This document shows, in pieces, positions 1 through 64,000 of a stretch of DNA of 64,000 bases. The position numbers and the translations under genes are program-made. The stretch lies in the IMG/VR virus record IMGVR_UViG_2556921664_000001, positions 1-64,000 of that record; one strand, written 5' to 3'. The stretch's first letter is position 1. Every line of letters begins with the position of its first letter. The DNA comes from a virus (lineage: Duplodnaviria > Caudoviricetes). Under the pieces are notes generated by a model that worked only from the letters and a program-made list of their open reading frames with translations, had not been told where the DNA came from and did no database searches.

Positions 1-1182
1 CTAGTCACTCAATAGTTGAGTATCTTCACCCATTAACATTTTTTCAAAGCTACCGTATATAAATTCTTCTTTTATACGTCTCTTAACTTCCTGATCTGAA
101 ATTATTAGCATGATGGTACCTAGCATACCTCCCCAGTCAATTTCACGTAAGGCTTTTGGATTTTTAGTTAAGTACATCTCTACTAATTTATAAATAGTAT
201 GACTTCCTGTAGCAATGACATTAGAATACTCCAATATTTTCATGGTCTTTACACTATGAAGTTCTCTATCACGAACAGCTACTGAATCACATGTTAACAT
301 GTGAAGCGTACTTATAAACACGTTAATCAGTGCCTGAATTTTCATAGACGTAGTCGCTTTTATTATGTCACCAAAATTTATATACTTTGTTAGCTCCTCT
401 GCTTGTTTATTACTTAGAATTAGATTTGCTCCAGGAATTTCAATTCCGCACGTAGTAAATGTATCAGTCGCAATATGGATAATTTGCTTAATCAATGCAG
501 CTGCCAAAACCTTAGGATCGTCACAAATTCTATCTGCGACCCTAGACAACATCACAGAACTGGAACCGATATCGGTAATTACTGGGTTTTTCCCATTAGC
601 ATCATATCCAACATGACATGTAATTGGTAAAGAAAAAAATTCGTGAGACCTACATGTAATTGTATTAGTAATAATGTTTGATGTACCAATAACAAGCCCA
701 ATTAGTGGATCGTGCCCCAAAGTTGCAAATCTATGATTTGCTCCTTTAAAAAATCCATAATTCACATTTGCATATTTCGTGGCATCGTAAGGTACACCCT
801 TTGTTGTTATAATATGATCCATAGAAGCAAAATAAGGCGTATTATTTCCGTATCCATCAAAAACGCCCAAAACATTCTTCTGTTTTTCATGTAGCCATTT
901 TTCTATTTGGTTCTCTGATCCAGCTTTTTCTATCTTTGTTAATTTATTAATAAGAATGATTCTTGCAAGCTGAAGTGCTGTAGCAAAAAACAAAAAACCA
1001 AAATCAGAAAAATTTAGTGATGTCTTTTTGCTAAATTCATCATCTAAATCAGCCATAATGCTGTTTGTATTTACCACAACATCATGAGCTCGTATAATTT
1101 CTTTTGTATTTTTTTGTGTTCGTTGTTCTAAATCATTTATTTGTCTGTCTGCATTCTTGAATAATTCTTCAAAATCATTCAT
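1..1182 (-). CDS. Hypothetical protein (393 aa): N-terminal coiled coil, hydrophobic segments, HRFATLGHDP motif
   Basis: Long complete ORF (stop at 1-3) starting 3 bp after the upstream gene; hydrophobic stretch FGFLFFATALQLARIILI. Confidence 0.7.
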   Translation of the reverse strand: MNDFEELFKNADRQINDLEQRTQKNTKEIIRAHDVVVNTNSIMADLDDEFSKKTSLNFSDFGFLFFATALQLARIILINKLTKIEKAGSENQIEKWLHEKQKNVLGVFDGYGNNTPYFASMDHIITTKGVPYDATKYANVNYGFFKGANHRFATLGHDPLIGLVIGTSNIITNTITCRSHEFFSLPITCHVGYDANGKNPVITDIGSSSVMLSRVADRICDDPKVLAAALIKQIIHIATDTFTTCGIEIPGANLILSNKQAEELTKYINFGDIIKATTSMKIQALINVFISTLHMLTCDSVAVRDRELHSVKTMKILEYSNVIATGSHTIYKLVEMYLTKNPKALREIDWGGMLGTIMLIISDQEVKRRIKEEFIYGSFEKMLMGEDTQLLSD

Positions 1183-1185
1183 GAC

Positions 1186-1797
1186 TTACCTCGCAAGCAT
1201 ATTCTCGTAATAGCTCTTCTTTTGCATTAGTTTAGTTATGAGTTTCATCGCTTTCTCAAAAGATTCATCAGATGTCTTTTTAAACTCTAAAAGATTTGCT
1301 ATAACTTTATCTATTTTCTCTTGCTCTAATTTTATTTTTTTCTCAAAAATATCTTTTGTTTTATTGAAACCATATTGAATTGCTTCTTTATAATCCGGGA
1401 GAATCTCTTTTGGTATTGGACCCAGACCCAGTATCAACTCCCTAGCTATCGCTTTACTTATATCATTCGCTATTAACGAACCAGAGAAAATATTTCCATT
1501 TTCCAATACCATTCCGTTTTTTTCACGATATCTTTTCTCTAGTTCATCTATTTCATTATTTAACTTTTCATACATTATTTTAATTTGTTTTTTCTTTGAT
1601 TCGTAGTCCTTCTTCTCATCAGATACTATTTTTTCAAGCATCTTATTATGAGAAACTAAATCATCAAAAATAGGCTCGTATATTTTACTTGCTATAGTAG
1701 CACCTTTTCTTTGGGCCTCATATCTTTCATCCTCAGAAATAATACCAATTCCATGCATCCTTGCAACTTGTGCAAATGTATTCCCTAGCAATCCCAT
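1186..1797 (-). CDS. Hypothetical coiled-coil protein (203 aa)
   Basis: ORF with GGGGGAAT RBS; K/E-rich heptads; co-oriented with 1..1182. Confidence 0.7.
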   Translation of the reverse strand: MGLLGNTFAQVARMHGIGIISEDERYEAQRKGATIASKIYEPIFDDLVSHNKMLEKIVSDEKKDYESKKKQIKIMYEKLNNEIDELEKRYREKNGMVLENGNIFSGSLIANDISKAIARELILGLGPIPKEILPDYKEAIQYGFNKTKDIFEKKIKLEQEKIDKVIANLLEFKKTSDESFEKAMKLITKLMQKKSYYENMLAR

Positions 1798-1852
1798 AAG
1801 TTATTCCCCCCGATATGTTTGAATAAAACTATACCATTTAATATAATAACGC

Positions 1853-1894
1853 AAAAAACGCCTAAGCAAAATCTTTTTTTGCCCAAGCGTTTTT
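1853..1894 (-). terminator. Probable intrinsic terminator after the recombinase cassette
   Basis: AAAAACGC/GCGTTTTT arms with inner GCAAAA/TTTTGC. Confidence 0.4.
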
Positions 1895-1900
1895 CAATAG

Positions 1901-2272
1901 CTATTCATTACTACATTCCAAATATTTGTCTATTTCACAGGCCTCACTAATTACGAATGATACTATTCTCGGATTCGATTCCATTTTACCCACAATTCGA
2001 TAATCCTTCGAATCGGATAAACCGTTCAAGGCCATTATATCATGTACATATTTCTTACTACAAATAAATGCCATTAAACCGTGCTGCCCCTTTATAACAC
2101 GAAATGACATAGGGTGCTTGTCTTTACATGCACCAAGTGCAATTTTATCCCTTTTAGGGGTCTGAAATAAGCATACATAATCAGGACTGCCAAGATATTC
2201 TATCACCTTACTGTGGACATAGATTATTTCATGCGGTGCCATTACTGTAATACACGGATTCTTTAATACCAT
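1901..2272 (-). CDS. Recombinase-associated hypothetical protein (123 aa)
   Basis: Overlaps upstream stop; PCITV...YRIVG...FVISEA pattern shared with the neighbours. Confidence 0.7.
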   Translation of the reverse strand: MVLKNPCITVMAPHEIIYVHSKVIEYLGSPDYVCLFQTPKRDKIALGACKDKHPMSFRVIKGQHGLMAFICSKKYVHDIMALNGLSDSKDYRIVGKMESNPRIVSFVISEACEIDKYLECSNE

Positions 2273-3009
2273 TATGCATCATCTCCTGCTGTATTATTGA
2301 ACAAACTATTATCCATCGGTTGGTCACTGTAATCTGAAAATTCTTCAAACTTACTTGCTTCTCTGGCCTGCAAGTAATCACTGTAAGATAAACCAATGCG
2401 CTTCTTATACTTGTCTGGATAATACTGGATAGATTTCTTCTTTTCTTTTATCTCTCCGGTTTCTTCATCAATTACTTCCTCCACGGATGATACATACATC
2501 AAGGCATCTTCCAACTCGAAAACCAGCATCAACCCCTTGGAAGACATTCGTATTTCCCCCATCACCTTATATCTGCATTCCTCATTCCAGTCCATAAAAT
2601 CGAAGACCTTTTTCATCAATTCAGCATTTCTGATATCTTTTACTACCAACTTTCCATCATCTTTTTTCTTTCCCCAGCATACAGACGAAGCCTCCTCTTC
2701 CTTGCAAGGAACAACACCTATTTTCTTTTTCCCTTGATGAACAATAGGCAACACTTGGCTTATTCCAGCAAATAGTCTCAAACATGCTACATTGAAATGA
2801 AATTTATCTGTCTTGAGAGTAATTGCGGGCTTATTTACCATAGAGAACTGAATTCTGGGTGGCACTTCATACCCTTCTAGTTCCTCATACAATAATTCCT
2901 GATTATTCTCCATCCTGGCTTCAACGAATTGTTGCAGCAATTCATATTCCTTTTGGCTCATATGAAAACTCTTTGTATTTTGCTTATCCATTCTGTTCCT
3001 CCCCCACAA
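2272..3009 (-). CDS. Recombinase-associated hypothetical protein (245 aa; start may be the later MDKQ)
   Basis: Abuts recombinase stop; PAITL...FNVACL...YKVMG...FELEDA pattern. Confidence 0.75.
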   Translation of the reverse strand: MWGRNRMDKQNTKSFHMSQKEYELLQQFVEARMENNQELLYEELEGYEVPPRIQFSMVNKPAITLKTDKFHFNVACLRLFAGISQVLPIVHQGKKKIGVVPCKEEEASSVCWGKKKDDGKLVVKDIRNAELMKKVFDFMDWNEECRYKVMGEIRMSSKGLMLVFELEDALMYVSSVEEVIDEETGEIKEKKKSIQYYPDKYKKRIGLSYSDYLQAREASKFEEFSDYSDQPMDNSLFNNTAGDDA

Positions 3010-4878
3010 TTACATTGAAGCCACAAGAGCATTCAATTCTTCAGCTATTTTCTTACGATCAGGTAACTGCCCAATTAATGGATTTGTTACCTGATTTCCT
3101 TCTGCCTCTATATCTTCACGAGTTATATCTGATAGTGTTCTACTACGCTTTTCACGGTCTTTCATACTTACACCTATAGACCTAACCTCAGCATCGTAGA
3201 TATCAATATACTTAACACCTTTATCTGATGTTACGTCTTTCGTATCCGGTATAACCAATGGATCATCTAAAAAGAAGAACATTATTTTCTTACCCTTGCG
3301 TTCCTTTGTTATTCCACGAAACCTGAAACTATATGATTTCTTCCATCCCATATTTTCATATACAATAGACGAAAACACCCTTGAAGCCATTGTTCCGATT
3401 ATTTTTCCATCCTCATGCTGCCATATTATTGATGTACTACTACTTTCCGCTCCTTCCCTGACAATAAGCATCTGTAAAAGCGGATTATATCCTATTTCTA
3501 TGTATTTGCAGTTATCTAACCTATCATGGCAAGTCTTGTTAAACTTAATGTTTTTAGTGCTCATCGTCAGAGTTGGAGTACGGCAGGTAATAAAGCCCGC
3601 GCCATAAGGAACCTGATAACCATGGAAATCTATTCTGGAAACCTTGCTATGCTCAAATCCGGCTATTATACCATTATTCTCCATAACAGAATCTAATTCA
3701 TCCACGCCATATACGTCTTTACATATAGAGTTGAGGACATCTCTGTTAATCCCTTTCCATGAGGGATTAATGGAAATAAAGCCCTTCAACGCTCCTTTAG
3801 GAATAATCTTGATATCTGTAACTCCATTTCTCGTAGAACCTATGCTGCTGCAAACCAATGCGGCAGCTTTTGCTATTTCAGGACTTACAATAGCTTCATG
3901 ATGATTTTCAACGTAAGCAGAGCACCGTTCTCCGTCATTTGCTTTGTTAATACCAAGTTTATAGTCCGTTACAATAGTTTTTCTGGCCTCCAGGTCTCCC
4001 CATCTTCGCTCATTAAACAATACCGCTCTTACCATATTGGAATTCCATGTTGTTTTCCCCTGTAAGGTAGGCCGGTTCTTTTGGGTAAGGAACTCTGCAA
4101 TAGCTGATGAACCCATGCCCAAGACATAAGCAAGGAATATGAATTTTACAGTTTTTGCTTCCTCCGGCTCTATGTTCAGCTTGCCATCTTTTGTATGCCG
4201 ATACCCCAACAAATCTGCCACGGGATATTGTCCTGTCATAATTCTTTGATCATAAGACAAAATCATGCGTCTGCTTTTATTGGCTGACTCCCAATCTGCA
4301 AGCAGGGCATGTATTCCCAGTGCCTGATCACCATCCGGATTAAGGGTATATATATTTTCAGTTTCAAAGTACACTCCAACGGGATGGGATGGATTAAATG
4401 ACTTTAATCTAGCCACCTGGTCAAGGCAATCAGATATGTTTCTGGCAAACCTTGATACGCTGGCACAGATTATCATGTCCATCTCCTGATTTTTTGCATC
4501 TGTAAGCATCTGCCTAAATGCGTCCCTATGCCGTATAGAGGTCCCGGATTTCCCCTCATCACTATAGATATTCTGTAATTTCCAGTTCGGATTTTCTGCT
4601 ATCTTTTTTTCATAGTACAGAGTCTGGTTTTCTATTGAAGAAACCTGTTCCTCACTTGATGTACTTACTCTTGCGTAAACTGCTACTCTTTTGGGTTCAT
4701 CATCATCAATACTAGGGGCCGGCTTTGCAGGTCTGAAATTCTTGCGTGCCTCTTCGTAATTTCGACCAGCTTCCTGTATCCTGTTCCGGATATCAGTCTT
4801 ACGTTGTTCCTGCCCCACATGGCGTTCCTGCCAATTAGTATTTGTTTTATCCTCAGACATATATACACCCGCTATCAT
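3010..4878 (-). CDS. Large serine recombinase with C-terminal extension (622 aa)
   Basis: VAVYARVST catalytic Ser motif, SRFARN, recombinase domain LGY...EPEEAKTV. Confidence 0.92.
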   Translation of the reverse strand: MIAGVYMSEDKTNTNWQERHVGQEQRKTDIRNRIQEAGRNYEEARKNFRPAKPAPSIDDDEPKRVAVYARVSTSSEEQVSSIENQTLYYEKKIAENPNWKLQNIYSDEGKSGTSIRHRDAFRQMLTDAKNQEMDMIICASVSRFARNISDCLDQVARLKSFNPSHPVGVYFETENIYTLNPDGDQALGIHALLADWESANKSRRMILSYDQRIMTGQYPVADLLGYRHTKDGKLNIEPEEAKTVKFIFLAYVLGMGSSAIAEFLTQKNRPTLQGKTTWNSNMVRAVLFNERRWGDLEARKTIVTDYKLGINKANDGERCSAYVENHHEAIVSPEIAKAAALVCSSIGSTRNGVTDIKIIPKGALKGFISINPSWKGINRDVLNSICKDVYGVDELDSVMENNGIIAGFEHSKVSRIDFHGYQVPYGAGFITCRTPTLTMSTKNIKFNKTCHDRLDNCKYIEIGYNPLLQMLIVREGAESSSTSIIWQHEDGKIIGTMASRVFSSIVYENMGWKKSYSFRFRGITKERKGKKIMFFFLDDPLVIPDTKDVTSDKGVKYIDIYDAEVRSIGVSMKDREKRSRTLSDITREDIEAEGNQVTNPLIGQLPDRKKIAEELNALVASM

Positions 4879-5357
4879 TTAATTTTATCCATGGCCTTTT
4901 CCAACTTGCCAAGCCATGTTTTATATTCATCCTTTTTTATATTGACGTACTGAACAGCAGTATTACGCAGTAAAGTGCGTTGATTTTCCGAATTGAGTAA
5001 TGTATCAATTCTCCTGTCATTATCATCTGTTTTGATATCAACTCTATACTCGAGCTCAAACAAGTAATTTAACAAAAAGAACAGTTCCTCAGTATTGGCA
5101 GCAAGATATGCCCTTGTTTGAACACATATAACGTCTATCTGGCCCATGCTGCAGTCGCGCAGTAAATGGACCATTTCAGGCCGTCTATATATGTTCTTAT
5201 TGCCGGTTATGTCAATGTAAATCCCCTGTACGCTTATATTCTCGTCATTGGCATAACGCTCTACAAAATATCTGCTAGTTACCTCAATTACCTTATCTTT
5301 GGATTTTTCCCATAGTTTAGCCAGCTTAACATATCCGGCAGCTCTCAGTTTTGACAA
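4875..5357 (-). CDS. Resolvase N-terminal-like protein lacking the canonical catalytic motif (160 aa)
   Basis: AAGYVKL in place of YxRVS; RRPEMVHLLRDCSMGQIDVI resembles the resolvase core; overlaps recombinase start. Confidence 0.65.
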   Translation of the reverse strand: MSKLRAAGYVKLAKLWEKSKDKVIEVTSRYFVERYANDENISVQGIYIDITGNKNIYRRPEMVHLLRDCSMGQIDVICVQTRAYLAANTEELFFLLNYLFELEYRVDIKTDDNDRRIDTLLNSENQRTLLRNTAVQYVNIKKDEYKTWLGKLEKAMDKIK

Positions 5358-5378
5358 TTATACCCTCTCCACCAGCGA

Positions 5379-6455
5379 TTATTTCCAATACCATTGATTA
5401 TTAGCCCTATATGATTCAATGCCCAAAAGGCTCTTTACTTCATTCACTGTTCGCATACCAATACCTTTTTCCGAAAAAAATGATGCAACCTCACTGGCTT
5501 TTATAGGTCCTTTTCTAAGAAGTTGAATAAGGTTCTTTGCTACATCATCCCTCTTTGATATTTTCTTTTTCTTTTTTTCATATAATTCTCGTATTTCTCC
5601 ATCATCATTAATCTGCCCCACCCATTTAAAACCGTGGGATGAGCCAATTTCAAATCCTATTGTTTTGCCTAATGGCGCCAAACTGCTTTTAACATGCTGT
5701 ACACATCTTATATTCTTTAGACTTTTGTGTTTACTAACGTATAAAACACTTCTTGCTGAAGCAATAAAATCTATGCTCCCCATGCTTCGGTACAAATCTT
5801 TGGCATGTTCCTTCTTCGTCATATGCCCCACAAGTATTACGGCACATTTTTGTTTATTAGCCCAATTGTTAATAGATTTCATCACTTGCCTAATGCTCCC
5901 TACGTTAAACATAGAGGCATCGTCACCGATATAGGCTTGAATAGGATCTATAACTACCAGTCTTGCTCCAAATGATTCCACTGCCTGTCGTAATCTATCA
6001 TCACTAATTTTTAATGGGGACTCCTGCTCAGAAATAAATGCGACTTTTCTACAATCCGCTCCATATCGTTCCAGACGAGGCTTTATTGTATCCTCAATGC
6101 CATCTTCTGAACACTGATATATTGTTTTTACCGGAAACGGCAGCTTATTTCCGGATGGCATATATCCACTGGTAGATAATGTTGATATTAAGTTCACAAT
6201 CATTGTTGACTTTCCATCACCCGGATCACCTTGAAGAAGAGTGATTTTCCCATAGGGGATATATGGATACCATAGCCATTCTACAGGTTGACTTTTTACT
6301 TCGCTATAGAGCGTATATTCAGTTTCGTCCATACTATCTATCACTTCCTTCCGTAAAAAATTATATCTGCAATATTGCAGAATGTCGTCTACCCACTGGT
6401 TAGATTTTTCTGAAAAAAATCTCCCCTGTGGTATTATTTTTTGCCTTTTTTTCAC
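5379..6455 (-). CDS. AAA_25 / RepA-like (RecA-fold) ATPase-helicase
   Basis: VEWLWYPYIPYGKITLLQGDPGDGKS Walker A; LVVIDPIQ Walker B; true start uncertain. Confidence 0.85.
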   Translation of the reverse strand: MKKRQKIIPQGRFFSEKSNQWVDDILQYCRYNFLRKEVIDSMDETEYTLYSEVKSQPVEWLWYPYIPYGKITLLQGDPGDGKSTMIVNLISTLSTSGYMPSGNKLPFPVKTIYQCSEDGIEDTIKPRLERYGADCRKVAFISEQESPLKISDDRLRQAVESFGARLVVIDPIQAYIGDDASMFNVGSIRQVMKSINNWANKQKCAVILVGHMTKKEHAKDLYRSMGSIDFIASARSVLYVSKHKSLKNIRCVQHVKSSLAPLGKTIGFEIGSSHGFKWVGQINDDGEIRELYEKKKKKISKRDDVAKNLIQLLRKGPIKASEVASFFSEKGIGMRTVNEVKSLLGIESYRANNQWYWK

Positions 6456-6575
6456 TAAGAATGCATAAAACGTGGGGAGAGAAAATATTGCAGTCTTTTC
6501 ATCCTTAGTTGATTATTTCATTGCGTAGAGTTAATATACCAATGCCTATGCAGGGCTCTATAACTGGAGGTTTAT

Positions 6576-6896
6576 ATGAAAGATATAGGCAATAAAATCA
6601 GGCAATATCGCAAAGAAAACAATCTAAGCCAGGAAGCGCTTGCTGAGAAAGTCGATGTAAATAAAAACTTTATTTACAAGTTGGAATCTGATCAAAAATC
6701 ATTATCCCTGCAACTAGCTATCAAAATGGCAAATGCCCTTAATATCTCATTAGATGAATTATTTGCTGATGAGTTAACACACGAACACACCAATTATTTT
6801 TCTCTATTTGAGGATTGTAGCTATGCAGAAAAAGAGATTTTAATAAAGATTCTTCAAGAAATCAAAACTGTACTACATGGCTACACAATAAAGTAA
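6576..6896 (+). CDS. XRE-family HTH transcriptional regulator
   Basis: IGNKIRQYRKENNLSQEALAEKVDV...LE pattern. Confidence 0.9.
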   Translation: MKDIGNKIRQYRKENNLSQEALAEKVDVNKNFIYKLESDQKSLSLQLAIKMANALNISLDELFADELTHEHTNYFSLFEDCSYAEKEILIKILQEIKTVLHGYTIK

Positions 6897-6910
6897 TATA
6901 AAAAAAGAGA

Positions 6911-6965
6911 CCTGCGTAGGCTACAGCAGCACCCGCATCAGGGTGCTCGCTCTGGTCTACGCAGG
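6911..6965. terminator. Long nested hairpin, probable bidirectional terminator between convergent genes
   Basis: CCTGCGTAGGC/GTCTACGCAGG outer stem and AGCACCC/GGGTGCT inner stem; A-run on the left, T-rich on the right. Confidence 0.6.
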
Positions 6966-6985
6966 CTTTCTTATAGGATAAAATC

Positions 6986-8545
6986 CTAAATTTCAATTTC
7001 TACCATTTGCCCATGTTTAAAAACAATCTCTATCTTGTCTTCATAAATAATAATGTCTCTAATAAGTTTTCTTGTTAAACTGTCATCATATTCCTTAATT
7101 CCATCAGATTGGCTATCAAGAAAATCCCTGATCCAAGAAAGCAGCTCCCCTTCCTGCTTACAGTCCACATCCGTTTTAATCATCCTGCTACGCTCTTCTT
7201 TCAGATTATCAATTTTCTCCAATAAAGCACCACAAGCATTACCGCTCTTTACTGCATCCACGACCTGCTGCTCCAAATCTTTGATTCGCAGGTCCAGGGT
7301 GCCTGTCAAACTGTTTCCCTTGGTACCTACTACCTTCAAGATATTTGCCTTAACCGATTCCATAATGTCCTGTCTTTTTTCAATAAGGCTATTTATTGCC
7401 TTAACCACTGCGTCCTCTACGATTCTATTATCAATACTTTTAAGGTCGCATACGTCTACACCGTTATCCATTCTATTGCGGCAACGCCACATAATCTTTT
7501 TCCCACCGATGTACCAATGAACTCGGTTCATTACAGCTCCGCAATTTCCACACTTACATACATTGGAAAGTCCGTGCTTTGCACTATACGATCGTTTCAT
7601 TTTTTTCATTTCAGCACGTCGCTGTATCTCTTCCTGAACCCTTGAAAAAACAGCTCTGCTGATAATTGGCTCGTGATGGTCCTCAATATAATACTGCACT
7701 TCCCGACCATCATTAGGTATTCTGGTCTTATTCAGCACATCAACTGTTATTGTCTTTTGGAGCATGGCATCCCCCACATACTTTTCATTGGTAAGAATCT
7801 GACGAATATTGGAAGTTCCCCACTTTTTTCTTCCAGCCCCATTCTTTATACCATCCCGTTCAAGGCCAGCCTTTATCTGGTCCATGCTACTTCCGTCCAG
7901 ATATTCCCTATAAATCCGTTTTACAATCTCTGCCTGTTCAGGATCTACAACAAGGTTCCCTTCCTCATCTTTGGTATAACCAAGGAACCAATTATGGTTA
8001 ATGGAAATCTTACCTCTTTGATAGCGGAACTTCAGCCCCATTTTTACATTTTTGCTTAAAGACTCACTCTCCTGCTGTGCCAAGGAAGCCATGATGGTTA
8101 TCATGATTTCTCCCTGGCTATCAAAGGTACGGATATTTTCTTTCTCAAACCTTATCTCCACCCCTTTTTCTTTGAGCATTCTAATGTACTTTAGGCAATC
8201 AACGGTGTTTCTGGCAAATCGGCTGATGGATTTTGTGATGATGAGGTCAATATTGCCTGACATGCAGGATTCTATCATCTTATTGAACCCTTCACGCTTT
8301 TTGGTATTTGTACCTGAAATACCATCATCCGTAAATATACCTGCCAGCTCCCACTGGGGCTCTTTGTTAATGAGGTCTGTGTAATATCTGACCTGCTCAT
8401 CGTAGCTTGTTGCCTGTTCCTCAGAATCCGTTGATACACGGCAGTATGCAGCCACTCTTTTCTTTGGCATTTCTTTAAAGGCTATTGGTGGAATATCCCC
8501 ATGCAATGGCCTTGTTGCTGGTATTGTTGTTATTCTTGCCATCAT
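6986..8545 (-). CDS. Large serine recombinase (519 aa) with Zn ribbon and coiled coil
   Basis: VAAYCRVST, SRFARNTVD, CKCGNCG...WRC Zn ribbon. Confidence 0.95.
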   Translation of the reverse strand: MMARITTIPATRPLHGDIPPIAFKEMPKKRVAAYCRVSTDSEEQATSYDEQVRYYTDLINKEPQWELAGIFTDDGISGTNTKKREGFNKMIESCMSGNIDLIITKSISRFARNTVDCLKYIRMLKEKGVEIRFEKENIRTFDSQGEIMITIMASLAQQESESLSKNVKMGLKFRYQRGKISINHNWFLGYTKDEEGNLVVDPEQAEIVKRIYREYLDGSSMDQIKAGLERDGIKNGAGRKKWGTSNIRQILTNEKYVGDAMLQKTITVDVLNKTRIPNDGREVQYYIEDHHEPIISRAVFSRVQEEIQRRAEMKKMKRSYSAKHGLSNVCKCGNCGAVMNRVHWYIGGKKIMWRCRNRMDNGVDVCDLKSIDNRIVEDAVVKAINSLIEKRQDIMESVKANILKVVGTKGNSLTGTLDLRIKDLEQQVVDAVKSGNACGALLEKIDNLKEERSRMIKTDVDCKQEGELLSWIRDFLDSQSDGIKEYDDSLTRKLIRDIIIYEDKIEIVFKHGQMVEIEI

Positions 8546-8994
8546 TACACCTCTTTAATTTGGCTATATAGATATTCTACCCTTCGGAAAGGATCTTCTA
8601 TATCGCATTCTGTTGACTCTAATACAAAATCAATCCCTATGCATGTTTCCCTAACCTTATGCTTCTTATTAAGCCGCCCCAATCTGGCAGCCCTCACATA
8701 TTTTTCCTGTTGGGCCTTGGCAAACACCTCATCAGAAATAAGTCTAGGATATATACCTTCGCCAATATAGGCCCTGTTTGTGAGAATCCTGCCAATACTG
8801 CAATGCCATGAGCTAATGCCAACAGCTTCTCCGACACAGTGCAATCCATATCCTTGAAGATAAAGCTCATACATTCTTATGACCTTGGGGCCATCAACCG
8901 GATCTATTACCAGTTCCCCATTTTTGATGCAGTAACCAAATGGTATGTGTGAAATCATGCTCTCACCAGCCTTTCCCTTAATCTTAGTCCGCAT
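8545..8994 (-). CDS. Short recombinase-domain-only protein (149 aa)
   Basis: HIPFGYCIKNGELVIDPVDG...ILTNRAYIG; no catalytic domain; middle gene of a triple cassette. Confidence 0.8.
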   Translation of the reverse strand: MRTKIKGKAGESMISHIPFGYCIKNGELVIDPVDGPKVIRMYELYLQGYGLHCVGEAVGISSWHCSIGRILTNRAYIGEGIYPRLISDEVFAKAQQEKYVRAARLGRLNKKHKVRETCIGIDFVLESTECDIEDPFRRVEYLYSQIKEV

Positions 8995-10481
8995 TTCAGC
9001 TCAAATATGATTTCCTTTTTGGATAGCACAACTACCCTGTCTACTATTGCTGTAAAAATGTTATCTGAAAACTCTTTCTGTACACCTTTCTTATCACATA
9101 TGCCGATAAGTTCCCTAAGTGCTGTTTTACGGTCCACTTTACTTCTAATGTTTTCACCCACGCGAATCTTATCCCTGGCTTTACTTATTTTTATCAGCTC
9201 TGGTAATATTACCGAACTGCTGAGATTATGTTTTGCCTGCATCTCAAGAAGTAACGCCTCTTGGGAATTCAGTCTATCCAGTTCAGATTCATTGTTCTCG
9301 CAGTGCGGAATCTCAGTGTTACTCAAGTCACTAAGCATTGTTTTTAAAACCCTGTTCTTGATACATATCAGCTTATTTACCATGGTACAGAATGCGTCCT
9401 TCAAGGCTGCCTCTTTTATTGCCTTCATAGAGCACTTTGATTTATCCCTTATGTGCTCCGGGCAGGCCAGCAACGGATACTTAATGTCTCCAGTATGCTG
9501 GATTTTATGTCTGAGTACACTATTACATTCTCCGCAACATACTTTGCCGGAAAAAGCATATCTTTTCTTATACTTGGTAGGGGCTTCTTTTGCCTCTTCC
9601 CGCAGTTCGGCGAGTTTCTGCAGTCTATCAAATACTTCCTGGGAAATAATTGCATCGTGATGCTTCTCACAGTAATATGCATCCACATTATTTTTGTTCT
9701 TGTGGCGTTTCCCGTCACTGCCAATATAGGTGGACTGGAAGATTATATTTCCAGTATAAAAAATGTTGTTCTGTATCCTTTTTACTGTGGATGCGTCCCA
9801 CTTTTTTCCTCTTGGGGATGGTATTGAAAGCTCATTTAACTTTTTTGCAATGGCATAACCTCCCAGTCCATCAAGTCCACATGTAAAGATTTTCTTCACT
9901 ATTTCCGCCTTTTCATTATCCAATTTAATGACACCTTCTTCATATATGTAGCCGTAAGGCGGTGAAACCATCTTGTAAGTTCCATCCTGGAATCGTTTCT
10001 GAATTCCCCACTTTATATTCTCTGATAACGACTTTGATTCATTTTCAGCCAATGCACTTACAACTGACATATAGAGCTCTGCATCCATATCCTTTGTATT
10101 GATATTATCCTGCTCAAATTTTACATATATGCCTTTTACAGCAAGTGTCCTGACTGTTTCAAGACAATCCAATGTATTTCTGGCAAATCTGCTGATTGAC
10201 TTTGTGAGGATAAAATCTATCTTTCCTGCTATGGCATCACTAACCAACTGCTTAAAACCATCACGTCTGTTTATGGAGCGTCCGCTGATACCATCATCAG
10301 AATACACTCCTACAAAGGACCATTCCGGGTGTGCCCTAATGTACTCCTCATAGTGCTTCTTTTGGTTATCCAGGCTGGCCAACTGATCAGCGTCTGAGGT
10401 AGAAACTCTACAGTATGCAGCAACCTTCAGTTTATTCTCAGGTCTTTTATCAATAATTTTTATTGTAGGCATTGGAACCAC
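8955..10481 (-). CDS. Large serine recombinase (508 aa)
   Basis: VAAYCRVST, SRFARNTLD, PPYGY, CGEC...C Zn ribbon. Confidence 0.95.
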   Translation of the reverse strand: MVPMPTIKIIDKRPENKLKVAAYCRVSTSDADQLASLDNQKKHYEEYIRAHPEWSFVGVYSDDGISGRSINRRDGFKQLVSDAIAGKIDFILTKSISRFARNTLDCLETVRTLAVKGIYVKFEQDNINTKDMDAELYMSVVSALAENESKSLSENIKWGIQKRFQDGTYKMVSPPYGYIYEEGVIKLDNEKAEIVKKIFTCGLDGLGGYAIAKKLNELSIPSPRGKKWDASTVKRIQNNIFYTGNIIFQSTYIGSDGKRHKNKNNVDAYYCEKHHDAIISQEVFDRLQKLAELREEAKEAPTKYKKRYAFSGKVCCGECNSVLRHKIQHTGDIKYPLLACPEHIRDKSKCSMKAIKEAALKDAFCTMVNKLICIKNRVLKTMLSDLSNTEIPHCENNESELDRLNSQEALLLEMQAKHNLSSSVILPELIKISKARDKIRVGENIRSKVDRKTALRELIGICDKKGVQKEFSDNIFTAIVDRVVVLSKKEIIFELKCGLRLRERLVRA

Positions 10482-10503
10482 CTCCCTTCATCAGCATGAG
10501 ATA

Positions 10504-10749
10504 TTACCTCTGTAAATCAGTTGTATCAAGTGATTTAGGCAACAAGTCCACTGAAATTATAGGAAAGGAGTCTTTATTTAACTCAGTTATTTCCTTATAC
10601 TGTGGAACTGAAATTAGGCCTTTATCTAGCAGTCCTTTAGTGAGCTTTGAAGCCAAGAGCCAACCAACCTCTATATAAAATTCATCCTCGGTAAACGGTA
10701 TAGCTTCAATATGAGTACAAGCTGTGTTCTCATCCATAATCAAAAACAC
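10504..10749 (-). CDS. Small SHOCT-like protein of the kind that precedes triple-recombinase cassettes
   Basis: LLDKGLISVPQYKEITELNKDSF pattern; position directly upstream of the recombinases. Confidence 0.65.
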   Translation of the reverse strand: MFLIMDENTACTHIEAIPFTEDEFYIEVGWLLASKLTKGLLDKGLISVPQYKEITELNKDSFPIISVDLLPKSLDTTDLQR

Positions 10750-10884
10750 CTCCTGATTATCACTGGAGGTTCATTCCATTTTTGAGCATAAAAAATTACC
10801 GGGTTTAAAACCCGGATATTTGCTTTATCCCACTATAAGGAGTATACTTGCTATTGTTTACTCAATATTCACAAAGGATTTTTT

Positions 10885-11286
10885 ATGTATACCTATCTAA
10901 AACCAGTAGAGACCAAAAACGAGTTATTAACCCATACCAAAATTGTAGATATGGTACGCGATAAATACGACATATGCTCAAGGCAAAATAGTAAATCCAG
11001 CGCACCCAAAGGACTAATTTCCGACCTGCTATACATATTCAACGATGAAGCTAATCGAGTATTTTACACATGCTATGATTCATTCAACAATAACATCAAG
11101 CGCATATTTACAGGGATAGACAGCGTAGAAGCAGTATTTGACAAGATTGATACTCTCCTAAATGAAAATTCTGCCATATATGTGAGAACAAAAACTAAGG
11201 ACCACCTTCTTACCCATGCTGAAGTTCTAATCACCCCTGAAATGCGGAAAACTTCCCCAATAATCGACATATACGATTTAGTATAA
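10885..11286 (+). CDS. Hypothetical protein (133 aa)
   Basis: ORF with AAAGGA RBS followed by a hairpin terminator. Confidence 0.6.
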   Translation: MYTYLKPVETKNELLTHTKIVDMVRDKYDICSRQNSKSSAPKGLISDLLYIFNDEANRVFYTCYDSFNNNIKRIFTGIDSVEAVFDKIDTLLNENSAIYVRTKTKDHLLTHAEVLITPEMRKTSPIIDIYDLV

Positions 11287-11326
11287 AAAGAAGCCATCGA
11301 AGCATCATTGCAACGATGGCTATTTT
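11286..11326. terminator. Bidirectional intrinsic terminator
   Basis: AGCCATCG/CGATGGCT stem flanked by A- and T-runs. Confidence 0.65.
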
Positions 11327-11329
11327 AAT

Positions 11330-11525
11330 ACACGACAACTTTGTATCATTTGTTCTGAGCCCTTACTCTGCTTGGCCTCAGAGTCCCATTTACATTACCT
11401 AATTGTAGCACCAAAAGCGGCAAGGCCAGCTGCCGCCCATCACTCCTGGTAGTGATGCCGATTAAGCAGAGAGGTAGTTCCCAGGCGCCAAGACTGCTTA
11501 ATAGCCTGTTCCGGTTCAGGTGATA
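11330..11525 (-). ncRNA. Candidate structured small RNA or leader element (five consecutive hairpins)
   Basis: Stems TCTGAG/CTCAGA, GCGGCA/TGCCGC, CATCACT/AGTGATG, ATTAAGCAG/CTGCTTAAT, CCTG/CAGG; extended -10 (TGcTACAAT) at 11531-11539 on minus; no long ORF. Confidence 0.45.
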
Positions 11526-11621
11526 TGTATATTGTAGCAGATATTTAGTTTTAAGTTAATAAAGGTTTTTAGGATTTAATGTAGAATTGTATAAAGCAAT
11601 ATAGAAAGGCGAGGTGATCGT

Positions 11622-12377
11622 ATGGCTTTTGATCCTGGTTTAAACATAGGAGATGTATTGAATAATGCTGATATTGTCGAGAAGTTTAAGTGTAGCAATC
11701 AGAGCGGTATGCGTCGGTCAAAAACGACTAATACTTTGGTGCTAGTATCTGATTATACGAAGGGCATTTATCACGATAAGTGGATCGGTGGAGTGCTGCA
11801 CTATACAGGAATGGGGAAAAACGGAGATCAGGATATTAATTATGGTCAAAATGCCACACTTGCTAGATGTGATCATAATGGTGTTGATGTACACCTTTTT
11901 GAGGTTATCGATGAAGGTGAATACATTTATTGTGGAAGAGTAAAACTTGTAGATAAGCCATATAATGAGATCCAGACAGGGGAAGATGGTAATCCAAGAA
12001 AAGTATGGATGTTTCCTATTAGACCAGTTCCCGATAACGACGTAAAGAAACCTCCAATGTTCGTATTTGAGGATATGGAGGATTTCAAGAATAGAGGCAA
12101 AGACGTAGAGACTCGATATAGTAAGTATCTTGCTGATAAGAAGAAGAACGGAGGTAAGATTGCTTTTGTTCAGCCTGTTCCTCTAAAACCACAACCTAAA
12201 CCGCCGGTGATCATACCAGCAGATATTGTTGGGAAGAAGGTCAGTCATAAATCTTTTGGAACAGGAGTTATTACAGGTACGGAAGTAGGAACTATTGTTG
12301 TCAATTTTGATAAGGTTGGCGAGAAGAAAATGGGATATGAAATTTGTGTGAAGAATAAGCTCCTGCAATTTCTATAG
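11622..12377 (+). CDS. SRA/PUA-like modified-base-reader domain fused to a C-terminal PcrA/UvrD-Tudor-like domain; no nuclease domain seen
   Basis: GMRRSKTTNTLVLVSD...YHDKW...LHYTGMGKNGDQ resembles the N-domain of type IV HNH restriction enzymes; C-terminus VGKKVSHKSFGTGVITG...VNFDKVGEK. Confidence 0.7.
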   Translation: MAFDPGLNIGDVLNNADIVEKFKCSNQSGMRRSKTTNTLVLVSDYTKGIYHDKWIGGVLHYTGMGKNGDQDINYGQNATLARCDHNGVDVHLFEVIDEGEYIYCGRVKLVDKPYNEIQTGEDGNPRKVWMFPIRPVPDNDVKKPPMFVFEDMEDFKNRGKDVETRYSKYLADKKKNGGKIAFVQPVPLKPQPKPPVIIPADIVGKKVSHKSFGTGVITGTEVGTIVVNFDKVGEKKMGYEICVKNKLLQFL

Positions 12378-12490
12378 AAAAACTGGTGTAGGAGCACGTG
12401 AACACTAATTATTTTCATAGATATCATAGGGAGAGAGTTGCTTTATGGCTAGTTGAGAACAACTGCTGGGCATAGTAACAGACTTCCGAT

Positions 12491-12557
12491 AAAATGCCCT
12501 TATCATAAAAAAATCCCCCGGAAACAGCATCGTTGCTTTCGGGGGATTTGGCATTTT
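12491..12557. terminator. Bidirectional terminator between convergent units
   Basis: AAATCCCCCG/CGGGGGATTT stem nested inside AAAATGCC/GGCATTTT. Confidence 0.6.
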
Positions 12558-12718
12558 TATATGGTAATTAAGTTGATTTATCAGTGATGTGAATATGGGG
12601 TACCGGAAATCAGAGATTATTCTGTGGGACGTAAAATCCAATCTCTCCTATACCATACATCATTATTACTAGTATTTCCCCTTCTTTTGGCACATCTTAG
12701 GAATCGGGCAAGGAAAAA

Positions 12719-13210
12719 TCAAGAAGGAATTACTGCAACTGTCCCATCTTCACTGACTGCGCGACAACAATCCGAATATACTTCAATAAATGCATATCCC
12801 CCATGAAGAGCTATTCCTCTGGCCTTCTCCAATCCATCGGGAAGTGGCTGTCCCGCTTTATAGTGCTCAATAATTCCGCCTATTATGTCCAAAGTATGTA
12901 CTTCATAAGGCTTTCCTAAATAGCATTTGGAAACATACCCAAGCAAAATCCCCGACATTTCCAGTTCCGGGAATTCCAGACTGATTTTATTGATAATCTC
13001 ATCAACTTTACTCTGGTTCATTACATGCCCACCCGCATCAAGCTCATGGATGGCCTCAATATATTGCTTGCTACGTTTTTTGCGGAGCAAGCGATCCAAG
13101 CGAATCTTTTCCGCCTCACTTTGAATACGTTGTGTATTAGGTTGCAGCATTTGATTCAAATTAGTCTCTGACTTGTTCTTTTCTTGGACACGCAACATAG
13201 GCCTCGGCAT
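12719..13210 (-). CDS. Hypothetical protein (163 aa) with CYLGxPYEVH...EHY motif
   Basis: GGAGGGA RBS; last gene of the operon. Confidence 0.75.
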   Translation of the reverse strand: MPRPMLRVQEKNKSETNLNQMLQPNTQRIQSEAEKIRLDRLLRKKRSKQYIEAIHELDAGGHVMNQSKVDEIINKISLEFPELEMSGILLGYVSKCYLGKPYEVHTLDIIGGIIEHYKAGQPLPDGLEKARGIALHGGYAFIEVYSDCCRAVSEDGTVAVIPS

Positions 13211-13262
13211 ATCAATCCCTCCGATGTTTTTTTATTCGGCCGTTTACAAAAGTCTTTTTCAA

Positions 13263-14837
13263 TCATAAAAGCACCTTGCGAGTCTTTGGTCCACTTTGCT
13301 GGGCAATTTTCTCCCCGCCAATAGGTTTGCCGGAAGCTGGCACAGCACGCTCTTTTCCCCACTCGCGAATTGCCTCAATTTTTTCTGGGCTGGTCTGGGA
13401 CAATGGAATTACATTATTAAATGCTGTAATTATATTCTCCGAGGTCAGTGTAAAATTCTCATTTGCAATTGTCCTATATGCCAAATCGCGTACAGTGGAC
13501 TCTAAATCAGCACCAGTGAAGCCATCACTGATTTGAACAATTTTATCTGCAAACTCCCCGCTAAAGTCCATGTCCAAGTATTTTTTCATATAGAGAGCCA
13601 ATATTTCCCTGCGCTCATCAACTGTAGGAAGATCAACAAAGAACAGCTCGTCAAAACGACCACGCCGCAAAAGCTCCGATGGAAGCATAGAAACGTCATT
13701 CGCCGTTGCAACCACAAACACTTGCTTTTTACATTCCTGAAGCCAGAACAGGAACTGCCCTACCATTCTTGTGGATACGCCGCCGTCTCCGGCACCGCCA
13801 GTGGCCCCAGACAGACCTTTTTCAATTTCATCAATCCACAAAATACAAGGAGATACATTCTCCGCAGTAGTCAGAGCATCCTTAAGCTGCTGTTCTGACT
13901 GGCCCACATAGCTTCCCTGTACTGTAGCAAAATCCAATCGATAAAGAGGAAGTCTCCAATTAGCAGATATGGATTTTGCAGATAACGATTTTCCGCACCC
14001 TGGAACCCCCACCAGCAATATGCCTCTTGGTGGTAACAGACCCTTGGCACGCAACATATCTCTTTTTTCAGGCTTCATCAATTCCTTCTTCTCATCCAAC
14101 CAGCTCTGGAGCCCTTGCAATCCGCCCACATCTTTCAAACTGTCATCCACATCGATTTTTTCCAGCCCGGATATATCGGAAAATAAGCGATTTTTTGCAT
14201 ACCTAATTTCATCCATATCAGATTTTAAAATACGTTTGTTTGCAATCAGTGCCGCAATTACGTTTTCTGCCTCGATTTTGCTTACTCCTGCCAACGCAGA
14301 GGCTGCTTCCCGAATATCATTATTGTCCCATTCTATTTGGATTTCACTGCGATAATCGTCAATATACTCCTTAATAATGGAATACATTTCATCCTCTGTA
14401 GGCAAACCGATTTTTACAATCATCCCTTGCCGCTGCAAATGATTCCATACAGCATTGTGGGTCATAACAATCACGACCCCACCTGTTTCATTAGCCAGAT
14501 TTACCAATGCCAGTAATTGCTTTGATTCGCTGTTTTCAGTACTTATATCCGGAACCTCAGTCAACACAATGGTCAAATATTGTCTGCGCTGCATCTGCTC
14601 CGTTATATAATCTATGGCACCATAGAAGGATTTGTCTTCATTGACGACCTTGTCAGTAGTGATATCATAAATTCCCCTAGAGGATGTGTGTACTAAAAAT
14701 GACAGCTGCAGTTCCTCGGCCGTATTCTTGAGGATATCCAGTGTTCGCCCATGTTCTATGGTATGAATTGCAATAAAAGGTATTCTGGCGATAGAATATC
14801 TTTTTAACAGTTCCTTGCTTTTATTGATATCACTCAC
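13263..14837 (-). CDS. Ycf46-like AAA+ ATPase (degenerate N-terminal plus active C-terminal AAA module)
   Basis: [13 protein letters not shown] Walker [10 protein letters not shown] Walker B, ATAN...[19 protein letters not shown]. Confidence 0.9.
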
Positions 14838-14841
14838 AAAA

Positions 14842-15348
14842 CTACACCCCTTTCAAGGAATTTACCTTATTGTTACGCACTATGCTCAGCAACTTTCCGC
14901 TACGATCCCGTTTGGCGGAATCCTCCAATGAATGTTGCATCTTATCCGCCTGTTCTTGAACCAGCTCCTGCAGTTTTTCTCGATGCTCTGCTGGCAATAC
15001 TGGCAAATCGAGAGCCGCAGAAAGAAAACGCATTTCCTTTCTTACAGCCAAAATGGCGCGTACAATGGATGACTCACTCCCCATTGTTCTCCCCATGTCC
15101 TTTTGAAATTTGTCAGTAGCCTCATTCATCCGATGATTCACCGCATCAATCAATCTCTTGGAAAATCGTTCTGCAACACCCGATTGCCATTCCAATTCTC
15201 CATGTTGCATTGCCTCCAGTACATCTGTATCGTTTTCCCCGCCCTTAAAGAGCTCAATCACTGTTACCCATTCAGAATATTGGCGTGGCGCTGGTATCAT
15301 GTCTATCGCTTCCTCCTTACCGGCATTTGCGGCGGAACCAAATCCCAT
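14842..15348 (-). CDS. Hypothetical helical protein (168 aa)
   Basis: Overlaps upstream gene, ends 4 bp before the ATPase. Confidence 0.75.
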   Translation of the reverse strand: MGFGSAANAGKEEAIDMIPAPRQYSEWVTVIELFKGGENDTDVLEAMQHGELEWQSGVAERFSKRLIDAVNHRMNEATDKFQKDMGRTMGSESSIVRAILAVRKEMRFLSAALDLPVLPAEHREKLQELVQEQADKMQHSLEDSAKRDRSGKLLSIVRNNKVNSLKGV

Positions 15349-15515
15349 GAAGGCAAGCCCTGGGCAAATGCGCCCTTTGCCTCTTCGTTGATTTCTGAAC
15401 TGTCTGCCTCGTCAGATGCAAATGCCTGTGGATCAACAGTGGCATACCCTGGCTTCTTTTTTTCAGAGGTGTCGGCTACCCCGTTGATGAAATCAGCCCT
15501 CATCTTGGCATCCAT
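15303..15515 (-). CDS. Small hypothetical protein (70 aa) ending in WDLVPP..PVRRKR
   Basis: GGAGGAGAGG RBS; position within the operon. Confidence 0.65.
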   Translation of the reverse strand: MDAKMRADFINGVADTSEKKKPGYATVDPQAFASDEADSSEINEEAKGAFAQGLPSWDLVPPQMPVRRKR

Positions 15516-15530
15516 AATTTCCTCTCCTCC

Positions 15531-17255
15531 TTATACCCGAATAGTGCGCTTTGCCCCAGCAAGTCTCTTAACATATTGCTCCGGCTTAATCTGTTCCAGA
15601 AAATCCAATACCTTTTGGCTCTCCGAATCCCTATTGGAAAAATCCGCACGGAAGTCGACGACCTCCGCCAAAACAGCTCTAATCATTTGGCTGCCAGTTT
15701 TCACTTTTTTGGCAAATTGTTCCTCAATGTCCGCACGCACTTTTTCCAGTTCTTTCTTGCGTGAAAAATGCTTTAAGATACATCCGAATCCAGCCAATAC
15801 TACCACAACTCCCAATTTCCCGGTTTGGGCCATTATCAGGCCGACAACAATGAGCGCACCACCGCCGTAAAGACAAAATTTGTCAAATAGTGTGAGCACA
15901 TGAGGCGCAAGTGCCTGTTCTTTTTCGGCATCTACTTCCCCTTGGTATTTCGCTAATAATTCAGCCTCATTAGTCCCGTCGACGGTTGTCCCTTGGAAGT
16001 TATCAATTGTAAAAGGAATCTCATGAGGTATTTTCATCCGGTTTTTCGCAACAATATCTGTATAGGCATTGTAAATCCAATCCCTCGACAAAGCTATGGC
16101 AAGTTTTTGGGTTGATGGGCTGGCATGTGAACTTGCGGCATTCATAGCAGCATCAGTCAAAAGCTGGGTAAAATCCTTGCGGGATTCAAACGCTGATTTT
16201 TCCAAAGTCATATTTCTATTTGCACGGTCCTCATCACCATTGAATTTTACAATCAACATATCCAGCTGTTCCTGCCTGCGGAGCGGTAATTCTTCTTCAT
16301 CATAATCTGTCACAAGACTTTTCAATATACTATCCAGTTGTTGCTCAAGTTTCATGCTTGTAGAGGGCTGGGCAAAAATCTGAGAAAAATATTTCAGAAT
16401 TTTTTCGTGCAAACTAGCTCCTTCCAAAATATCTGCCATGACAGGCCACAATGCCGTATAGCGTCTAACATATTGGTAGGAAGACGTGTCGATTGGCGTA
16501 CGTTTTGCAATGATTGCATTGGACCACTGTCTTGTCTGCTGTTCAACAAAACCTGTTCTTTCAGATAAATATGCCAACCATTCGTTCATTTGTCTGGCAA
16601 CAAGTCCCTCCGTGTCCGCCCCGAACAAGCCGTTGGCATAAGCATCAAGTATTATAACAGCTGTGCGCTCAAGAGCTGCTGCATCCTGATTTGCCAAATA
16701 ACGTTGCAACCATTGAATACTTGCTCTTTTACGTGCAGCCCTACGGCATACCAACAGGAAAAATAAGGACGTCTTTGTGTCGCTTCTCCTGATTCCTTCC
16801 TTCAGTGCTCTTTCCGCCAGTTCCGGCTGATCGCTGATCCAGGCCGCCAAAGCAACAAGACAAGGAGCAAGCCAATATCCTGGTGTAGAAAGCATCAATT
16901 CCTCAGTAGCGGTGCTTATTGTTTCCTTTCTTACAATTCCCAAATCGTCCGCCTGTAAAATACCAGTGGCCGTACGACGAACAAGCTCGTAATGCCCAAA
17001 TTGACGTTCCAGTGTCTGCCGAACTTCTATAAGGTCAGTCTTTGCCCGTTGCAGATTATTAGCCAAATGCTGATACTGAATAAACTGTTGCAGGTCGTTT
17101 TTTAAAGTATCAAGGGTATCATCTACATCGCGCATGCGTTCATCCAAGCGACCAATGTCATCATTAATACGTTCCAAATCCCTGCTGATGTCCAGCAAAT
17201 TATCTTCAATTGTGCTAAGATCAGCTTCCTGAATTATCCGTTCACTCACGACCAT
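15531..17255 (-). CDS. Coiled-coil protein with C-terminal transmembrane hairpin (574 aa)
   Basis: N-terminal heptads over ~90 aa; hydrophobic CLYGGGALIVVGLIMA / LGVVVVLAGFGCIL; AAGGGGG RBS. Confidence 0.8.
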   Translation of the reverse strand: MVVSERIIQEADLSTIEDNLLDISRDLERINDDIGRLDERMRDVDDTLDTLKNDLQQFIQYQHLANNLQRAKTDLIEVRQTLERQFGHYELVRRTATGILQADDLGIVRKETISTATEELMLSTPGYWLAPCLVALAAWISDQPELAERALKEGIRRSDTKTSLFFLLVCRRAARKRASIQWLQRYLANQDAAALERTAVIILDAYANGLFGADTEGLVARQMNEWLAYLSERTGFVEQQTRQWSNAIIAKRTPIDTSSYQYVRRYTALWPVMADILEGASLHEKILKYFSQIFAQPSTSMKLEQQLDSILKSLVTDYDEEELPLRRQEQLDMLIVKFNGDEDRANRNMTLEKSAFESRKDFTQLLTDAAMNAASSHASPSTQKLAIALSRDWIYNAYTDIVAKNRMKIPHEIPFTIDNFQGTTVDGTNEAELLAKYQGEVDAEKEQALAPHVLTLFDKFCLYGGGALIVVGLIMAQTGKLGVVVVLAGFGCILKHFSRKKELEKVRADIEEQFAKKVKTGSQMIRAVLAEVVDFRADFSNRDSESQKVLDFLEQIKPEQYVKRLAGAKRTIRV

Positions 17256-17295
17256 CCCCCCTTGTATATCAAAAACGATTATTCATACTGCTTTA

Positions 17296-20118
17296 TCATA
17301 TATTTACAGCTTCACGCAGCTTTTCCCACACTTTAACCATTGCATACGTATCAAGACCACAGTATTTAAGCAAATACCCACGATATTTTTCCAGTTCCTC
17401 TGGAGACATGTCAGCCATAGCTAGAAATGCATTTGATGCTTCAGTGCCATTATGAATACCTTCAAGATTGTGATAATCCAGCGCAGGATCATCCGGAAAT
17501 AGTGCTGGTAACACAAGCTTGATAGAAGAACGTCCCTGCATTTCCTTGACATAATAATGCTCATTATGAAACGGCATCTCAAGGTCTTGGATATGGTCAT
17601 GGATATTCATCAAGTGTTCAGCCAAGTCAGGGAAAAGTTCCGCTAATTCCTTTACACGCCCTTGTTCGAATGATTTATGATATGCCAACGTACAACCATT
17701 CAACGTAATATCCATGCAAAGCTGCTCTGCTATCCCTCTACGTGGGTCTTCTCCAGGATATGCCAGATATTCCTTGTGTTTTAGTTCCCCTCCCTCCTGT
17801 TCAATATAGTGAAGGGAATACTGAAATACTATCTGTGCATAAGGCTTTGCATTATCATATTGTGGTACGGCCATTTGGCAAGATTCGAAATCAAGGAAAT
17901 ACAATGGATAGGATAACCCCACCAAAAATTTTTGAATCTCCTCTTTTTCAATATGCGGTGCCTTTTCAAAAAGCTCGTACTCTATCTGTATTTTCTTCAC
18001 TCCTGCCTTATATAGCTGGTTGAAATCGATTATTCCCTGATGATAATATTGGATTTTTTTCTTCCATTGTGGTGAGTTACCCGCGACATCAAATACATTA
18101 GGTTGTGGCAGGTGTCCGGTACAGTATTTCCAACAGTCGCACATTACACCATCTCTTTTGCAATGTTCATCAATGATATCTGGAGATTCGTCCTTTTGCT
18201 TCATGTACTCAGTAAATTTACCTAAATTAGCCTCCACCTCATCATGCTTGGCCTTTGCTTGTTCTGTAAAATCCACCACTGTGAAAAGATCCTGCAAATC
18301 AAGTTCTCCATGCCGCACATATTTATTGTTCAAATGCATTAAATAGACTCGATTCACCTCAAAACCACACTTTTCCACCACAAAGCACTGGAAAGCTACA
18401 TCATCATAATAATGATCCTTGATTTTCGCGGTACTCTTTACCTCATAAATATCCACTTTTTTCCCGCCAAGATGATGTAATATATCAACGCTACAGAAAA
18501 GATTGTCTACCGCAAAGGACGCCTCTGCAATGTACTCTTGCCCATTCTCCAAAAGTTCATTTGTCCGTGTAACCATGCTACCGAGATTGTTCTTATTAAA
18601 GGGCACAACAACACAACCATCAAATCGCTTTTGAGCCAGTATCCCCACCTCATTGCCAACAGCAATACGTTCTTCAGAGGCCGGCGACTCATCGATAATC
18701 TCAGGCTTATTAGTTTTTAACCACAATGCCTTAGGGCACTGTGTCGCCATTACATACTTCGACTTGGAACAAATCAATGTAGATACCTCTGTAATCATAT
18801 CGCCATATCCCAAATCTTTCATTTTTTGAATGAACTTTAAAAAATTTTTCTTAGTATTAGCTGCACCCCATTCTCTGCAAATAACTACTGTAGTATTATC
18901 TCTCAGTACTATAGGATAATCTGTTAAAAATCTTGATTTATCCTTGTCTGGTACTTCAGAAAGATTCTTTATCACGCCGTATGACCCCTGCAAATCCTTA
19001 GGAAATACTCTGCACAGTCCTTCATAATTAATATCAGGATGTTTTTCAACATAAAGGCCCACAACAGATAATACAATTCTTCCTAATGCGGTTTGTTCAC
19101 CATTAAATAGGTATCTTGAAGTTTTAGATTTGCCAGTTGGTTTATTATCATTATTTTTTTCTTTTTTAAATGATGTGCCATATTTTAGCGGCTTTGGTAG
19201 TTCATCTATGAATGAGCTGCTTACGTTGTTTACCATCGCCAGCTTATTAAATTGTTGCATATTTTCTTGTCCATACCTTGTATAAAACTGCTGACGCACA
19301 TAATTTATTACATCAGGATTTTCACCAATCAGATAATTTGAGTTTCCACTTTTCGGGACAAGGAAATAATTTAACGGGTCACAAAAACGTAGAAAATGTG
19401 CCTTGACAATATTCTTTTCTTCATCAGTCCAAATATCTGGGAGACGTCGTACATGATCTTCATTTTCTATCCAATCCGCCACCACCCCTCTAGGAAATAA
19501 TTTATCACTTAAAGCTTCTGGCAAATAGAAATCATCACTTCTATGGTTATTTTCCTTTAAACTAGCAATATGTGCCAAATACCAACCTTTCCCATTTAAA
19601 ATCCCCGTTTCTCTAGGATGTCCAAGAAATTGATTTTTGTTGGCTATCAACGCTTCTTCACTTTTTTTGCCATTATCATAGTGCATTGGATACATATTAT
19701 CATTTAATAATTTAGCAAATTCCTCTGCTGTGGGAACAATGCCCTTGTGAGCCATATTATAAATCTCATGTACCTCAAAATTGCTGGCAAACACGTAGGA
19801 GCAACCGTCAGCCATAACAGTTTTTGCAGCGCGCCTATTTTTATACGGTCTTAGCCCGCGCTGTTCCCAATTCTTATTATTTCCGCCTTCATATTTTCTT
19901 ATCAAAAATACCGCATCCGACCGGTCAATATACTCAACCAACATTTTGTGCCAAGCAATAGCGTATTCGCTGTCTATTAGTGTAGGTTTAATACATTTCT
20001 CATACAATTCAGTAACGGTTTTTACTTCTTCATATTCTGGTAATGAAATTTCAAAATCAATTATCTTCTTTTCATTATGCCTTGAAAAATAATCTTGAAT
20101 TCCTGTAAAAATTGCCAT
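17296..20118 (-). CDS. DUF2779-family nuclease-like protein with ~450 aa N-terminal extension (940 aa)
   Basis: CSKSKYVMATQCPKALWL, VDIL...YEVKST (PD-(D/E)xK), YFLDFE...FQYSLH, YCGLDT in the C-terminal half. Confidence 0.8.
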   Translation of the reverse strand: MAIFTGIQDYFSRHNEKKIIDFEISLPEYEEVKTVTELYEKCIKPTLIDSEYAIAWHKMLVEYIDRSDAVFLIRKYEGGNNKNWEQRGLRPYKNRRAAKTVMADGCSYVFASNFEVHEIYNMAHKGIVPTAEEFAKLLNDNMYPMHYDNGKKSEEALIANKNQFLGHPRETGILNGKGWYLAHIASLKENNHRSDDFYLPEALSDKLFPRGVVADWIENEDHVRRLPDIWTDEEKNIVKAHFLRFCDPLNYFLVPKSGNSNYLIGENPDVINYVRQQFYTRYGQENMQQFNKLAMVNNVSSSFIDELPKPLKYGTSFKKEKNNDNKPTGKSKTSRYLFNGEQTALGRIVLSVVGLYVEKHPDINYEGLCRVFPKDLQGSYGVIKNLSEVPDKDKSRFLTDYPIVLRDNTTVVICREWGAANTKKNFLKFIQKMKDLGYGDMITEVSTLICSKSKYVMATQCPKALWLKTNKPEIIDESPASEERIAVGNEVGILAQKRFDGCVVVPFNKNNLGSMVTRTNELLENGQEYIAEASFAVDNLFCSVDILHHLGGKKVDIYEVKSTAKIKDHYYDDVAFQCFVVEKCGFEVNRVYLMHLNNKYVRHGELDLQDLFTVVDFTEQAKAKHDEVEANLGKFTEYMKQKDESPDIIDEHCKRDGVMCDCWKYCTGHLPQPNVFDVAGNSPQWKKKIQYYHQGIIDFNQLYKAGVKKIQIEYELFEKAPHIEKEEIQKFLVGLSYPLYFLDFESCQMAVPQYDNAKPYAQIVFQYSLHYIEQEGGELKHKEYLAYPGEDPRRGIAEQLCMDITLNGCTLAYHKSFEQGRVKELAELFPDLAEHLMNIHDHIQDLEMPFHNEHYYVKEMQGRSSIKLVLPALFPDDPALDYHNLEGIHNGTEASNAFLAMADMSPEELEKYRGYLLKYCGLDTYAMVKVWEKLREAVNI

Positions 20119-20121
20119 CAG

Positions 20122-20223
20122 TCAGTTCCTCCTAAATCCATGTCCTGAAGTTGTCTGTTTTTTCGGTCCGCCCCAATTAATACAGGTTGCACATCTTAGA
20201 AAATATGTAGGATCCGGTGCCAT
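20122..20223 (-). pseudogene. 33-aa ORF missing from the supplied track; truncated paralog of the Cys-rich protein at 32415
   Basis: Translates to MAPDPTYFLRCATCINWGGPKKQTTSGHGFRRN; AAGGATGG upstream; shares CxTCxNWGG. Confidence 0.5.
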
Positions 20224-20348
20224 AAATAACCATCCTTGTAATAAATGTAATACATCTTTAATTTAAGTTTTTTGACCTCTGCATTCACTTCTATAATCCT
20301 GCTATAAGAAGGATATATATTATTTAGCCTACTTTTTTAAGCATCAAA

Positions 20349-20918
20349 TTAAAATTCACACTCAAGACCGCAATCAAGCAGTTCCTCCTCCAGTTTTCTC
20401 TTCATGATAACAACACCGGTCTTCTTCATTGGGCAGTGTTTCTCGGACATGGAATGAATTACATTGTCGGCAGTAGAAAGAACATTCTCAATTTCTTTGA
20501 CAGCCTTATTTACAATTTTATTGCAGACCGCATGTATATCAACATCGTTGAAGTCAGTGTTGTCTATTTTAAGTGGCTGCATGCTATCTTCTTGGATATT
20601 AAAAGTATAGGCAATCCCGTTCTTATATAAAACAGACTCAACATATTTAAAAGCTTCCATCACATGTTTTGATGGTACATGTTCCTTAATTTCATTCTCA
20701 GTATCAAACATAATTTTTTTGAAATGCTCATCCACCTTCTCAGCAGTTCTTTTGGCAATCTTGTTACTCAATTCTCTGGTCTCTAAATACATTTCACGAT
20801 ACCTAGCGCCTTTTCTCTTCAGCATAACAGCTTTGTAAAGCTTTTTCTTGATGTTCTTGCCCCTACGTTTAACATTTGCCATTTTATTCAACTCTCCCCT
20901 GTCCCCAAAGTAAACCAT
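20349..20918 (-). CDS. Hypothetical protein (189 aa; start likely MANVKRR)
   Basis: ORF with GGGGAG RBS, basic N-terminus. Confidence 0.6.
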   Translation of the reverse strand: MVYFGDRGELNKMANVKRRGKNIKKKLYKAVMLKRKGARYREMYLETRELSNKIAKRTAEKVDEHFKKIMFDTENEIKEHVPSKHVMEAFKYVESVLYKNGIAYTFNIQEDSMQPLKIDNTDFNDVDIHAVCNKIVNKAVKEIENVLSTADNVIHSMSEKHCPMKKTGVVIMKRKLEEELLDCGLECEF

Positions 20919-21023
20919 CCTGCATTTATAATCATTTATTACTTTCTATACACATCTTTAAAATCCTGCTGTATGGAAAAATATTATTATCCTAAACTAT
21001 TGAGGAAATGCGGCCATGCTGGT

Positions 21024-23075
21024 TTATTCTGCATATACATCAATATAAGCCTGCTGATACTCTTTTGGATAGTGAACTTTATAGTACACCATACGATATA
21101 AAAGAGCTGTATAGTCAATGGCCTGGGCTCTGGAAACCAAATATCTGATCTTTTGGCAGGAGTCAATATACCAATCTGGTATATTATGTTCTTTTAGAAT
21201 TGCCACCATATCAGGTTTTATGCCACGTCCCTTGCGTACAGCTTCCATTATTTTAACTGCCGTCATTGGTTCAATTCCCATCCCAATAAGGTATGTCATA
21301 ATATCATCACGTGTAGCTATAACCTCTTTGAAGGTACACACCCCATCCTTAAGCAGAAGTTCGGTATTATTATTCCATGCCCCGGAATCAAATGATGCCA
21401 ATGCAATGATTTTTACAAGCTCATTCATACTGCTTGGCTTTACCATGGACATAATCTGGTAAAACAGCTTGCTTAGTTGAATTCCCATTTGCCCAGATGT
21501 TCCCTTATTCTCTTTCATGACATCACCAAATGATTCTGGCTTCAAGGAACATAAACATGATAGCGTTTCAGCATCGCTAAGGGATATATCTCTAATCCGG
21601 TAATTAGTACTGTCCTCCATTTTTTTCAGAAAATCCATCTCCCTAAGTGGCAGCATATCAAGCTTTATCAGATCCCCTAATAGTGCGCGATAATCAAAAT
21701 AAGTTGTTAACCACTGATCATCAGTATCTTCGGATATATACTGAGTGGGCGTAAAACAATGAACATCCATATCCTGGGGAATCAGCATCAATGCGGCTGG
21801 ATGAACGCCTGTATCTGACGGGATATTTATTATCCCCGGTTTAAAGACGTTATTTTCCCCCAATATTTCCTTTATATATGAACGAAGCATCGGGATCTGC
21901 TGAGCAGAATAACAAATGTCAATATCCGGTATTTTTCTGCCATCAAAGCCAAGAAAAACTGCATAAGACATGTCCCAGCCGTCTTTTATCAGCGGTTCAC
22001 CGCAAATAGGACAATTTTGATCAGGTAAATCGGCTCCAAATACGTATTCATTATCAGTAGCAAATTCACTGTGTTTACATTTTGGGCAGCGCCAATGGGG
22101 CGGAAGAGGATTAATATCCGTAATCCCCAACAGATTTGCAACCAATGAGGAACCTACGGAACCGCGGGAGGTAGTACTATAACCATTCCCATGGGTTTTA
22201 TCTGCAAGCTTCCGGGAAATTAAATACAGCGACGAATAACCATTCCTGGTGATAATTGACAGTTCCTTATCAAGTCTTTCTTTCACCACCGCAGGGAGAT
22301 TTTGACCATATATCCTGTGCGCTGCTTCGTATGAAAGATTTTTTACAGTTTCTTCCGCCTCAGGCAAAACAGGCAGATGGATTCCTTCCGGTATTGGTCT
22401 TAGTCGGTCAATCATATCTGAAATAAGCTGCGGGTTATTGATCACAACATCATAAGCTGTTTTTTCTCCAAGATAACTGAAGGATTTCAACATTTCATCT
22501 GTTGTTTGTAAAACTTCTATACCTTGGTCAGCAGCCACTACGGACTTATTAATTTTTGCCGCTAACTCCACAAGTTTTATATTGGTGTCACACAAATCAT
22601 CATCTGGCTGAATTTCCAAGTAATCATAAAAGGCGGCAATTTCCAAAAGCCTTTCTTCACTTTTATGTGAGGCTATGGCCTGTATAAGCTGACCATCAAG
22701 CCCTGCAGCCCCTACGAGTAATCCTTCACGGTGTTGTTCCAAAATTTCTTTTGATATACTATGAGCCTCGTTTCCTGGCTTGGTATGTAATAATGTAACC
22801 AAGTTATACAGATTTTGAAGACCAATCTTATTTTTGGCCAAAACAATCACGTGATATACAGATAATAAATCTGCATCTTCCGTCGACAATAAAATTTCCA
22901 TGCCGTAGATTATTTTGATGTCAAGATTATCCCCCTCAACAATTTGCATAGCCTCCGGAAACGCCTTTACTGAACAGATATCAGTGATTGCCACAGCTTT
23001 CCGACCTCTCCGGGCGGCTGTACTAATATATTCTTTCACGGACATTTCATTAGCTATTTTACTTGATAATTTCAT
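21024..23075 (-). CDS. Minimal PolC-type (family C) DNA polymerase core
   Basis: AITD, SRGSVGSS, CPKC...CPICG Zn finger, KIPDIDI, KLDML, RDDIMTYL, IMEAVRKG, WYIDSCQKI; 683 aa versus ~1400 aa for PolC. Confidence 0.88.
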   Translation of the reverse strand: MKLSSKIANEMSVKEYISTAARRGRKAVAITDICSVKAFPEAMQIVEGDNLDIKIIYGMEILLSTEDADLLSVYHVIVLAKNKIGLQNLYNLVTLLHTKPGNEAHSISKEILEQHREGLLVGAAGLDGQLIQAIASHKSEERLLEIAAFYDYLEIQPDDDLCDTNIKLVELAAKINKSVVAADQGIEVLQTTDEMLKSFSYLGEKTAYDVVINNPQLISDMIDRLRPIPEGIHLPVLPEAEETVKNLSYEAAHRIYGQNLPAVVKERLDKELSIITRNGYSSLYLISRKLADKTHGNGYSTTSRGSVGSSLVANLLGITDINPLPPHWRCPKCKHSEFATDNEYVFGADLPDQNCPICGEPLIKDGWDMSYAVFLGFDGRKIPDIDICYSAQQIPMLRSYIKEILGENNVFKPGIINIPSDTGVHPAALMLIPQDMDVHCFTPTQYISEDTDDQWLTTYFDYRALLGDLIKLDMLPLREMDFLKKMEDSTNYRIRDISLSDAETLSCLCSLKPESFGDVMKENKGTSGQMGIQLSKLFYQIMSMVKPSSMNELVKIIALASFDSGAWNNNTELLLKDGVCTFKEVIATRDDIMTYLIGMGIEPMTAVKIMEAVRKGRGIKPDMVAILKEHNIPDWYIDSCQKIRYLVSRAQAIDYTALLYRMVYYKVHYPKEYQQAYIDVYAE

Positions 23076-23177
23076 AATTATTCCCCCTAAGTTTAAAACA
23101 ATAATGTATAATACTAATATACGTTGAAATTTAAATTGCGCTCCAAAATCAATCAGCCTGATACGGAGGTGTGAGTT

Positions 23178-24353
23178 TTGACAGAAGGTAACAATCTGAC
23201 AGCTACAGAAAAATTAAGAAAAGCCCGAATCAGAATAATGAACAAACAGCCTTTTTTCGCTTCCCTTATTATGCTCCTTACACCAGTTGAAGATGATTCT
23301 ATAGGAACAGCAGCGACTGATTCAAAAAACCTATTCTATGCTCCTTCTTATATAGAAAAATTGTCTATTGAGGAAGTTATTTTTGTGTATCTGCATGAGA
23401 TTCTCCACTGTGCCTTAGGACATATCTGGAGACAAAAAGATAAGGATCATAGACTTTGGAATATTGCCACTGATTATGCAATTAATGGTATGTTACATAA
23501 CGATATAAAACTAAATCATTTTCTCAAAATGCCACCAAGTCTGCTATATAAAGAAACATATTATGGTATGTCAGCGGAAGAAATATATGATTCCCTTAAG
23601 TCAGATATTGCTAGAGCTTTCGTTAGCGTTAGCGTTGGCAATGGTGATGATGGTGATGATGAGCCTCAAAACCATGTTTTATGGAAAAATGCTGATAAAA
23701 ACGAACGGATAAACTGGCAATACAATACCAAGATTGCAATTAAAAATGCAGAAAGATATGGTAAAGCACCTTCATATCTTACAGAAATAATTAAGCGGTT
23801 AAAACCACCACAAAAGGATTGGCGAACTCTATTGAATGAATTTGTCCAAGAGGAAATAAATGATTTTTCACTTATGCCGCCGGACAACCGTTTTGATGGG
23901 GATTTTTTCATTTTTTCCTTTTCCGATACAACAGAAGTGGTAAAAGACTTGCTGTTCTTTGTTGATACATCTGGTTCCATGCGAATAAATGAATTAGAGG
24001 CTTGTTATTCGGAAATAAACGGTGCCCTCCAGCAATTCAATAGGCAACTACAGGGTAAACTTGTTTTTTTTGATGCAGTTGTCCATGAACCATTATACGA
24101 TTTTGACGACATCAAAGATATCAGATCTGTATGTCCTATAGGCAGGGGCGGTACCTGTTTTTATGCTATATTTGATTTTTTAAAAGAATATAAGAATGCT
24201 CATAATCCCATTGCGGGTGTCATTATTTTAACTGATGGACAATGTGACTACGATGACATCGATGCACCAGATTTTCCTGTTCTTTGGGTATTTACTACCC
24301 ATGACAACAATCCACCCTTTGGCTTATCTACTACCATCGAAGTCAGCCCATAA
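23178..24353 (+). CDS. DUF2201-type zincin metallopeptidase fused to vWA domain
   Basis: LHEILH (HExxH), WNIATDYAIN, FVDTSGSM MIDAS, GRGGT, ILTDG; TTG start with GGAGGT RBS. Confidence 0.9.
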   Translation: MTEGNNLTATEKLRKARIRIMNKQPFFASLIMLLTPVEDDSIGTAATDSKNLFYAPSYIEKLSIEEVIFVYLHEILHCALGHIWRQKDKDHRLWNIATDYAINGMLHNDIKLNHFLKMPPSLLYKETYYGMSAEEIYDSLKSDIARAFVSVSVGNGDDGDDEPQNHVLWKNADKNERINWQYNTKIAIKNAERYGKAPSYLTEIIKRLKPPQKDWRTLLNEFVQEEINDFSLMPPDNRFDGDFFIFSFSDTTEVVKDLLFFVDTSGSMRINELEACYSEINGALQQFNRQLQGKLVFFDAVVHEPLYDFDDIKDIRSVCPIGRGGTCFYAIFDFLKEYKNAHNPIAGVIILTDGQCDYDDIDAPDFPVLWVFTTHDNNPPFGLSTTIEVSP

Positions 24354-24404
24354 CAGTTATCCTAATATGACGCATATTAATTTTGTACGAGGGAGGAACA
24401 TATA

Positions 24405-25520
24405 ATGTCTTATATGGATATGATTAGTAATGAAAATTATTCACAAATTTCCTGTAATAAATTTATCAATATCATGTCTGCCCTGTATTCCGAAGGAGAT
24501 TTTTCCAAACAACCAACCAAAATGTTATGGGGCCAGCCAGGTGTTGGTAAATCCCAGGCAGTACAACAATTTGCCAACATACTGTCAGAAAAAACCGGTA
24601 AAAAAACTAATGTAAAAACTGTTTCCTTACTGCTGATGAATCCTATTGACCTTAGAGGTATTCCAGCCAAATCGAAAAATGAACGGAACGAAGATGTGGC
24701 CAAATGGTTATCCCCGGATATATTCAAATTGGATCCCAGTGATGATGTTATCAATATCTTATTTTTGGACGAAATATCAGCGGCTCCACCATCTGTTCAG
24801 GCTGCGGCATATCAAATATGCCTTGACAAACGCATCGGCGAGCATGTTCTCCCGACCAATACTATAGTAATATGTGCCGGCAACAGGGTTTCAGACAAAG
24901 CTGTGGCATTTAAAATGCCTAAGCCCCTGTCCAATCGTCTTACTCATTTTGAAATAATTGCTGATTTAGATTCATGGCGTTCATGGGCTTACCAACACAA
25001 TATCAATGACTCAATCATTGCGTTTATTACATGGCGACCAGATTACCTTAATAAATTTGACCCCTCAAACGATGATGTGGCTTTTCCTACTCCCCGTTCC
25101 TGGGAATTAGTCAACACTTATATGCAATTTGGCTTTGAGGAAATGTTTGAATGTATAGCTGGAACCGTCGGACTGGCAACAGCCATTGAATTAAAATCAT
25201 TTATTGATCTTTCCGTAACACTACCTACTTTTAGTGATATTATTGCCAACAAAGCCGAATTACCAGCTAATAATGATCCTGCTGTAATGTATGCTATTTC
25301 TTCAATGATTACTTCAAATGTAGTGCAAAATGGCTCTACGCTTAAACTGAAAGAAAAGAATAATCTGTTTAAATATATTGGCTCCTTTAAGCATGATGAA
25401 TACATTCTCCTTACATTGCAAGATATTATAAAAAATTGCCCTGAATTTAATAAATATCTTTTAAAAAACAAAGATACCATCAAATTTATTAAGCAATTTC
25501 GCAATGATTTAACTAATTAA
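24405..25520 (+). CDS. MoxR-like AAA+ ATPase
   Basis: MLWGQPGVGKS, LFLDEISAAPPSVQ, CAGNR, PLSNRLTH, PTPRSWE. Confidence 0.9.
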   Translation: MSYMDMISNENYSQISCNKFINIMSALYSEGDFSKQPTKMLWGQPGVGKSQAVQQFANILSEKTGKKTNVKTVSLLLMNPIDLRGIPAKSKNERNEDVAKWLSPDIFKLDPSDDVINILFLDEISAAPPSVQAAAYQICLDKRIGEHVLPTNTIVICAGNRVSDKAVAFKMPKPLSNRLTHFEIIADLDSWRSWAYQHNINDSIIAFITWRPDYLNKFDPSNDDVAFPTPRSWELVNTYMQFGFEEMFECIAGTVGLATAIELKSFIDLSVTLPTFSDIIANKAELPANNDPAVMYAISSMITSNVVQNGSTLKLKEKNNLFKYIGSFKHDEYILLTLQDIIKNCPEFNKYLLKNKDTIKFIKQFRNDLTN

Positions 25521-25563
25521 TCACCATTAATTAATGCACAGATGTTTGTGGGAGTGATAAGCA

Positions 25564-26673
25564 ATGGATACAAATATTTCTGCAGAAAATTTAATTTTAG
25601 ATCACATGGCACTTAATACCATATATATCATCAGCAAAGAAGCATTGGCAAAATTCCCAGATAAATCTATAATTATCGGCGTGGACTACAAAATGGAATT
25701 TTTAACAGGGACTGAAGATTATGATTTAGTATGCTGTTATAAATTCCAAAGATATGATTATGTATATTATATTTTTTTAAATCTTACAGGTTGGAGACAC
25801 CTCCTTATAATTAACGAACCAATTAACGAAATTGGCCCCGCAAAAACATATCACAATCCTAATATTTGTAGCAAAAAAGCTGTTGAGGAAGCAAAAGAAT
25901 TACCCCGTGTTTTTTTTAATCACTTTCACCTATACTATGATATAGTCAACGATAAAATTCACTGTGAATATAATATTAACAGCTATATGTATAGAAATGA
26001 AATAAACGCTTTATTTCATTCTCTACTTACTTTTCTTGCACTTAACCCGTCAGAGCATCCAGATGTTTTACAATTTTTGCAAAATAATATTGTTGATAGA
26101 TACATAAAAAAAAGAGAAAGCATTCTATTTACCTTTAGCAAAGACAGAACGACTGTTAGCCATTTTACCTATATTGATTTTTATAATGAATCAGCTAAAC
26201 ATATATTAGTTGCAGCCGTATATATTGATCAAACTGATCAAAAATGCTATTTTTTGGGTGGGCATAAAGCAAGGTGTATTGATGATTCATTGAGGTTAAG
26301 CAATAATAATAAATACTACATTGACAATCAAAACATGCCCAATAGGAAATATTATGATTTGTCAAAAATGAATGTTGATGATAATGAATTTAGTTATTTT
26401 ATCGAAAATTTTTACCCACATAAAGCCTCAATCGCCAAAATAGACTATTACTATGATAGTGGCTTATTAATTAGGTCAACTGATGATCGTATTAAAATAA
26501 TTTTTAATACCTACAAAGAAAAGGAAGATGGTATTTTGTTCCTTTTCAAGCGTAATATAGTAATCGATGAGAAATTACAACTAAAATTTAAAAAATTACC
26601 AAAAAAAGCCAAACGCCTTGATACTGAACACTATCGAAAAGTTATTGATCGTTACTTAGCGACAATAATATAA
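25564..26673 (+). CDS. Hypothetical AT-rich protein (369 aa)
   Basis: Long ORF with GGGAG RBS; no motif recognised. Confidence 0.6.
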   Translation: MDTNISAENLILDHMALNTIYIISKEALAKFPDKSIIIGVDYKMEFLTGTEDYDLVCCYKFQRYDYVYYIFLNLTGWRHLLIINEPINEIGPAKTYHNPNICSKKAVEEAKELPRVFFNHFHLYYDIVNDKIHCEYNINSYMYRNEINALFHSLLTFLALNPSEHPDVLQFLQNNIVDRYIKKRESILFTFSKDRTTVSHFTYIDFYNESAKHILVAAVYIDQTDQKCYFLGGHKARCIDDSLRLSNNNKYYIDNQNMPNRKYYDLSKMNVDDNEFSYFIENFYPHKASIAKIDYYYDSGLLIRSTDDRIKIIFNTYKEKEDGILFLFKRNIVIDEKLQLKFKKLPKKAKRLDTEHYRKVIDRYLATII

Positions 26674-27263
26674 CCCCGTTTTTTAAAACAATTCATAACC
26701 ACCCTTGCCCATTTAGAATAATCCTGTCCCCAGGCCCCCTTCATATTGCCATCAGCAAGTTCTTTTAATATTTCCTTCCGTGACTGGAAAAAGCTGGCAA
26801 ATTCAGGATAATCACTGCCATATTTTTTCAAAAATTCTTTAATGTTTGCTTTTGCAAATATTTCCATTGCAAAGATCAAGCCCTCCAAATCTTCATAACC
26901 ATGTCCCATAAAATCCCTGTCCATACAGCCAGCAAATATTTTGCTAAGCTGATCCAGAAGGCCAGGGATTTTTTTCACCCCATTATACTTTGTAAGGGCA
27001 TGAACAATAATTCCGGTTATCATATATGTTGGTTCATATATGTACATAACACGGGCATCATCCGGCATATCAGAAATATCTTCCATGTGCCAAAGAAGAA
27101 TTTTGGAATTATGCTCAGTTCTCTTCGCTGCTTTTAAAACGGTTGAAATAAAATTGACTGACTCCGCCTCGGAAACCTTATTCTCAATATATTCCTCAAA
27201 ATTTTCTTTCACAATTTCCAAAAATTTATCCGGTTTGTTCTCATTAATAAAATTAGTGTTCAT
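26652..27263 (-). CDS. Hypothetical protein (203 aa; MPDDARV..IYEPTY, GHGY motifs)
   Basis: Overlaps the MotA-like gene stop; GGGGGAT RBS. Confidence 0.7.
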   Translation of the reverse strand: MNTNFINENKPDKFLEIVKENFEEYIENKVSEAESVNFISTVLKAAKRTEHNSKILLWHMEDISDMPDDARVMYIYEPTYMITGIIVHALTKYNGVKKIPGLLDQLSKIFAGCMDRDFMGHGYEDLEGLIFAMEIFAKANIKEFLKKYGSDYPEFASFFQSRKEILKELADGNMKGAWGQDYSKWARVVMNCFKKRGYIIVAK

Positions 27264-28161
27264 AATTATCCCCCCTATAATTTTCCCAAAACCTTAAATC
27301 AGCAGACCAGTTAGGATCAAAGAAAACATCCAAAACCTTGACATCCTTGTACTCGTCCAAAAATGGCTGTCTGAGCAGTTCATCCTGTTCCTCAGAATTT
27401 AAATAAACAAGCTGGCTTCGTAATATTTCAGTTGGAGCAACACCTTCCTGTATCAAAACATGCCCTCTCATTACCTGCTGCTGAATATTTTTTTCATTGT
27501 CCCAGTAGCTGTGTAATCTGCCAGGCAACAAAATACCGATAATAATGCTTAAAAGCAGACTCAATACAGTCAGCAGGCACACACATATAATGCTTTCTGG
27601 TGGATTATTCAAACCAATAATTGTGCGAATAGCAAGATCCAGCCCTCCAGCTATTCCCCCAAGCAGTCCTATTACCAATATACTCATTCCCAACTGCCTC
27701 AAGATATTAATTTTTTCATAAATTTTCTGACGGCCGATTGAACCAGCACGCTGCAACGCTCCTTTAATATCCTCCGGTTTATAGCCATTGAGAACCATTT
27801 TTTTGCCCATGTGATATACAAAATTCGGATAATTTTTATCCAAGGAAAATTCAACAGCCGAAGTGATTCCCCTCCTTCTGAGAACCCAACATGCCGTAAG
27901 AAATAATCTTGCCAAAAATAGAGATTCGCCCTGCATTCTGTTTTGAAGTGGTAGATCACTGGCAAAAACTTCTTTCCACTTGGCGTTAAAGGATACTGCT
28001 GAAAAAACGACAAAGCCTATGCCAAGATATGTGATTAATACAGGCCAAAGGTTATCCAAATACAGCGTAGCTGTTGCTCCACCGATAAACAGGATAACTC
28101 CGAGGATAATATACCATTCTGTTTCCATATTTCTTTTCATAGCAATTCCCTTTCCTTTCAT
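27253..28161 (-). CDS. Divergent MotA/TolQ/ExbB-family membrane protein
   Basis: Four hydrophobic segments; RRRGITSAVE, MVLNGYKPEDIK, GHVLIQEGVAP align with MotA cytoplasmic motifs. Confidence 0.7.
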   Translation of the reverse strand: MKGKGIAMKRNMETEWYIILGVILFIGGATATLYLDNLWPVLITYLGIGFVVFSAVSFNAKWKEVFASDLPLQNRMQGESLFLARLFLTACWVLRRRGITSAVEFSLDKNYPNFVYHMGKKMVLNGYKPEDIKGALQRAGSIGRQKIYEKINILRQLGMSILVIGLLGGIAGGLDLAIRTIIGLNNPPESIICVCLLTVLSLLLSIIIGILLPGRLHSYWDNEKNIQQQVMRGHVLIQEGVAPTEILRSQLVYLNSEEQDELLRQPFLDEYKDVKVLDVFFDPNWSADLRFWENYRGDNYEH

Positions 28162-28164
28162 TTA

Positions 28165-30291
28165 CTACATCATGCAAAAACCAATTTGATGTTTTTCAGC
28201 TGGCTCCGAACCAAAAAATTCGTTTTTAAAATCATTAATAGTAAGATTTTTAATCATTTGTCTGTCAATATTTTCAGCGGAATAAGAATTGACCAGATAT
28301 TCAGCGTGAGAAAGTACAGCAGCCTCCAACACATTGCGAACAAATCGGCCATTGCCAAAATCCTTTTTATCAGAAGCTTTTTGGAACAGTTCACGGCAAT
28401 AATCCATGCTTTCCTCATCCAGCCTGTATCCCTGCTCTTCTGCCATGCACTCAAGAATTCTGCACAACTCATGTGCATCATAGTCAGAAAAGTCCAGATG
28501 AAACGCTATACGGCTTCTTAGGCCAACATTACGTTCAATAAATGATTTCATTGGCTGTGGGTATCCTGCAAAAATAACCAGCACATTTTCCCGGCGATTT
28601 TCCATTTCCTGCACAATGGTATTTATAGCTTCATCCCCATATAGTCCCTGTCGTTCATCCACCAGAGAATATGCTTCATCAATAAATAGTATTCCCCCTT
28701 CAGCTTCATCAAATTTTTTGATTACAATAGGAGCTGTGTGCCCTACAAACTTGCCTATCAGATCAGCCCTTCCACACTCCACGAAAGCGCCGGTGGAAAG
28801 AATATTACGCTCCTTCAGTATGCCGGCCAGCAGACGTGCCACTGTGGTTTTTGCAGTACCCGGATTACCGGTAAAAACCATGTGCAGGGCAGGCTTTTTA
28901 AGTTCTATTCCTTTTTTCTTTTGGATCGCCTGTATCTGATGTACAGCCAATATGCGATCAACTAATTTTTTTACCTCCTTTAAGCCAATTAATTGCTGCA
29001 ACTGTTCATAGGAATTATTTTCTACTTTTTCCTCTATTGTTTTATCAGCCGCCTTGATTCTGCGATAAGCAGGGTAATGCTCCCATCTTATTAACTCATC
29101 AGCAGCTTTTTCGTAGGCTTCCCAGGCTTCTGTTACAGAATACGTTTTTCCGGCTGTAAAGACGTTTTTCAGTTCCTTGGCCGTGAATTTCCGTTGTCCA
29201 CGACTAATGGCCAAATAATTTATATACTTTTTCGCTTGTTTTTCCCCTCCAACCCCTTCACTTATAGTGACAAAATCAATCGCACCATTTAAGGATTCAA
29301 TAAAACATCTGGTAGCATCAAGTTCTTTCTTGGCTGGTACAACCAGAATAAACAGCGTATTATTCCTATGCTGCTTTATTTCAGATACCAGATTATCAAT
29401 ATAATCTTCATGAAATGCATGTTTAAAATGTCCGCCTTTTCCTCTTTTTGTATCCATCCCCTCTGACATATACAGTACCATGGTTGATTGCTGGGCCAAG
29501 GAAACGATAGAATTCCAAAAAGAAATTTTACTGTCGTGAGGTACAAAATCATAAAAAGAAAAGATCCTTTTACTTTTAAGCCGATTCCTTGCATAAAGAG
29601 CAGATACCAAAAGGTCAATCATTTCCTGGGCTGTTTCTTGTCTTTCAGCCTGTATTATATAGTGAACAGGATGGCCCCAAAATTCATTGCTGTTTTGAGC
29701 ATCGTATATCCTGTCCAGCTCATCCCGTAAACTTTGATGGGCCATAATATTTTCCGCCTGATGTATTGCATTATTGAGTTTTTTGGGAATGGCAGAAACT
29801 ATATTTTCTTCAATACGATATTGCTTATGAACCGTCGAGTTTTTATTTTCAAAGTACTCCATGGAAAAATAATTCAAAATGGACCAGTGTGCTCTGATCA
29901 AATCTTCTTTATATCCCATTTTCACACACTCACAAAAATCCGAGCAGGTAATTTCTCTCAAATTTGTAATAAAGATACTTCTGATTCCGGAAATTTTATT
30001 ATCAAAAATCATTTTTATCCGTTCTTCTACTTTGCTGAAATCCTCAAATTTCTGTTCCCGGTTGTGGGCCAATATCACACTGATCTTTTTAGCGTTATTA
30101 TCTATATGATATACAAAGATACTCTGCCCTTCTTCGGCAATTTCCTTCCCCATGTCCATGTTAATATCCCTGAAAGCATCCCGATTATCTTTCCTGGATG
30201 CAGTTGATGCAGACTGTTTTGCTTCTGATTCCTCACTCACAGGAATATCCGTAATTTCTTCATACTGTAAGTCAAAGTGGTATAGCAGCAT
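28165..30291 (-). CDS. SpoVK/CbbX-like AAA+ ATPase with degenerate first module (708 aa)
   Basis: HMVFTGNPGTAKTT, GGILFIDEAYSL, VIFAGY, GLRSRI, FGNGRFVRN. Confidence 0.9.
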   Translation of the reverse strand: MLLYHFDLQYEEITDIPVSEESEAKQSASTASRKDNRDAFRDINMDMGKEIAEEGQSIFVYHIDNNAKKISVILAHNREQKFEDFSKVEERIKMIFDNKISGIRSIFITNLREITCSDFCECVKMGYKEDLIRAHWSILNYFSMEYFENKNSTVHKQYRIEENIVSAIPKKLNNAIHQAENIMAHQSLRDELDRIYDAQNSNEFWGHPVHYIIQAERQETAQEMIDLLVSALYARNRLKSKRIFSFYDFVPHDSKISFWNSIVSLAQQSTMVLYMSEGMDTKRGKGGHFKHAFHEDYIDNLVSEIKQHRNNTLFILVVPAKKELDATRCFIESLNGAIDFVTISEGVGGEKQAKKYINYLAISRGQRKFTAKELKNVFTAGKTYSVTEAWEAYEKAADELIRWEHYPAYRRIKAADKTIEEKVENNSYEQLQQLIGLKEVKKLVDRILAVHQIQAIQKKKGIELKKPALHMVFTGNPGTAKTTVARLLAGILKERNILSTGAFVECGRADLIGKFVGHTAPIVIKKFDEAEGGILFIDEAYSLVDERQGLYGDEAINTIVQEMENRRENVLVIFAGYPQPMKSFIERNVGLRSRIAFHLDFSDYDAHELCRILECMAEEQGYRLDEESMDYCRELFQKASDKKDFGNGRFVRNVLEAAVLSHAEYLVNSYSAENIDRQMIKNLTINDFKNEFFGSEPAEKHQIGFCMM

Positions 30292-30551
30292 TTTTCTTCC
30301 TCCTCAAATTTTGTCTCTGTTAATCTTTGGTTTAATTAAACCAAAACATTTTACATCTGTCAAGATTTAAAAAAATCATTTTATACATTTTCTTTTGAGT
30401 GCCATAAACCATACCGCATGTAACAGTTAAACAAGCCTGTAAATGCCGTTTTATTGGCATGTGAAAAAAGTATTTTAAAATGCACGATAAATTTTTCTTG
30501 ACAAAGATGTGTTTTTTTGGTTTATTTAAACTATAGATTGGAGGAACGGAT

Positions 30552-32333
30552 ATGGAGACTAAAATAATCGATAAATTACTTTCCCTGGGATTGCGCCGTA
30601 TTTGCAGGATTTTAAATGACTGTTTACGGTCTGACTATGCAGATACAAGGCCAGAAGCAATGTTTGCCTTAGCGGCGTCAGCATATTCCAAAAAGCTTGA
30701 AGCATTAAATCTGCTTTCACCTGATACATTTGAAAAACGCATTTCCGATGAAGATACCAGATCATACATGAGAGAATTCTCTCAGCAGCATGAGGGTATC
30801 ATTGAAGAAATAATACAAAAATTAAGCATTGAAGAATTACAGGCTGCACTTTTGTTTGGAAATAATGACTCTGTTATGAGTACATTGAAAACGCTCCCAG
30901 CCAGCGCAGCCCGTCTTTCCCTTAAATTATTGGATATACAGGACGGTGACAGTATATTAAATATTGCTTCCGGAAGAGGAATTTTCTTGCGGGAAGCTAT
31001 TTTTCAAAATTCAAATATTAAATCATTTGCCCTTGATAGCAACCGCTCCATGTGTCGCATATTAAATATCCTTTCAGCCTGCATGGGATGGAACATCAAT
31101 GTACAGGGGGGTGATATTTTCTCCAGCGATTTAAAATCAATAAAAGCCAATAAGCTCTTTATTGATGCACCGCTAGAAGAAAAAGAGATGGACTGGGAAA
31201 AATTCCATAACGAAATCGAAAATGATCCTTCGTTCAAGGATTTGGACTTTAATAACATACCTACGAAGCTGACAACCATGTGGTTTAAGATTATTTCGGC
31301 CCTTCGCTTTCAAGCTAAAAAAGCACGAGCCGTTGCAATTATTCGCGACAACTCGGATTTAATTGGTCCCGATACGGAAATCCTACGCAAAAAGCTAATA
31401 AACGAAGGACGTATTGAAGCAGTTATTTCATTACCGGAAAAATTGGATTATAACCGCTCCCCCATTTATCTTGTAGTGTTTAGTACCAATAATTCTTCCG
31501 TTCGTTTGGTGGATGCCCATGAAATATATACTTCAGCGGATGAGGAACCACCTCAGAAAAAGGTATCCATCGGACTTCATCCCCTTCAGACGTTAAAGGA
31601 GAAGGATATCGAGGAAATCTTGCAGGAATTAAAGACAGACAGTTCCATCAGCCGCTCTTTTTCCAATAAGGAATTGGCTCTCCGCAATTACAAACTGTTG
31701 CCAGATGTGGAATACTGGAACAATGATGACTACTGCAGAAGCCTTGCCAATTCGACAATGCCGGCTATAAAGGAAATCTGTCAGATATATCGCGGCGACA
31801 TTACTGCCAATGCCAAGAATTTAAAAAATTCCTTCAGTGAAGCTCCTACGGATTTCCAGTATCTTCAGCTAAAGGATGTACAGGAAGGTATTATTAAAAC
31901 ACCGCTGCAATATCTGAAAAGCATAGATGAAAAGCAGTATCCTTTCTGTGTAGAAAAAGATATTTTGGTCATGGGCAGAAATGCCCCAATAAGAATAGGA
32001 TTTTTACAAGTACCCGAAAACACAAAGGTATTATTGAGCGGTAATATATATGCCCTACAAACAAATGAGGAAATATATGACCCTGTTTACCTGATGTTAT
32101 ATTTGCAAAGTGATGATGGCATGAGGCAACTTTCTCATATTCTTAGAGGCAGGACTGCAATGCAGACCATCGCCTTAAGGGATTTGGAGCAGGTTAAGAT
32201 ACCACTTATACCATTGGAAGAACAAAAGGCTGTTGTGGCAAAATTCTGGGAGCTGCAGGAAAATCTCCAACAACTTCTCGACAAAACAAACCAGATAAGA
32301 GCTTCCATCCGTCAGTTGGTAACAGTTGTTTAG
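30552..32333 (+). CDS. Type I-like N6-adenine methyltransferase fused to a C-terminal TRD; catalytic motif degenerate
   Basis: ILNIASGRGIFL (motif I-like), LFIDAPL in place of NPPF, IEAVISLP, C-terminal HsdS-like VKIPLIPLEEQ. Confidence 0.75.
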   Translation: METKIIDKLLSLGLRRICRILNDCLRSDYADTRPEAMFALAASAYSKKLEALNLLSPDTFEKRISDEDTRSYMREFSQQHEGIIEEIIQKLSIEELQAALLFGNNDSVMSTLKTLPASAARLSLKLLDIQDGDSILNIASGRGIFLREAIFQNSNIKSFALDSNRSMCRILNILSACMGWNINVQGGDIFSSDLKSIKANKLFIDAPLEEKEMDWEKFHNEIENDPSFKDLDFNNIPTKLTTMWFKIISALRFQAKKARAVAIIRDNSDLIGPDTEILRKKLINEGRIEAVISLPEKLDYNRSPIYLVVFSTNNSSVRLVDAHEIYTSADEEPPQKKVSIGLHPLQTLKEKDIEEILQELKTDSSISRSFSNKELALRNYKLLPDVEYWNNDDYCRSLANSTMPAIKEICQIYRGDITANAKNLKNSFSEAPTDFQYLQLKDVQEGIIKTPLQYLKSIDEKQYPFCVEKDILVMGRNAPIRIGFLQVPENTKVLLSGNIYALQTNEEIYDPVYLMLYLQSDDGMRQLSHILRGRTAMQTIALRDLEQVKIPLIPLEEQKAVVAKFWELQENLQQLLDKTNQIRASIRQLVTVV

Positions 32334-32414
32334 GAGGTGAAAAAACATATCTAGCTATGTAGTTGAAGAGTTATTATGATGATAATTTTGTTTAGTGTAT
32401 AGGAGGAGTTATTT

Positions 32415-32603
32415 ATGAGTTCATCAAGTGTAGATTACCGGATTTGTGTAACATGCAGAAATTGGGGCGGTTACAGAAAAACAGACGCATGTAAAATGTG
32501 GATAGAATACGACAACAATGAAGAAGGTTATTGTGCAAACTGGCAGTCGGACAAAACGGCTGACAATACATGCAGTGGGTGGGAACCATTATACAATTCC
32601 TGA
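32415..32603 (+). CDS. Small Cys-rich putative metal-binding protein (62 aa)
   Basis: CVTCRNWGG...GYC...C.GW; AGGAGG RBS. Confidence 0.7.
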   Translation: MSSSSVDYRICVTCRNWGGYRKTDACKMWIEYDNNEEGYCANWQSDKTADNTCSGWEPLYNS

Positions 32604-32657
32604 TAAACCGTTCTATATGAAGTGAATCAGTTTTTCAAAGCAATATAAAGATAAAAA

Positions 32658-32702
32658 ATGGGCTGTCGCGTTTTGATAATTTTTCAACATGCGACAGCCC
32701 AT
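32658..32702. repeat. Perfect 12-bp inverted repeat (REP-like element or terminator)
   Basis: ATGGGCTGTCGC...GCGACAGCCCAT with inner TTGA/TCAA. Confidence 0.6.
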
Positions 32703-32859
32703 TCAACCCTAAAGGATTTTTCTGAAACTATTAAGGGATACGCCAAGATTAAAACGTGTTTAAATCGGCAGAAATAGATTATAAACGTCAATCATAATTT
32801 GAGCCACATTTAGATTAGCATTTATAATAGATAGTTGATAACTATGTGCAGGTGATAAT

Positions 32860-33381
32860 ATGAAGAAATTGCTGAATGTAAGGGAAGTTAGAAAAATTGT
32901 GTTCGGAAGCCCGTCTGCTCAATTGAGAGATAAAACAAATTCTATTACAGAAATCTCAAAAGCAATTAACCACTATAAAAATAAACTTCATGAATTATCG
33001 GATGAAGATTATAAAAAAATTGTTGCTCTGGCCGAAAATGCCAAACCAGACTTTGCCCATTACGGTTGTTATTATGCAGGAGAAAATGAAATATTCTTCG
33101 TCGTAGAATTTTATAAATTTAACACTAATAGCAATATAGAAAATTGCTTATTTGTTATCATTGCAAAACCGTTTACATGTGAGTTTTGTGGCGGCAAAAC
33201 CGCCAATGATGTAATTGTAGATTATAACGGTGAGATTGAAAGTGATTGTTTCTTTGGAAATTATGCAAATTTTGTTTCTAAAAATGAAATAGCGATTAAC
33301 AAGAGAACCATAAAATTAATTAAAAATATTCCAATTGATACTGTGCCTGAAGAATTTTATGCTATGATGAATAATGTGTGA
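32860..33381 (+). CDS. Hypothetical protein (173 aa)
   Basis: AGGTGA RBS; no motif recognised apart from CEFC. Confidence 0.65.
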   Translation: MKKLLNVREVRKIVFGSPSAQLRDKTNSITEISKAINHYKNKLHELSDEDYKKIVALAENAKPDFAHYGCYYAGENEIFFVVEFYKFNTNSNIENCLFVIIAKPFTCEFCGGKTANDVIVDYNGEIESDCFFGNYANFVSKNEIAINKRTIKLIKNIPIDTVPEEFYAMMNNV

Positions 33382-33490
33382 ATAATACTGGGGAGCCCAT
33401 TCTAAGGAAATAATTATGAAGACCTCGGCAACTACTGCAACCAATAAAAAAAGCAGGCCCCATCAGAGAACTCTCCGACGGGGCCACAAA

Positions 33491-33910
33491 TCATTTTCCT
33501 ATACAAACGCAAAGCAGCAGTCCGGCTATGATCCAGGCTGCTGTTTTCACTTGCTTGGCTCTATTCAGTTTTGCTTGCTCCTCTTTCTCGAACTGTTTTA
33601 AGGATGCTCTGGCAGTCTCTAATGAGTTCTCCTGCTCTATCATTTCCTTCCTTAAGCTGTAGATTTGATTTTGTAGCTTCTCGGACTCCTGCTCTGCCCG
33701 ACTCAATTTCTCCTCGGACTCCTGCAGCTGTATCTGCTGCTGACTCAACATCTCTGATTGTCTGTCGTTCAAGTCGGATAGCTCCATCAAGTTGTTCTCT
33801 AAATGTGTCAACTCCGACTCCGTTATCTGGTACGTTGCTTCTGAGGCAAAGGACAACTGCGGCACCGATAATAAAACCAATAACAACAACCACCAATATC
33901 TTTTTAACAT
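33491..33910 (-). CDS. Spanin-like periplasmic coiled-coil protein (signal peptide plus C-terminal hydrophobic anchor)
   Basis: MLKRYWWLLLLVLLSVPQLSFA signal, long Q/E coiled coil, AAWIIAGLLLCVCIG; follows the endolysin. Confidence 0.6.
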   Translation of the reverse strand: MLKRYWWLLLLVLLSVPQLSFASEATYQITESELTHLENNLMELSDLNDRQSEMLSQQQIQLQESEEKLSRAEQESEKLQNQIYSLRKEMIEQENSLETARASLKQFEKEEQAKLNRAKQVKTAAWIIAGLLLCVCIGK

Positions 33911-33914
33911 TCAT
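33561..33914 (-). CDS. Spanin-like protein with N-terminal TM anchor, overlapping the previous gene in another frame
   Basis: MNVKKILVVVVIGFIIGAAVVLC then helical; start 4 nt upstream of the partner (ATGAATG). Confidence 0.6.
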   Translation of the reverse strand: MNVKKILVVVVIGFIIGAAVVLCLRSNVPDNGVGVDTFREQLDGAIRLERQTIRDVESAADTAAGVRGEIESGRAGVREATKSNLQLKEGNDRAGELIRDCQSILKTVRERGASKTE

Positions 33915-33924
33915 AAGCCCTCCA

Positions 33925-34509
33925 TCACATATAGTCCGTTACACCGCGGGCAATGGCCCTCGCAAACTCATCCTGGTTAAACCGTAAAAGCTTCTCATCA
34001 TCCTCATTGGAAATAAATGCCAACTCCACAAGGACTGCTGGCATATCCGTATTGGTAAGGACATAGAGTCCGTTCTTACCCGGGGTTGCCATCTTAACTC
34101 CCCTGTCCACGGTTCCAAGGTGATCTACAATCTGGGACTGGATGCATTCAGCCAGATGCTTTCCATCACTGGAACCAGCACAGTACCATGTTTCAGTTCC
34201 CTCCGCATATGGGGACTCCACACTGTTACAGTGAATGGAAATAAAAAGATCTGCATCAAGGTTATTAGCCTCACTGCAGACCTCATATAATTCATCACTC
34301 TGTAACACAGCAGTTTCAATCCCCACGGCATTAAGGTAATGCTCTACCAGCTTACCAACGCTTAGTACCACATCACATTCCCTAAGACCTGTGACATCAC
34401 TTACCGCCCCCGGATCTGGTACTCCATTTGGCGCATGGCCTGGATTAATAAATACCTTCATATTACTTCTCTCCTCTCTTTTCAACATGGTGCTTTCCAG
34501 CACCGCCAA
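33925..34509 (-). CDS. N-acetylmuramoyl-L-alanine amidase (Amidase_3) endolysin; likely start MKVFINPGH
   Basis: NPGH...E, FISIHCN, GTETWY, PAVLVELAFISN. Confidence 0.92.
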   Translation of the reverse strand: MAVLESTMLKREERSNMKVFINPGHAPNGVPDPGAVSDVTGLRECDVVLSVGKLVEHYLNAVGIETAVLQSDELYEVCSEANNLDADLFISIHCNSVESPYAEGTETWYCAGSSDGKHLAECIQSQIVDHLGTVDRGVKMATPGKNGLYVLTNTDMPAVLVELAFISNEDDEKLLRFNQDEFARAIARGVTDYM

Positions 34510-34687
34510 TATAACCTAAAAGACCGCTGGCAATACTCATGCTAAGCTCATTAAGATTTGAGTAAATGGCTATGATGAGAGCTGCGGATAAGGCTACAAC
34601 TACAACCAAGTCTGTAACATTAATTCTTTCTATCACTATGACCACCTCCGACATCAAAAGGGGAAACAATAGGCACGTCCTGGTCAA
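34463..34687 (-). CDS. Putative small two-TM holin (true start probably internal)
   Basis: VVVVALSAALIIAIY and SIASGLLGYIGG segments, basic C-terminus, directly upstream of the endolysin. Confidence 0.6.
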   Translation of the reverse strand: MTRTCLLFPLLMSEVVIVIERINVTDLVVVVALSAALIIAIYSNLNELSMSIASGLLGYIGGAGKHHVEKRGEK

Positions 34688-35105
34688 TCGGAAGGTTCAT
34701 CATTTCATCAAAGAAATACTCCCCATCACCATTGCCACCGAATTCGTCATGATAGCATTTGTACATATCCCGGATATTATTTCTTGCGGTGATGGTAATA
34801 CTCCCACGCTCAATAAAGGCACGACAGGACTGAATAATCCTATCCCTGAGAAGGACAAGGCCACCCTTACAGATACGGTCAACCCCTATCTGGAGAGCCC
34901 TTATCTCCTTTTTCATCTCAGCATTCTGATTGTTGATTTCTTCCTGCCAGGCTATAAACTTCTTCTGATTTTCCATCATTTCCATAAATAGCTGTTCTTT
35001 CTTTGCCACTGCCTCATCATGCTTATTTGCCATGCTCTGGGCTCGGCCAGAAAAGAAACTAAGCACTGCCGTGGCCAGCATAATGAGAATCTGCTCTGAT
35101 GTCAT
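34620..35105 (-). CDS. Lysis-cassette membrane protein (holin-like or antiholin-like)
   Basis: N-terminal TM, coiled coil, LRDRIIQ...YH..FGGNG motif common in Firmicute phage lysis cassettes. Confidence 0.6.
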   Translation of the reverse strand: MTSEQILIMLATAVLSFFSGRAQSMANKHDEAVAKKEQLFMEMMENQKKFIAWQEEINNQNAEMKKEIRALQIGVDRICKGGLVLLRDRIIQSCRAFIERGSITITARNNIRDMYKCYHDEFGGNGDGEYFFDEMMNLPIDQDVPIVSPFDVGGGHSDRKN

Positions 35106-35109
35106 TTAA

Positions 35110-35349
35110 TCACGCTCCTATAATTACTGCTTGTGAATTTGATGTAAGCTGGCACCACACCATTGCTCCCGGATACATATTTACCTGAGTGCCGGCTATT
35201 GCATGGTAGGTCTTTCCCTCAATAAGGACAGTATCTCTTGAGACCATAGTTCCCCGCAAAGCCCCGATATTGGTTGACTTCTTGTTGGCTACATCCAATA
35301 TTGCTTTAACTGCGTCATGTAGTTTTTGTAAATTATCCATTTTCAACAC
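35110..35349 (-). CDS. Small tail-associated protein
   Basis: Coupled to the upstream tail gene; beta-rich. Confidence 0.6.
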   Translation of the reverse strand: MLKMDNLQKLHDAVKAILDVANKKSTNIGALRGTMVSRDTVLIEGKTYHAIAGTQVNMYPGAMVWCQLTSNSQAVIIGA

Positions 35350-37156
35350 CTGCCAACTGTTTTATTTTTTTCAAGTCCTTCATGTTTTTTATTCTTGTAT
35401 TCCTTCCTTGATATTCGTCAACAAGCATTGACTGCAAAGTTTTTTTATTTTTCCCGTCCCAATAGATTAATTCAATTCTATAAAACTCATTTTCAATATT
35501 TTCAAGAGTCTGCAACGTGGAAAAAAGCCAACACCATTTTTTGATTTTATAGGCGTCTGTAATATATCTGCTGTCAGTAAACGTACACCCTTCAATTGTT
35601 GTTTTAAAGTAATATGGATTATCAGCGGAATAGGTGGCGGTGGTTTCGTCTAATTTCCATTCATAACTCTCGCAGGAATAATCCTCTATAACCGCTTCAG
35701 TAACAATATTGTCCAATATTGCTTCAGCCTGTTCTTTTCCGTAATAATCCTCTAACTGTTGCCAAAAAGCCCCTTTTATAAATTGTAGTGGTCGGGTGTC
35801 TTGCCCGTCGTCTTGGTTTTCGGGGGATACGGGCCAAGGAACAAGTACAACGTTATATATCCAATGTTCATCTTTTAGTAATTTATCCATTATTTTTTGC
35901 GAATTAACACACGCCCACCAGTTAGATTTATACTCATGTTTTGGTTTATATGTAAAATTTCGTACTTTTGTACTTGTCGGGTTCCCGTATGTATAGGTCA
36001 TTAATTTTAGTTCGGGGTCTTCAATCGTTACCCATATAGGTTTGTCACTGCTCCGTATTGCAGGACTATTCATATAACAATCGACGCCCTTAAAAAGTCC
36101 GTTGCCATATTCAAAAACAATAAAATCGTCTTGGTTTTCAGGCTGTTCTTCCTCGGTGGGTGTATGGTTACAATTAGGCATAGGCGTTTTTATAACTTTT
36201 GCCCGTGTATTGCTGTATATGATTTTTTCTTTTTCGTTGGTGACAATATAACGGGCTTCTGATATAACGCTAACCATGTTGCAGAATCTATAATCAAAAG
36301 AATTCCAAGAATTGATAAAAACGATATGAAACGAGCCAACCCAAAAATCAATCTGATATGAGCCATCGGGATGACAAGACATATTATTAATTTTTGCTAT
36401 ACTCTGTATATGTTCATGGTCAAACCCGTTCAATGAATTTACAGCAGTTAAGGCTTTTTGGTTTACTTTGTCTATATAGCTATCAAGGTTTATATTGTCT
36501 AAATTGTCCCCATCTTTTTTTACATATATACCGCCCGTGTTTTGTGCCTTTTCAAATCCTTCATAGTGAAAGATATACATTTCGTGATTGACGCCGTTAG
36601 AATAATATTTTTTTACGGTTTCAGAAAAGTCGTCTAATACCGCTGTGCATACTGCATAATAGCCCATTCTGTAGGAATTGCTTTTTTTCCTTAATCCTTG
36701 TGGATAGTACAAATTTTTGCACGTATGCCCAACTTCAAAAAGGCTTGTATTATCTATAAAACAAGCGTCTTTTATATGCCAATTTTGCGGGGTTTGTATT
36801 GTGTTTTGATTTTGTCCATTAGTCCAGATCCCTTGATTAATGTAGAATTGTGACTTGTTGCCACAAGTTATATATTGTGCGTTCGTATCGCATAACTTTT
36901 GAAATGGTTTCAGTTTCGTGTCCGTATGCCATATAGATTTGTTAGGAATAAGCCATATAATACCGCCATTTGTTGGCGTTGGAATATAAGGCTGTGCCCC
37001 CGTGAAGGTATTTCCATAGATAACCTTACCGTCGGTCCATACCTGCTGCCCTGGCGTTACAATACTGCTACCGGCGATATAGAAAGAGCGGCCGTTAATA
37101 TCGGCCGCCATATTTCCACTTACAGATGCAATTGTCGTCTGATACATCAATACCAC
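35333..37156 (-). CDS. Putative tail tip / receptor-binding protein (607 aa)
   Basis: Position in the distal tail operon; overlaps both neighbours. Confidence 0.6.
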   Translation of the reverse strand: MVLMYQTTIASVSGNMAADINGRSFYIAGSSIVTPGQQVWTDGKVIYGNTFTGAQPYIPTPTNGGIIWLIPNKSIWHTDTKLKPFQKLCDTNAQYITCGNKSQFYINQGIWTNGQNQNTIQTPQNWHIKDACFIDNTSLFEVGHTCKNLYYPQGLRKKSNSYRMGYYAVCTAVLDDFSETVKKYYSNGVNHEMYIFHYEGFEKAQNTGGIYVKKDGDNLDNINLDSYIDKVNQKALTAVNSLNGFDHEHIQSIAKINNMSCHPDGSYQIDFWVGSFHIVFINSWNSFDYRFCNMVSVISEARYIVTNEKEKIIYSNTRAKVIKTPMPNCNHTPTEEEQPENQDDFIVFEYGNGLFKGVDCYMNSPAIRSSDKPIWVTIEDPELKLMTYTYGNPTSTKVRNFTYKPKHEYKSNWWACVNSQKIMDKLLKDEHWIYNVVLVPWPVSPENQDDGQDTRPLQFIKGAFWQQLEDYYGKEQAEAILDNIVTEAVIEDYSCESYEWKLDETTATYSADNPYYFKTTIEGCTFTDSRYITDAYKIKKWCWLFSTLQTLENIENEFYRIELIYWDGKNKKTLQSMLVDEYQGRNTRIKNMKDLKKIKQLAGVENG

Positions 37157-39168
37157 CTCACAAGCTGAACGCTCTGCTTCAGCTCTCTTGTTGTCTGGCT
37201 TACAGCGTTGCTTACCAGATAATACTCATGCCCACGGAATCTGACTCTTTCGGAAAAATCGACAACGTGGCCATAGCAATAAATATCCATGGTTACAGTT
37301 TCCTTGATCTTTCTGTTAAGCCATTTCAGTTCGTTTAGATAAGCCTTCAACTTATCCCTGTCAGATGTAGGTACTTCAATTGATTCTTTTAGGCGATTAC
37401 CTCTTCCCAGGGGATTATCATTATCACCATAATTTGCTCCACCCAATGTAATTGATTCCTGATTCTGAAGGTATCTGGATGCAGCTGCAGCTGGGGAACC
37501 GGTGCCTATTGAACTGCCTGCAAATTCTCCATCGATATAAACCGATGTACCATAGAAACCTCCACCCAAAGGAGCGTGGATTGTCTTTCTGACAGTCTCA
37601 TTGTCATTCTTGTCCGTGGTAGTTTCCACTTCCTGCCCCAGAACAAGGACACCACTTTTGCTGTGGGAATATTCATAGGTTGTAACTGTCTTGGAGCCAT
37701 CTGTATGCTGAGTCGTTTTTCTTCTCAAATACTTGCTGGTTCCAAAGCCATCACCTATATAGTCATAAGTTGTTACTTCGCCGTTGATTTCTTCCCTGCG
37801 TAAATATCCTGATTCATACGAACAGAGGGCATCACCAAATTTAAGTGTTCCCCAGAACGGAAGTGGCTCGATATAAAGTCCCCGGCCGGCATCATTACCG
37901 CTATCCAGATCACTGCCAGAATAATTAATCATGCTTCGCTCAATGACACGGTTTATTATAGGGTGGGTATGTGCCGTATCTGTAATATCAATTGTTCTGC
38001 TCTCATGACCACGCTGAATTATGTTCAGGGAATTATCACCGGCCCGCATAAACACATTTATTGCCTTATGAGGGATAGAACTGGACCACCCAAAAAGGCT
38101 GGATATGATATTTTCATAGGTCTGCCCCTCACCTATCCATGTTCCAGAATGAACGAAATCATCACAGCAATAAACCAGCTTCTTACCCAAGGCGCTGGCA
38201 ATATATGATGCGTGTTCAGACAGCCTATGTGTTTTCTGCCCAGGCCCATAGTTAATGCTCCGATACAGAATTTCATCAACATCATACATTCCCTTGGCAG
38301 TAATAACCCTGTCCTGCTGTGTGGTTTCCCCCACACGATAAAGATAAGGAAAATCCAGTATCTTGCCACTGATATAATCCAGAATATTGATATTATCCGT
38401 GGTCTCCAAAGTGAAGGTATCTGCCAGGGTTAACTCCTGGAGATTCAAAGAAATGGACACCATACCGGACTTTTCCTTCTGTGCTGCTGGCTTAAACGGA
38501 TCACTGATAATTTTATCCGTTGGAATTGTCGTGTCACGAGGAATACTGATTTGGGTATCATAATAATATTTGGCTGCTGCCATTGCTTTTACAGTAGTAT
38601 CAAAATGCTGGGTTACTGTCTGAGCCGTGGTATCTCTTAATATTACAGCCGTATCATGGTATTGTTTTACATCAGCCTTGATAACTGTATTAGTATCATA
38701 ATGCTGCACCACTTCATCACGTAAGCTAATGGCTGTATCCGCACTAATACTTATATCCTGCTGTATATTGGTATAAGCATCAAAATAATAGGCTTGTTTA
38801 TCCTTGCTTTCAATACCTAAAGCAGTATCAAAATAATTTGCAGTATCAGCCTTTAAGGTTATAGCTGTACTATAATGCTTTACTGTGTCAGTCCGTAATT
38901 TGATAAAGGTATCAGCATTAACGTTTATATCCTGCTGCAAAGTTAGGGCAGTATCATAGGTTTGTTCTGTGTCTGTATTGGCTTTTATGGCCGTATCAAA
39001 ATAATAGCTTGTATCTGTGGACGATACGACGGTAGCCAATATTCTTGGCGTGCTAATACTAGATTTTTTTATGATTGCCGTTGTTAAAATTCTTGGCGTG
39101 CTTACAGCAGAATTTTTTATAATACCTGTGGTTAATATTCGGGGAGTGCTTATTGAGCTATTAGACAT
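37147..39168 (-). CDS. Putative baseplate hub / tail protein with N-terminal tandem repeats (673 aa)
   Basis: 3x16-aa STPRIL repeats then ~11x14-aa DT repeats; position in the tail operon. Confidence 0.65.
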   Translation of the reverse strand: MSNSSISTPRILTTGIIKNSAVSTPRILTTAIIKKSSISTPRILATVVSSTDTSYYFDTAIKANTDTEQTYDTALTLQQDINVNADTFIKLRTDTVKHYSTAITLKADTANYFDTALGIESKDKQAYYFDAYTNIQQDISISADTAISLRDEVVQHYDTNTVIKADVKQYHDTAVILRDTTAQTVTQHFDTTVKAMAAAKYYYDTQISIPRDTTIPTDKIISDPFKPAAQKEKSGMVSISLNLQELTLADTFTLETTDNINILDYISGKILDFPYLYRVGETTQQDRVITAKGMYDVDEILYRSINYGPGQKTHRLSEHASYIASALGKKLVYCCDDFVHSGTWIGEGQTYENIISSLFGWSSSIPHKAINVFMRAGDNSLNIIQRGHESRTIDITDTAHTHPIINRVIERSMINYSGSDLDSGNDAGRGLYIEPLPFWGTLKFGDALCSYESGYLRREEINGEVTTYDYIGDGFGTSKYLRRKTTQHTDGSKTVTTYEYSHSKSGVLVLGQEVETTTDKNDNETVRKTIHAPLGGGFYGTSVYIDGEFAGSSIGTGSPAAAASRYLQNQESITLGGANYGDNDNPLGRGNRLKESIEVPTSDRDKLKAYLNELKWLNRKIKETVTMDIYCYGHVVDFSERVRFRGHEYYLVSNAVSQTTRELKQSVQLVRWY

Positions 39169-39181
39169 TTAAGCCACCCCC

Positions 39182-40060
39182 TTATTTTTTCGCCGTTAAT
39201 GTAATATCTTTTATGTTTGTTGGCAGTTCGTCAAAATACATTCCATTACCATTGGCGGGAATTTCCTTTGTATCTGAATAATTGCCCATTGAACATTGAA
39301 TATTTTTAATCGTGTCGCCTAATACGGTCGTCGCCATGCCTACGTTACAGCCCGTTACCTTATAGCCGTTTAAAACCGATAAGTCGGGTTGTAATTTTAA
39401 TGTGCTGTTTTCTGCTTCTGAACCGTAAGAATCACCACTACTATCAAAGGTAAAACCATTATTTGTAATGGTTGCTGGTACTTCTATAACGGTTTCGTTC
39501 ATAGGAAAATATTGGTCAGAGATGATTATATTTTTCATTGTTGGAATATAATTACTCCAAAATGTACTTGCTATTTTGCAACTTATAGCTTTTACGCCTG
39601 TTTTTACATAATCCGTATATGTCCCGATTTTATCGCCGTCAAGGTAAAAATTAACTGTCCCCGCTACCGTATCAATAACTAAATATATTCTATGCCATAC
39701 ATTCATATAAATTGACGCAGAAAACACATCATTGCTTGTATTACGGAATTTTATTAGTTTTTTACTCGCATCCAAATATACCTGTATGGTTGATTTAATT
39801 ACTTTATCATAAGCCCCGTCACTCATGTATACTTGTATTGGGTAACAATTTATGTAGTTATAATTTGTGTCATAAAACAGGTCAAAAGCAACATACAACT
39901 TTGTATTTTGTACGTTAGGTAATGTGAGTTTAGCCTCACCGTTACCAATACATTTATACTTTTTATTATTTGTATAAGATTTTAAAGTGCTGTTGTCAAA
40001 AAGTGTCGGTATGCTTGAATTTATATATTTCATAACAAACCACCTCTTAAACAGCTTCAA
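39182..40060 (-). CDS. Tail protein with LamG/ConA-like beta-sandwich signature
   Basis: NVWHRIYLVIDTVAGTVNFYLDG pattern. Confidence 0.55.
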   Translation of the reverse strand: MKLFKRWFVMKYINSSIPTLFDNSTLKSYTNNKKYKCIGNGEAKLTLPNVQNTKLYVAFDLFYDTNYNYINCYPIQVYMSDGAYDKVIKSTIQVYLDASKKLIKFRNTSNDVFSASIYMNVWHRIYLVIDTVAGTVNFYLDGDKIGTYTDYVKTGVKAISCKIASTFWSNYIPTMKNIIISDQYFPMNETVIEVPATITNNGFTFDSSGDSYGSEAENSTLKLQPDLSVLNGYKVTGCNVGMATTVLGDTIKNIQCSMGNYSDTKEIPANGNGMYFDELPTNIKDITLTAKK

Positions 40061-40499
40061 CAGTAGCTTTTAAGCACACGGCGGTGCTATTGTCGTTTAT
40101 TGGTGTTGTGGCGTTGCTTGCGTCGTACTTTACCCAAAGGATAGTATTTACATCCGTTACATCATCACTAATATCTGCGCTATGTCCCCATGTGCCTTTA
40201 CTAAGAGCATCCTCAGCACTGGAGTAGTTATTATCTAGGCACACATACCAATTAGCGACATTGCCGCCAGTAGCCTGATATTCTGTACCATCCCAATAAG
40301 CAAATGAAATATTGACACCATCAGTTGTTTTATAGCCAGAATCAGTTCTTACAGCTACCTTTACAGCCTTTTGTTCTGACAGCTTCAATGTTAATGCCAG
40401 TGGGCTGGTCTGGGTATTATCCTGTGAAATAGCTGTACCGTCCTTCTTGCCAGCCGTTGGATTATTGCAATATAGATTAATCATAGTCATATCCTCCAT
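40047..40499 (-). CDS. Tail-associated protein (150 aa)
   Basis: Position; beta-rich. Confidence 0.6.
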   Translation of the reverse strand: MEDMTMINLYCNNPTAGKKDGTAISQDNTQTSPLALTLKLSEQKAVKVAVRTDSGYKTTDGVNISFAYWDGTEYQATGGNVANWYVCLDNNYSSAEDALSKGTWGHSADISDDVTDVNTILWVKYDASNATTPINDNSTAVCLKATVEAV

Positions 40500-40822
40500 A
40501 ACTCAATCTCACAATTGATGTAATTCTCGAATCTTTCCTTATAGCCATAGGCAAGAATCCTCACCCTCATCCTGGGCCATACCACACCGGAAGAATCAGT
40601 AAAATCAATGAGTTCCCGGCTCTGGTAATAATTCCAGACCTTCAAAAATTCATCCCGTTTAAACACGGCATTAAGTGTAATCTTGTCCCCACTGGCTACA
40701 CTCCCAAAATCCTGCACCACATTTCCGCCATCAGTCTGTACCAAAGTTTGGCGATCATCTGGGTGGAATTTAAAATCAATCGGAGTGGTCAAAGAGACTG
40801 CATCACCTATCCTAATCTTCAT
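40487..40822 (-). CDS. Distal tail (Dit-like) protein
   Basis: Immediately after the TMP; 111 aa. Confidence 0.55.
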   Translation of the reverse strand: MKIRIGDAVSLTTPIDFKFHPDDRQTLVQTDGGNVVQDFGSVASGDKITLNAVFKRDEFLKVWNYYQSRELIDFTDSSGVVWPRMRVRILAYGYKERFENYINCEIELWRI

Positions 40823-40826
40823 CTGC

Positions 40827-43217
40827 TTATCCTCCTCCGTAGCTTATGTTTACATTGCTGTTTTGTGGCAGCATATCAAGTATCTTCTTGGCCGCTGTAT
40901 CGGCCACTTCATGGGACACATCCTCAAGGCCATGAACATCCACATTGAGGTTGTAGTTGATATTCTCCTGAGATGCCGTAACAGGAGAAGGCGCCGGGGT
41001 ATTACCAATCTTGCTCATGACTTCTTCGTTGTAATCAGGAGCAAACATTGGAACTGCATCCGTTCCTTTCAGGATAAACCGGGTAGGCATCTTGTCATAA
41101 ATCGGAATGATGTTTTCCTTGGCGTTCTTAAATACCTGTTCAAAGCCGGCTATTTCCTCTCTTGATGTCCAGGCATCAGCAGGAAGATTGGCATCCTTTC
41201 TAAGCTGCTCCACAATAGCCTGCATAGCATTGGCCTGCTTTTCCTCCATACTTCCGCCACCGGCCATAGCCTTACGATAGAGTTTGAGGTATTTATAATT
41301 CTCCTTGAACATATGGAGCGCAGTTTCCTGTTGGAGCTGACGCTTCTGCTCCTCCGCCCATTTGGTTGCCTTGACCTCATCAAGACCTTTCTTTTCCCAG
41401 GCTTCTTTTTCACGGTCAATTTCATCCATTCTATTCTGGAATGCTGACTTCCAGACAGAGTCAATGGATCGGGCAACATCATCATTGAACTGCTTAATTA
41501 CCTTTGCCTTTTGGGCTTCAGTAGCTTTTGCCAGCTCAACCTCAGATACGCCCGCCTCTTTATACTTTTCCATAGCCTTATCAATGGAATGAAGCTGTGT
41601 TTCAAGTTCCATATGAGTAAGACCGTAAATGCTCTCCTGCATTTCCCTACTGGCCTTGGCCACATCCCCAAGACGGTTCTTTTCCGCCTGCTCCTGGGCC
41701 TTAATCTGGGCCACTTCTTTTTGCCGGGCCTTGCTACGCTTTTCAATGTCAGCATAATATTCCTTCTCTGCCTTGCTGGATCTTTCAGCATCATCATTTT
41801 TGGAGCGCTGCTGCTGTACATCATCAAATGTACGCAAGGTTGCCCCCACAAGAGGTAGCATTGTCGGGTTTCCTGCATAAGCAAGCAATGCCGTACCATA
41901 GCCGGCATCGAATTCAGCCTTAATATCACGTAATACCTCACCGACATTTCTGGCATTTACGCCAATAGCATCCAGCCCGCTTGCCACAAGGTCAATGGCT
42001 TTACCAGCCTCATGCATCACGTCAATGAGGATTTCCCCCATCAGCTTTATTTCTTCCTTGTTATCTGAAATCAGCTTTATCCAGGACACGAACATTTCCG
42101 TAATCTCAGGAAGAAGTTCCCGTGACACTGGCAGAAGTGCCGCCCCCAAAGCCATCTTGAGCTGACCCATTTCCATTTCCATCTTTTGCCACTCAAGGTA
42201 AGTTTCATGAGCCTCGGCAGGATTTAAAAGTCCTGTCGTTTTCACGCTCTTGGAAATAGCCATCAGGTCATTATATTCTTCAAGGACCGGGATAAGTGCC
42301 GCACCCTTTGCACCAAGAACTTCAGCCGTAAAGGCCTCAACCTCACCAGCTTCAGCCGCATTCCTATACCCCTTTGCTAATTGCTCCAGCTGTTCATTTA
42401 TCTGTAGTAAGTTTCCACCTTCATCAGTAATGGTGACACCAAATTTTTGAAGAGCCTTTGATGTGGCATTACCGGATGCACCGGCAGATAACAGCTGTTT
42501 ATCTATCCTAGCAATAAAAGGCGTAAGGCTGTTGATGTTAGAACCTGCCAATGAAAAAACCCTGCTCAGCTCCGCGGCTTCACCAGTTGTCATATTAAGT
42601 CGGGTCTGCAGCTTATAGAGGTTATTACCCGCCATCATGGCATCCTTGGTAATATTAAAAAGACCGGCGCCAGTACCGGCTACAGCCATAAATGCTGCCA
42701 GCTTCGCATTAAGCAGGGTATAACCTTCAGTCAGCTTGCCGATTCCAGTTCTTGCCATTCCCGCCCCTTTGGATATGGAGCTAAAAGCCCTGTTGGACTT
42801 AGGTGGTATGGCATTTAAGGAATTACCAAGGGTTCTTAGCTGTGCCTCAAGACCAGCGATGTTCTTCTGCTGATAGAGGAGATTCATCTCAGCCCTTTGG
42901 GTTATACCATGACCAATGCCATGATCTTTTACAGACCTCTGGTACTGGGCCTGAAGGATAGCTTCCTTCTGCCTTTGGATATCCAGCTGTTTATTGATGG
43001 CCTCATATTTCAGTTTTATCTTATCCAGCTCAGAGCCAACACCTGTCAGCTTTGACAAATCTACATCTGTCTTGAGCTGGATTTTCTTATTTTGGTTATT
43101 GAGCTTGGTGATGGCCTGATTGACTGTTTTCCCGGCAGTATCAAAGCCAAGTTTCAGGTCATTAATATTAAGCCCAAGACTGATATAAAGTTCTTCAATT
43201 TCCTGCCCCTTAGCCAT
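40827..43217 (-). CDS. Tail tape measure protein (796 aa)
   Basis: IEELYISLGLNI N-terminus, Ala/Gly-rich helical body, position after the tail chaperones. Confidence 0.9.
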   Translation of the reverse strand: MAKGQEIEELYISLGLNINDLKLGFDTAGKTVNQAITKLNNQNKKIQLKTDVDLSKLTGVGSELDKIKLKYEAINKQLDIQRQKEAILQAQYQRSVKDHGIGHGITQRAEMNLLYQQKNIAGLEAQLRTLGNSLNAIPPKSNRAFSSISKGAGMARTGIGKLTEGYTLLNAKLAAFMAVAGTGAGLFNITKDAMMAGNNLYKLQTRLNMTTGEAAELSRVFSLAGSNINSLTPFIARIDKQLLSAGASGNATSKALQKFGVTITDEGGNLLQINEQLEQLAKGYRNAAEAGEVEAFTAEVLGAKGAALIPVLEEYNDLMAISKSVKTTGLLNPAEAHETYLEWQKMEMEMGQLKMALGAALLPVSRELLPEITEMFVSWIKLISDNKEEIKLMGEILIDVMHEAGKAIDLVASGLDAIGVNARNVGEVLRDIKAEFDAGYGTALLAYAGNPTMLPLVGATLRTFDDVQQQRSKNDDAERSSKAEKEYYADIEKRSKARQKEVAQIKAQEQAEKNRLGDVAKASREMQESIYGLTHMELETQLHSIDKAMEKYKEAGVSEVELAKATEAQKAKVIKQFNDDVARSIDSVWKSAFQNRMDEIDREKEAWEKKGLDEVKATKWAEEQKRQLQQETALHMFKENYKYLKLYRKAMAGGGSMEEKQANAMQAIVEQLRKDANLPADAWTSREEIAGFEQVFKNAKENIIPIYDKMPTRFILKGTDAVPMFAPDYNEEVMSKIGNTPAPSPVTASQENINYNLNVDVHGLEDVSHEVADTAAKKILDMLPQNSNVNISYGGG

Positions 43218-43310
43218 TATTACACTTCCTTTATTTCAAACAGGATTTATTTAATTATTGTCGAATTGTTTTCTTAAAAAATCTTTTAGTAGAATGTACA
43301 GGAGAATAAA

Positions 43311-43553
43311 ATGAAATCACTAATATGTACTAGCTGTGGAGCATCTGAATTTATCAAAAGAGATGGATATCAAGAATGTGCCTACTGTGGTGTGAAGTAC
43401 AAACTTGAAGTTAATACTAAGGGCACTTTCATGGAAGATGAAATTGCAACCCTGCTTCAAAAATGTAAGTTAGAACCACACAATGCCAGGAAATATGCAA
43501 ATCTTATCTTGGATATCGATCCAGGCAATAAAGAGGCCATGAGATATTTATAA
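43311..43553 (+). CDS. Moron: Zn-ribbon plus TPR-like small protein
   Basis: CTSCG...CAYCG; ANLILDIDPGNKEA; opposite strand to the tail operon. Confidence 0.75.
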   Translation: MKSLICTSCGASEFIKRDGYQECAYCGVKYKLEVNTKGTFMEDEIATLLQKCKLEPHNARKYANLILDIDPGNKEAMRYL

Positions 43554-43565
43554 GGGGGATTATTT

Positions 43566-44153
43566 ATGATTACCAGAAAAGAAATATCCAAAAGATATAA
43601 TTTTAACATGAATGATTTTGATGAATTCTTGCGTAGAAACAATATTAAATGGGAATCAGAAGGATTCTTTGGAGATAAGTTTCTTCCAGATGGTTTAGAG
43701 GAATGGATAACTAGATATCAAAATGTTTTAACCGCTCGAGCTGATGAAGCTAGGAGGATGCAGGAACAAGAAAATGCAAAACAGCAAGCACTCGCTCAAA
43801 TGCTCATTAGCTCCGGATTTAATTTTGAAGGATACAAAATTGTAAAATACTCTGGCTACATCTCTGGTGATGATGTTATCCAAATTCCACGTGGCCAGGG
43901 TGGATATCTGTTTGATACTACAGCAGATGTAGGCGAAGAATTATCAAAAGCTTTACGTCAAATTCGTAGACAAGCAATTCAAGAATTAAAAGAAGCAGCA
44001 TATAACTTAGGATGCAACGCAGTTATCGGTGTCGATTTTGATTACATAACTATGGACCCAGAAACTGCAAGTGCAGCTGGCGGAACGTTATACCTACCGT
44101 ATGTTTTTTGTGTAACTGCAAATGGTAATGCTGTCGTTATTGAAAAGGAATAA
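43566..44153 (+). CDS. Moron: YbjQ/UPF0145-family protein with N-terminal extension
   Basis: ISSGFNFEGYKIVKYSG...RRQAIQELKEAAYNLGCNAVIGVDFDY...GNAVVIE. Confidence 0.85.
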   Translation: MITRKEISKRYNFNMNDFDEFLRRNNIKWESEGFFGDKFLPDGLEEWITRYQNVLTARADEARRMQEQENAKQQALAQMLISSGFNFEGYKIVKYSGYISGDDVIQIPRGQGGYLFDTTADVGEELSKALRQIRRQAIQELKEAAYNLGCNAVIGVDFDYITMDPETASAAGGTLYLPYVFCVTANGNAVVIEKE

Positions 44154-44156
44154 TAG

Positions 44157-44644
44157 TTATCCCATCACATCCTCAATATACGCCGGTTTATAATTCTTCT
44201 TGGTGATTATTACCATCTGCTCCAAAAGCACTTCCAGGTCGGACTCATCAATCTCGCTGATTGTCCATCCATAGGCTGACTGGAGCCGTTCATAATAACT
44301 TAATATATGTTCATACGGAGACAACTCTACTGAGCTGTCTCCGTTTCTGCATTTGGGGCTTTAGCAAGTTTTTCAAATGTCATTGTTTGAATCCACTTGA
44401 ATAGCTTTCTTACCATAGGGACTACATCTGCAATCTCCATATACTCATCAATAGATTCCTCATTGACCACATCAGGCTTACCGAAGGCAAGCACAATAAG
44501 ATCAATCTGCTCTTTCAAAAAATCATCCAGCTGTTCCTTGCTTCTGTCCCTGTCCGCAGACTTCAAAAAAGCCCGCCACACCTTCATCTTGGGTGCAGCG
44601 GGTTCGATTTTTTTTCCGTTGATTATGATAAAAGGTGTATCCAT
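44157..44644 (-). CDS. Tail assembly chaperone, -1 frameshifted long form (gpGT-like)
   Basis: Slippery C CCA AAT at 44351-44357, 6-nt spacer, hairpin 44315-44344; -1 frame open to 44157 (...YYERLQSAYGWTISEIDESDLEVLL...). Confidence 0.8.
44327..44644 (-). CDS. Tail assembly chaperone (gpG-like)
   Basis: Directly after the major tail protein; 105 aa. Confidence 0.85.
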   Translation of the reverse strand: MDTPFIIINGKKIEPAAPKMKVWRAFLKSADRDRSKEQLDDFLKEQIDLIVLAFGKPDVVNEESIDEYMEIADVVPMVRKLFKWIQTMTFEKLAKAPNAETETAQ

Positions 44645-44647
44645 AAA

Positions 44648-45226
44648 TTACACCTCCGTATACCACGCAGCAGCAGTTTCAGCTGTAAAGCCGGTAGCTT
44701 CCTCATCAGCCTGACGGTAGGAAAGGCCATCAGCAGTACGATAAATAGCCTTGGCGCCAAGAGTTGGTGTGTTGTAGCTGATATTCTCTGCCTTGGTCTG
44801 TGGGTTCTCATCCGGCTCATTAAACTGAACCTTGAAGAACTTGCAGAACCTCTTCTTTCCATTCTTCTTGGTGGATTCAAACATCACAGCAAAGTATGGC
44901 GAAACATCATCCTTGCTGGCTGTCATCACGCCATCCTTAATTTCATGCCCAAGAAGGTATGCCTTGTACTCCAAAGGCAGGGTGGCAATATCCACGGTCA
45001 GTTCATACTCACTGGTTGTGCTGGCGGTGTCCACTGCCTGGTTATCTGCATAAAGGGTTGCAGATGAATTCTGTGGCTTAATAGACACCTGCCGGATATG
45101 AGGAATGGAAATAATCTCTTCATAGGTTGGGGTACCGTCTTTTGGGTCATCAATGAGCTTTGCTACATGAAATCCCTTAAGCCCGATAAAAGGAGAATTG
45201 GTAATCCCCGTCTGTGGTGCTGTCAT
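44648..45226 (-). CDS. Major tail (tube) protein, phi13-like
   Basis: IGLKGFHVAKL, TLYADN, YFAVMFES...KFFKVQF. Confidence 0.9.
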   Translation of the reverse strand: MTAPQTGITNSPFIGLKGFHVAKLIDDPKDGTPTYEEIISIPHIRQVSIKPQNSSATLYADNQAVDTASTTSEYELTVDIATLPLEYKAYLLGHEIKDGVMTASKDDVSPYFAVMFESTKKNGKKRFCKFFKVQFNEPDENPQTKAENISYNTPTLGAKAIYRTADGLSYRQADEEATGFTAETAAAWYTEV

Positions 45227-45561
45227 AATGCATCAACTCCTGTTCTGTAATCTATGACCTTCATTTTAAGGCCATCTTCAATCATATCTACTGCCTGAAC
45301 CCGCATAAATCCGAGGTCAGTCATTGTTCTGTTTACCCGTCTATAAATATTGTGATAGTTCCCGTCCTTGGTTATGATATGTATTCTTACAGTCACCCTG
45401 GACTGAAGCTCCACGTTGTCCCCATGAAGGGCTGGGACATCAGATATTACCTTATAGACGATATTGGGGTATTTACATCCATGAGGACTAAGCTGATGAT
45501 AGATCCCCTTCACTCCCAGAAGGATATCTGTCCTTAGTGCCTCAACAATTTTTTCAATCAT
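45223..45561 (-). CDS. Tail completion / terminator protein
   Basis: Position; YPNIVY...VRIHI pattern. Confidence 0.75.
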   Translation of the reverse strand: MIEKIVEALRTDILLGVKGIYHQLSPHGCKYPNIVYKVISDVPALHGDNVELQSRVTVRIHIITKDGNYHNIYRRVNRTMTDLGFMRVQAVDMIEDGLKMKVIDYRTGVDAL

Positions 45562-45565
45562 GCTC

Positions 45566-45910
45566 TCACCTCTTTAGGCTTTCCTGCACAGCTTCGGCTA
45601 TATTTTCCCTTATGGTGTTTCGCAAAGCATCCAACGCCGGATACAAAAATGGTTCATTTATCATAGGCGAGAACTCAACAAACCTACCATAAGGTACGCC
45701 ATTATCATTAGTGGCATCTGCCACAACCTTTATTTTAGTTCCGCCCCGCAAAACCACTTTATGAATGGATTCCTTAAGGGCTCCAGTTCTCACCGGACAT
45801 CTGGTTTTTGCATCATTTACTACCATATCCGCCCCATTACTTAGTGCATCCTTGGCAGCCTTTGTAGCTTTTTCACCAATATCCTGAAAAACATCGGATA
45901 AAGAACTCAT
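45566..45910 (-). CDS. HK97 gp10-like tail component
   Basis: AKTRCPVRTGALKESI, YGRFVEF, PFLYPA. Confidence 0.85.
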   Translation of the reverse strand: MSSLSDVFQDIGEKATKAAKDALSNGADMVVNDAKTRCPVRTGALKESIHKVVLRGGTKIKVVADATNDNGVPYGRFVEFSPMINEPFLYPALDALRNTIRENIAEAVQESLKR

Positions 45911-46221
45911 ACTATCACCTTCACCATAAGAGTCAGCCTGCCAATGCGTTTATCCCCGAGCACAGTCAGGATTTCATAAGCCACATTACCATGTAGTATC
46001 CGCATTTTCTGTGTTACTCCATCAAGGTAGCGGATATAGATTTTAAACTGTGTTTCAGACATAGCCTGCTCAGCGGCAAAGTATTCTCTGCCGCTTACAG
46101 GAACTATATCCGCCCAGACTTCCTTAAAATCTGTCCACTCCTCCTTGGGATTGGCATACATATCTGTTTCATCTGTTGGAATTTGAAGTGTTATACGATA
46201 ACGCATTTTCCCTACCTTCAT
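45907..46221 (-). CDS. Head-tail adaptor / head closure protein (SPP1 gp16-like)
   Basis: GKMRYRITLQ, VWADIVPVSGRE, IRY. Confidence 0.9.
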   Translation of the reverse strand: MKVGKMRYRITLQIPTDETDMYANPKEEWTDFKEVWADIVPVSGREYFAAEQAMSETQFKIYIRYLDGVTQKMRILHGNVAYEILTVLGDKRIGRLTLMVKVIV

Positions 46222-46496
46222 CAGAAGCCCTCCTTACGGAGTCCGGACAGTAGGTCACGGAGGGTTAAGGCTAACCCTCTATGATCTGCTTCATCACGGT
46301 GCTCATACAGATAAGTCACCGCATAAAAAATAGCCGTTCTCAGCCGAGGATTTTCCCCGTCCAATTCCGACTCGTCCTGTCTTAAGATTGCCAGGCATAA
46401 ATCATTTGCTGTGGCCATAAGCCCTTCAATCAGCTCATCATCATAGTCGCCATCAATCCTAAGATACTGTTTGGTTTCCTCAAGAGTTACCAGCAT
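46221..46496 (-). CDS. Head-tail connector (HK97 gp6-like)
   Basis: VTLEETKQYLRIDGDYDDELI, LYEHR. Confidence 0.9.
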   Translation of the reverse strand: MLVTLEETKQYLRIDGDYDDELIEGLMATANDLCLAILRQDESELDGENPRLRTAIFYAVTYLYEHRDEADHRGLALTLRDLLSGLRKEGF

Positions 46497-46510
46497 TTAC
46501 CTCACCTCTA

Positions 46511-47710
46511 TTATGGCTTGGAAGAAGTACCCTTCATAGAAAGAATCTGAACTGCTTCTGGGAGGATAAGGCGCCCATCGACACGTTCTTTCATCACATA
46601 TCCCACCATACCGTTACCAGCGAAGAGTTCCTTCAGTTCCTGCATGGAACGTGTACCGCGGTCACCGATGTTATAGTAGGAGTAATCACCAAATGCCATA
46701 GCTGGCTTTCCTGTCGCAGATTCTGGTGCATATTCAGAGGTGTGTACCTCATACCCTAAAATACGATCTGGTTCACCTGCAGTAAGTGCCGGCTGCCACA
46801 TATACACGCCATTGTTATCCTTCAGCTTACGAATAGAAGCCAAAGTCTTATCGTTAGTGATAAATGCCGCATTCTTGCGGTACGGACGCTTAAGGTTATA
46901 AATCAGGGTGATGATATCATCGGCACTAATGCTATTGCTGGAAGTCGTGGTATTAAACTGTCCACCCTTTTCAGCATCAAAAATGCCTGTAGGCTTACCT
47001 TTGCCATCACCATTAAGGAAGGCATCTTCTTCTGCATTGGCCAGTGCTTTACCAAACTGGTCGATGATGTAACTTTCGAGGTTAAAGGCATTATCGTAGA
47101 GAAGCTCCTCAGTAATCTTGATAGCCACATGGAGCTTATATGCATCAAGCATAATCTGGTCAAAGGTTGCCTCACCAAAACCGAGGGTCTCTCCTTCTTC
47201 AATCCAGGCAGCTGCTGGCTTTGTGGCAGCAATATTGATTTTGTGCTGCCCGGAGGTGGTAATCTTAGTAGAAAGATTACGCATAATGTTTTCTGCATTC
47301 AACACATCAACGAGACGCTTATCATACTCAACTGGCACGAGATAACCACCCTGCTGGTCATCACCTTCCTTAAGAACATTACTGATATTGCGGAAGCGGC
47401 TGCGGGTTGCTGCCAACATTTCCTTACGGTATTCATCCGTAGCACGGAAATTGGCTGGTGCCTTACCAGAAGATGGTTCATTGGTAATAGGCGTACTAGT
47501 TGGCTTATCAAGCTCCCTATCAATAACCGCCTGACGCTGCAGGCGATCGATGGACTTTTTCATATCCACCACATCAGCCTCCATCTTCTCATAGGTGGCA
47601 GCATCTTCAGCAGAGAGCTTACCATCTTCATCAGTATGAGTATCAAGGAAATTCTTGGCCTCTGCCCAAAGCTTAGCACGTTTTTCAATCAGTTCATTAA
47701 TCTTATCCAT
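46511..47710 (-). CDS. HK97-fold major capsid protein
   Basis: GGYLVP, ITEELLYD, LNGDGKGKPTG, FGDYSYY, RVDGRL. Confidence 0.95.
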   Translation of the reverse strand: MDKINELIEKRAKLWAEAKNFLDTHTDEDGKLSAEDAATYEKMEADVVDMKKSIDRLQRQAVIDRELDKPTSTPITNEPSSGKAPANFRATDEYRKEMLAATRSRFRNISNVLKEGDDQQGGYLVPVEYDKRLVDVLNAENIMRNLSTKITTSGQHKINIAATKPAAAWIEEGETLGFGEATFDQIMLDAYKLHVAIKITEELLYDNAFNLESYIIDQFGKALANAEEDAFLNGDGKGKPTGIFDAEKGGQFNTTTSSNSISADDIITLIYNLKRPYRKNAAFITNDKTLASIRKLKDNNGVYMWQPALTAGEPDRILGYEVHTSEYAPESATGKPAMAFGDYSYYNIGDRGTRSMQELKELFAGNGMVGYVMKERVDGRLILPEAVQILSMKGTSSKP

Positions 47711-47711
47711 T

Positions 47712-48407
47712 TTACATTCCTCCTAAAATAACTAAACGCTTCTGAAGTTCAGAAGCGTCAATACGATTATCTGCTACCTTTTTGGCAGCTTTAAATTTAT
47801 CCAAGAATGAATTGGTCACCGCAGCCCTTGAAAAAATCATGGCCTCCGGCTCATCATCCTCATCGGTGTCATAAAGAATACTGTCGGCAAATCCAAGCTC
47901 CACAGCCTTTTTGGCATTGAACCAGGACTCGGCATTCATCATGTTGGACAGCTGCTTTCTTGGAAGTCCAGTCTTAAGCTCGTAAGCATTGATGATGGAT
48001 TCCTTTACTTCGGAAAGCATCTCTATGGCTTTCTTCATTTCCCGTTCATCCCCGATGGAGACAGTAGCAGGATTATGAATCATCATCATGCCAACAGGGG
48101 ATATGGCCACATGACTTCCAGCCATAGCAATTACCGAAGCTGCTGAAGCAGCAATGCCATCAATGTGAACATCAACGCATCCTGGGTATTCCATGAGCAT
48201 GTTATATATCTGTGCAGCAGCAAAACAATCCCCGCCAGGAGAATTAATCCAAACAGTGACTTTACCCTGGCAACTGTTAAGCTCGTTTCTAAATTCTTCA
48301 GGTGTGACTTCATCACCGAACCAAGTCTGGTCAGAGATTTCCCCATTGAGCATAAGTATTCTTTCATCATTATCATTCCTCACCCAATTCCAAAATTTAC
48401 GACTCAT
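47712..48407 (-). CDS. ClpP-like prohead protease
   Basis: WINSPGGD, DGIAASAASVI, MMIHNP, ESWF. Confidence 0.92.
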   Translation of the reverse strand: MSRKFWNWVRNDNDERILMLNGEISDQTWFGDEVTPEEFRNELNSCQGKVTVWINSPGGDCFAAAQIYNMLMEYPGCVDVHIDGIAASAASVIAMAGSHVAISPVGMMMIHNPATVSIGDEREMKKAIEMLSEVKESIINAYELKTGLPRKQLSNMMNAESWFNAKKAVELGFADSILYDTDEDDEPEAMIFSRAAVTNSFLDKFKAAKKVADNRIDASELQKRLVILGGM

Positions 48408-49653
48408 CTAAATCATTCCTTTCAGCAGGCTTTGCAAAAATACCCGCGTCTTTTAACTTTGTAAGATTTCCGTTAATAAGGTATAGATTACCTCCTTCCT
48501 CAGCAGGAATAGGATTCATGTTCTCCAGCTCCCTTATGTCATTTGCTGACATCCAGCCATTCTGCCTTGCCACAGCATAGCCATTCATCCGGCTCTGATA
48601 GTCCCCACGAAGAAGACCATCCACATTGAACCTGAAGAACAGCTGACTCTTTTCTGATGGCAGCAAAAGTGCCTGCTGCATTGCTTGTTCCCAGCGAACT
48701 ATCCAAGGATTAAGGGTGTACATTACAAAATCCAAGGACTGCTGCTCAATATTAGAAAAGCTCGACTTTTCAAGATCACCTACCATGTGTGGCGGTACTC
48801 TGAAAATTCGAGCTATCTCATTGATTTGAAATTTTCTGGTTTCAAGGAACTGTGCTTCATTAGGCGGTATGGCCATCTGCTTGAAAGTCATTCCTTCCTC
48901 CAGAACAGCAACGCTGTGACTGTTCTTACCAGAGAACTGGGACTTCCAGCTTTGGCGAAGTTTCTCAGGATCTTTAACAACACCTGGGTGTTCAAGTATT
49001 CCTCCCGGAGTGGCTCCATTGGCAAAGAAGGTAGCTCCATATTCCTCAGTGGCTATCGCAATACCGATGGCATTCTTGGCCATGGCAATAGGGCTGTATC
49101 CTATAAGGCCATCAAATCCAAGGCCCGGAATATGAAGCACATCCTCTCTTTTGAGAACCACTTCTTCATCCCGCTTCTCGGATCCTGCTTCATCAGAATT
49201 GCGTCTGTAGGTATATATCAGCCGCCCAGCCTTATTACGGCTTACATCCATCTTGTTTGGAAGAAGCGGATAAAGGCCGACCACCTCACCTTTGCCATTC
49301 CTTATAATCTGGGCATAGGCATTCCCCCAGAGAAGCAGATGGCTCATCATAGTCTCCCTGAAGATAAAGCTGGTCATCTCAGGATTTGGCTCATCATGCA
49401 AAAGATGATAAAGCGGATGGCTGTAGAGCTTTTCCTTGCTGCCCTCCGCCCCGTACTGGTACACATTAAGGGGCAGACTGGCTATTGCCTCAGAAAGTAT
49501 TCTGACACAGGCATATACAGCAGTAACCTGCATGGATGTCCGTTCATTGACATTTCTCCCTGCGGTAGTGCCGCCAAATAAAAAAGGCCAATGGACTGAT
49601 AAATAATCCTTTGGCTTATCCCTTGAACGAAACAGTTTAGAAAATAGATTCAT
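48397..49653 (-). CDS. HK97-family portal protein
   Basis: AVYACVRILSE, LLLWGNAY, DVLHI, IARIFRVPP. Confidence 0.95.
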   Translation of the reverse strand: MNLFSKLFRSRDKPKDYLSVHWPFLFGGTTAGRNVNERTSMQVTAVYACVRILSEAIASLPLNVYQYGAEGSKEKLYSHPLYHLLHDEPNPEMTSFIFRETMMSHLLLWGNAYAQIIRNGKGEVVGLYPLLPNKMDVSRNKAGRLIYTYRRNSDEAGSEKRDEEVVLKREDVLHIPGLGFDGLIGYSPIAMAKNAIGIAIATEEYGATFFANGATPGGILEHPGVVKDPEKLRQSWKSQFSGKNSHSVAVLEEGMTFKQMAIPPNEAQFLETRKFQINEIARIFRVPPHMVGDLEKSSFSNIEQQSLDFVMYTLNPWIVRWEQAMQQALLLPSEKSQLFFRFNVDGLLRGDYQSRMNGYAVARQNGWMSANDIRELENMNPIPAEEGGNLYLINGNLTKLKDAGIFAKPAERNDLDES

Positions 49654-49701
49654 AGGCTGATGCCTCCTTTACATATTCACAATCCTATGATAATATCTAT
49701 A

Positions 49702-49730
49702 TTGACCAACCCTACTGAATAGGGTAAAAT
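49702..49730 (+). promoter_or_regulatory. Sigma70 promoter of the TA module with a palindromic operator in the spacer
   Basis: TTGACC-17bp-TAAAAT; ACCCTA-N5-TAGGGT at 49709-49725. Confidence 0.7.
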
Positions 49731-49748
49731 TTAAATAGGGGTAATCAA

Positions 49749-50102
49749 ATGAAAGTAAGCAGAAAATTTATCCACGGTGAATTGTTTGAAAAACAGTGGA
49801 AAGAACTTGGACTAACGGATGAAAATCTTAGAGAACTTCAATCCATTCTTTTAGAAAATCCTAAAATTGGCCCTGTTATGTCTGGTACTGGCCGCCTTAG
49901 AAAGCTTCGATATAGCTATGGAAACAGAGGAAAATCTCATTGTGCCAGAGTATGTTATGTAGATTTTGAAATTAGTGGAACGATTTTCTTAATCATGGTA
50001 TTCGCTAAAAATGAGATGGAAAACCTCTCCAAAACCGAGAGGAACAACATCAAATTGTTAATTGATAAACTTGAGAAGATCTATGCCAGAAAGGATGTGT
50101 AA
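49749..50102 (+). CDS. higB: RelE/HigB-family toxin
   Basis: L..LL.ENPKIG.VMSGTGRLRKLR...GK...ARVCY; toxin-first order. Confidence 0.8.
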   Translation: MKVSRKFIHGELFEKQWKELGLTDENLRELQSILLENPKIGPVMSGTGRLRKLRYSYGNRGKSHCARVCYVDFEISGTIFLIMVFAKNEMENLSKTERNNIKLLIDKLEKIYARKDV

Positions 50103-50105
50103 GAT

Positions 50106-50417
50106 ATGAGTAAAGCATATGATATGATAAGTGCATCTTTAAATGAAATTATTGATGATATTGAAGTTACCAATGGTGCCAATCTAAAACAAACAGTATT
50201 GACAATTGATGTCGATACCGTACGTAACTTCACTCCAAGTGAAATACGAAATATCCGTATGGAAAATAATCTTACTCAAAACCTGCTTGCCAAGTTTTTA
50301 TGTGTAAGCAAAAAAACTATAGAAGCATGGGAATCTGGCAGAAATACTCCAAACGGACCATCCAAGCGTCTGCTTGAGTTATTGGCTAAAAAAGCTGTAG
50401 CACCTGTTGTGTCTTAA
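50106..50417 (+). CDS. higA: XRE-HTH antitoxin (HigA-like)
   Basis: IRNIRMENNLTQ..LAKFLCVSKKTIEAWESGRNTPNGPS. Confidence 0.8.
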   Translation: MSKAYDMISASLNEIIDDIEVTNGANLKQTVLTIDVDTVRNFTPSEIRNIRMENNLTQNLLAKFLCVSKKTIEAWESGRNTPNGPSKRLLELLAKKAVAPVVS

Positions 50418-52006
50418 ATCAACAATATTCCACGCTCATCATATACACTTTCACCATTATCCAATCCACAGCGGATTGCTCGGTCAAGAGCCATTATCGT
50501 GGCCACAACACCGTCAATCTTCTCTGTGGATTTTTCTTTGTCCGGTTTTATGTTCCCGGCTGGATCTGTCTTTATGAAGATGTTGTCCATCATCCATCTA
50601 AGGACCGGATGGCCGCCATGGGCCAATTTCTGCTCCAGGGTCAGCTTCATCAATTCCTTGGTTGGTGGGTTCATATCCTTAAAGCCCTGCCCAAACGGAA
50701 CCACAGTAAAACCCATACCCTCAAGATTCTGCACCATCTGCACAGCTCCCCAGCGGTCATAGGCAATTTCCCGGATATTGAACCTTTCATTCAGCTTCTC
50801 GATAAACTGCTCAATATATCCGTAATGGACCACATTTCCTTCAGTTGTAAGAAGCGTCCCCTGCTTCTCCCACACATCATAAGGCACATGATCGCGCCTT
50901 ACCCTAAGGTCAACATTGTCCTCCGGAATCCAAAAATAAGGGAGAATGTAGTATTTATCCTCCTCATCAAGTGGCGGGAACACCAGCACAAAGGCTGTAA
51001 TATCTGTTGTACTGGAAAGGTCAAGACCTCCATAGCAGACACGTCCTTCCAGTTCATCCTCATTGACTGTAAAAGCACATTTATCCCATTTATCCATCGG
51101 CATCCATCTGACAGCCTGCTTTACCCATTGGTTTAGGCGAAGCTGCCTGAAGGAGTTCTCCTCTGCCGGGTTCTGCTTGGCTGACTCGCAGGCCGCCACC
51201 ACCTTATCTATTGTGATTGTTTCACCAAGTGAAGGATTAGCCTTTTTCCACACTTCCGGGCTCGTCCAATCCTCGGACTCGGCAGCACCATAAATGACAG
51301 GATAAAATGTGGGGTCAAACTTCCGCCCCTCAATGATATCCAATGCCTTTTGGTGAAGCTCGTAACAAATGGAGTTGGTGTCGTTCCCAGCTGTGGTAAT
51401 CAAAAAGTACAGAGGCTGTTCTCTTGCATCTCCGGAGCCTTTCGTAAGAACATCGTAGAGTTTTCTGTTTGGCTGGGTGTGTACCTCATCCAGCACCAGC
51501 CCTGAAACATTTAGGCCATGCTTGGTCCCTACCTCTGCAGAAAGCACTTGATAAAATCCATTATTCAGATGGGACACAATACGTTTATTGGCTCCAAGGC
51601 TCTTTGACCTCTTCGCCAATGCCGGGGTCAGTTTCACCATCTGATTGGCAACATCAAACACAATGGCCGCCTGTTGCCTATCCGCCGCCGCCCCATAAAC
51701 CTCCGGGGCTGCCTCACCATCGGCAAACAAAAGATAAAGTGCAACGGCAGCGGCTAATTCGCTTTTACCATTCTTCTTTGGTATTTCAATATAGGCTGTG
51801 GTAAACTGCCTGTGGCCATCTTCCTTAACAGTTCCAAAAATATCCCTTATAATCTGTTCCTGCCAAGGGAGCAGCTTAAAAGGCTTACCGGCCCACCTGC
51901 CCTTTGTGTGGCAAAGGCACTCAATAAAGCCTACCGCAAAGTCAGCCTGCCCTTTATCATAATGGGATGTATCCAGTTTGAATTTTGTAGGCTTATAACC
52001 TTCCAT
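50414..52006 (-). CDS. terL: Terminase large subunit
   Basis: LLPWQ, IPKKNGKSEL Walker A, LVLDEVH, GGLDLS, KIDG. Confidence 0.97.
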   Translation of the reverse strand: MEGYKPTKFKLDTSHYDKGQADFAVGFIECLCHTKGRWAGKPFKLLPWQEQIIRDIFGTVKEDGHRQFTTAYIEIPKKNGKSELAAAVALYLLFADGEAAPEVYGAAADRQQAAIVFDVANQMVKLTPALAKRSKSLGANKRIVSHLNNGFYQVLSAEVGTKHGLNVSGLVLDEVHTQPNRKLYDVLTKGSGDAREQPLYFLITTAGNDTNSICYELHQKALDIIEGRKFDPTFYPVIYGAAESEDWTSPEVWKKANPSLGETITIDKVVAACESAKQNPAEENSFRQLRLNQWVKQAVRWMPMDKWDKCAFTVNEDELEGRVCYGGLDLSSTTDITAFVLVFPPLDEEDKYYILPYFWIPEDNVDLRVRRDHVPYDVWEKQGTLLTTEGNVVHYGYIEQFIEKLNERFNIREIAYDRWGAVQMVQNLEGMGFTVVPFGQGFKDMNPPTKELMKLTLEQKLAHGGHPVLRWMMDNIFIKTDPAGNIKPDKEKSTEKIDGVVATIMALDRAIRCGLDNGESVYDERGILLI

Positions 52007-52213
52007 AAAATTCCCCCAATAAAATAAGCCCCAATCGGGGCCGATACTTTAGTATAGTAAAACTTTCAAATCCAACACACAGAGTATACTGTGCTCAGTC
52101 GTCATCGGGCGAAAGTTATTACCATACCATAACAAATGGTATTCTTATTGTATGGTAATAATTTTCGCTACGACCAAAAGGCCTCCGAAGAGGGCCTTCC
52201 GGCTTTTTTTGTT

Positions 52214-52588
52214 TTAATCCTCGCTGTTTTCCATGGTTGTCAGGATTGTGGCGGCTGACATCAAGCCCTGTGCCAAGGCGAGCTGCAAGTCCTTAGGTGG
52301 TATTGTGTCCCAACCCTTCATCAATGCTTTGTCGATGTTTTCCAAAACCGCCTTCTGGTTGCTGAGGCGTGGTCCGTCCCAAAGGATCAATGCTACTTCC
52401 TCGGTTGCCAATTTGATTTCTTCCAAAATTTCCTGCTTTTCCATTTTCTTGTTCCTCCTTTTATTTTGGGGCTGTTCCCCTTTGGTTGTGTACATATTAG
52501 CTCTGCTTCGGAGGTATAGCAAGTTATTTAGTACATAAGTTTTGTATACTTCACTACGAGAAAACAACCCTGAATGGGCTGTTTTCAT
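52214..52588 (-). CDS. Small hypothetical protein (likely start MEKQEIL)
   Basis: GGAGG RBS, own promoter-like motif and terminator. Confidence 0.55.
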   Translation of the reverse strand: MKTAHSGLFSRSEVYKTYVLNNLLYLRSRANMYTTKGEQPQNKRRNKKMEKQEILEEIKLATEEVALILWDGPRLSNQKAVLENIDKALMKGWDTIPPKDLQLALAQGLMSAATILTTMENSED

Positions 52589-52594
52589 TTGGTT

Positions 52595-52819
52595 TCAGTT
52601 AAATCTGCTTTTGAGAATTTCAAGTGCCTTGATGGCAAGTTCCGTCTGTGGTTCAAGATCCCAACCCCGGTCGTAATTCAAAATTCTCTCCCCGTCTACC
52701 CGGCAGTCCAGCTTGGAAATCCTGCCCTCATCGATTCCGAATTCGGAGCCTTTCTCATAATGCTTTACCCAATACTCTATCTTGGTTCCATCGATTTCAA
52801 GTGTAGCCTTGTCCCACAT
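52595..52819 (-). CDS. Conserved small prophage protein
   Basis: YWVKHYE..SEFGI..GRISKL...NYDRGWD motif. Confidence 0.8.
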   Translation of the reverse strand: MWDKATLEIDGTKIEYWVKHYEKGSEFGIDEGRISKLDCRVDGERILNYDRGWDLEPQTELAIKALEILKSRFN

Positions 52820-52834
52820 TGCTGTTTCCTCCCT

Positions 52835-53029
52835 TCAAATCATCTCGTCAAGTTCGCGGTATTCTCTCTGCCGGCGTTCAATTTCCTGCCTAAGGCACTG
52901 GGCCCTGAACCCGTTGCGGCATTCCCTGAGTTCTTTCTCTAGCTTTTTGAGCTCCTCTTTTCTCCCGGCCATCACCTCGCGGCTGTTGCCTTCCAAAATC
53001 TCCTGCTTGTCTTTTTGAAACCTTGTCAT
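52835..53029 (-). CDS. Small coiled-coil prophage protein
   Basis: MTRFQKD...FRAQCLRQEI; GGAGG RBS. Confidence 0.75.
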   Translation of the reverse strand: MTRFQKDKQEILEGNSREVMAGRKEELKKLEKELRECRNGFRAQCLRQEIERRQREYRELDEMI

Positions 53030-53118
53030 TTCCTTGTTCCTCCTTTTCCTTTGGTTGTGTGTATATTAGCTCTGGTTCGGAGGAATAGCAAGTTATTTAG
53101 TACATTTATTCTGTTTTA

Positions 53119-53574
53119 TTATTTGCTGTAATCCAAGGCTTCATAAAGGATTTTTAGGTCCAGCCCGAAGCGCTGGTAGCCTTCCAGCAAAACATCAAAG
53201 TACCTCTGGCTTGGAAGGCCAAGGGTTGATTCATCCGGGGGCATTATATAAACCATGCCTTCTCCCTTCACTCGCCTTCCTGGGCGGTCACCGATGTAAT
53301 CGAACTCCACGGTTTCCTTGACATAAAAGTGTGGCCAGCCTTCGTAGCGGTCGAGGCGTTCCTCGTCCTTTTCACTGATTGCCCAAACTACCACCGGAAC
53401 TGTGCAGCCTTCCTCTTTTTCGATTGTGGCATAGTTCCCGCTTTGGGAGCCCTTGAACATCAGCCGCCATCCTTTTATAATCCCCTTGCCGACTGGCTCG
53501 GCATCAGGGCAACGATGGTACATCTGCTGGAGGCTCATGTTACTTCCGTAGGCTAAATAAATTGATTTTTTCAT
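53119..53574 (-). CDS. Gamma-glutamylcyclotransferase (AIG2-like)
   Basis: YLAYGSNM, QMYHRCP, LDRYEG.P..Y. Confidence 0.92.
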   Translation of the reverse strand: MKKSIYLAYGSNMSLQQMYHRCPDAEPVGKGIIKGWRLMFKGSQSGNYATIEKEEGCTVPVVVWAISEKDEERLDRYEGWPHFYVKETVEFDYIGDRPGRRVKGEGMVYIMPPDESTLGLPSQRYFDVLLEGYQRFGLDLKILYEALDYSK

Positions 53575-53657
53575 AATCTGAAACTCCCTTCCTAAAAGAA
53601 ATCACTATCGGCTTCTACCACCCAAAGGCCCCCGAAGGGGCTGGTGTGTGGTTTCCT

Positions 53658-54548
53658 TTAGGAAAGGCGTCTCCATGCTGAGTTTCCTTCAAGGTTCTTC
53701 AAAAGGTGGTGGCGGCAGGTCTTGAACTCGTCACCGTTAAGGCCAAGGCGGAGGAGCCAGCATCTGAAGGTGTATTTTTCGTTGTCGCTTACGCTTGGCT
53801 TGCTGGATGCCTTGGAGGTGTTTATTGCCTTTGCGGTAACCGCCAGGCAAAACTGTATGTAGGCTTTGAGCTCCCCTGCGTGGAGGGTGCTGTTGAAAAG
53901 CCTAAACTCAACCGTTCCCTTGGTGAAGTAGGCGTGAAGGTTAAGGCCGTGGTATCTGCTCTCGTTGTAATGGCGTTCCCTTCCGTAAGGTGCTTCTTGG
54001 TACCAAAGGTCGGCCAGCTTTTCCCTTGTTGTTGGGCGGTGCTTTTCAATCATTTCAATCAGGGCTTGGTTTGTTTTCTTGCAATAGTATACTCTGGAAT
54101 TCTTTACCTGGATGGCTTTGTAAAGGATGTCCTCCTTGCTTCTGATGTTCTTTAAAAGGTTGCAAAGGGTGGCTGGGGTGAAATTCTCGGCTCCGATGTG
54201 GATGTGAATTCCTGTGCTTTCGTTTACAATGGCCCCTGCCTTTCTGAGCCTTCTCAAAACTTCCTGCAGGTCTTCAATGTCCTCGTATCTGAGGATTGGG
54301 GTTACAACCTCTGTTTTGTAAAGGTCGCTTGCCCGGCCGCCGTTTTTCTTTTCTGCCTTGATGCTTGAGTCGCTCATGGCCTTCCAAGTTCTGCCCTTGC
54401 TGTCCCCGGCCTGGTAGGTGTCGTAGGTTCCGCCGTAGTGGGTGCTTTCTTTTCCGAAGTAGGCTGCGATTGTCTTTGCTGCCTTGCTTCTCGTAATCCC
54501 TGTCATCTCAATTTCTACCCCAAAGGTCTGTGCTCTTAAATCCATCAT
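53658..54548 (-). CDS. Putative amidoligase (Amidoligase_2, COOH-NH2 ligase)
   Basis: TFGVEIEM, EVVTP, STGIHIH, RYHGLN, GTVEFR. Confidence 0.92.
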   Translation of the reverse strand: MMDLRAQTFGVEIEMTGITRSKAAKTIAAYFGKESTHYGGTYDTYQAGDSKGRTWKAMSDSSIKAEKKNGGRASDLYKTEVVTPILRYEDIEDLQEVLRRLRKAGAIVNESTGIHIHIGAENFTPATLCNLLKNIRSKEDILYKAIQVKNSRVYYCKKTNQALIEMIEKHRPTTREKLADLWYQEAPYGRERHYNESRYHGLNLHAYFTKGTVEFRLFNSTLHAGELKAYIQFCLAVTAKAINTSKASSKPSVSDNEKYTFRCWLLRLGLNGDEFKTCRHHLLKNLEGNSAWRRLS

Positions 54549-54727
54549 GTTTTGTCATCCTTTCTGCTTTTTGCCTTGCTTTGCTTTTGTTGTGTGTATA
54601 TTGCCATACATGTGTTCTAATAGCAAGTTATTTACAGAAAGAATCTGTGTTTATTTTTGTATACTTAAAGCCTTGAAGCAACTAGGGTTACGGGCTTTTT
54701 TGCCCGCTTCCCCAGCTGTTTTTTTGC

Positions 54728-54901
54728 TTACTCCCCATGAAGAATGAAATTCACATACTCGGCCTTGTTTTCAGGAAGGAACTCCGCCAGCTCGGTAAAT
54801 TCCATAAGTTCCGCAATTTCCTTCACCCTTATGATGTCGAACATATTTGTTGCCCCGGTCTGCCTGATGTCCAGTATCTGGTTTTTGATTTCCTCGGTCA
54901 T
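54728..54901 (-). CDS. DUF5049-like protein (57 aa, not in the supplied track)
   Basis: Manual translation MTEEIKNQILDIRQTGATNMFD...EYVNFILHGE. Confidence 0.75.
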   Translation of the reverse strand: MTEEIKNQILDIRQTGATNMFDIIRVKEIAELMEFTELAEFLPENKAEYVNFILHGE

Positions 54902-54903
54902 GA

Positions 54904-55206
54904 TCAGCCCTCCTCTACCAAATGGCAGCTGTCTTCTCCGTAGACCACATGAAGGCCGCTGCCGTTGTCCCAGGCAACCATGATGCTGCCTATGTCATCA
55001 ACCCCCAGCACCGTCCCTCTGGTGCCCTGTGGTGGGGCCTGTGGGTCATCCATGGAATCCAGTTCCACCCGGCTCCCTTTGGTGTAAATCCTCCGCATTT
55101 TTGCAATCAGTTCCCTGCTTGGCATTTTCATTTTCCGAATCCTCCTAATATGTTGTATTTGCCTTTTGGCATGTACATACATCACTCTAAAGCACATAAT
55201 TATCAA
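54904..55206 (-). CDS. DUF4314-family protein (likely start at 55131)
   Basis: GSRVELDSMDDPQAPPQGTRGTV.GVDD.GSI.V.WDNGS.L. Confidence 0.85.
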   Translation of the reverse strand: MIIMCFRVMYVHAKRQIQHIRRIRKMKMPSRELIAKMRRIYTKGSRVELDSMDDPQAPPQGTRGTVLGVDDIGSIMVAWDNGSGLHVVYGEDSCHLVEEG

Positions 55207-55259
55207 GCGATTTTGAAAGTATGCATAAGGCCACCCTGAGGGGCGGCCCTTGTTTTTTC

Positions 55260-55490
55260 TTAATCATGCACTGGATGGCACTTATCTACACCGTAGGTCA
55301 CATTAAGCTCACTGCCGTTATCCCAATCAACAATTATGCTCCCTGCGAGATCTACACCAAGTACCGTTCCTCTGGTTCCCTTTGGTGGTGCCTTGGGTTT
55401 CTCCATAAAATCCAGTTCCACCCTACTTCCTTCCGGATAGCATTCCCGCATTCTGTAGATGATACTCCACTTTGGCATTCTCATTTTCAA
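55260..55490 (-). CDS. DUF4314-family protein, second paralog
   Basis: GSRVELDFMEKPKAPPKGTRGTV.GVD..GSI.V.WDNGS. Confidence 0.85.
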   Translation of the reverse strand: MKMRMPKWSIIYRMRECYPEGSRVELDFMEKPKAPPKGTRGTVLGVDLAGSIIVDWDNGSELNVTYGVDKCHPVHD

Positions 55491-55607
55491 AATTCTCCTT
55501 AAGTGTTGTATTGCCTTCTGGCACTTATATACATCACTCTAAAGCACACTATTATCAAGCGTTTTAGCAAGTATACAAAAGGCCGCCCAAAGGGCAGCCC
55601 GTTATTT

Positions 55608-56312
55608 TCACTCTGGTTTACCAGTTTTGAATGCACTGGAGCCTTCAAGTTTGCTCAGGAGAAGTTTTCTGTGAGGCTTATAAAAATTACCGATAAATCC
55701 AAGTCTTAAAAGGAAACACCTGAAGGCATATTTCTCATTCGTTACTTCCTTTTCCTTGGCACTAATGCGTTTTTGGCACTTGGCCATTTTTGCAAGTTTT
55801 GAAATGAAGGTTGCGTAGATTATTTTTTCCCTATCTTCCAATGGATTCTGGAACCAAGGAAATCTTATTTGATTCCCCTCCACCTTTATTGGAAGTTCCT
55901 CAATTCCGAGGGCCTTCTTTATAAGGCTGCCCTTTGCTTTTATCAGGTTCTCCAGGTTTTGGAGGGAATTTTCATCGAAGCCCTCATAAGGGATTGCCAT
56001 TTTGATTTCCTCTTCGCTGTCGGCCTCCTGTTGGCTGTCTGCCCCGTCAAGCTGCTCCAGCACCTTTCCGATGTTCTCGTTCTTTCCCCCGGCGAACCCG
56101 GCTTCGAGGAGTCCGTCAACTACCTTCTTGGCGATTTCGTTATCCCCTACTTCGTCAAATTCCAAGGTTCCTTCCTTGTCCAAGTGGAATGGGCCAATCT
56201 GGTAGGCGCAACTTGGCATTCCAAGGTACTTTGCCTTTTCCCCGGTAACCTTGCTGATCACCTTCACCATTTCCTTGCGCTGTGCGCCTGTTCTGTCGTA
56301 ATGAATCTTCAT
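55608..56312 (-). CDS. Conserved prophage protein (often annotated virulence-related)
   Basis: AKYLGMPSCAYQIG, RFPWF, NEKYAFRCFLLRLGFIG; C-terminus resembles the amidoligase tail. Confidence 0.8.
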   Translation of the reverse strand: MKIHYDRTGAQRKEMVKVISKVTGEKAKYLGMPSCAYQIGPFHLDKEGTLEFDEVGDNEIAKKVVDGLLEAGFAGGKNENIGKVLEQLDGADSQQEADSEEEIKMAIPYEGFDENSLQNLENLIKAKGSLIKKALGIEELPIKVEGNQIRFPWFQNPLEDREKIIYATFISKLAKMAKCQKRISAKEKEVTNEKYAFRCFLLRLGFIGNFYKPHRKLLLSKLEGSSAFKTGKPE

Positions 56313-56483
56313 TTCTGATTTCCTCCTTTTTGGTGATGTTTATTTTGGTATGTGTATGATTGCTCTAAGCAACATTTATAGCAAGTTGTTTTTCGATAAA
56401 TAATAATTATTTATTTTGCACATATTACTTGCTAATTATGTGCTTTAGAGTGATATATACAGTACCGAAAGAAAAGCACACCT

Positions 56484-56930
56484 TTGAAGGAGGAAAACAG
56501 CATGATTAAGGATTTTTACAACGAACTCAAGAACCTGAGAAGCCGCTACAAGGAGGCAACCACCGAAGAAGAAAAGAACCAGCTCAAAGCAGAATACAAA
56601 GACCTTGAGGCAAGGATCAAGGAACGCGGCGAAGGCTTCGCCTGGGTGTTCAGCCTTTACGAAACAAGCCAGGAAAGAGAAAACAGCCGCCTCGACCTTG
56701 GCCAGGACTGCATTTGGGAAAAAGACATCCCGATGCTTTTAAAGGGCCTTGAGGACGCGGGAATCAAGGAATTTACCTTCAGCTCAACCTGGAGCAGCTC
56801 CAACAAGATTGCCTGGGAATTCACAAAATCAGGCTGGAAGCTGGAAGGAATGACCTTGGTGAACACCCACAAGGCTTGGCCAGGCGAAGACTACCAGCAG
56901 GAACCGGCCTTCATTTTCACCCGCGGCTGA
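56484..56930 (+). CDS. Conserved small prophage protein (likely start MIKDF)
   Basis: GGAGG RBS; GIKEFTFSSTWS motif; divergent promoter. Confidence 0.75.
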   Translation: MKEENSMIKDFYNELKNLRSRYKEATTEEEKNQLKAEYKDLEARIKERGEGFAWVFSLYETSQERENSRLDLGQDCIWEKDIPMLLKGLEDAGIKEFTFSSTWSSSNKIAWEFTKSGWKLEGMTLVNTHKAWPGEDYQQEPAFIFTRG

Positions 56931-57044
56931 AAAGCCGCAGCCCCCGCCCCCTGCGAGGGGGCCTTTCCTCGTCTTATGAGAATATACAGTATACTCGCAT
57001 TTCTAGTCTTCTCGAGTTTGCCATGCTAAAGTATCCGGGCCTAT

Positions 57045-58361
57045 TCAAGCTGAATGAGAACCCTTCTGCTTATCGGTTACTGAGGATTCCTTAAATTCAA
57101 GTTCCTCGTCTGTCGGGATATACACATCGTTGCAAGGAAGTTCCTCGCCATCTCTGATTACCCGCACATCATCTGTTCCGTAGCTTGCCACAAATCTTCT
57201 GACAATGGCAGATGCGTATTTGGGATCAAGCTCCATGAGATAGGCTTTTCTATTCAGCTGGGCGGCTGCCATCATAGTAGAACCGCTGCCACCAAACAGG
57301 TCAAGAACTATGCCGTTCTCCTGGCAGGAGTTCTGCATCGGATAAGCTATCAACGGCAGTGGTTTCTGTGTCGGATGAAGCTTTGATTTCGTTGGCTTAT
57401 CAAATTCCCAGACCGTGGTCTGCTTACGGTCACCATAGAATTTATGCTTGGCTGTGTCCTTAAAAGCATAAAGCACTGGCTCATGCCGCATCTGATAATC
57501 CATTCTCCCAATAACCAGAGCATTCTTTACCCAAATGCAGGTCGTGGAATAATGGAACCCAGCATCCACAGAAGCATTGAAGAAGTTACATTTTTCCGCA
57601 TCCGAATGGAACGCATAAAATGCGCCGCCATCAACCAGGCTGTTATAGGCATTCTTGAATGCGTCCAACAGGAAGTGATAGAAGGCTTCTCCATCACTCC
57701 ATTTATCATTCATGATGGTCATTCCGGTACCGCCTTTATAAGCACAGTTATAAGGCGGGTCGGTAATACACACATTTGCCTTCTGGCCGTTCATAAGTGT
57801 AGCTACATCTTTTGGATTTGTGGAATCACCACACAAAAGACGGTGTTCGCCCAGGAGCCAAAGGTCACCAGATTTAACAAAAGCCGCCGCATCAAGGGCG
57901 GCATTGACATCAAAGTCATCGTCCTCGGTGTCTTTATCATCTGTGCCAAAGAGATCGGCCAGTTCCTTTTCATCAAAGCCTGTAAGGCCAATATCGAAGC
58001 CCTCACTTTCAAGGGACTCAATCTCAATCTTTAAAAGCTCATCATCCCAGCCAGCATCCAAAGACAATCTGTTGTCTGCCAGGATATAAGCTTTCTTCTG
58101 TGCTTCAGTAAGATAAGCAGCGGAGACACATGGTACCTGTTTCAAACCCAGTTGCTTTGCAGCGGCAATTCTGCCATGTCCTGCCAAAATGCCATGTTCT
58201 CCGTCTGTTATCACCGGATTAATAAACCCAAACTCTTTGATAGCACTTGCCAGCTTGGTCACCTGTTCAGGCGAGTGTGTTCTGGCATTGTTCACATAAG
58301 GAATAAGCTGGTCAACATCGACCAGCTCGTATTTCAATTTTTCCAAACAAATCACTTCCAA
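57045..58361 (-). CDS. ParB-N-domain-fused N4/N6 DNA methyltransferase
   Basis: IPYVNNARTH (ParB), ITDPPYN, HPTQKP, LDLFGGSGST. Confidence 0.93.
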   Translation of the reverse strand: MEVICLEKLKYELVDVDQLIPYVNNARTHSPEQVTKLASAIKEFGFINPVITDGEHGILAGHGRIAAAKQLGLKQVPCVSAAYLTEAQKKAYILADNRLSLDAGWDDELLKIEIESLESEGFDIGLTGFDEKELADLFGTDDKDTEDDDFDVNAALDAAAFVKSGDLWLLGEHRLLCGDSTNPKDVATLMNGQKANVCITDPPYNCAYKGGTGMTIMNDKWSDGEAFYHFLLDAFKNAYNSLVDGGAFYAFHSDAEKCNFFNASVDAGFHYSTTCIWVKNALVIGRMDYQMRHEPVLYAFKDTAKHKFYGDRKQTTVWEFDKPTKSKLHPTQKPLPLIAYPMQNSCQENGIVLDLFGGSGSTMMAAAQLNRKAYLMELDPKYASAIVRRFVASYGTDDVRVIRDGEELPCNDVYIPTDEELEFKESSVTDKQKGSHSA

Positions 58362-58398
58362 TCCTTCAAATGGTTGTTTTTTTAACCAGCACTCAATT

Positions 58399-58854
58399 GT
58401 GCTTCTTGCCCTAATGTATTACAATTTTTTTAAAGGGAGGTGCATTATTATGTGGCATTATTTGGTATTCCTTTTCCCGATAAAAATACCTAGTTTTGTG
58501 GCAATTATCATCTTTCTGGTAATCACACCGTGGATAATTTATAAGCTAATAAGTATCTTCTTTACGGGTGCCGTTCCTGGTGTTTTGCATTGCTACCAAA
58601 GACTCTACAGGAGCATGGAAGAATACCTTGATGACCTCCATTGCAAAGAACTGCATAAACAGGCTGCAGCTTTAAGTGCCAAGGCAGCAAAAGAACGTTC
58701 AATATCTGCAGTAATCCCCGAAGATAAAAGACCATTAATCGATTATGAACCCAGCAATGAAATTCCACTAAGAGCAAAATTAGTAACATTGTATTTCTTT
58801 ATTTGTGCAACTGTCGTACTGTTTGCCTTATACACATTTATCAAGAACCATTAG
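58399..58854 (+). CDS. Moron: membrane protein with N- and C-terminal TM segments (likely start MWHY)
   Basis: Hydrophobic termini; opposite strand; followed by hairpin AGACCTCAC/GTGAGGTCT. Confidence 0.6.
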   Translation: MLLALMYYNFFKGRCIIMWHYLVFLFPIKIPSFVAIIIFLVITPWIIYKLISIFFTGAVPGVLHCYQRLYRSMEEYLDDLHCKELHKQAAALSAKAAKERSISAVIPEDKRPLIDYEPSNEIPLRAKLVTLYFFICATVVLFALYTFIKNH

Positions 58855-58878
58855 ACCTCACACCGTGTGAGGTCTTTT

Positions 58879-59457
58879 TTATTTCCTTTCCCTGGCTCTT
58901 AGCAGGCGCTCCATCAAATCATCTGACGGGGTGTCTCCCTCATAGCCGGTAACGCAGTTCTCTTTTACTATTTGGAATATCTCATTCCACAGCCTGTTGG
59001 CTTGGTTCATGTAGTTTATACCGATGTTTATGAATGGCGAGGTTATTGGCTTGCCGGAAGTCGGGTGTTTACTGAGCATACCCATACGGCTTGTCAGCTC
59101 CTCACACTGAATCCATCTGGCAGAGCACATGGCATAACGCTCCAAGAGCTGTTTACTAATCTTGGTATGCATACCGAGACGTTTCAGCCAGTTCCATGTT
59201 TCTGTATAAATCTCCTTAGCCTCAAGTTCACTTCCATCACGCTGCTGGGCGGAGAGGAACTCTCTTGGCTCCGGCATATCAGCACCTTCAAGTTCGACTG
59301 GTTCAGGCATATCAGGAATATCTAAGACAACTAACGGTCTGCCGCCTGGATTGCCTGTGGCCACCTTGTCAGCCAGTGCTTTTTTCTTACGACCAGCACC
59401 CGGCCTAGCACCTCCACGCCCTCCAATATTATTTGATTTAGTCGGCAAACCGAACAC
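58879..59457 (-). CDS. terS: Terminase small subunit (P27 family)
   Basis: GGARPGAGRKKK, GNPGGRPL, LLERYAM, SPF. Confidence 0.9.
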   Translation of the reverse strand: MFGLPTKSNNIGGRGGARPGAGRKKKALADKVATGNPGGRPLVVLDIPDMPEPVELEGADMPEPREFLSAQQRDGSELEAKEIYTETWNWLKRLGMHTKISKQLLERYAMCSARWIQCEELTSRMGMLSKHPTSGKPITSPFINIGINYMNQANRLWNEIFQIVKENCVTGYEGDTPSDDLMERLLRARERK

Positions 59458-59556
59458 TCCTTCCTTTTACCCTTCTGAAATCGCACTTTTTCTGCGCGAG
59501 GGGGGTGCCCGCTGGACAAGCGTCCGCTCCACAGAGATTTTAGGCCCCCCTCCCCC

Positions 59557-59931
59557 TCAGTACGTGTATTCCTTCTGCTTGTTCCACCTATCGCCCATGA
59601 GTGCCGTAATACGACTGTGACAAGCCTTACACAGACTCATGAGGTTCAGTGGATTATGATTACCACCGTGATCCAGTGGCAGGATATGATGCACTTCCTC
59701 GACAGGTGTTACCCGCTTATTAAGCAGGCACATCTCACAGACAGGGTGTGCAGCTACATATCTCTTACGAGCCTTCTTCCATTGGTAACCGTAACGTTTA
59801 CGTTCCTCTGGGGTTCGCTCGTAGTCTTTTTGATGCATGGCTTCATGTTCCTTGCAGTAGTTCCCGGCGGTCAGCTTCGGACAGCCAGGGTGCTTGCAAG
59901 GCTTCATTGGTTTCCTTGGCATACTAATCAC
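59557..59931 (-). CDS. HNH endonuclease (packaging-associated)
   Basis: HPVCEMC, EEVHHILPL..GG.H...NLMSLCKACH. Confidence 0.93.
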   Translation of the reverse strand: MISMPRKPMKPCKHPGCPKLTAGNYCKEHEAMHQKDYERTPEERKRYGYQWKKARKRYVAAHPVCEMCLLNKRVTPVEEVHHILPLDHGGNHNPLNLMSLCKACHSRITALMGDRWNKQKEYTY

Positions 59932-59998
59932 TCCAATAGAAAAGCCACCAAGGATTGCTCCCTGATGGCTCGTCTTATCTTACTTTCTCTAGTTTATA

Positions 59999-60451
59999 CT
60001 ATATCACACTACCAGTCGGACATTCTCGGACATTTTCGGACAAGATTTTGTCAGCTTCATTTAATGCCTCGGTTTTAAACCTCCTCACCTGACGCTCCTC
60101 ATACTTCATCTCAACAGCAATCTGTTCCCATCTCTTTCTTTGAAGATAACGCTTTGCTAAAACAATACGATGCTCTAGTCTTGGTAACTTACCAATAACA
60201 TCATTTATCTCCTGCTTAAGATTAACCAATTCATCAATCCTTGAATTAATCTTTCGCTCATAATCTATCAAGGAAACCATTGTGTCTTGGAACCTATCGT
60301 TGTTCTTTAATGGAGCTCCAGGCATATCATTTATCGTTGATGTAACTCGTGTGGCCATGTCACGAATTGATTGTGATTCCTCAATAAGGGTATCAATCTC
60401 CATGTCCAATAATCTAGCTTTATTAAAAAGCTCTACAGCCTTCACCATCAA
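59999..60451 (-). CDS. ArpU/RinA-like late transcription regulator
   Basis: VLAKRYL...WEQIAVEM.Y..RQV.R sigma4-like HTH. Confidence 0.8.
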   Translation of the reverse strand: MMVKAVELFNKARLLDMEIDTLIEESQSIRDMATRVTSTINDMPGAPLKNNDRFQDTMVSLIDYERKINSRIDELVNLKQEINDVIGKLPRLEHRIVLAKRYLQRKRWEQIAVEMKYEERQVRRFKTEALNEADKILSENVRECPTGSVI

Positions 60452-60642
60452 TCACCTGCCTTAAGCCTACCCAGAACCATCTCGCCATCAAGCCCAGTGA
60501 GGTCACTGAACCACTTGGAAAGGAAGAACTTCTCCAGCTTATCCTTTTCGTATGATTCCTTCTCGTGTCTGACAGCTCTGTAATCCTTGGCTGCCTGTTT
60601 TACAATGGCCTGCACGAGGTTAAAAATGCCATTTTCACACAT
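60448..60642 (-). CDS. Small conserved phage protein
   Basis: AIVKQAAKDYR...FFLSKWF..LT. Confidence 0.75.
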   Translation of the reverse strand: MCENGIFNLVQAIVKQAAKDYRAVRHEKESYEKDKLEKFFLSKWFSDLTGLDGEMVLGRLKAGD

Positions 60643-61980
60643 CTATATCACCGCCTTAACCGCATCTATTAGTGCCGACTGAGTTGTATCTTTTGCCTTT
60701 AAAGCCTTAAGGATTCTCCCATCAACTGTGTCCTTGCAGATAATGTGCTGGATGACAACAGTACCTGCTGACTGTCCCTGCCGCCAGAGTCTTGCGTTGG
60801 TCTGCTGGTAAAGTTCCAAAGACCAGGTAAGACCGAACCACACCAGTGTGTTTCCTCCTGCCTGAAGGTTCAGTCCATGGCCAGCTGAAGCGGGATGAAT
60901 AACAGCCACAGGGATTTTGCCTTCATTCCAGTCAGCAATATCAGCACTGGTCTTTATCTCTCGTACCTTGAACCGACTGCTGATAGCTTCAAGGTCATGC
61001 TTAAACCAATATGCAATTAGCAGGGGCTGGCCGTTGGCTGACTCGATAATGTCCTCAAGGGCATCCAGCTTTCGGTCGTGGATTTTCACCACATTCTTAC
61101 TCTCATCATAGATCCTGCCATTGGACATCTGACACAGCTTGTTGGTAAGACTTGCAGCATTGGCGGCAGTAATAGCTCCATCCGGGAGTTCCATAACCAT
61201 CTCATCTTTGAGTTCATCATATTTGGCTCGTTCCTTTGGGCTCATCTCCACTTCTATCTCGTTGGTGATGAGTTCCGGCATATCAAGGTGGTCAATGGCT
61301 GACATTGATATGGTGATGTCCGAGATTTTCTCATAGATTTCCTTTTCAGCAAATGGAAGTGGCTTGTAAGAATACACAATATATCCGTTCATCTTGTCCG
61401 GCCGGAAATACCACTCACGGTAATTTCCGATGAACCGCCCCAGTCTCTTTCCATAATCCAGAATCTTGAACTGCGCCCAAAGGTCCATCAGTCCGTTGCT
61501 GGAAGGTGTTCCAGTAAGACCTACAATCCTTTTAACAAACGGCCGCATCCTGCACATTGCTTTGAAGCGCTTGCTTCTGTGGTTCTTAAACGAACTCAGC
61601 TCATCGATTACAACCATATCAAAGTTCCAATCACAGTGTTTTACCAGCCAATCAACATTCTCCCTGTTGATGATAACTATCTGGGCTGAGCTGTCATTAA
61701 TGGCTGCCATTCTTTCCTTGGTGCTGCCAACAGCAACAGTGTGTCGGAGCCCACTAATATGATCCCACTTCTTTATCTCAGCCGGCCATGTATCTCGTGC
61801 AACTCTCAGTGGTGCGATAACAAGAACACGCTTCACCACTCCTTTATCCAGCAAATCCTTTAATGCTGTGAGGGTTATTGCTGTCTTGCCCAAGCCCATA
61901 TCAAGCAGCAGGCAGGATATTTCATTGTTTTCCACAAAGTCGATGGCATATTGCTGATAGCCATGTGGTTTAAACTCCAT
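60643..61980 (-). CDS. SNF2-family helicase
   Basis: DMGLGKT, VVIDELS, GLTGTP, SAGHGLNLQ, QTNARLWRQGQ. Confidence 0.95.
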   Translation of the reverse strand: MEFKPHGYQQYAIDFVENNEISCLLLDMGLGKTAITLTALKDLLDKGVVKRVLVIAPLRVARDTWPAEIKKWDHISGLRHTVAVGSTKERMAAINDSSAQIVIINRENVDWLVKHCDWNFDMVVIDELSSFKNHRSKRFKAMCRMRPFVKRIVGLTGTPSSNGLMDLWAQFKILDYGKRLGRFIGNYREWYFRPDKMNGYIVYSYKPLPFAEKEIYEKISDITISMSAIDHLDMPELITNEIEVEMSPKERAKYDELKDEMVMELPDGAITAANAASLTNKLCQMSNGRIYDESKNVVKIHDRKLDALEDIIESANGQPLLIAYWFKHDLEAISSRFKVREIKTSADIADWNEGKIPVAVIHPASAGHGLNLQAGGNTLVWFGLTWSLELYQQTNARLWRQGQSAGTVVIQHIICKDTVDGRILKALKAKDTTQSALIDAVKAVI

Positions 61981-62248
61981 CGGCTATCACCTCCAGCATC
62001 GGCTTAATCTGCTCTGCTCCATCAATCACATAACACTTGAAGCCCAGCTTCTTAAGCTGTTTCATTCTTATCTGTTGCAGTTTTCTTGGTTTTTCCCCGG
62101 GAGCCTTAAGCTCCACAAAGGCACACTTGCCATTTGGGAGAAGCACCAGTCTGTCTGGGATACCAGCCAGTCCAGTCTGCTTTAAGCACATACCATTTCT
62201 ATTCTTAACTTCATCACAAAGTTTTCGTTCAATCTGCTTCTCAAGCAT
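61970..62248 (-). CDS. VRR-NUC domain nuclease
   Basis: GIPDRLVL...FVELKAPG.KPR.LQ. Confidence 0.92.
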   Translation of the reverse strand: MLEKQIERKLCDEVKNRNGMCLKQTGLAGIPDRLVLLPNGKCAFVELKAPGEKPRKLQQIRMKQLKKLGFKCYVIDGAEQIKPMLEVIADGV

Positions 62249-62269
62249 CTAAATCACCTCAATTTATAG

Positions 62270-62580
62270 TTTTGTCACGAAAAAACAGGCTTCTGTCAAA
62301 GGCTGTCTTGTTTTCAAAAAAGTGGCCTTAAGCTCCGACATCAGTGTTTTAAAGCCTGATTTAGTCATTTTGGCACCCATAGTCCAGCGAATATATAAAT
62401 TTTCCGATATCTTAATATCTAGAAAATTAGTAAATATATATATATTTAAAAAAGGGTTTTTATATTCTCTATAAGCGACAAAATGACAATAATCAGACAT
62501 CACAGAATTGATGCGGTATGAAGTGTCAAAATCATGCCTTGCACAAGCCAGACAAAAACTGACACAAGCCCATTGTCACA
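62270..62580. other. Putative phage replication origin
   Basis: AT-rich core (AAATATATATATATTTAAAAAA) flanked by many short TGTCA/TGACA-type repeats in both orientations, just downstream of the primase/helicase. Confidence 0.5.
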
Positions 62581-63997
62581 CCTTAGGGTTGACTAAATAA
62601 GATGGTAATGGTGGACGCCCGTAATACTTGACTGTGACGGGTTCCTGGCGAATATATCCGTAATCATCGAGGAAGTTCAAAATTGGCTGGATGACCTCTG
62701 TACGCTTAAATCTGGAACAATAACGCATCATATCCCTACGGGTAAAACGTTCCAACTTCTTTTCACGAATCTTGTCCAATATTACTTTTGCCTGTTCCCT
62801 AATCTGTTCCTCAGGCATTGCTGAAAAAGCCACCCTTGCATGTACCAGAAAATAGTTAGCCAGTCTGATGGCTCTACTCATAGTAGCTTTGCTTACCACC
62901 AATGGCACATCCTCATCTACCTGATCACCCTCATACTGCTCACAAAAGTCATGGCATACATACTTCTCTGCCCTGCAAAGAAGACCAGCTATTCTCAAGG
63001 TCGTCCCGCCCAGCTTACCTACCCATGCAGAAAACTCGGTGTATTCTTTAAGAAGGTCAGCTTCAAGGTTCATGGAAAACTGATAGAATAACTCCCTTGC
63101 GGCATCAGAAAGTGTGATGATTTTATTGCCGTAAGGGTCATCAAGCATATTGGTAATGAGTGTCTCGTATCTTGCTTTAACATCCTCCGGGACAGTCTTA
63201 CTGTTGATGTTTCTCTCACCCAGCCTTGAACTTGGAATGCAGTAAAGAAATCTGGCCGTAAGTCCACGTCCCTGGAAATTCTTATTGCCTAACACCTGCG
63301 ATGCCACACTTGGCTGCGCCATCAGCATCACTGTAAGAGCCGGGTTGAGTACATACTCACTGTCCCTGCCCACGCGGTCAACCTTGATGGTGTCCCCGGA
63401 GTATGCTTTAAGCATGACATCAATATTTACGGTCTTTGTATAGATACCAGCCAAGGTGTCAAAAATGCCGCCCTCACTTGATATGATGGCTGCATGGCCA
63501 TCATTTTTGGCCAGAATGGATACCAGTTTTTCAGTCGTAACATCATCTACATAAAGCTGCAGAGGATTGATTTCCTTGAAGCTGGCAATCTCCTCGGTTA
63601 CATTCTCCAGTTCATCCATGGTAGCTTTACCCATGGCAATTCTGTCCTCTATGGATTTCTGCTGTTTCTGTAACATCCTCAAACGGGACTTGTTCTTTTC
63701 CACTGTAGCCGCATGAACTCTGTTGTACTCAATCTCGTAAAGGCAGATGGCATTGCACATAAGTTTTATGACTGCCGACTTTCGCTCAGATGGCTGTGCT
63801 ACCTCAAGCGCATAAATGTTAAGTGGTTCAATCCAGTCAGCTTTGCCTGCAATGGAGTATTTACCCTGTATGCACACAGCAATCGCAGGAAGTGCCAGAA
63901 CGCCTGCCATATCAAGAGGTGTCTGCGTACTCTCAGATACTGCCAGCACATAATCTGCTATTGGCTTTGGCAGTGCATCAACCGGAAAAGGTGGCAT
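62576..63997 (-). CDS. DUF3987/YfjI-family replicative helicase domain (likely C-terminal part of a primase-helicase; 5' end outside the window)
   Basis: PFPVDALP, PSERKSA, DDVTTEKL, SSEGG, GLTARFLY. Confidence 0.85.
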   Translation of the reverse strand: MPPFPVDALPKPIADYVLAVSESTQTPLDMAGVLALPAIAVCIQGKYSIAGKADWIEPLNIYALEVAQPSERKSAVIKLMCNAICLYEIEYNRVHAATVEKNKSRLRMLQKQQKSIEDRIAMGKATMDELENVTEEIASFKEINPLQLYVDDVTTEKLVSILAKNDGHAAIISSEGGIFDTLAGIYTKTVNIDVMLKAYSGDTIKVDRVGRDSEYVLNPALTVMLMAQPSVASQVLGNKNFQGRGLTARFLYCIPSSRLGERNINSKTVPEDVKARYETLITNMLDDPYGNKIITLSDAARELFYQFSMNLEADLLKEYTEFSAWVGKLGGTTLRIAGLLCRAEKYVCHDFCEQYEGDQVDEDVPLVVSKATMSRAIRLANYFLVHARVAFSAMPEEQIREQAKVILDKIREKKLERFTRRDMMRYCSRFKRTEVIQPILNFLDDYGYIRQEPVTVKYYGRPPLPSYLVNPKV

Positions 63998-64000
63998 AAC

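Follow-up and report, generated by a model that had tools for sequence, protein, structure and literature searches.

The window analysed here is a 64,000-nt stretch of the virus record IMGVR_UViG_2556921664_000001 and carries a cassette of five minus-strand genes, A to E (Table 1). The initial annotation described them as five coupled open reading frames, and each was verified at its coordinates. Phage structural genes in the window (terminase, portal, major head, and tape-measure at 35-52 kb) and serine recombinases (at 3-10.5 kb) confirm that the cassette is prophage cargo. A DUF2779 protein of 940 aa lies upstream, 40 nt from A. A tie between this nuclease and the cassette had been suggested; however, it is missing from 80 of 80 related loci and is thus a neighbor rather than a member. 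The Streptococcus satellite Javan368 keeps all five genes, including the small peptide, in the same order. This order, which is also found across loci from other species, indicates that A to E are real genes and not chance reading frames.

Table 1. Features of the five-gene cassette, in window coordinates.
Feature	Position	Strand	Description	Basis
Gene A	15531..17255	(-)	574 aa	translation
Hydrophobic membrane hairpin of A	15765..15872	(-)	aa 462-497	hydropathy scan and model
Gene B	15303..15515	(-)	70 aa	translation, homologue comparison
Gene C	14842..15300	(-)	152 aa from ATG at 15300	alignment
Gene D	13263..14837	(-)	524 aa, GTG start	
Walker A of D	13986..14009	(-)	GVPGCGKS, aa 277-284	translation and alignment
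Walker B of D	13827..13844	(-)	ILWIDE, aa 332-337	translation and alignment
Gene E	12719..13210	(-)	163 aa	translation

Across distant Bacillota, genes A to E are inherited together as one unit. Among the 65 loci from other species with enough downstream sequence, the order A-C-D is kept in 63 and E is also kept in 61, and the same gene order persists in relatives at 28-44% identity; this synteny (61 of 65 informative loci) upholds the proposal of a coupled five-gene system. Hosts include Clostridia, oral Streptococcus, Negativicutes, and Erysipelotrichales. The cassette is carried by prophages, a satellite-linked islet, and chromosomal islets, and A-family genes also occur on plasmids of other phyla such as Proteobacteria. 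The cassette is sparsely and patchily distributed: a sample of 401 genomes from the phylum yielded 3 with a copy. The index of an assembly collection lists one Blautia variant in 11,037 blocks, which makes this variant common in sequenced samples. No Pfam, NCBIfam, or PADLOC family matches A, B, C, or E above threshold, none of the four matches a solved structure, and among the five proteins only D belongs to a known family. The cassette matches no described system, as first proposed (the PADLOC match to IetA is confined to its AAA core), and no description of it was found in the literature on Ycf46, on AAA+ proteins with polymorphic toxins, and on new Gram-positive secretion systems. It is a widespread, undescribed bacterial machine.

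The prophage location in the window and the satellite-record location in Streptococcus are consistent with a role in the life of the mobile element, for instance in superinfection exclusion, lysis timing, or the assembly of virions or satellites, and the phage family phrog_8638 matches D end to end (full length, 4.9e-104). Such a role is nevertheless highly improbable, as most copies lie outside recognizable phages, near housekeeping or transporter genes, or on Proteobacteria plasmids, and A matches one of 50,697 phage records.

Judged by its sequence, D is an intact classic-clade AAA+ motor of the Cdc48/VAT-like type. It is composed of an N-terminal domain of about 230 aa followed by a Cdc48/VAT D2-like classic AAA+ module (Pfam AAA, 3.8e-28; AAA_lid_3, 4.6e-4). 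The Walker A and B motifs and the second region of homology are intact, as originally claimed, and are invariant in 24 homologues; together with the sensor-1 N and AAA_lid_3 they place D in the classic clade. D also carries the sequence RRGRFDE and a conserved C-terminal tail, KTRKVLL, and its mean column identity across the 24 homologues is 81%. In its C-terminal module, D aligns with the VAT and p97 D2 ring (2e-56 to 6e-51, with PDB entry 5vc7 of VAT at 2e-56). This alignment, the Walker motifs, sensor-1, and the arginine fingers lead us to expect a substrate-threading hexamer.

D differs from Cdc48/p97/VAT proper, scoring 104 bits against a cut-off of 803 for TIGR01243. It lacks the double-psi-barrel N domain; its first 230 residues instead have no detectable relatives and, taken on their own, no PDB sequence match. 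The partners of D are always A, B, and C, none of which has a counterpart among Cdc48 cofactors. IetA profiles from the Ietat system likewise match the AAA core of D (4e-32), but the match spans only aa 255-495, the partners differ, and the NCBIfam IteA model NF042959 gives 82.3 bits against a cut-off of 510. No IetS-type serine protease gene is present, and none of A, B, C, and E matched a peptidase family.

A C-terminal hydrophobic hairpin holds A, a large helical and TPR-like cytoplasmic protein, in the membrane, in keeping with the earlier description of A as a membrane-anchored coiled-coil partner with a C-terminal transmembrane hairpin. Its AlphaFold model (mean pLDDT 88.5) consists of a long N-terminal helix (aa 14-104), a TPR-like helical domain (about aa 87-226), another helical domain, and a helical hairpin with a hydrophobic tip (helices 456-475 and 481-543), followed by a C-terminal helix. 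Both termini, including this last helix, would lie in the cytoplasm. In line with this placement, a relative has a natural A-B fusion (P0223) in which B is joined to the C-terminus of A and its zinc ribbon comes after that terminus. A lone two-helix hairpin is not an obvious channel, which counts against the passage of clients across the membrane considered below.

A has no Pfam match and no PDB sequence match. A LeoBC match was rejected, since it is repeated in just 4 of 55 family members (best E 1.8e-4); unlike the dynamin-like Eleos/LeoABC system, the cassette has no GTPase gene, and it falls outside that class. The top Foldseek rows for A are ClyA-family toxins (AhlB, SmhB, MakA), which, like A, are long bundles of helices headed by a hydrophobic hairpin, whereas A lacks a signal peptide and is a resident protein of the cytoplasmic face. 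The resemblance to AhlB-type alpha-pore-forming toxins on which the suggested pore-forming activity could draw is weak (Foldseek probability 0.98, E 4e-3, TM 0.16-0.28), and its VIA Z of 7.7 over 220 residues lies inside the noise range for helical proteins. A fold search of the BFVD viral library with A returned no match.

Ravi et al. 2024 (PMC11237479) noted pairs of PspA or TM-Snf7 proteins and two-domain AAA+ ATPases, and the cassette similarly combines a membrane-proximal helical protein with an AAA+ protein that has an extra N-terminal domain. This likeness raises the prospect of envelope maintenance, in which an unfoldase tethered to the membrane would pull out or reshape membrane proteins that are damaged or foreign, in the manner of Msp1/FtsH or of PspA/Snf7 with their AAA+ partners. 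The pairing of an N-terminal domain lacking relatives with an active AAA module in D, the chromosomal location of some copies, and the alignment of the A hairpin to PspA and Snf7 hairpins (Z 7.3-7.9, although Z below 8 lies within noise for helical proteins) are all consistent with such a role. Even so, a Pfam search at E<=1 detected neither PspA_IM30 nor Snf7 in any of 55 A homologues or in C. The sparse, mobile distribution is ill-suited to housekeeping, and the exclusive association with toxins described below would be left unexplained, making envelope maintenance improbable.

B is a short, disordered, adaptor-like protein with conserved motifs at both ends: MDAKxxAxFINxVA at the N-terminus and GLPxWD/S-x-x-PPQ-x-x-VRRK+ at the C-terminus. 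Most B relatives contain one to three zinc ribbons and PAF-type linker repeats; the B protein of the window has neither and is the minimal form of the family. C is helical, as noted initially, but shorter than the 168 aa first assigned, since the alignment sets its start at an internal ATG. With this start the overlap between B and C disappears, and the stop codon of B abuts the start codon of C. C contains the motifs TYxEW, WQSGVAERF, and SLEDSAKxDRxGK (mean column identity 52%, alignment of 26 homologues). It has no family assignment and no Atlas lead; an annexin-repeat match (E 8e-4 over 45 residues) is weak and too short to use.

E contains a disordered basic N-terminus, three to four helices, and a small beta-rich domain (model pLDDT 72.7). 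Its predicted Cys/His cluster is present, with the spacing C-x8-H rather than C-x7-H, and C96, H105, H116, and E143 are invariant in 26 homologues. Searches for folds, Atlas leads, and fused forms of E returned no fold match above Z 3.8, no lead, and no fusion, and the cluster was not assigned as a peptidase or metal site from the fold and fusion searches. In relatives, E marks the far side of an insertion slot for toxin and immunity genes.

About one-fifth of the related loci carry polymorphic toxins exactly between D and E. Inserts of more than 600 nt occur in this position in 19 of 61 loci, and 11 of the 19 have two to four [FY]xDC motifs and a net charge of -34 to -65 over their first 150 aa. 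The toxins have acidic N-termini with [FY]xDC repeats, lack an export signal, and end in variable tips that include WHH/Colicin-DNase and Gln_amidase (glutamine deamidase) domains, with domain shuffling; SUKH-1 or Imm74 immunity genes follow them. Toxin-bearing loci occur, for example, in the isolates Faecalicatena contorta and Lachnospiraceae P6A3. A shared N-terminus, a variable tip, and downstream immunity, the hallmarks of polymorphic toxins, are thus found in related loci and not in the window. In the reverse direction, the toxin central domain alone retrieved 10 metagenome loci, all directly downstream of D, and four further homologues from a protein database occupy the same position, for a total of 14 of 14. 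In related gut bacteria, the toxin family has no genomic location other than this cassette. A HerA-like ATPase and a zinc-ribbon/TM protein lie upstream of A in 22 of 23 toxin loci versus 6 of 62 others. All of these locus counts overstate independence, because the loci are related to one another.

The copy in the window is the toxin-less five-gene core, carried as prophage cargo: the gap between D and E is 52 nt with no toxin insert, and the HerA-like gene is absent. No [FY]xDC toxin was found elsewhere in the window's genome. As about four-fifths of cassettes also lack toxins, toxin handling is not the sole role of the core. Toxin-bearing loci are scattered on the A tree: 12 rows require 12 changes, of which well-supported branches force at least 6, so the link has been repeatedly re-made or lost. 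Alternatively, recombination may have a hot spot in the D-E gap, with the cargo arriving there alongside the HerA module.

The reading we tentatively favor, at somewhat less than an even chance, is that the cassette encodes an unfoldase tethered to the membrane, which would deliver clients lacking a signal to the membrane or across it. The five genes would form one operon for a Cdc48/VAT-like AAA+ unfoldase, in which A, acting through B and C, docks hexameric D on the membrane's inner face. D would grip disordered client segments, unfold the client, strip off any bound immunity protein, and pass the unfolded client to or across the membrane. The cassette would then form the core of a device for handing over or exporting proteins in inter-bacterial conflict, and B itself is a candidate client or pseudo-substrate of the window copy.

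A more specific and more doubtful proposal is that the cassette is the core of an undescribed Gram-positive export pathway that recognizes leaders and strips immunity proteins, sending toxins out with the help of the HerA-like and zinc-ribbon proteins. The acidic [FY]xDC-repeat leaders would be recognized by the cassette, and toxin-less cores such as the prophage copy would export other clients. PVC/eCIS effectors bear N-terminal signal peptides (leaders). The cassette resembles PVC/eCIS in linking a Cdc48-like ATPase to toxins with disordered N-terminal leaders; however, sheath, tube, and baseplate genes are absent from every locus examined. Zhang et al. 2012 (PMC3482391) attribute loading in PVC/eCIS to an AAA+ ATPase of the Cdc48-like type. 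Type VIIb LXG toxins share with the related loci signal-less toxins with a family-specific N-terminus, variable tips, and downstream immunity, as well as an operon that includes an FtsK/HerA-superfamily ATPase, membrane proteins, and small helical partners. Unlike type VIIb systems, the cassette has no LXG/WXG100 domain and no EssC, EsaA, or EssB, its motor pair is a Cdc48-like AAA+ protein and a HerA-like ATPase, and the window copy lacks the toxin-side parts. No T7SSb family was found in the cassette, in 13 toxin-slot proteins, or in the precomputed annotation of toxin loci. Alternatively, the toxins could be intracellular suicide effectors.

HerA-type ATPases also occur in defense systems. 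The initial annotation viewed the cassette as an anti-phage machine, and abortive infection could proceed if the AAA+ motor remodeled A upon infection and A then permeabilized the membrane; in the extended loci, the motor could strip the immunity protein from the embedded toxin, killing the infected cell. This assignment, which we consider unlikely, draws on the cassette's position as prophage cargo near recombinases, its occurrence in a record classed as a Streptococcus phage satellite, and its patchy spread. The IetA-like AAA core of D, the weak AhlB-like signal in A, and the HerA-like partner, whose closest relatives of solved structure are a DUF87-domain protein, a DNA helicase, and archaeal HerA, point the same way. 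Against it, the cassette matches no PADLOC system, the LeoBC match is sporadic, and the IteA score is far below its cut-off with no IetS protease present. The Blautia copy, which lies between ilvNC/LysR and leuA, has no defense neighbors. The toxin-immunity modules in the D-E slot indicate another type of conflict, as SUKH-1 and Imm74 immunity proteins and swappable toxin tips typify inter-bacterial polymorphic toxins (PMC3482391).

Although no described family includes four of the five proteins, the A family comprises 783 clusters at 50% identity among 1.8 billion representatives searched. If the toxin link is functional, the cassette would represent a new antibacterial toxin delivery route in Bacillota, beside type VII secretion, and would also show a Cdc48-like unfoldase in a new use at the membrane of bacteria. 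As the cassette is found on a prophage and in a satellite record, phages could carry this competitive or defensive capacity from one strain to another.

The candidate system is a cassette of five closely spaced ORFs on the minus strand of the window at 12719-17255, named A to E in order. The intergenic gaps A-B, B-C, C-D and D-E are 15, 0, 4 and 52 nt. C had been described initially as a helical protein of 168 aa; its helical character stands, and its length is corrected to 152 aa because 26 aligned homologues begin at an internal Met. With the start moved there, the apparent overlap of B and C disappears.

Genes of the five-gene cassette in the window, with the identity of related copies
Gene	Product	Coordinates	Strand	Length	Start	Identity to window copy
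A	candidate membrane-hairpin scaffold	17255..15531	-	574 aa		48-60%
B	small peptide	15515..15303	-	70 aa		
C	helical protein	15300..14842	-	152 aa	by alignment of 26 homologues	41-66%
D	AAA+ ATPase	14837..13263	-	524 aa	GTG	68-84%
E	Cys/His protein	13210..12719	-	163 aa		47-65%

The window is a prophage with terminase, portal, major head, and tape-measure genes at 35-52 kb and serine recombinases at 3-10.5 kb. As the initial annotation had proposed, the cassette is part of the prophage cargo; it sits towards the end that has the recombinases. This end carries a stack of three large serine recombinase genes plus a short ORF with a Recombinase domain (3010-4878, 6986-8545, 8545-8994, and 8955-10481, minus strand). 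The cargo region also holds a truncated PolIII-alpha/PHP polymerase gene (21024-23075, minus strand; 683 aa), beside which lie a divergent DUF2201 metallopeptidase-VWA gene and an AAA_5/MoxR-like ATPase gene (23178-25520, plus strand). A is preceded by a good ribosome-binding site and begins 40 nt past the stop of a gene (17296-20118, minus strand) for a 940-aa protein whose C-terminal domain is DUF2779 (6.6e-45) and which shows a weak Cas4-like signal and ~450 extra residues at its N-terminus. Between the two genes no convincing terminator was found, so transcription into A from upstream is possible.

A to E are one unit. Clustered at 90%, the relatives of A number 2637, and at 50% they number 783; almost all are ~570 aa long. 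Scanning one genome per species gave at least 564 loci, the best 80 of which were examined, and gene order was counted over the 65 of these with at least 3.2 kb after A. C and D follow in order in 63 of the 65 and E also lies downstream in 61, a synteny survey that bears out the predicted coupling of the five genes; the order is unchanged in relatives of 28-44% identity. The upstream nuclease fusion, noted at first as lying next to the operon, falls outside the system, as a DUF2779 gene adjoins the cassette in none of these best 80 loci. In one distant relative (L012, G281:C31, 815-5905), E is upstream of A rather than downstream of D, and D is seemingly split into 417-aa and 157-aa frames, likely by a frameshift.

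Hosts include Lachnospiraceae, Oscillospiraceae, Streptococcus mitis, oralis, and sanguinis, Phascolarctobacterium, and Merdibacter, with plasmid or replicon matches in Komagataeibacter, Comamonas, and Fusobacterium. Of 401 genomes sampled evenly across the window's phylum, just 3 carry the cassette, a sparse and patchy distribution. Its surroundings vary from prophage (the window) to housekeeping neighbours (Blautia) and an ABC transporter with a large AAA protein (another locus). Mobile-element context and sparse distribution both fit an abortive-infection or defence system, a reading that is nonetheless unlikely and has no family match to any known system.

A tblastn search of phage records with A gave a single match, the Streptococcus satellite Javan368, which has all five genes in the same order, including an unannotated 58-aa B. 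A function in the phage or satellite life cycle is highly improbable. In Streptococcus an integrase fragment lies ~220 nt upstream of A, and the cassette there is possibly an islet of its own that became joined to the satellite record. This ~165-aa tyrosine integrase fragment is seen in oral Streptococcus loci (L034, L036, L042, L046, and others, ~7286-7783, minus strand), and Javan368 has the same fragment (L001:8953-9297).

The confident structural model of A (pLDDT 88.5) predicts a 90-residue N-terminal helix, a TPR-like domain, further helices, and a long helical hairpin. The one hydrophobic segment of the protein is the hairpin tip (aa 462-497). Fold searches gave only weak rows of the kind typical for helical proteins: AhlB-type pore-forming toxins (Foldseek E 4e-3, TM ~0.2), TPR proteins, and PspA/Snf7 hairpins at Z 7-9. 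An extractor for envelope maintenance, akin to the pairs of PspA/Snf7 and AAA+ proteins in Ravi et al. 2024, is an improbable reading of the cassette; a Pfam scan of 55 A-family members returned coiled-coil noise and neither PspA nor Snf7. A PADLOC LeoBC match of A was rejected, being repeated in only 4 of the 55 members.

B in most species combines a conserved N-terminal motif with 1-3 zinc ribbons, a low-complexity linker bearing PAF-type repeats, and, at the C-terminus, an invariant-style motif (GLPxW..PPQ..VRRK). The zinc ribbon is missing from the window copy, a minimal form. In P0223, a 650-aa metagenome protein, the zinc ribbon and LPSWDILPP motif of B are joined onto A, and this natural fusion is an argument for joint action of A and B at the cytoplasmic face.

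D is assigned by sequence to the classic-clade AAA+ ATPases, as first annotated. Its C-terminal module aligns with the D2 ring of VAT and p97 (2e-56), and its catalytic motifs are all invariant across 24 homologues. It would work similarly to other unfoldases of this clade. A sequence search with its first 230 residues found no relatives, and the full-length protein matches phage family phrog_8638. D scores far under the curated cut-offs for CDC48, FtsH, PAN, CdvC, and IteA; membership as a Cdc48, IetA, Vps4/CdvC, or FtsH equivalog was rejected because all of these cut-offs were missed. C is conserved and gave no informative match in searches. In E, residues C96, H105, H116, and E143 are invariant across 26 homologues; comparison of its model (pLDDT 72.7) with solved folds gave nothing above Z 3.8, and no fused forms were found.

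In 19 of 61 loci D and E are more than 600 nt apart, with same-strand genes between them. Eleven of the 19 inserts start with a large protein (306-1045 aa) that opens with a strongly acidic region: its first 150 residues have a net charge of -34 to -65 and contain 2-4 [FY]-[DESN]-D-C motifs, ~25-30 residues apart. A shared coiled-coil centre follows (KFDxVLSKEKGSxEY..EYN), and then variable C-termini, among them Pfam WHH/Colicin-DNase, papain-fold glutamine deamidase, and, read by eye, papain-like, HNH-like, and metallopeptidase-like sequences. N- and C-terminal parts are shuffled between loci, and the small genes that follow include the SUKH-1 (SMI1_KNR4) and Imm74 immunity families. Imm74 usually pairs with Tox-ARC (PMC3482391). 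Variable tips, shuffled parts, and SUKH-1/Imm74 genes mark these inserts, at the sequence level, as bona fide polymorphic toxin-immunity modules. None of the toxins has a signal peptide or TM segment.

Small proteins with a ribosomal L7/L12 C-terminal domain occur among the toxin and immunity genes at L095:14754-15089, where an N-terminal zinc ribbon is added, and at L109:3567-3872. At L037:12255-14617, the place of a toxin between D and E is taken by two Beta-lactamase2-fold proteins whose N-terminal stretches are hydrophobic, the first with an N-terminal zinc ribbon and PNGGYVPP repeats.

The toxin family is confined to this cassette wherever it was reached. A reverse search with the toxin centre alone against 241 million metagenome records returned 10 loci, all directly downstream of D in an A-B-C-D ... 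E operon. In the protein database, the N-terminal half of the toxin matched only 26 clusters, and four contexts fetched from these also lie directly after D, making 14 of 14 places inside the cassette. The 12 toxin-bearing rows are scattered over a quick maximum-likelihood tree of A: they require 12 changes, of which well-supported branches force at least 6. The association was therefore gained or lost repeatedly and is no single inherited accident.

Toxin-bearing loci also contain two added genes just upstream of A. One encodes a ~300-aa protein that has a zinc ribbon at its N-terminus and TM helices at its C-terminus, and the other a ~900-aa soluble DUF87/HerA-like ATPase (nearest solved relatives HerA-type, E 2e-9). 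The end of the ATPase gene falls within ~12 nt of the A start in four annotated loci, with an overlap in three of them. Among toxin loci, 22 of 23 have the pair, vs 6 of 62 others, as counts of loci that are not independent. Examples lie at L107:239-3875 and, ~2.7-3.6 kb upstream of A, in L019, L027, L028, L049, L095, and others. The family thus comes in two forms, one the five-gene core seen in the window, the other extended to two ATPases, two membrane proteins, toxin, and immunity.

Tentatively, we read the whole cassette as a membrane-docked unfoldase that handles or delivers clients. A would anchor the assembly at the membrane, B and C would serve as adaptors, and D would provide the motor. 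In the extended form the operon would handle its own toxin family, the simplest reading because that family is signal-less, immunity-protected, and confined to this operon. The main weaknesses are that toxins are missing from most cassettes and from the window's whole genome, which has no [FY]xDC-family toxin anywhere, that the hairpin of A forms no evident channel, and that export itself is a step we infer. The extended form is alike in logic to T7SSb/LXG export and PVC loading but has none of the defining parts of either. A literature search found no paper describing the cassette, which, with the cut-offs missed by D, agrees with the original view that this is not a described system; it is rated categorically new, with a putative function. 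The most likely handling task would be toxin export or delivery and, if true, this would be a new trafficking mode for polymorphic toxins.

What the first reader, a model, noticed from the sequence alone, without database searches (positions are those of the whole stretch)
21024..23075. Minimal PolC: catalytic palm kept; proofreading, thumb and duplex-binding parts removed
Seen, against recalled PolC sequences: the N-terminal and OB domains are absent and the exonuclease insert is cleanly excised (YGMEILL...YHVIVLAKN). PHP metal ligands are lost (AITDI, no HxH, no NVHY). The thumb segment is shortened (GIINIPSDTGVHP) and the C-terminal HhH/clamp region is absent. The GS motif (SRGSVGSS), Zn finger and all three catalytic Asp (PDIDI, KLDM) are intact. 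The F[PN]K[AS]HxxxY motif reads VSRAQAIDY. Knowledge: the family C palm is Pol-beta-like, and that His is the reported rNTP steric gate in DnaE. Inference: a repurposed non-replicative nucleotidyltransferase (distributive, template-independent or rNTP-using) in a conflict island, rather than random decay.
Basis: partly seen in the sequence, partly recalled or inferred. Interest (0 to 1): 0.78.

Follow-up and report, generated by a model that had tools for sequence, protein, structure and literature searches.

The report
Stripped-down PolC paralog in prophage cargo
This prophage gene is a real, selected, heavily cut-down copy of the bacterial replicative DNA polymerase PolC, the smallest known member of an undescribed clade of mobile-element PolC copies, and its altered nucleotide pocket and catalytically dead sister make a non-replicative, possibly non-catalytic role more likely than a new polymerase activity.

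Summary
The missing exonuclease is not special to this gene: the host's own full-length PolCs also lack it, as published for Clostridia and Negativicutes.

The gene is the most reduced member of one clade of N- and C-terminally truncated PolC paralogs in Selenomonadaceae. In 12 of the 15 other loci examined, these paralogs sit in the same gene row as a WYL regulator, usually at its end, in defence-type islands or prophage cargo. This copy has no WYL gene. It heads a row with a 189-aa orphan protein and a 940-aa Cas4-like (DUF2779) nuclease. Four cargo genes have paralogs around a second polC copy elsewhere in the genome.

It is not decaying: dN/dS is 0.36 against its only close relative. Catalysis is doubtful:
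- 3 of 4 pocket residues strictly conserved in PolC are changed.
- The steric-gate His is Gln, and the same change in E. coli dnaE fails to complement.
- Its sister has lost all three catalytic Asp.
- 6 of 22 clade representatives carry triad lesions.

The function is untested. The scan has noted related PolC-relic/WYL/nuclease cassettes before on other DNA.

The parts
21024..23075 (-). Mini-PolC gene (683 aa, P0001): truncated PHP, palm with GS motif, 4-Cys Zn finger and Asp triad, stump of the thumb, fingers. No N-terminal, OB, exonuclease or HhH/clamp parts.
22974..22991 (-). AITDIC (residues 29-34): degenerate PHP motif in which the DH His reads Ile. The HxH strand upstream is missing because the protein starts after it.
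22146..22169 (-). SRGSVGSS GS motif (residues 303-310), intact.
21999..22097 (-). Four-Cys zinc finger (C330, C333, C355, C358). It is kept in every PolC-derived protein examined that spans this region, including dead fragments.
21912..21932 (-). IPDIDIC: catalytic D384 and D386.
21798..21836 (-). GIINIPSDTGVHP: thumb remnant, 11 residues where PolC has 47.
21648..21668 (-). IKLDMLP: third catalytic Asp, D473.
21111..21143 (-). YLVSRAQAIDY: altered nucleotide-pocket motif. The positions matching E. faecium F1276, H1280 and Y1284 read V647, Q651 and Y655. H1185 corresponds to F562 (21375-21398).
23076..23177 (.). Divergent intergenic region: ribosome-binding site GGGGG (23083-23087) and a promoter-like TTTAAA-16-TATTAT (23135-23108, minus strand) for mini-PolC. 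The DUF2201 gene starts at 23178 on the plus strand.
   Evidence: consensus match only
20349..20918 (-). 189-aa helical orphan protein directly downstream. It keeps the same position in the only other mini-PolC locus (L012, 99.5% aa identity).
17296..20118 (-). 940-aa protein with a Cas4-like/DUF2779 PD-(D/E)xK C-terminal half. It is the third gene of the conserved trio (94.5% identity to the L012 copy). A 503-aa relative (64% identity) lies in the island of truncated PolC P0007.
23178..25520 (+). DUF2201 (metallopeptidase-vWA) and MoxR-like AAA pair, divergent from mini-PolC. They are paralogs (28% and 29% identity) of the pair upstream of polC-2 in the same genome.
25564..26673 (+). 369-aa protein (28.8% GC). 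Its 41%-identical homolog is the divergent neighbour of the mini-PolC gene in L012.
28165..30291 (-). 708-aa AAA + AAA_lid_6 ATPase. The family recurs beside truncated PolCs (L018, L021, L036) and beside polC-2 (39% identity).

Best explanation
The gene encodes the most reduced known member of a clade of mobile-element-borne PolC-core paralogs. The clade arose from the exonuclease-less PolC of Selenomonadaceae, lost the N-terminal/OB and HhH/clamp regions, and evolves several times faster than the replicase.

This copy sits in the accessory region of a prophage, between the lysis genes and the integrases. It is maintained by purifying selection and is not a replicase.

Inferred mechanism: it works as a non-processive DNA-end or primer-template binding subunit, with polymerase chemistry weakened or dispensable. 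It would be coupled to the two genes that travel with it, the 189-aa protein and the Cas4-like DUF2779 nuclease, and perhaps to the nearby MoxR/vWA and AAA-lid_6 ATPases. The whole would be a conflict module against phages or plasmids, or for superinfection exclusion.

Shown: identity, architecture, clade membership, selection, gene linkage and prophage position. Inferred: DNA binding, impaired catalysis, cooperation with the nuclease and a defence role.
For: Identity and fold:
- PolC NCBIfam model, 656.6 bits.
- AF2 model with pLDDT 84.6 and pTM 0.81. Foldseek best match is 3F2B, TM 0.87.

Not the replicase:
- The genome has two full-length PolCs and a DnaE1.
- The gene is 39.8% GC against 43.3% for the genome.
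- No copy was found in 5 same-genus genomes.

Clade:
- Truncated paralogs form one clade nested in Selenomonadaceae PolC, with support 98-99 in both FastTree and IQ-TREE PMSF trees.
- The path from the clade crown to P0001 is about 1.16 substitutions per site, against about 0.33 for other members.

Selection:
- dN/dS is 0.36 over 683 codons against P0002. Sd is 66.5 and Nd is 92.5. A chi-square against neutrality, calculated by hand from these numbers, is about 38.
- The palm segment has dN/dS 0.18.

Linkage:
- The trio mini-PolC, 189-aa protein and DUF2779 nuclease, plus the divergent 369-aa gene, is conserved in L012.
- Mini-PolC, DUF2201, MoxR and the AAA-lid_6 ATPase all have paralogs in the cassette around polC-2, which also holds a PD-(D/E)xK nuclease.

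Family context: WYL-containing gene rows beside GmrSD, type I R-M, NACHT, Mrr, serine recombinases and prophage ends.

Position in the prophage: structural and terminase genes at 33.5-52 kb, replication genes at 57-64 kb, and three serine recombinases at 3-10.5 kb.

Catalysis doubtful:
- 176 of 289 positions that are at least 97% conserved in full-length PolCs are kept; in the fingers only 39 of 82.
- Pocket residues H1185, F1276 and H1280 read F, V and Q.
- E. coli dnaE H760Q does not complement.
- The sister P0009 has the triad as E, E, S and shares the ITDIC and SRAQ changes.
- 6 of 22 representatives have triad lesions.
Against: - The Asp triad, GS motif and Zn finger are intact in both known copies. 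The palm is the most constrained segment. Residual or altered nucleotidyl transfer is therefore not excluded.
- Most clade members keep a full set of polymerase motifs.
- Loss of the thumb and the HhH domain should also weaken DNA binding.
- There is no WYL regulator or other cassette companion in this locus (HMM best E 0.07). Transfer of function from the wider family is therefore indirect.
- The 105-nt and 230-nt gaps between the three genes leave co-transcription unproven.
- Only two copies of this form are known.
- No PADLOC model matches the protein.
- The defence context was not tested against matched control loci.
- There is no expression or phenotype evidence.
Confidence: 0.5

Rival explanations
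1. One reading: an active, repurposed nucleotidyltransferase. It would be distributive, primer-extending or template-independent, possibly incorporating rNTPs because the steric-gate His is Gln. Its product or activity would be the effector or signal of the island.
For: - The triad D384/D386/D473, SRGSVGSS and the Zn finger are intact in both copies.
- The palm segment has the lowest dN/dS, 0.18.
- H760 is the proposed steric gate of Pol III alpha.
- Many clade members keep the SDDD and FPRHY motifs.
Against: - E. coli H760Q, F and S variants fail to complement and are undetectable.
- 3 of 4 pocket aromatics strictly conserved in PolC are changed.
- 43 of 82 invariant fingers positions are lost.
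- The thumb is nearly gone.
- The sister that shares the Gln and Ser changes is catalytically dead.
- Triad loss recurs independently in the clade.
Confidence: 0.2
2. A decoy or guard: a PolC look-alike that is bound by a phage factor aimed at the host replicase, or that titrates a replisome partner, and thereby triggers or blocks something. Polymerase chemistry would be irrelevant.
For: - Fast evolution and repeated loss of catalytic residues with intact ORFs.
- Moderate dN/dS of 0.36, with the gene diverging faster than its neighbours: 92% nt identity against 97% and 99.8%.
- Location in prophage cargo and defence-type islands.
Against: - Only 41-42% identity to the host PolCs, and 113 of 289 invariant positions are changed or deleted. 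It is a poor mimic.
- The regions that engage the clamp (C-terminus) are absent.
- No binding partner was identified.
Confidence: 0.15
3. An accessory repair or translesion-type polymerase module, functionally analogous to ImuA-ImuB-DnaE2. It would be induced by DNA damage, as suggested for relatives by their ssDNA-sensing-type WYL regulators.
For: - 12 of the 15 other loci examined have a WYL-WCX gene in the same gene row.
- CapW-type WYL proteins sense ssDNA (PMC11662680, abstract).
- DnaE2 likewise lacks proofreading and has an inactive PHP domain.
Against: - This locus has no WYL gene and no imuA, imuB or Y-family gene.
- The NCBIfam error-prone model scores 67.5 bits against a cutoff of 939.
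- Catalytically dead members exist.
- The pocket is degraded in this copy.
- The gene sits on a prophage beside nuclease and ATPase genes.
Confidence: 0.08
4. A functionless relic of a decayed cassette that is drifting towards loss.
For: - It is the most reduced member, with internal deletions in PHP and thumb.
- It has lost its WYL context.
- It is very rare, with two loci known.
Against: - The ORF is intact at 683 and 684 aa in two copies separated by dS 0.167, with dN/dS 0.36, far from neutrality.
- It has a good ribosome-binding site.
- The AF2 fold is confident and compact.
Confidence: 0.07

Closest known systems
PolC, the replicative C-family DNA polymerase III alpha of Bacillota; specifically the exonuclease-less PolC form of Clostridia/Negativicutes (Timinskas et al. 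2014, PMC3919608); structures 3F2B and 9QPC
   Same: - Same fold (TM 0.87 to 3F2B).
- PHP-palm-thumb-fingers order.
- GS motif, 4-Cys Zn finger and Asp triad.
- No DnaQ insert, as in the host's own PolCs.
- It branches inside Selenomonadaceae PolC.
   Different: - No N-terminal domains, OB, or HhH/clamp-binding C-terminus.
- PHP site retains 3 of 9 ligands and has two internal deletions.
- Thumb of 11 residues instead of 47.
- 3 of 4 strictly conserved pocket aromatics are changed.
- It scores below the NCBIfam PolC cutoff.
- It is encoded in prophage cargo alongside two bona fide PolCs elsewhere in the genome.
WYL-linked truncated PolC-core cassettes. No description was found in the searchable literature. 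They are defined here from 15 further loci (the window and L012 stand apart), and related cassettes were noted earlier by this scan in other gut and rumen Bacillota.
   Same: - Same clade (support 98-99).
- Same start at the PHP domain and same loss of the HhH region.
- Same kind of genomic setting: islands with restriction and NTPase genes, and prophage ends.
- Recurring AAA-lid_6 ATPase and PD-(D/E)xK nuclease neighbours.
   Different: - No WYL, HD or F3 companion genes in this locus.
- The gene is first rather than last in its row.
- Extra PHP and thumb deletions.
- New partners: the 189-aa orphan and a DUF2779 fusion nuclease.
DnaE2 (ImuC) of the ImuA-ImuB-DnaE2 mutasome
   Same: A non-essential extra C-family paralog without proofreading, with an inactive PHP site, thought to depend on partner proteins.
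   Different: - DnaE lineage, not PolC.
- It keeps the full active site, thumb and HhH.
- LexA/SOS context with imuA and imuB, none of which is here.
ImuB and other catalytically inactive polymerase paralogs used as scaffolds
   Same: A polymerase fold retained while catalytic residues become dispensable, as seen in this clade (6 of 22 with triad lesions).
   Different: - Y-family fold.
- This particular copy still has its triad.
- No clamp-binding motif region.

Membership tests
PolC-type DNA polymerase III (replicative) | Score at or above the NCBIfam equivalog cutoff (NF001688, 873 bits; TIGR01405, 1043 bits) | tested here: not met
   656.6 and 604.4 bits
PolC-type DNA polymerase III (replicative) | N-terminal domains I/II and OB domain | tested here: not met
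   31 residues precede the ITD motif, against 403 in host PolC. No upstream start codon is possible.
PolC-type DNA polymerase III (replicative) | DnaQ-type exonuclease inserted in the PHP domain | tested here: not met
   The slot is 14 residues. The host PolCs P0121 and P0122 have the same 14-residue slot, so this feature does not discriminate within this lineage (PMC3919608).
PolC-type DNA polymerase III (replicative) | PHP active-site signature HHDHEH[C/H]DH (PMC12926913) | tested here: not met
   --DIEHG--, 3 of 9 kept
PolC-type DNA polymerase III (replicative) | Palm: GS motif, three catalytic Asp, 4-Cys Zn finger | tested here: met
   SRGSVGSS, D384, D386, D473 and CCCC
PolC-type DNA polymerase III (replicative) | Four pocket aromatics strictly conserved in PolC (E. 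faecium H1185, F1276, H1280, Y1284) | tested here: not met
   F562, V647, Q651, Y655 by alignment to 9QPC chain A, whose chain index is the native number plus 22
PolC-type DNA polymerase III (replicative) | Full thumb and C-terminal HhH duplex-binding/clamp-binding region | tested here: not met
   Thumb 11 against 47 residues. C-terminal tail 13 against 151 residues. No HHH_6 Pfam hit.
PolC-type DNA polymerase III (replicative) | Overall C-family polymerase fold | tested here: met
   Foldseek 3f2b_A, E 7e-62, TMq 0.87
PolC-type DNA polymerase III (replicative) | DNA polymerase activity | not testable with these tools
   Needs biochemistry.
Truncated PolC-core paralogs of WYL-led cassettes (defined here) | Membership of the truncated clade in a PolC tree | tested here: met
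   The clade has support 98-99 in two methods. P0001 and P0002 are sister to P0009.
Truncated PolC-core paralogs of WYL-led cassettes (defined here) | Protein starts at the PHP domain and lacks the HhH C-terminus | tested here: met
Truncated PolC-core paralogs of WYL-led cassettes (defined here) | WYL-WCX regulator in the same gene row | tested here: not met
   An HMM built from 11 cassette WYL proteins scores best E 0.07 in the window, but finds 4 strong hits elsewhere in the genome.
Truncated PolC-core paralogs of WYL-led cassettes (defined here) | Companion families F3 (about 290 aa) and F4 (HD) | tested here: not met
   No hit in the window
DnaE2 / ImuC error-prone polymerase | NCBIfam NF004225 at or above 939 bits; imuA and imuB neighbours | tested here: not met
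   67.5 bits. No such neighbours.
Catalogued anti-phage defence systems (PADLOC-DB 2.0) | A match of the protein to any system model | tested here: not met
   0 families for P0001. Neighbours give only weak or partial hits (Cas4 1e-3, IetA-like AAA).

The most novel reading that the evidence does not exclude
PolC-core paralogs, including this minimal one, are the hallmark subunit of an undescribed class of mobile anti-phage or anti-plasmid systems of gut and rumen Bacillota. In these systems the replicase fold has been taken over as a sensor or blocker of replicating foreign DNA, with or without residual synthesis. It hands the DNA to PD-(D/E)xK nucleases under the control of AAA+ remodellers and, usually, ssDNA-sensing WYL regulators. 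This prophage would carry a stripped, regulator-less version for superinfection exclusion.
Probability: 0.3. Interest if true: 0.8.

Novelty: new variant of a known kind. Interest (0 to 1): 0.55.

Why it matters
C-family polymerases are regarded as dedicated replicases, or in the case of DnaE2 as mutases. The two published censuses read here (2013 and 2026) do not describe truncated PolC paralogs.

This work shows a monophyletic, fast-evolving clade of such paralogs. It is linked to WYL regulators, nucleases and AAA+ ATPases on mobile DNA, and catalytic residues have been lost repeatedly. That points to a second life for the replicase fold outside replication.

This gene marks the smallest PolC core that selection still maintains: a partial PHP domain, palm, Zn finger and fingers. 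It is a compact construct for asking which parts of PolC are needed for folding, DNA binding and chemistry. If the conflict role holds, it would add a new protein class to phage-defence biology in rumen and gut anaerobes.

Tried and rejected
- The 189-aa protein has no relatives in viral contigs or genome contigs. In the 5.8-billion-protein set it has only its own cluster and one 52%-identical protein. The ESM Atlas gave only TM of about 0.4 or lower, to helical proteins.
- Atlas structure search on the N-terminal half of the 940-aa protein gave only weak resemblance to HSDR_N-type domains, TM 0.35-0.45, which is a lead only.
- Phage records (INPHARED) and IMG/VR hold nothing closer than about 35-38% identity, so this is not a common phage gene.
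- The phage replication polymerase idea was rejected. The gene lies between the lysis and integrase modules rather than in the replication module, it lacks all processivity parts, and its relatives are chromosomal island genes.
- Recent deletion derivative of the host polC: rejected. Identity is only 41-42%, and the gene belongs to a separate old clade.
- A repeated intergenic motif after the polC and 189-aa genes was not supported by a pattern search, which found one match.
- My first reading of a third PolC in L025 was wrong: that gene is DnaE1.
- Literature searches for WYL plus PolC or DNA polymerase III in a defence setting found no description of these cassettes. The library is incomplete.
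Full report
**1. What is there**

The minus-strand ORF at 21024-23075 encodes 683 aa (P0001). It starts at the first start codon after an in-frame stop, 8 nt behind a GGGGG ribosome-binding site.
- Pfam finds PHP, DNA_pol3_alpha and finger domains.
- The NCBIfam PolC equivalog scores 656.6 bits, below its 873-bit cutoff.
- PADLOC has no match.
- An AlphaFold2 model is confident (pLDDT 84.6, pTM 0.81). Its best structural match is G. kaustophilus PolC 3F2B (TM 0.87 normalised to the query).

**2. Check of the listed features**

I compared the protein with the host's own PolC (P0121) and 120 relatives. Every feature holds:
- The protein begins 31 residues before the ITD motif (403 in PolC). The N-terminal domains, the OB domain and the HxH strand of PHP are therefore absent.
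- The PHP signature is --DIEHG-- against HHDHEHCDH, the motif used to call PHP sites active in PMC12926913. Two further internal PHP deletions of 19 and 32 aa are present.
- The thumb segment is 11 residues instead of 47.
- Only 13 residues follow KVHYP, instead of 151.
- Intact are SRGSVGSS, the four Zn-finger Cys, D384/D386 and D473.
- The fingers motif reads YLVSRAQAIDY.

**3. The exonuclease is not a deletion in this gene**

The genome (2.68 Mb) belongs to the Selenomonadaceae, judging from the names attached to the nearest PolC homologs. It has two full-length PolCs of 1274 and 1272 aa that also lack the DnaQ insert, plus a DnaE1. In the 121 family genomes searched, 119 gave a PolC match, and the listed full-length frames are about 1250-1350 aa. 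Exonuclease-less PolC in Clostridia and Negativicutes was reported in 2014 (PMC3919608).

**4. A clade of truncated paralogs**

The protein database holds one close relative, P0002 (684 aa, 87% identity). It also holds many 830-960-aa proteins that start at or just before the PHP domain and lack the HhH region.
- In a FastTree tree of 122 sequences and an IQ-TREE PMSF tree of 34, these proteins form one clade nested in Selenomonadaceae PolC (support 98-99).
- 961-aa forms that keep the OB domain are the sister group to all the shorter truncated forms.
- P0001 and P0002 are sister to P0009 inside an 8-member fast-evolving subclade. The sister relation is backed by rare shared changes (ITDIC, SRAQ).
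- The path from the clade crown to P0001 is about 1.16 substitutions per site, against about 0.33 for other members.
- In the 50%-identity library, P0001 is its own cluster representative. Other clusters across Bacillota show similar cores of 742-768 aa (P0170, P0142, P0272), so the architecture recurs.
- The near-complete loss of the thumb is seen only in P0001 and P0002. P0142 has a partial loss (29 residues).

**5. Selection**

Against the P0002 gene (locus L012), dN/dS is 0.36 (dS 0.167, 683 codons), and the palm segment has the lowest value, 0.18. My hand calculation from those counts gives a chi-square of about 38 against neutrality. The gene is therefore maintained, although far less strictly than a replicase would be. 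Divergence is mosaic. The adjacent 189-aa gene is 99.8% identical in nucleotides and the nuclease gene 96.8%, against 92.2% for mini-PolC.

**6. Is it still a polymerase?**

The triad and GS motif argue that it may be. Several points argue against:
- Of 289 positions that are at least 97% conserved in full-length family PolCs, P0001 keeps 176. In the fingers it keeps only 39 of 82.
- The four aromatic residues that line the incoming-nucleotide site are called strictly conserved in PolC (E. faecium H1185, F1276, H1280, Y1284; PMC12592400). By alignment to 9QPC they correspond to F562, V647, Q651 and Y655.
- The His is the proposed steric gate (E. coli H760). The very substitution H760Q failed to complement dnaE486ts, and the protein was not detectable (PMC8485763).
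- The sister P0009 shares the Gln and Ser changes and has lost all three Asp and the GS serine. Six of 22 clade representatives carry triad lesions on separate branches.
- Tandem PolC-derived fragments of 467-523 aa are all dead but keep the Zn finger.

My inference is that catalysis is dispensable in at least part of the clade. In this copy it is weakened or altered, but it has not been shown to be absent.

**7. Context of relatives**

I inspected 15 loci besides the window and L012. In 12 of them a WYL-WCX gene lies in the same gene row as the truncated PolC. In most, the PolC is the last gene of a row led by that regulator.
- The row often also holds an HD protein, a roughly 290-aa family (F3), other unknowns, and sometimes extra dead PolC fragments.
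- The same pairing occurs with the unrelated minimal cores P0170 and P0272. P0272 sits at a prophage end.
- Neighbours include GmrSD, type I R-M, NACHT, Mrr, serine recombinases and AAA-lid_6 ATPases.
- I ran no matched control for this enrichment. As a rough background, the WYL profile finds only 4 genes in the 2.68-Mb host genome.

**8. Context of this copy**

The window is a prophage read on the minus strand:
- replication genes at 57-64 kb;
- terminase, portal, capsid and tail genes at 34-52 kb;
- a long low-GC accessory block at 11-33 kb;
- three large serine recombinases at 3-10.5 kb.

Mini-PolC (39.8% GC; genome 43.3%) heads a minus-strand row. It is followed by the 189-aa orphan and the 940-aa DUF2779/Cas4-like nuclease. 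The same trio, and the divergent 369-aa gene, are conserved in L012. No WYL, HD or F3 gene is present.

Mini-PolC, the divergent DUF2201-MoxR pair and the 708-aa AAA-lid_6 ATPase all have paralogs in another part of the genome (42%, 28%, 29% and 39% identity). That region is a chromosomal cassette that surrounds the second full-length polC and lies just upstream of dnaE. It also holds three WYL genes, an HD protein, a PDDEXK_4 nuclease and pentapeptide-repeat proteins. The parts list therefore recurs even though the regulator is missing here.

**9. Reading**

- Shown: a selected, non-replicative, extremely reduced PolC-core paralog on a prophage. It belongs to an undescribed clade tied to WYL regulators, nucleases and AAA+ ATPases.
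- Inferred: it acts as a DNA-end or primer-template binding or scaffold subunit with weak or no synthesis, coupled to the adjacent nuclease in a conflict module.

Published censuses (PMC3919608, PMC12926913) and my literature searches do not describe these paralogs. Earlier notes of this scan report related PolC-relic/WYL/nuclease cassettes in other Bacillota. I treated those notes as leads and re-derived the association independently on Selenomonadaceae loci.

**10. Limits**

- Only two copies of this exact form exist in the collections searched.
- The gene families F2, F3, F4 and so on are my own BLAST clusters.
- Co-transcription, protein contacts, expression and any phenotype are untested.

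Noticed in passing
Same genome outside the window: contig C1 155-177 kb (loci L040, L041, L010): A second full-length exonuclease-less polC (P0122, 78% identical to P0121) sits inside a WYL/DUF2201-MoxR/HD/PDDEXK_4/AAA-lid_6/pentapeptide-repeat cassette immediately upstream of dnaE. In a same-genus genome (L036) its ortholog is split into 992 + 276 aa. The 'second replicase' may be a cassette component rather than a replicative copy.
   Followed up: partly
L024/L031, L025, L032, L033: PolC-derived fragments of 467-523 aa (palm and fingers only, catalytic Asp lost) stand in tandem before the truncated PolC genes. All keep the four Zn-finger cysteines.
   Followed up: partly
L025:12922-15090: The gene after the truncated-PolC cassette is DnaE1 (69% identical to the host dnaE). 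The cassette therefore lies directly upstream of dnaE in this metagenomic contig, as the polC-2 cassette does in the window's genome.
   Followed up: partly
window 20122-20223 (-): A 33-aa ORF (MAPDPTYFLRCATCINWGG...) ends 3 nt before the ATG of the 940-aa nuclease gene. Another reader noted paralogous CxTCxNWGG ORFs at both ends of the block.
   Followed up: no
window 17296-23075 against L012: Mosaic divergence between the two known loci. Nucleotide identity is 99.8% for the 189-aa gene, 96.8% for the nuclease gene, 92.2% for mini-PolC and 59% for the 369-aa gene. This suggests recombination within the module.
   Followed up: partly
window 3010-10481 (-): Three large serine recombinase genes (622, 519 and 508 aa) lie close together at the prophage end, with an AAA_25/KaiC-like ATPase (5379-6455) among them.
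   Followed up: no
window 13263-14837 (-): A 524-aa AAA ATPase resembles IetA/IteA (PADLOC E 4e-32) but scores far below the NCBIfam cutoff (82 against 510 bits). No IetS-like partner was recognised, so it is not a complete known system.
   Followed up: no
window 25564-26673 (+): This 369-aa ORF has very low GC (28.8%), no family match, and a 41%-identical homolog next to the other mini-PolC locus.
   Followed up: partly
L038:5866-10307: In an unrelated lineage, a 238-aa DnaB_C-only protein, two unknowns and a 768-aa PolC core with a complete motif set precede a WYL gene, next to restriction-type genes. This is another replisome-derived cassette.
   Followed up: no
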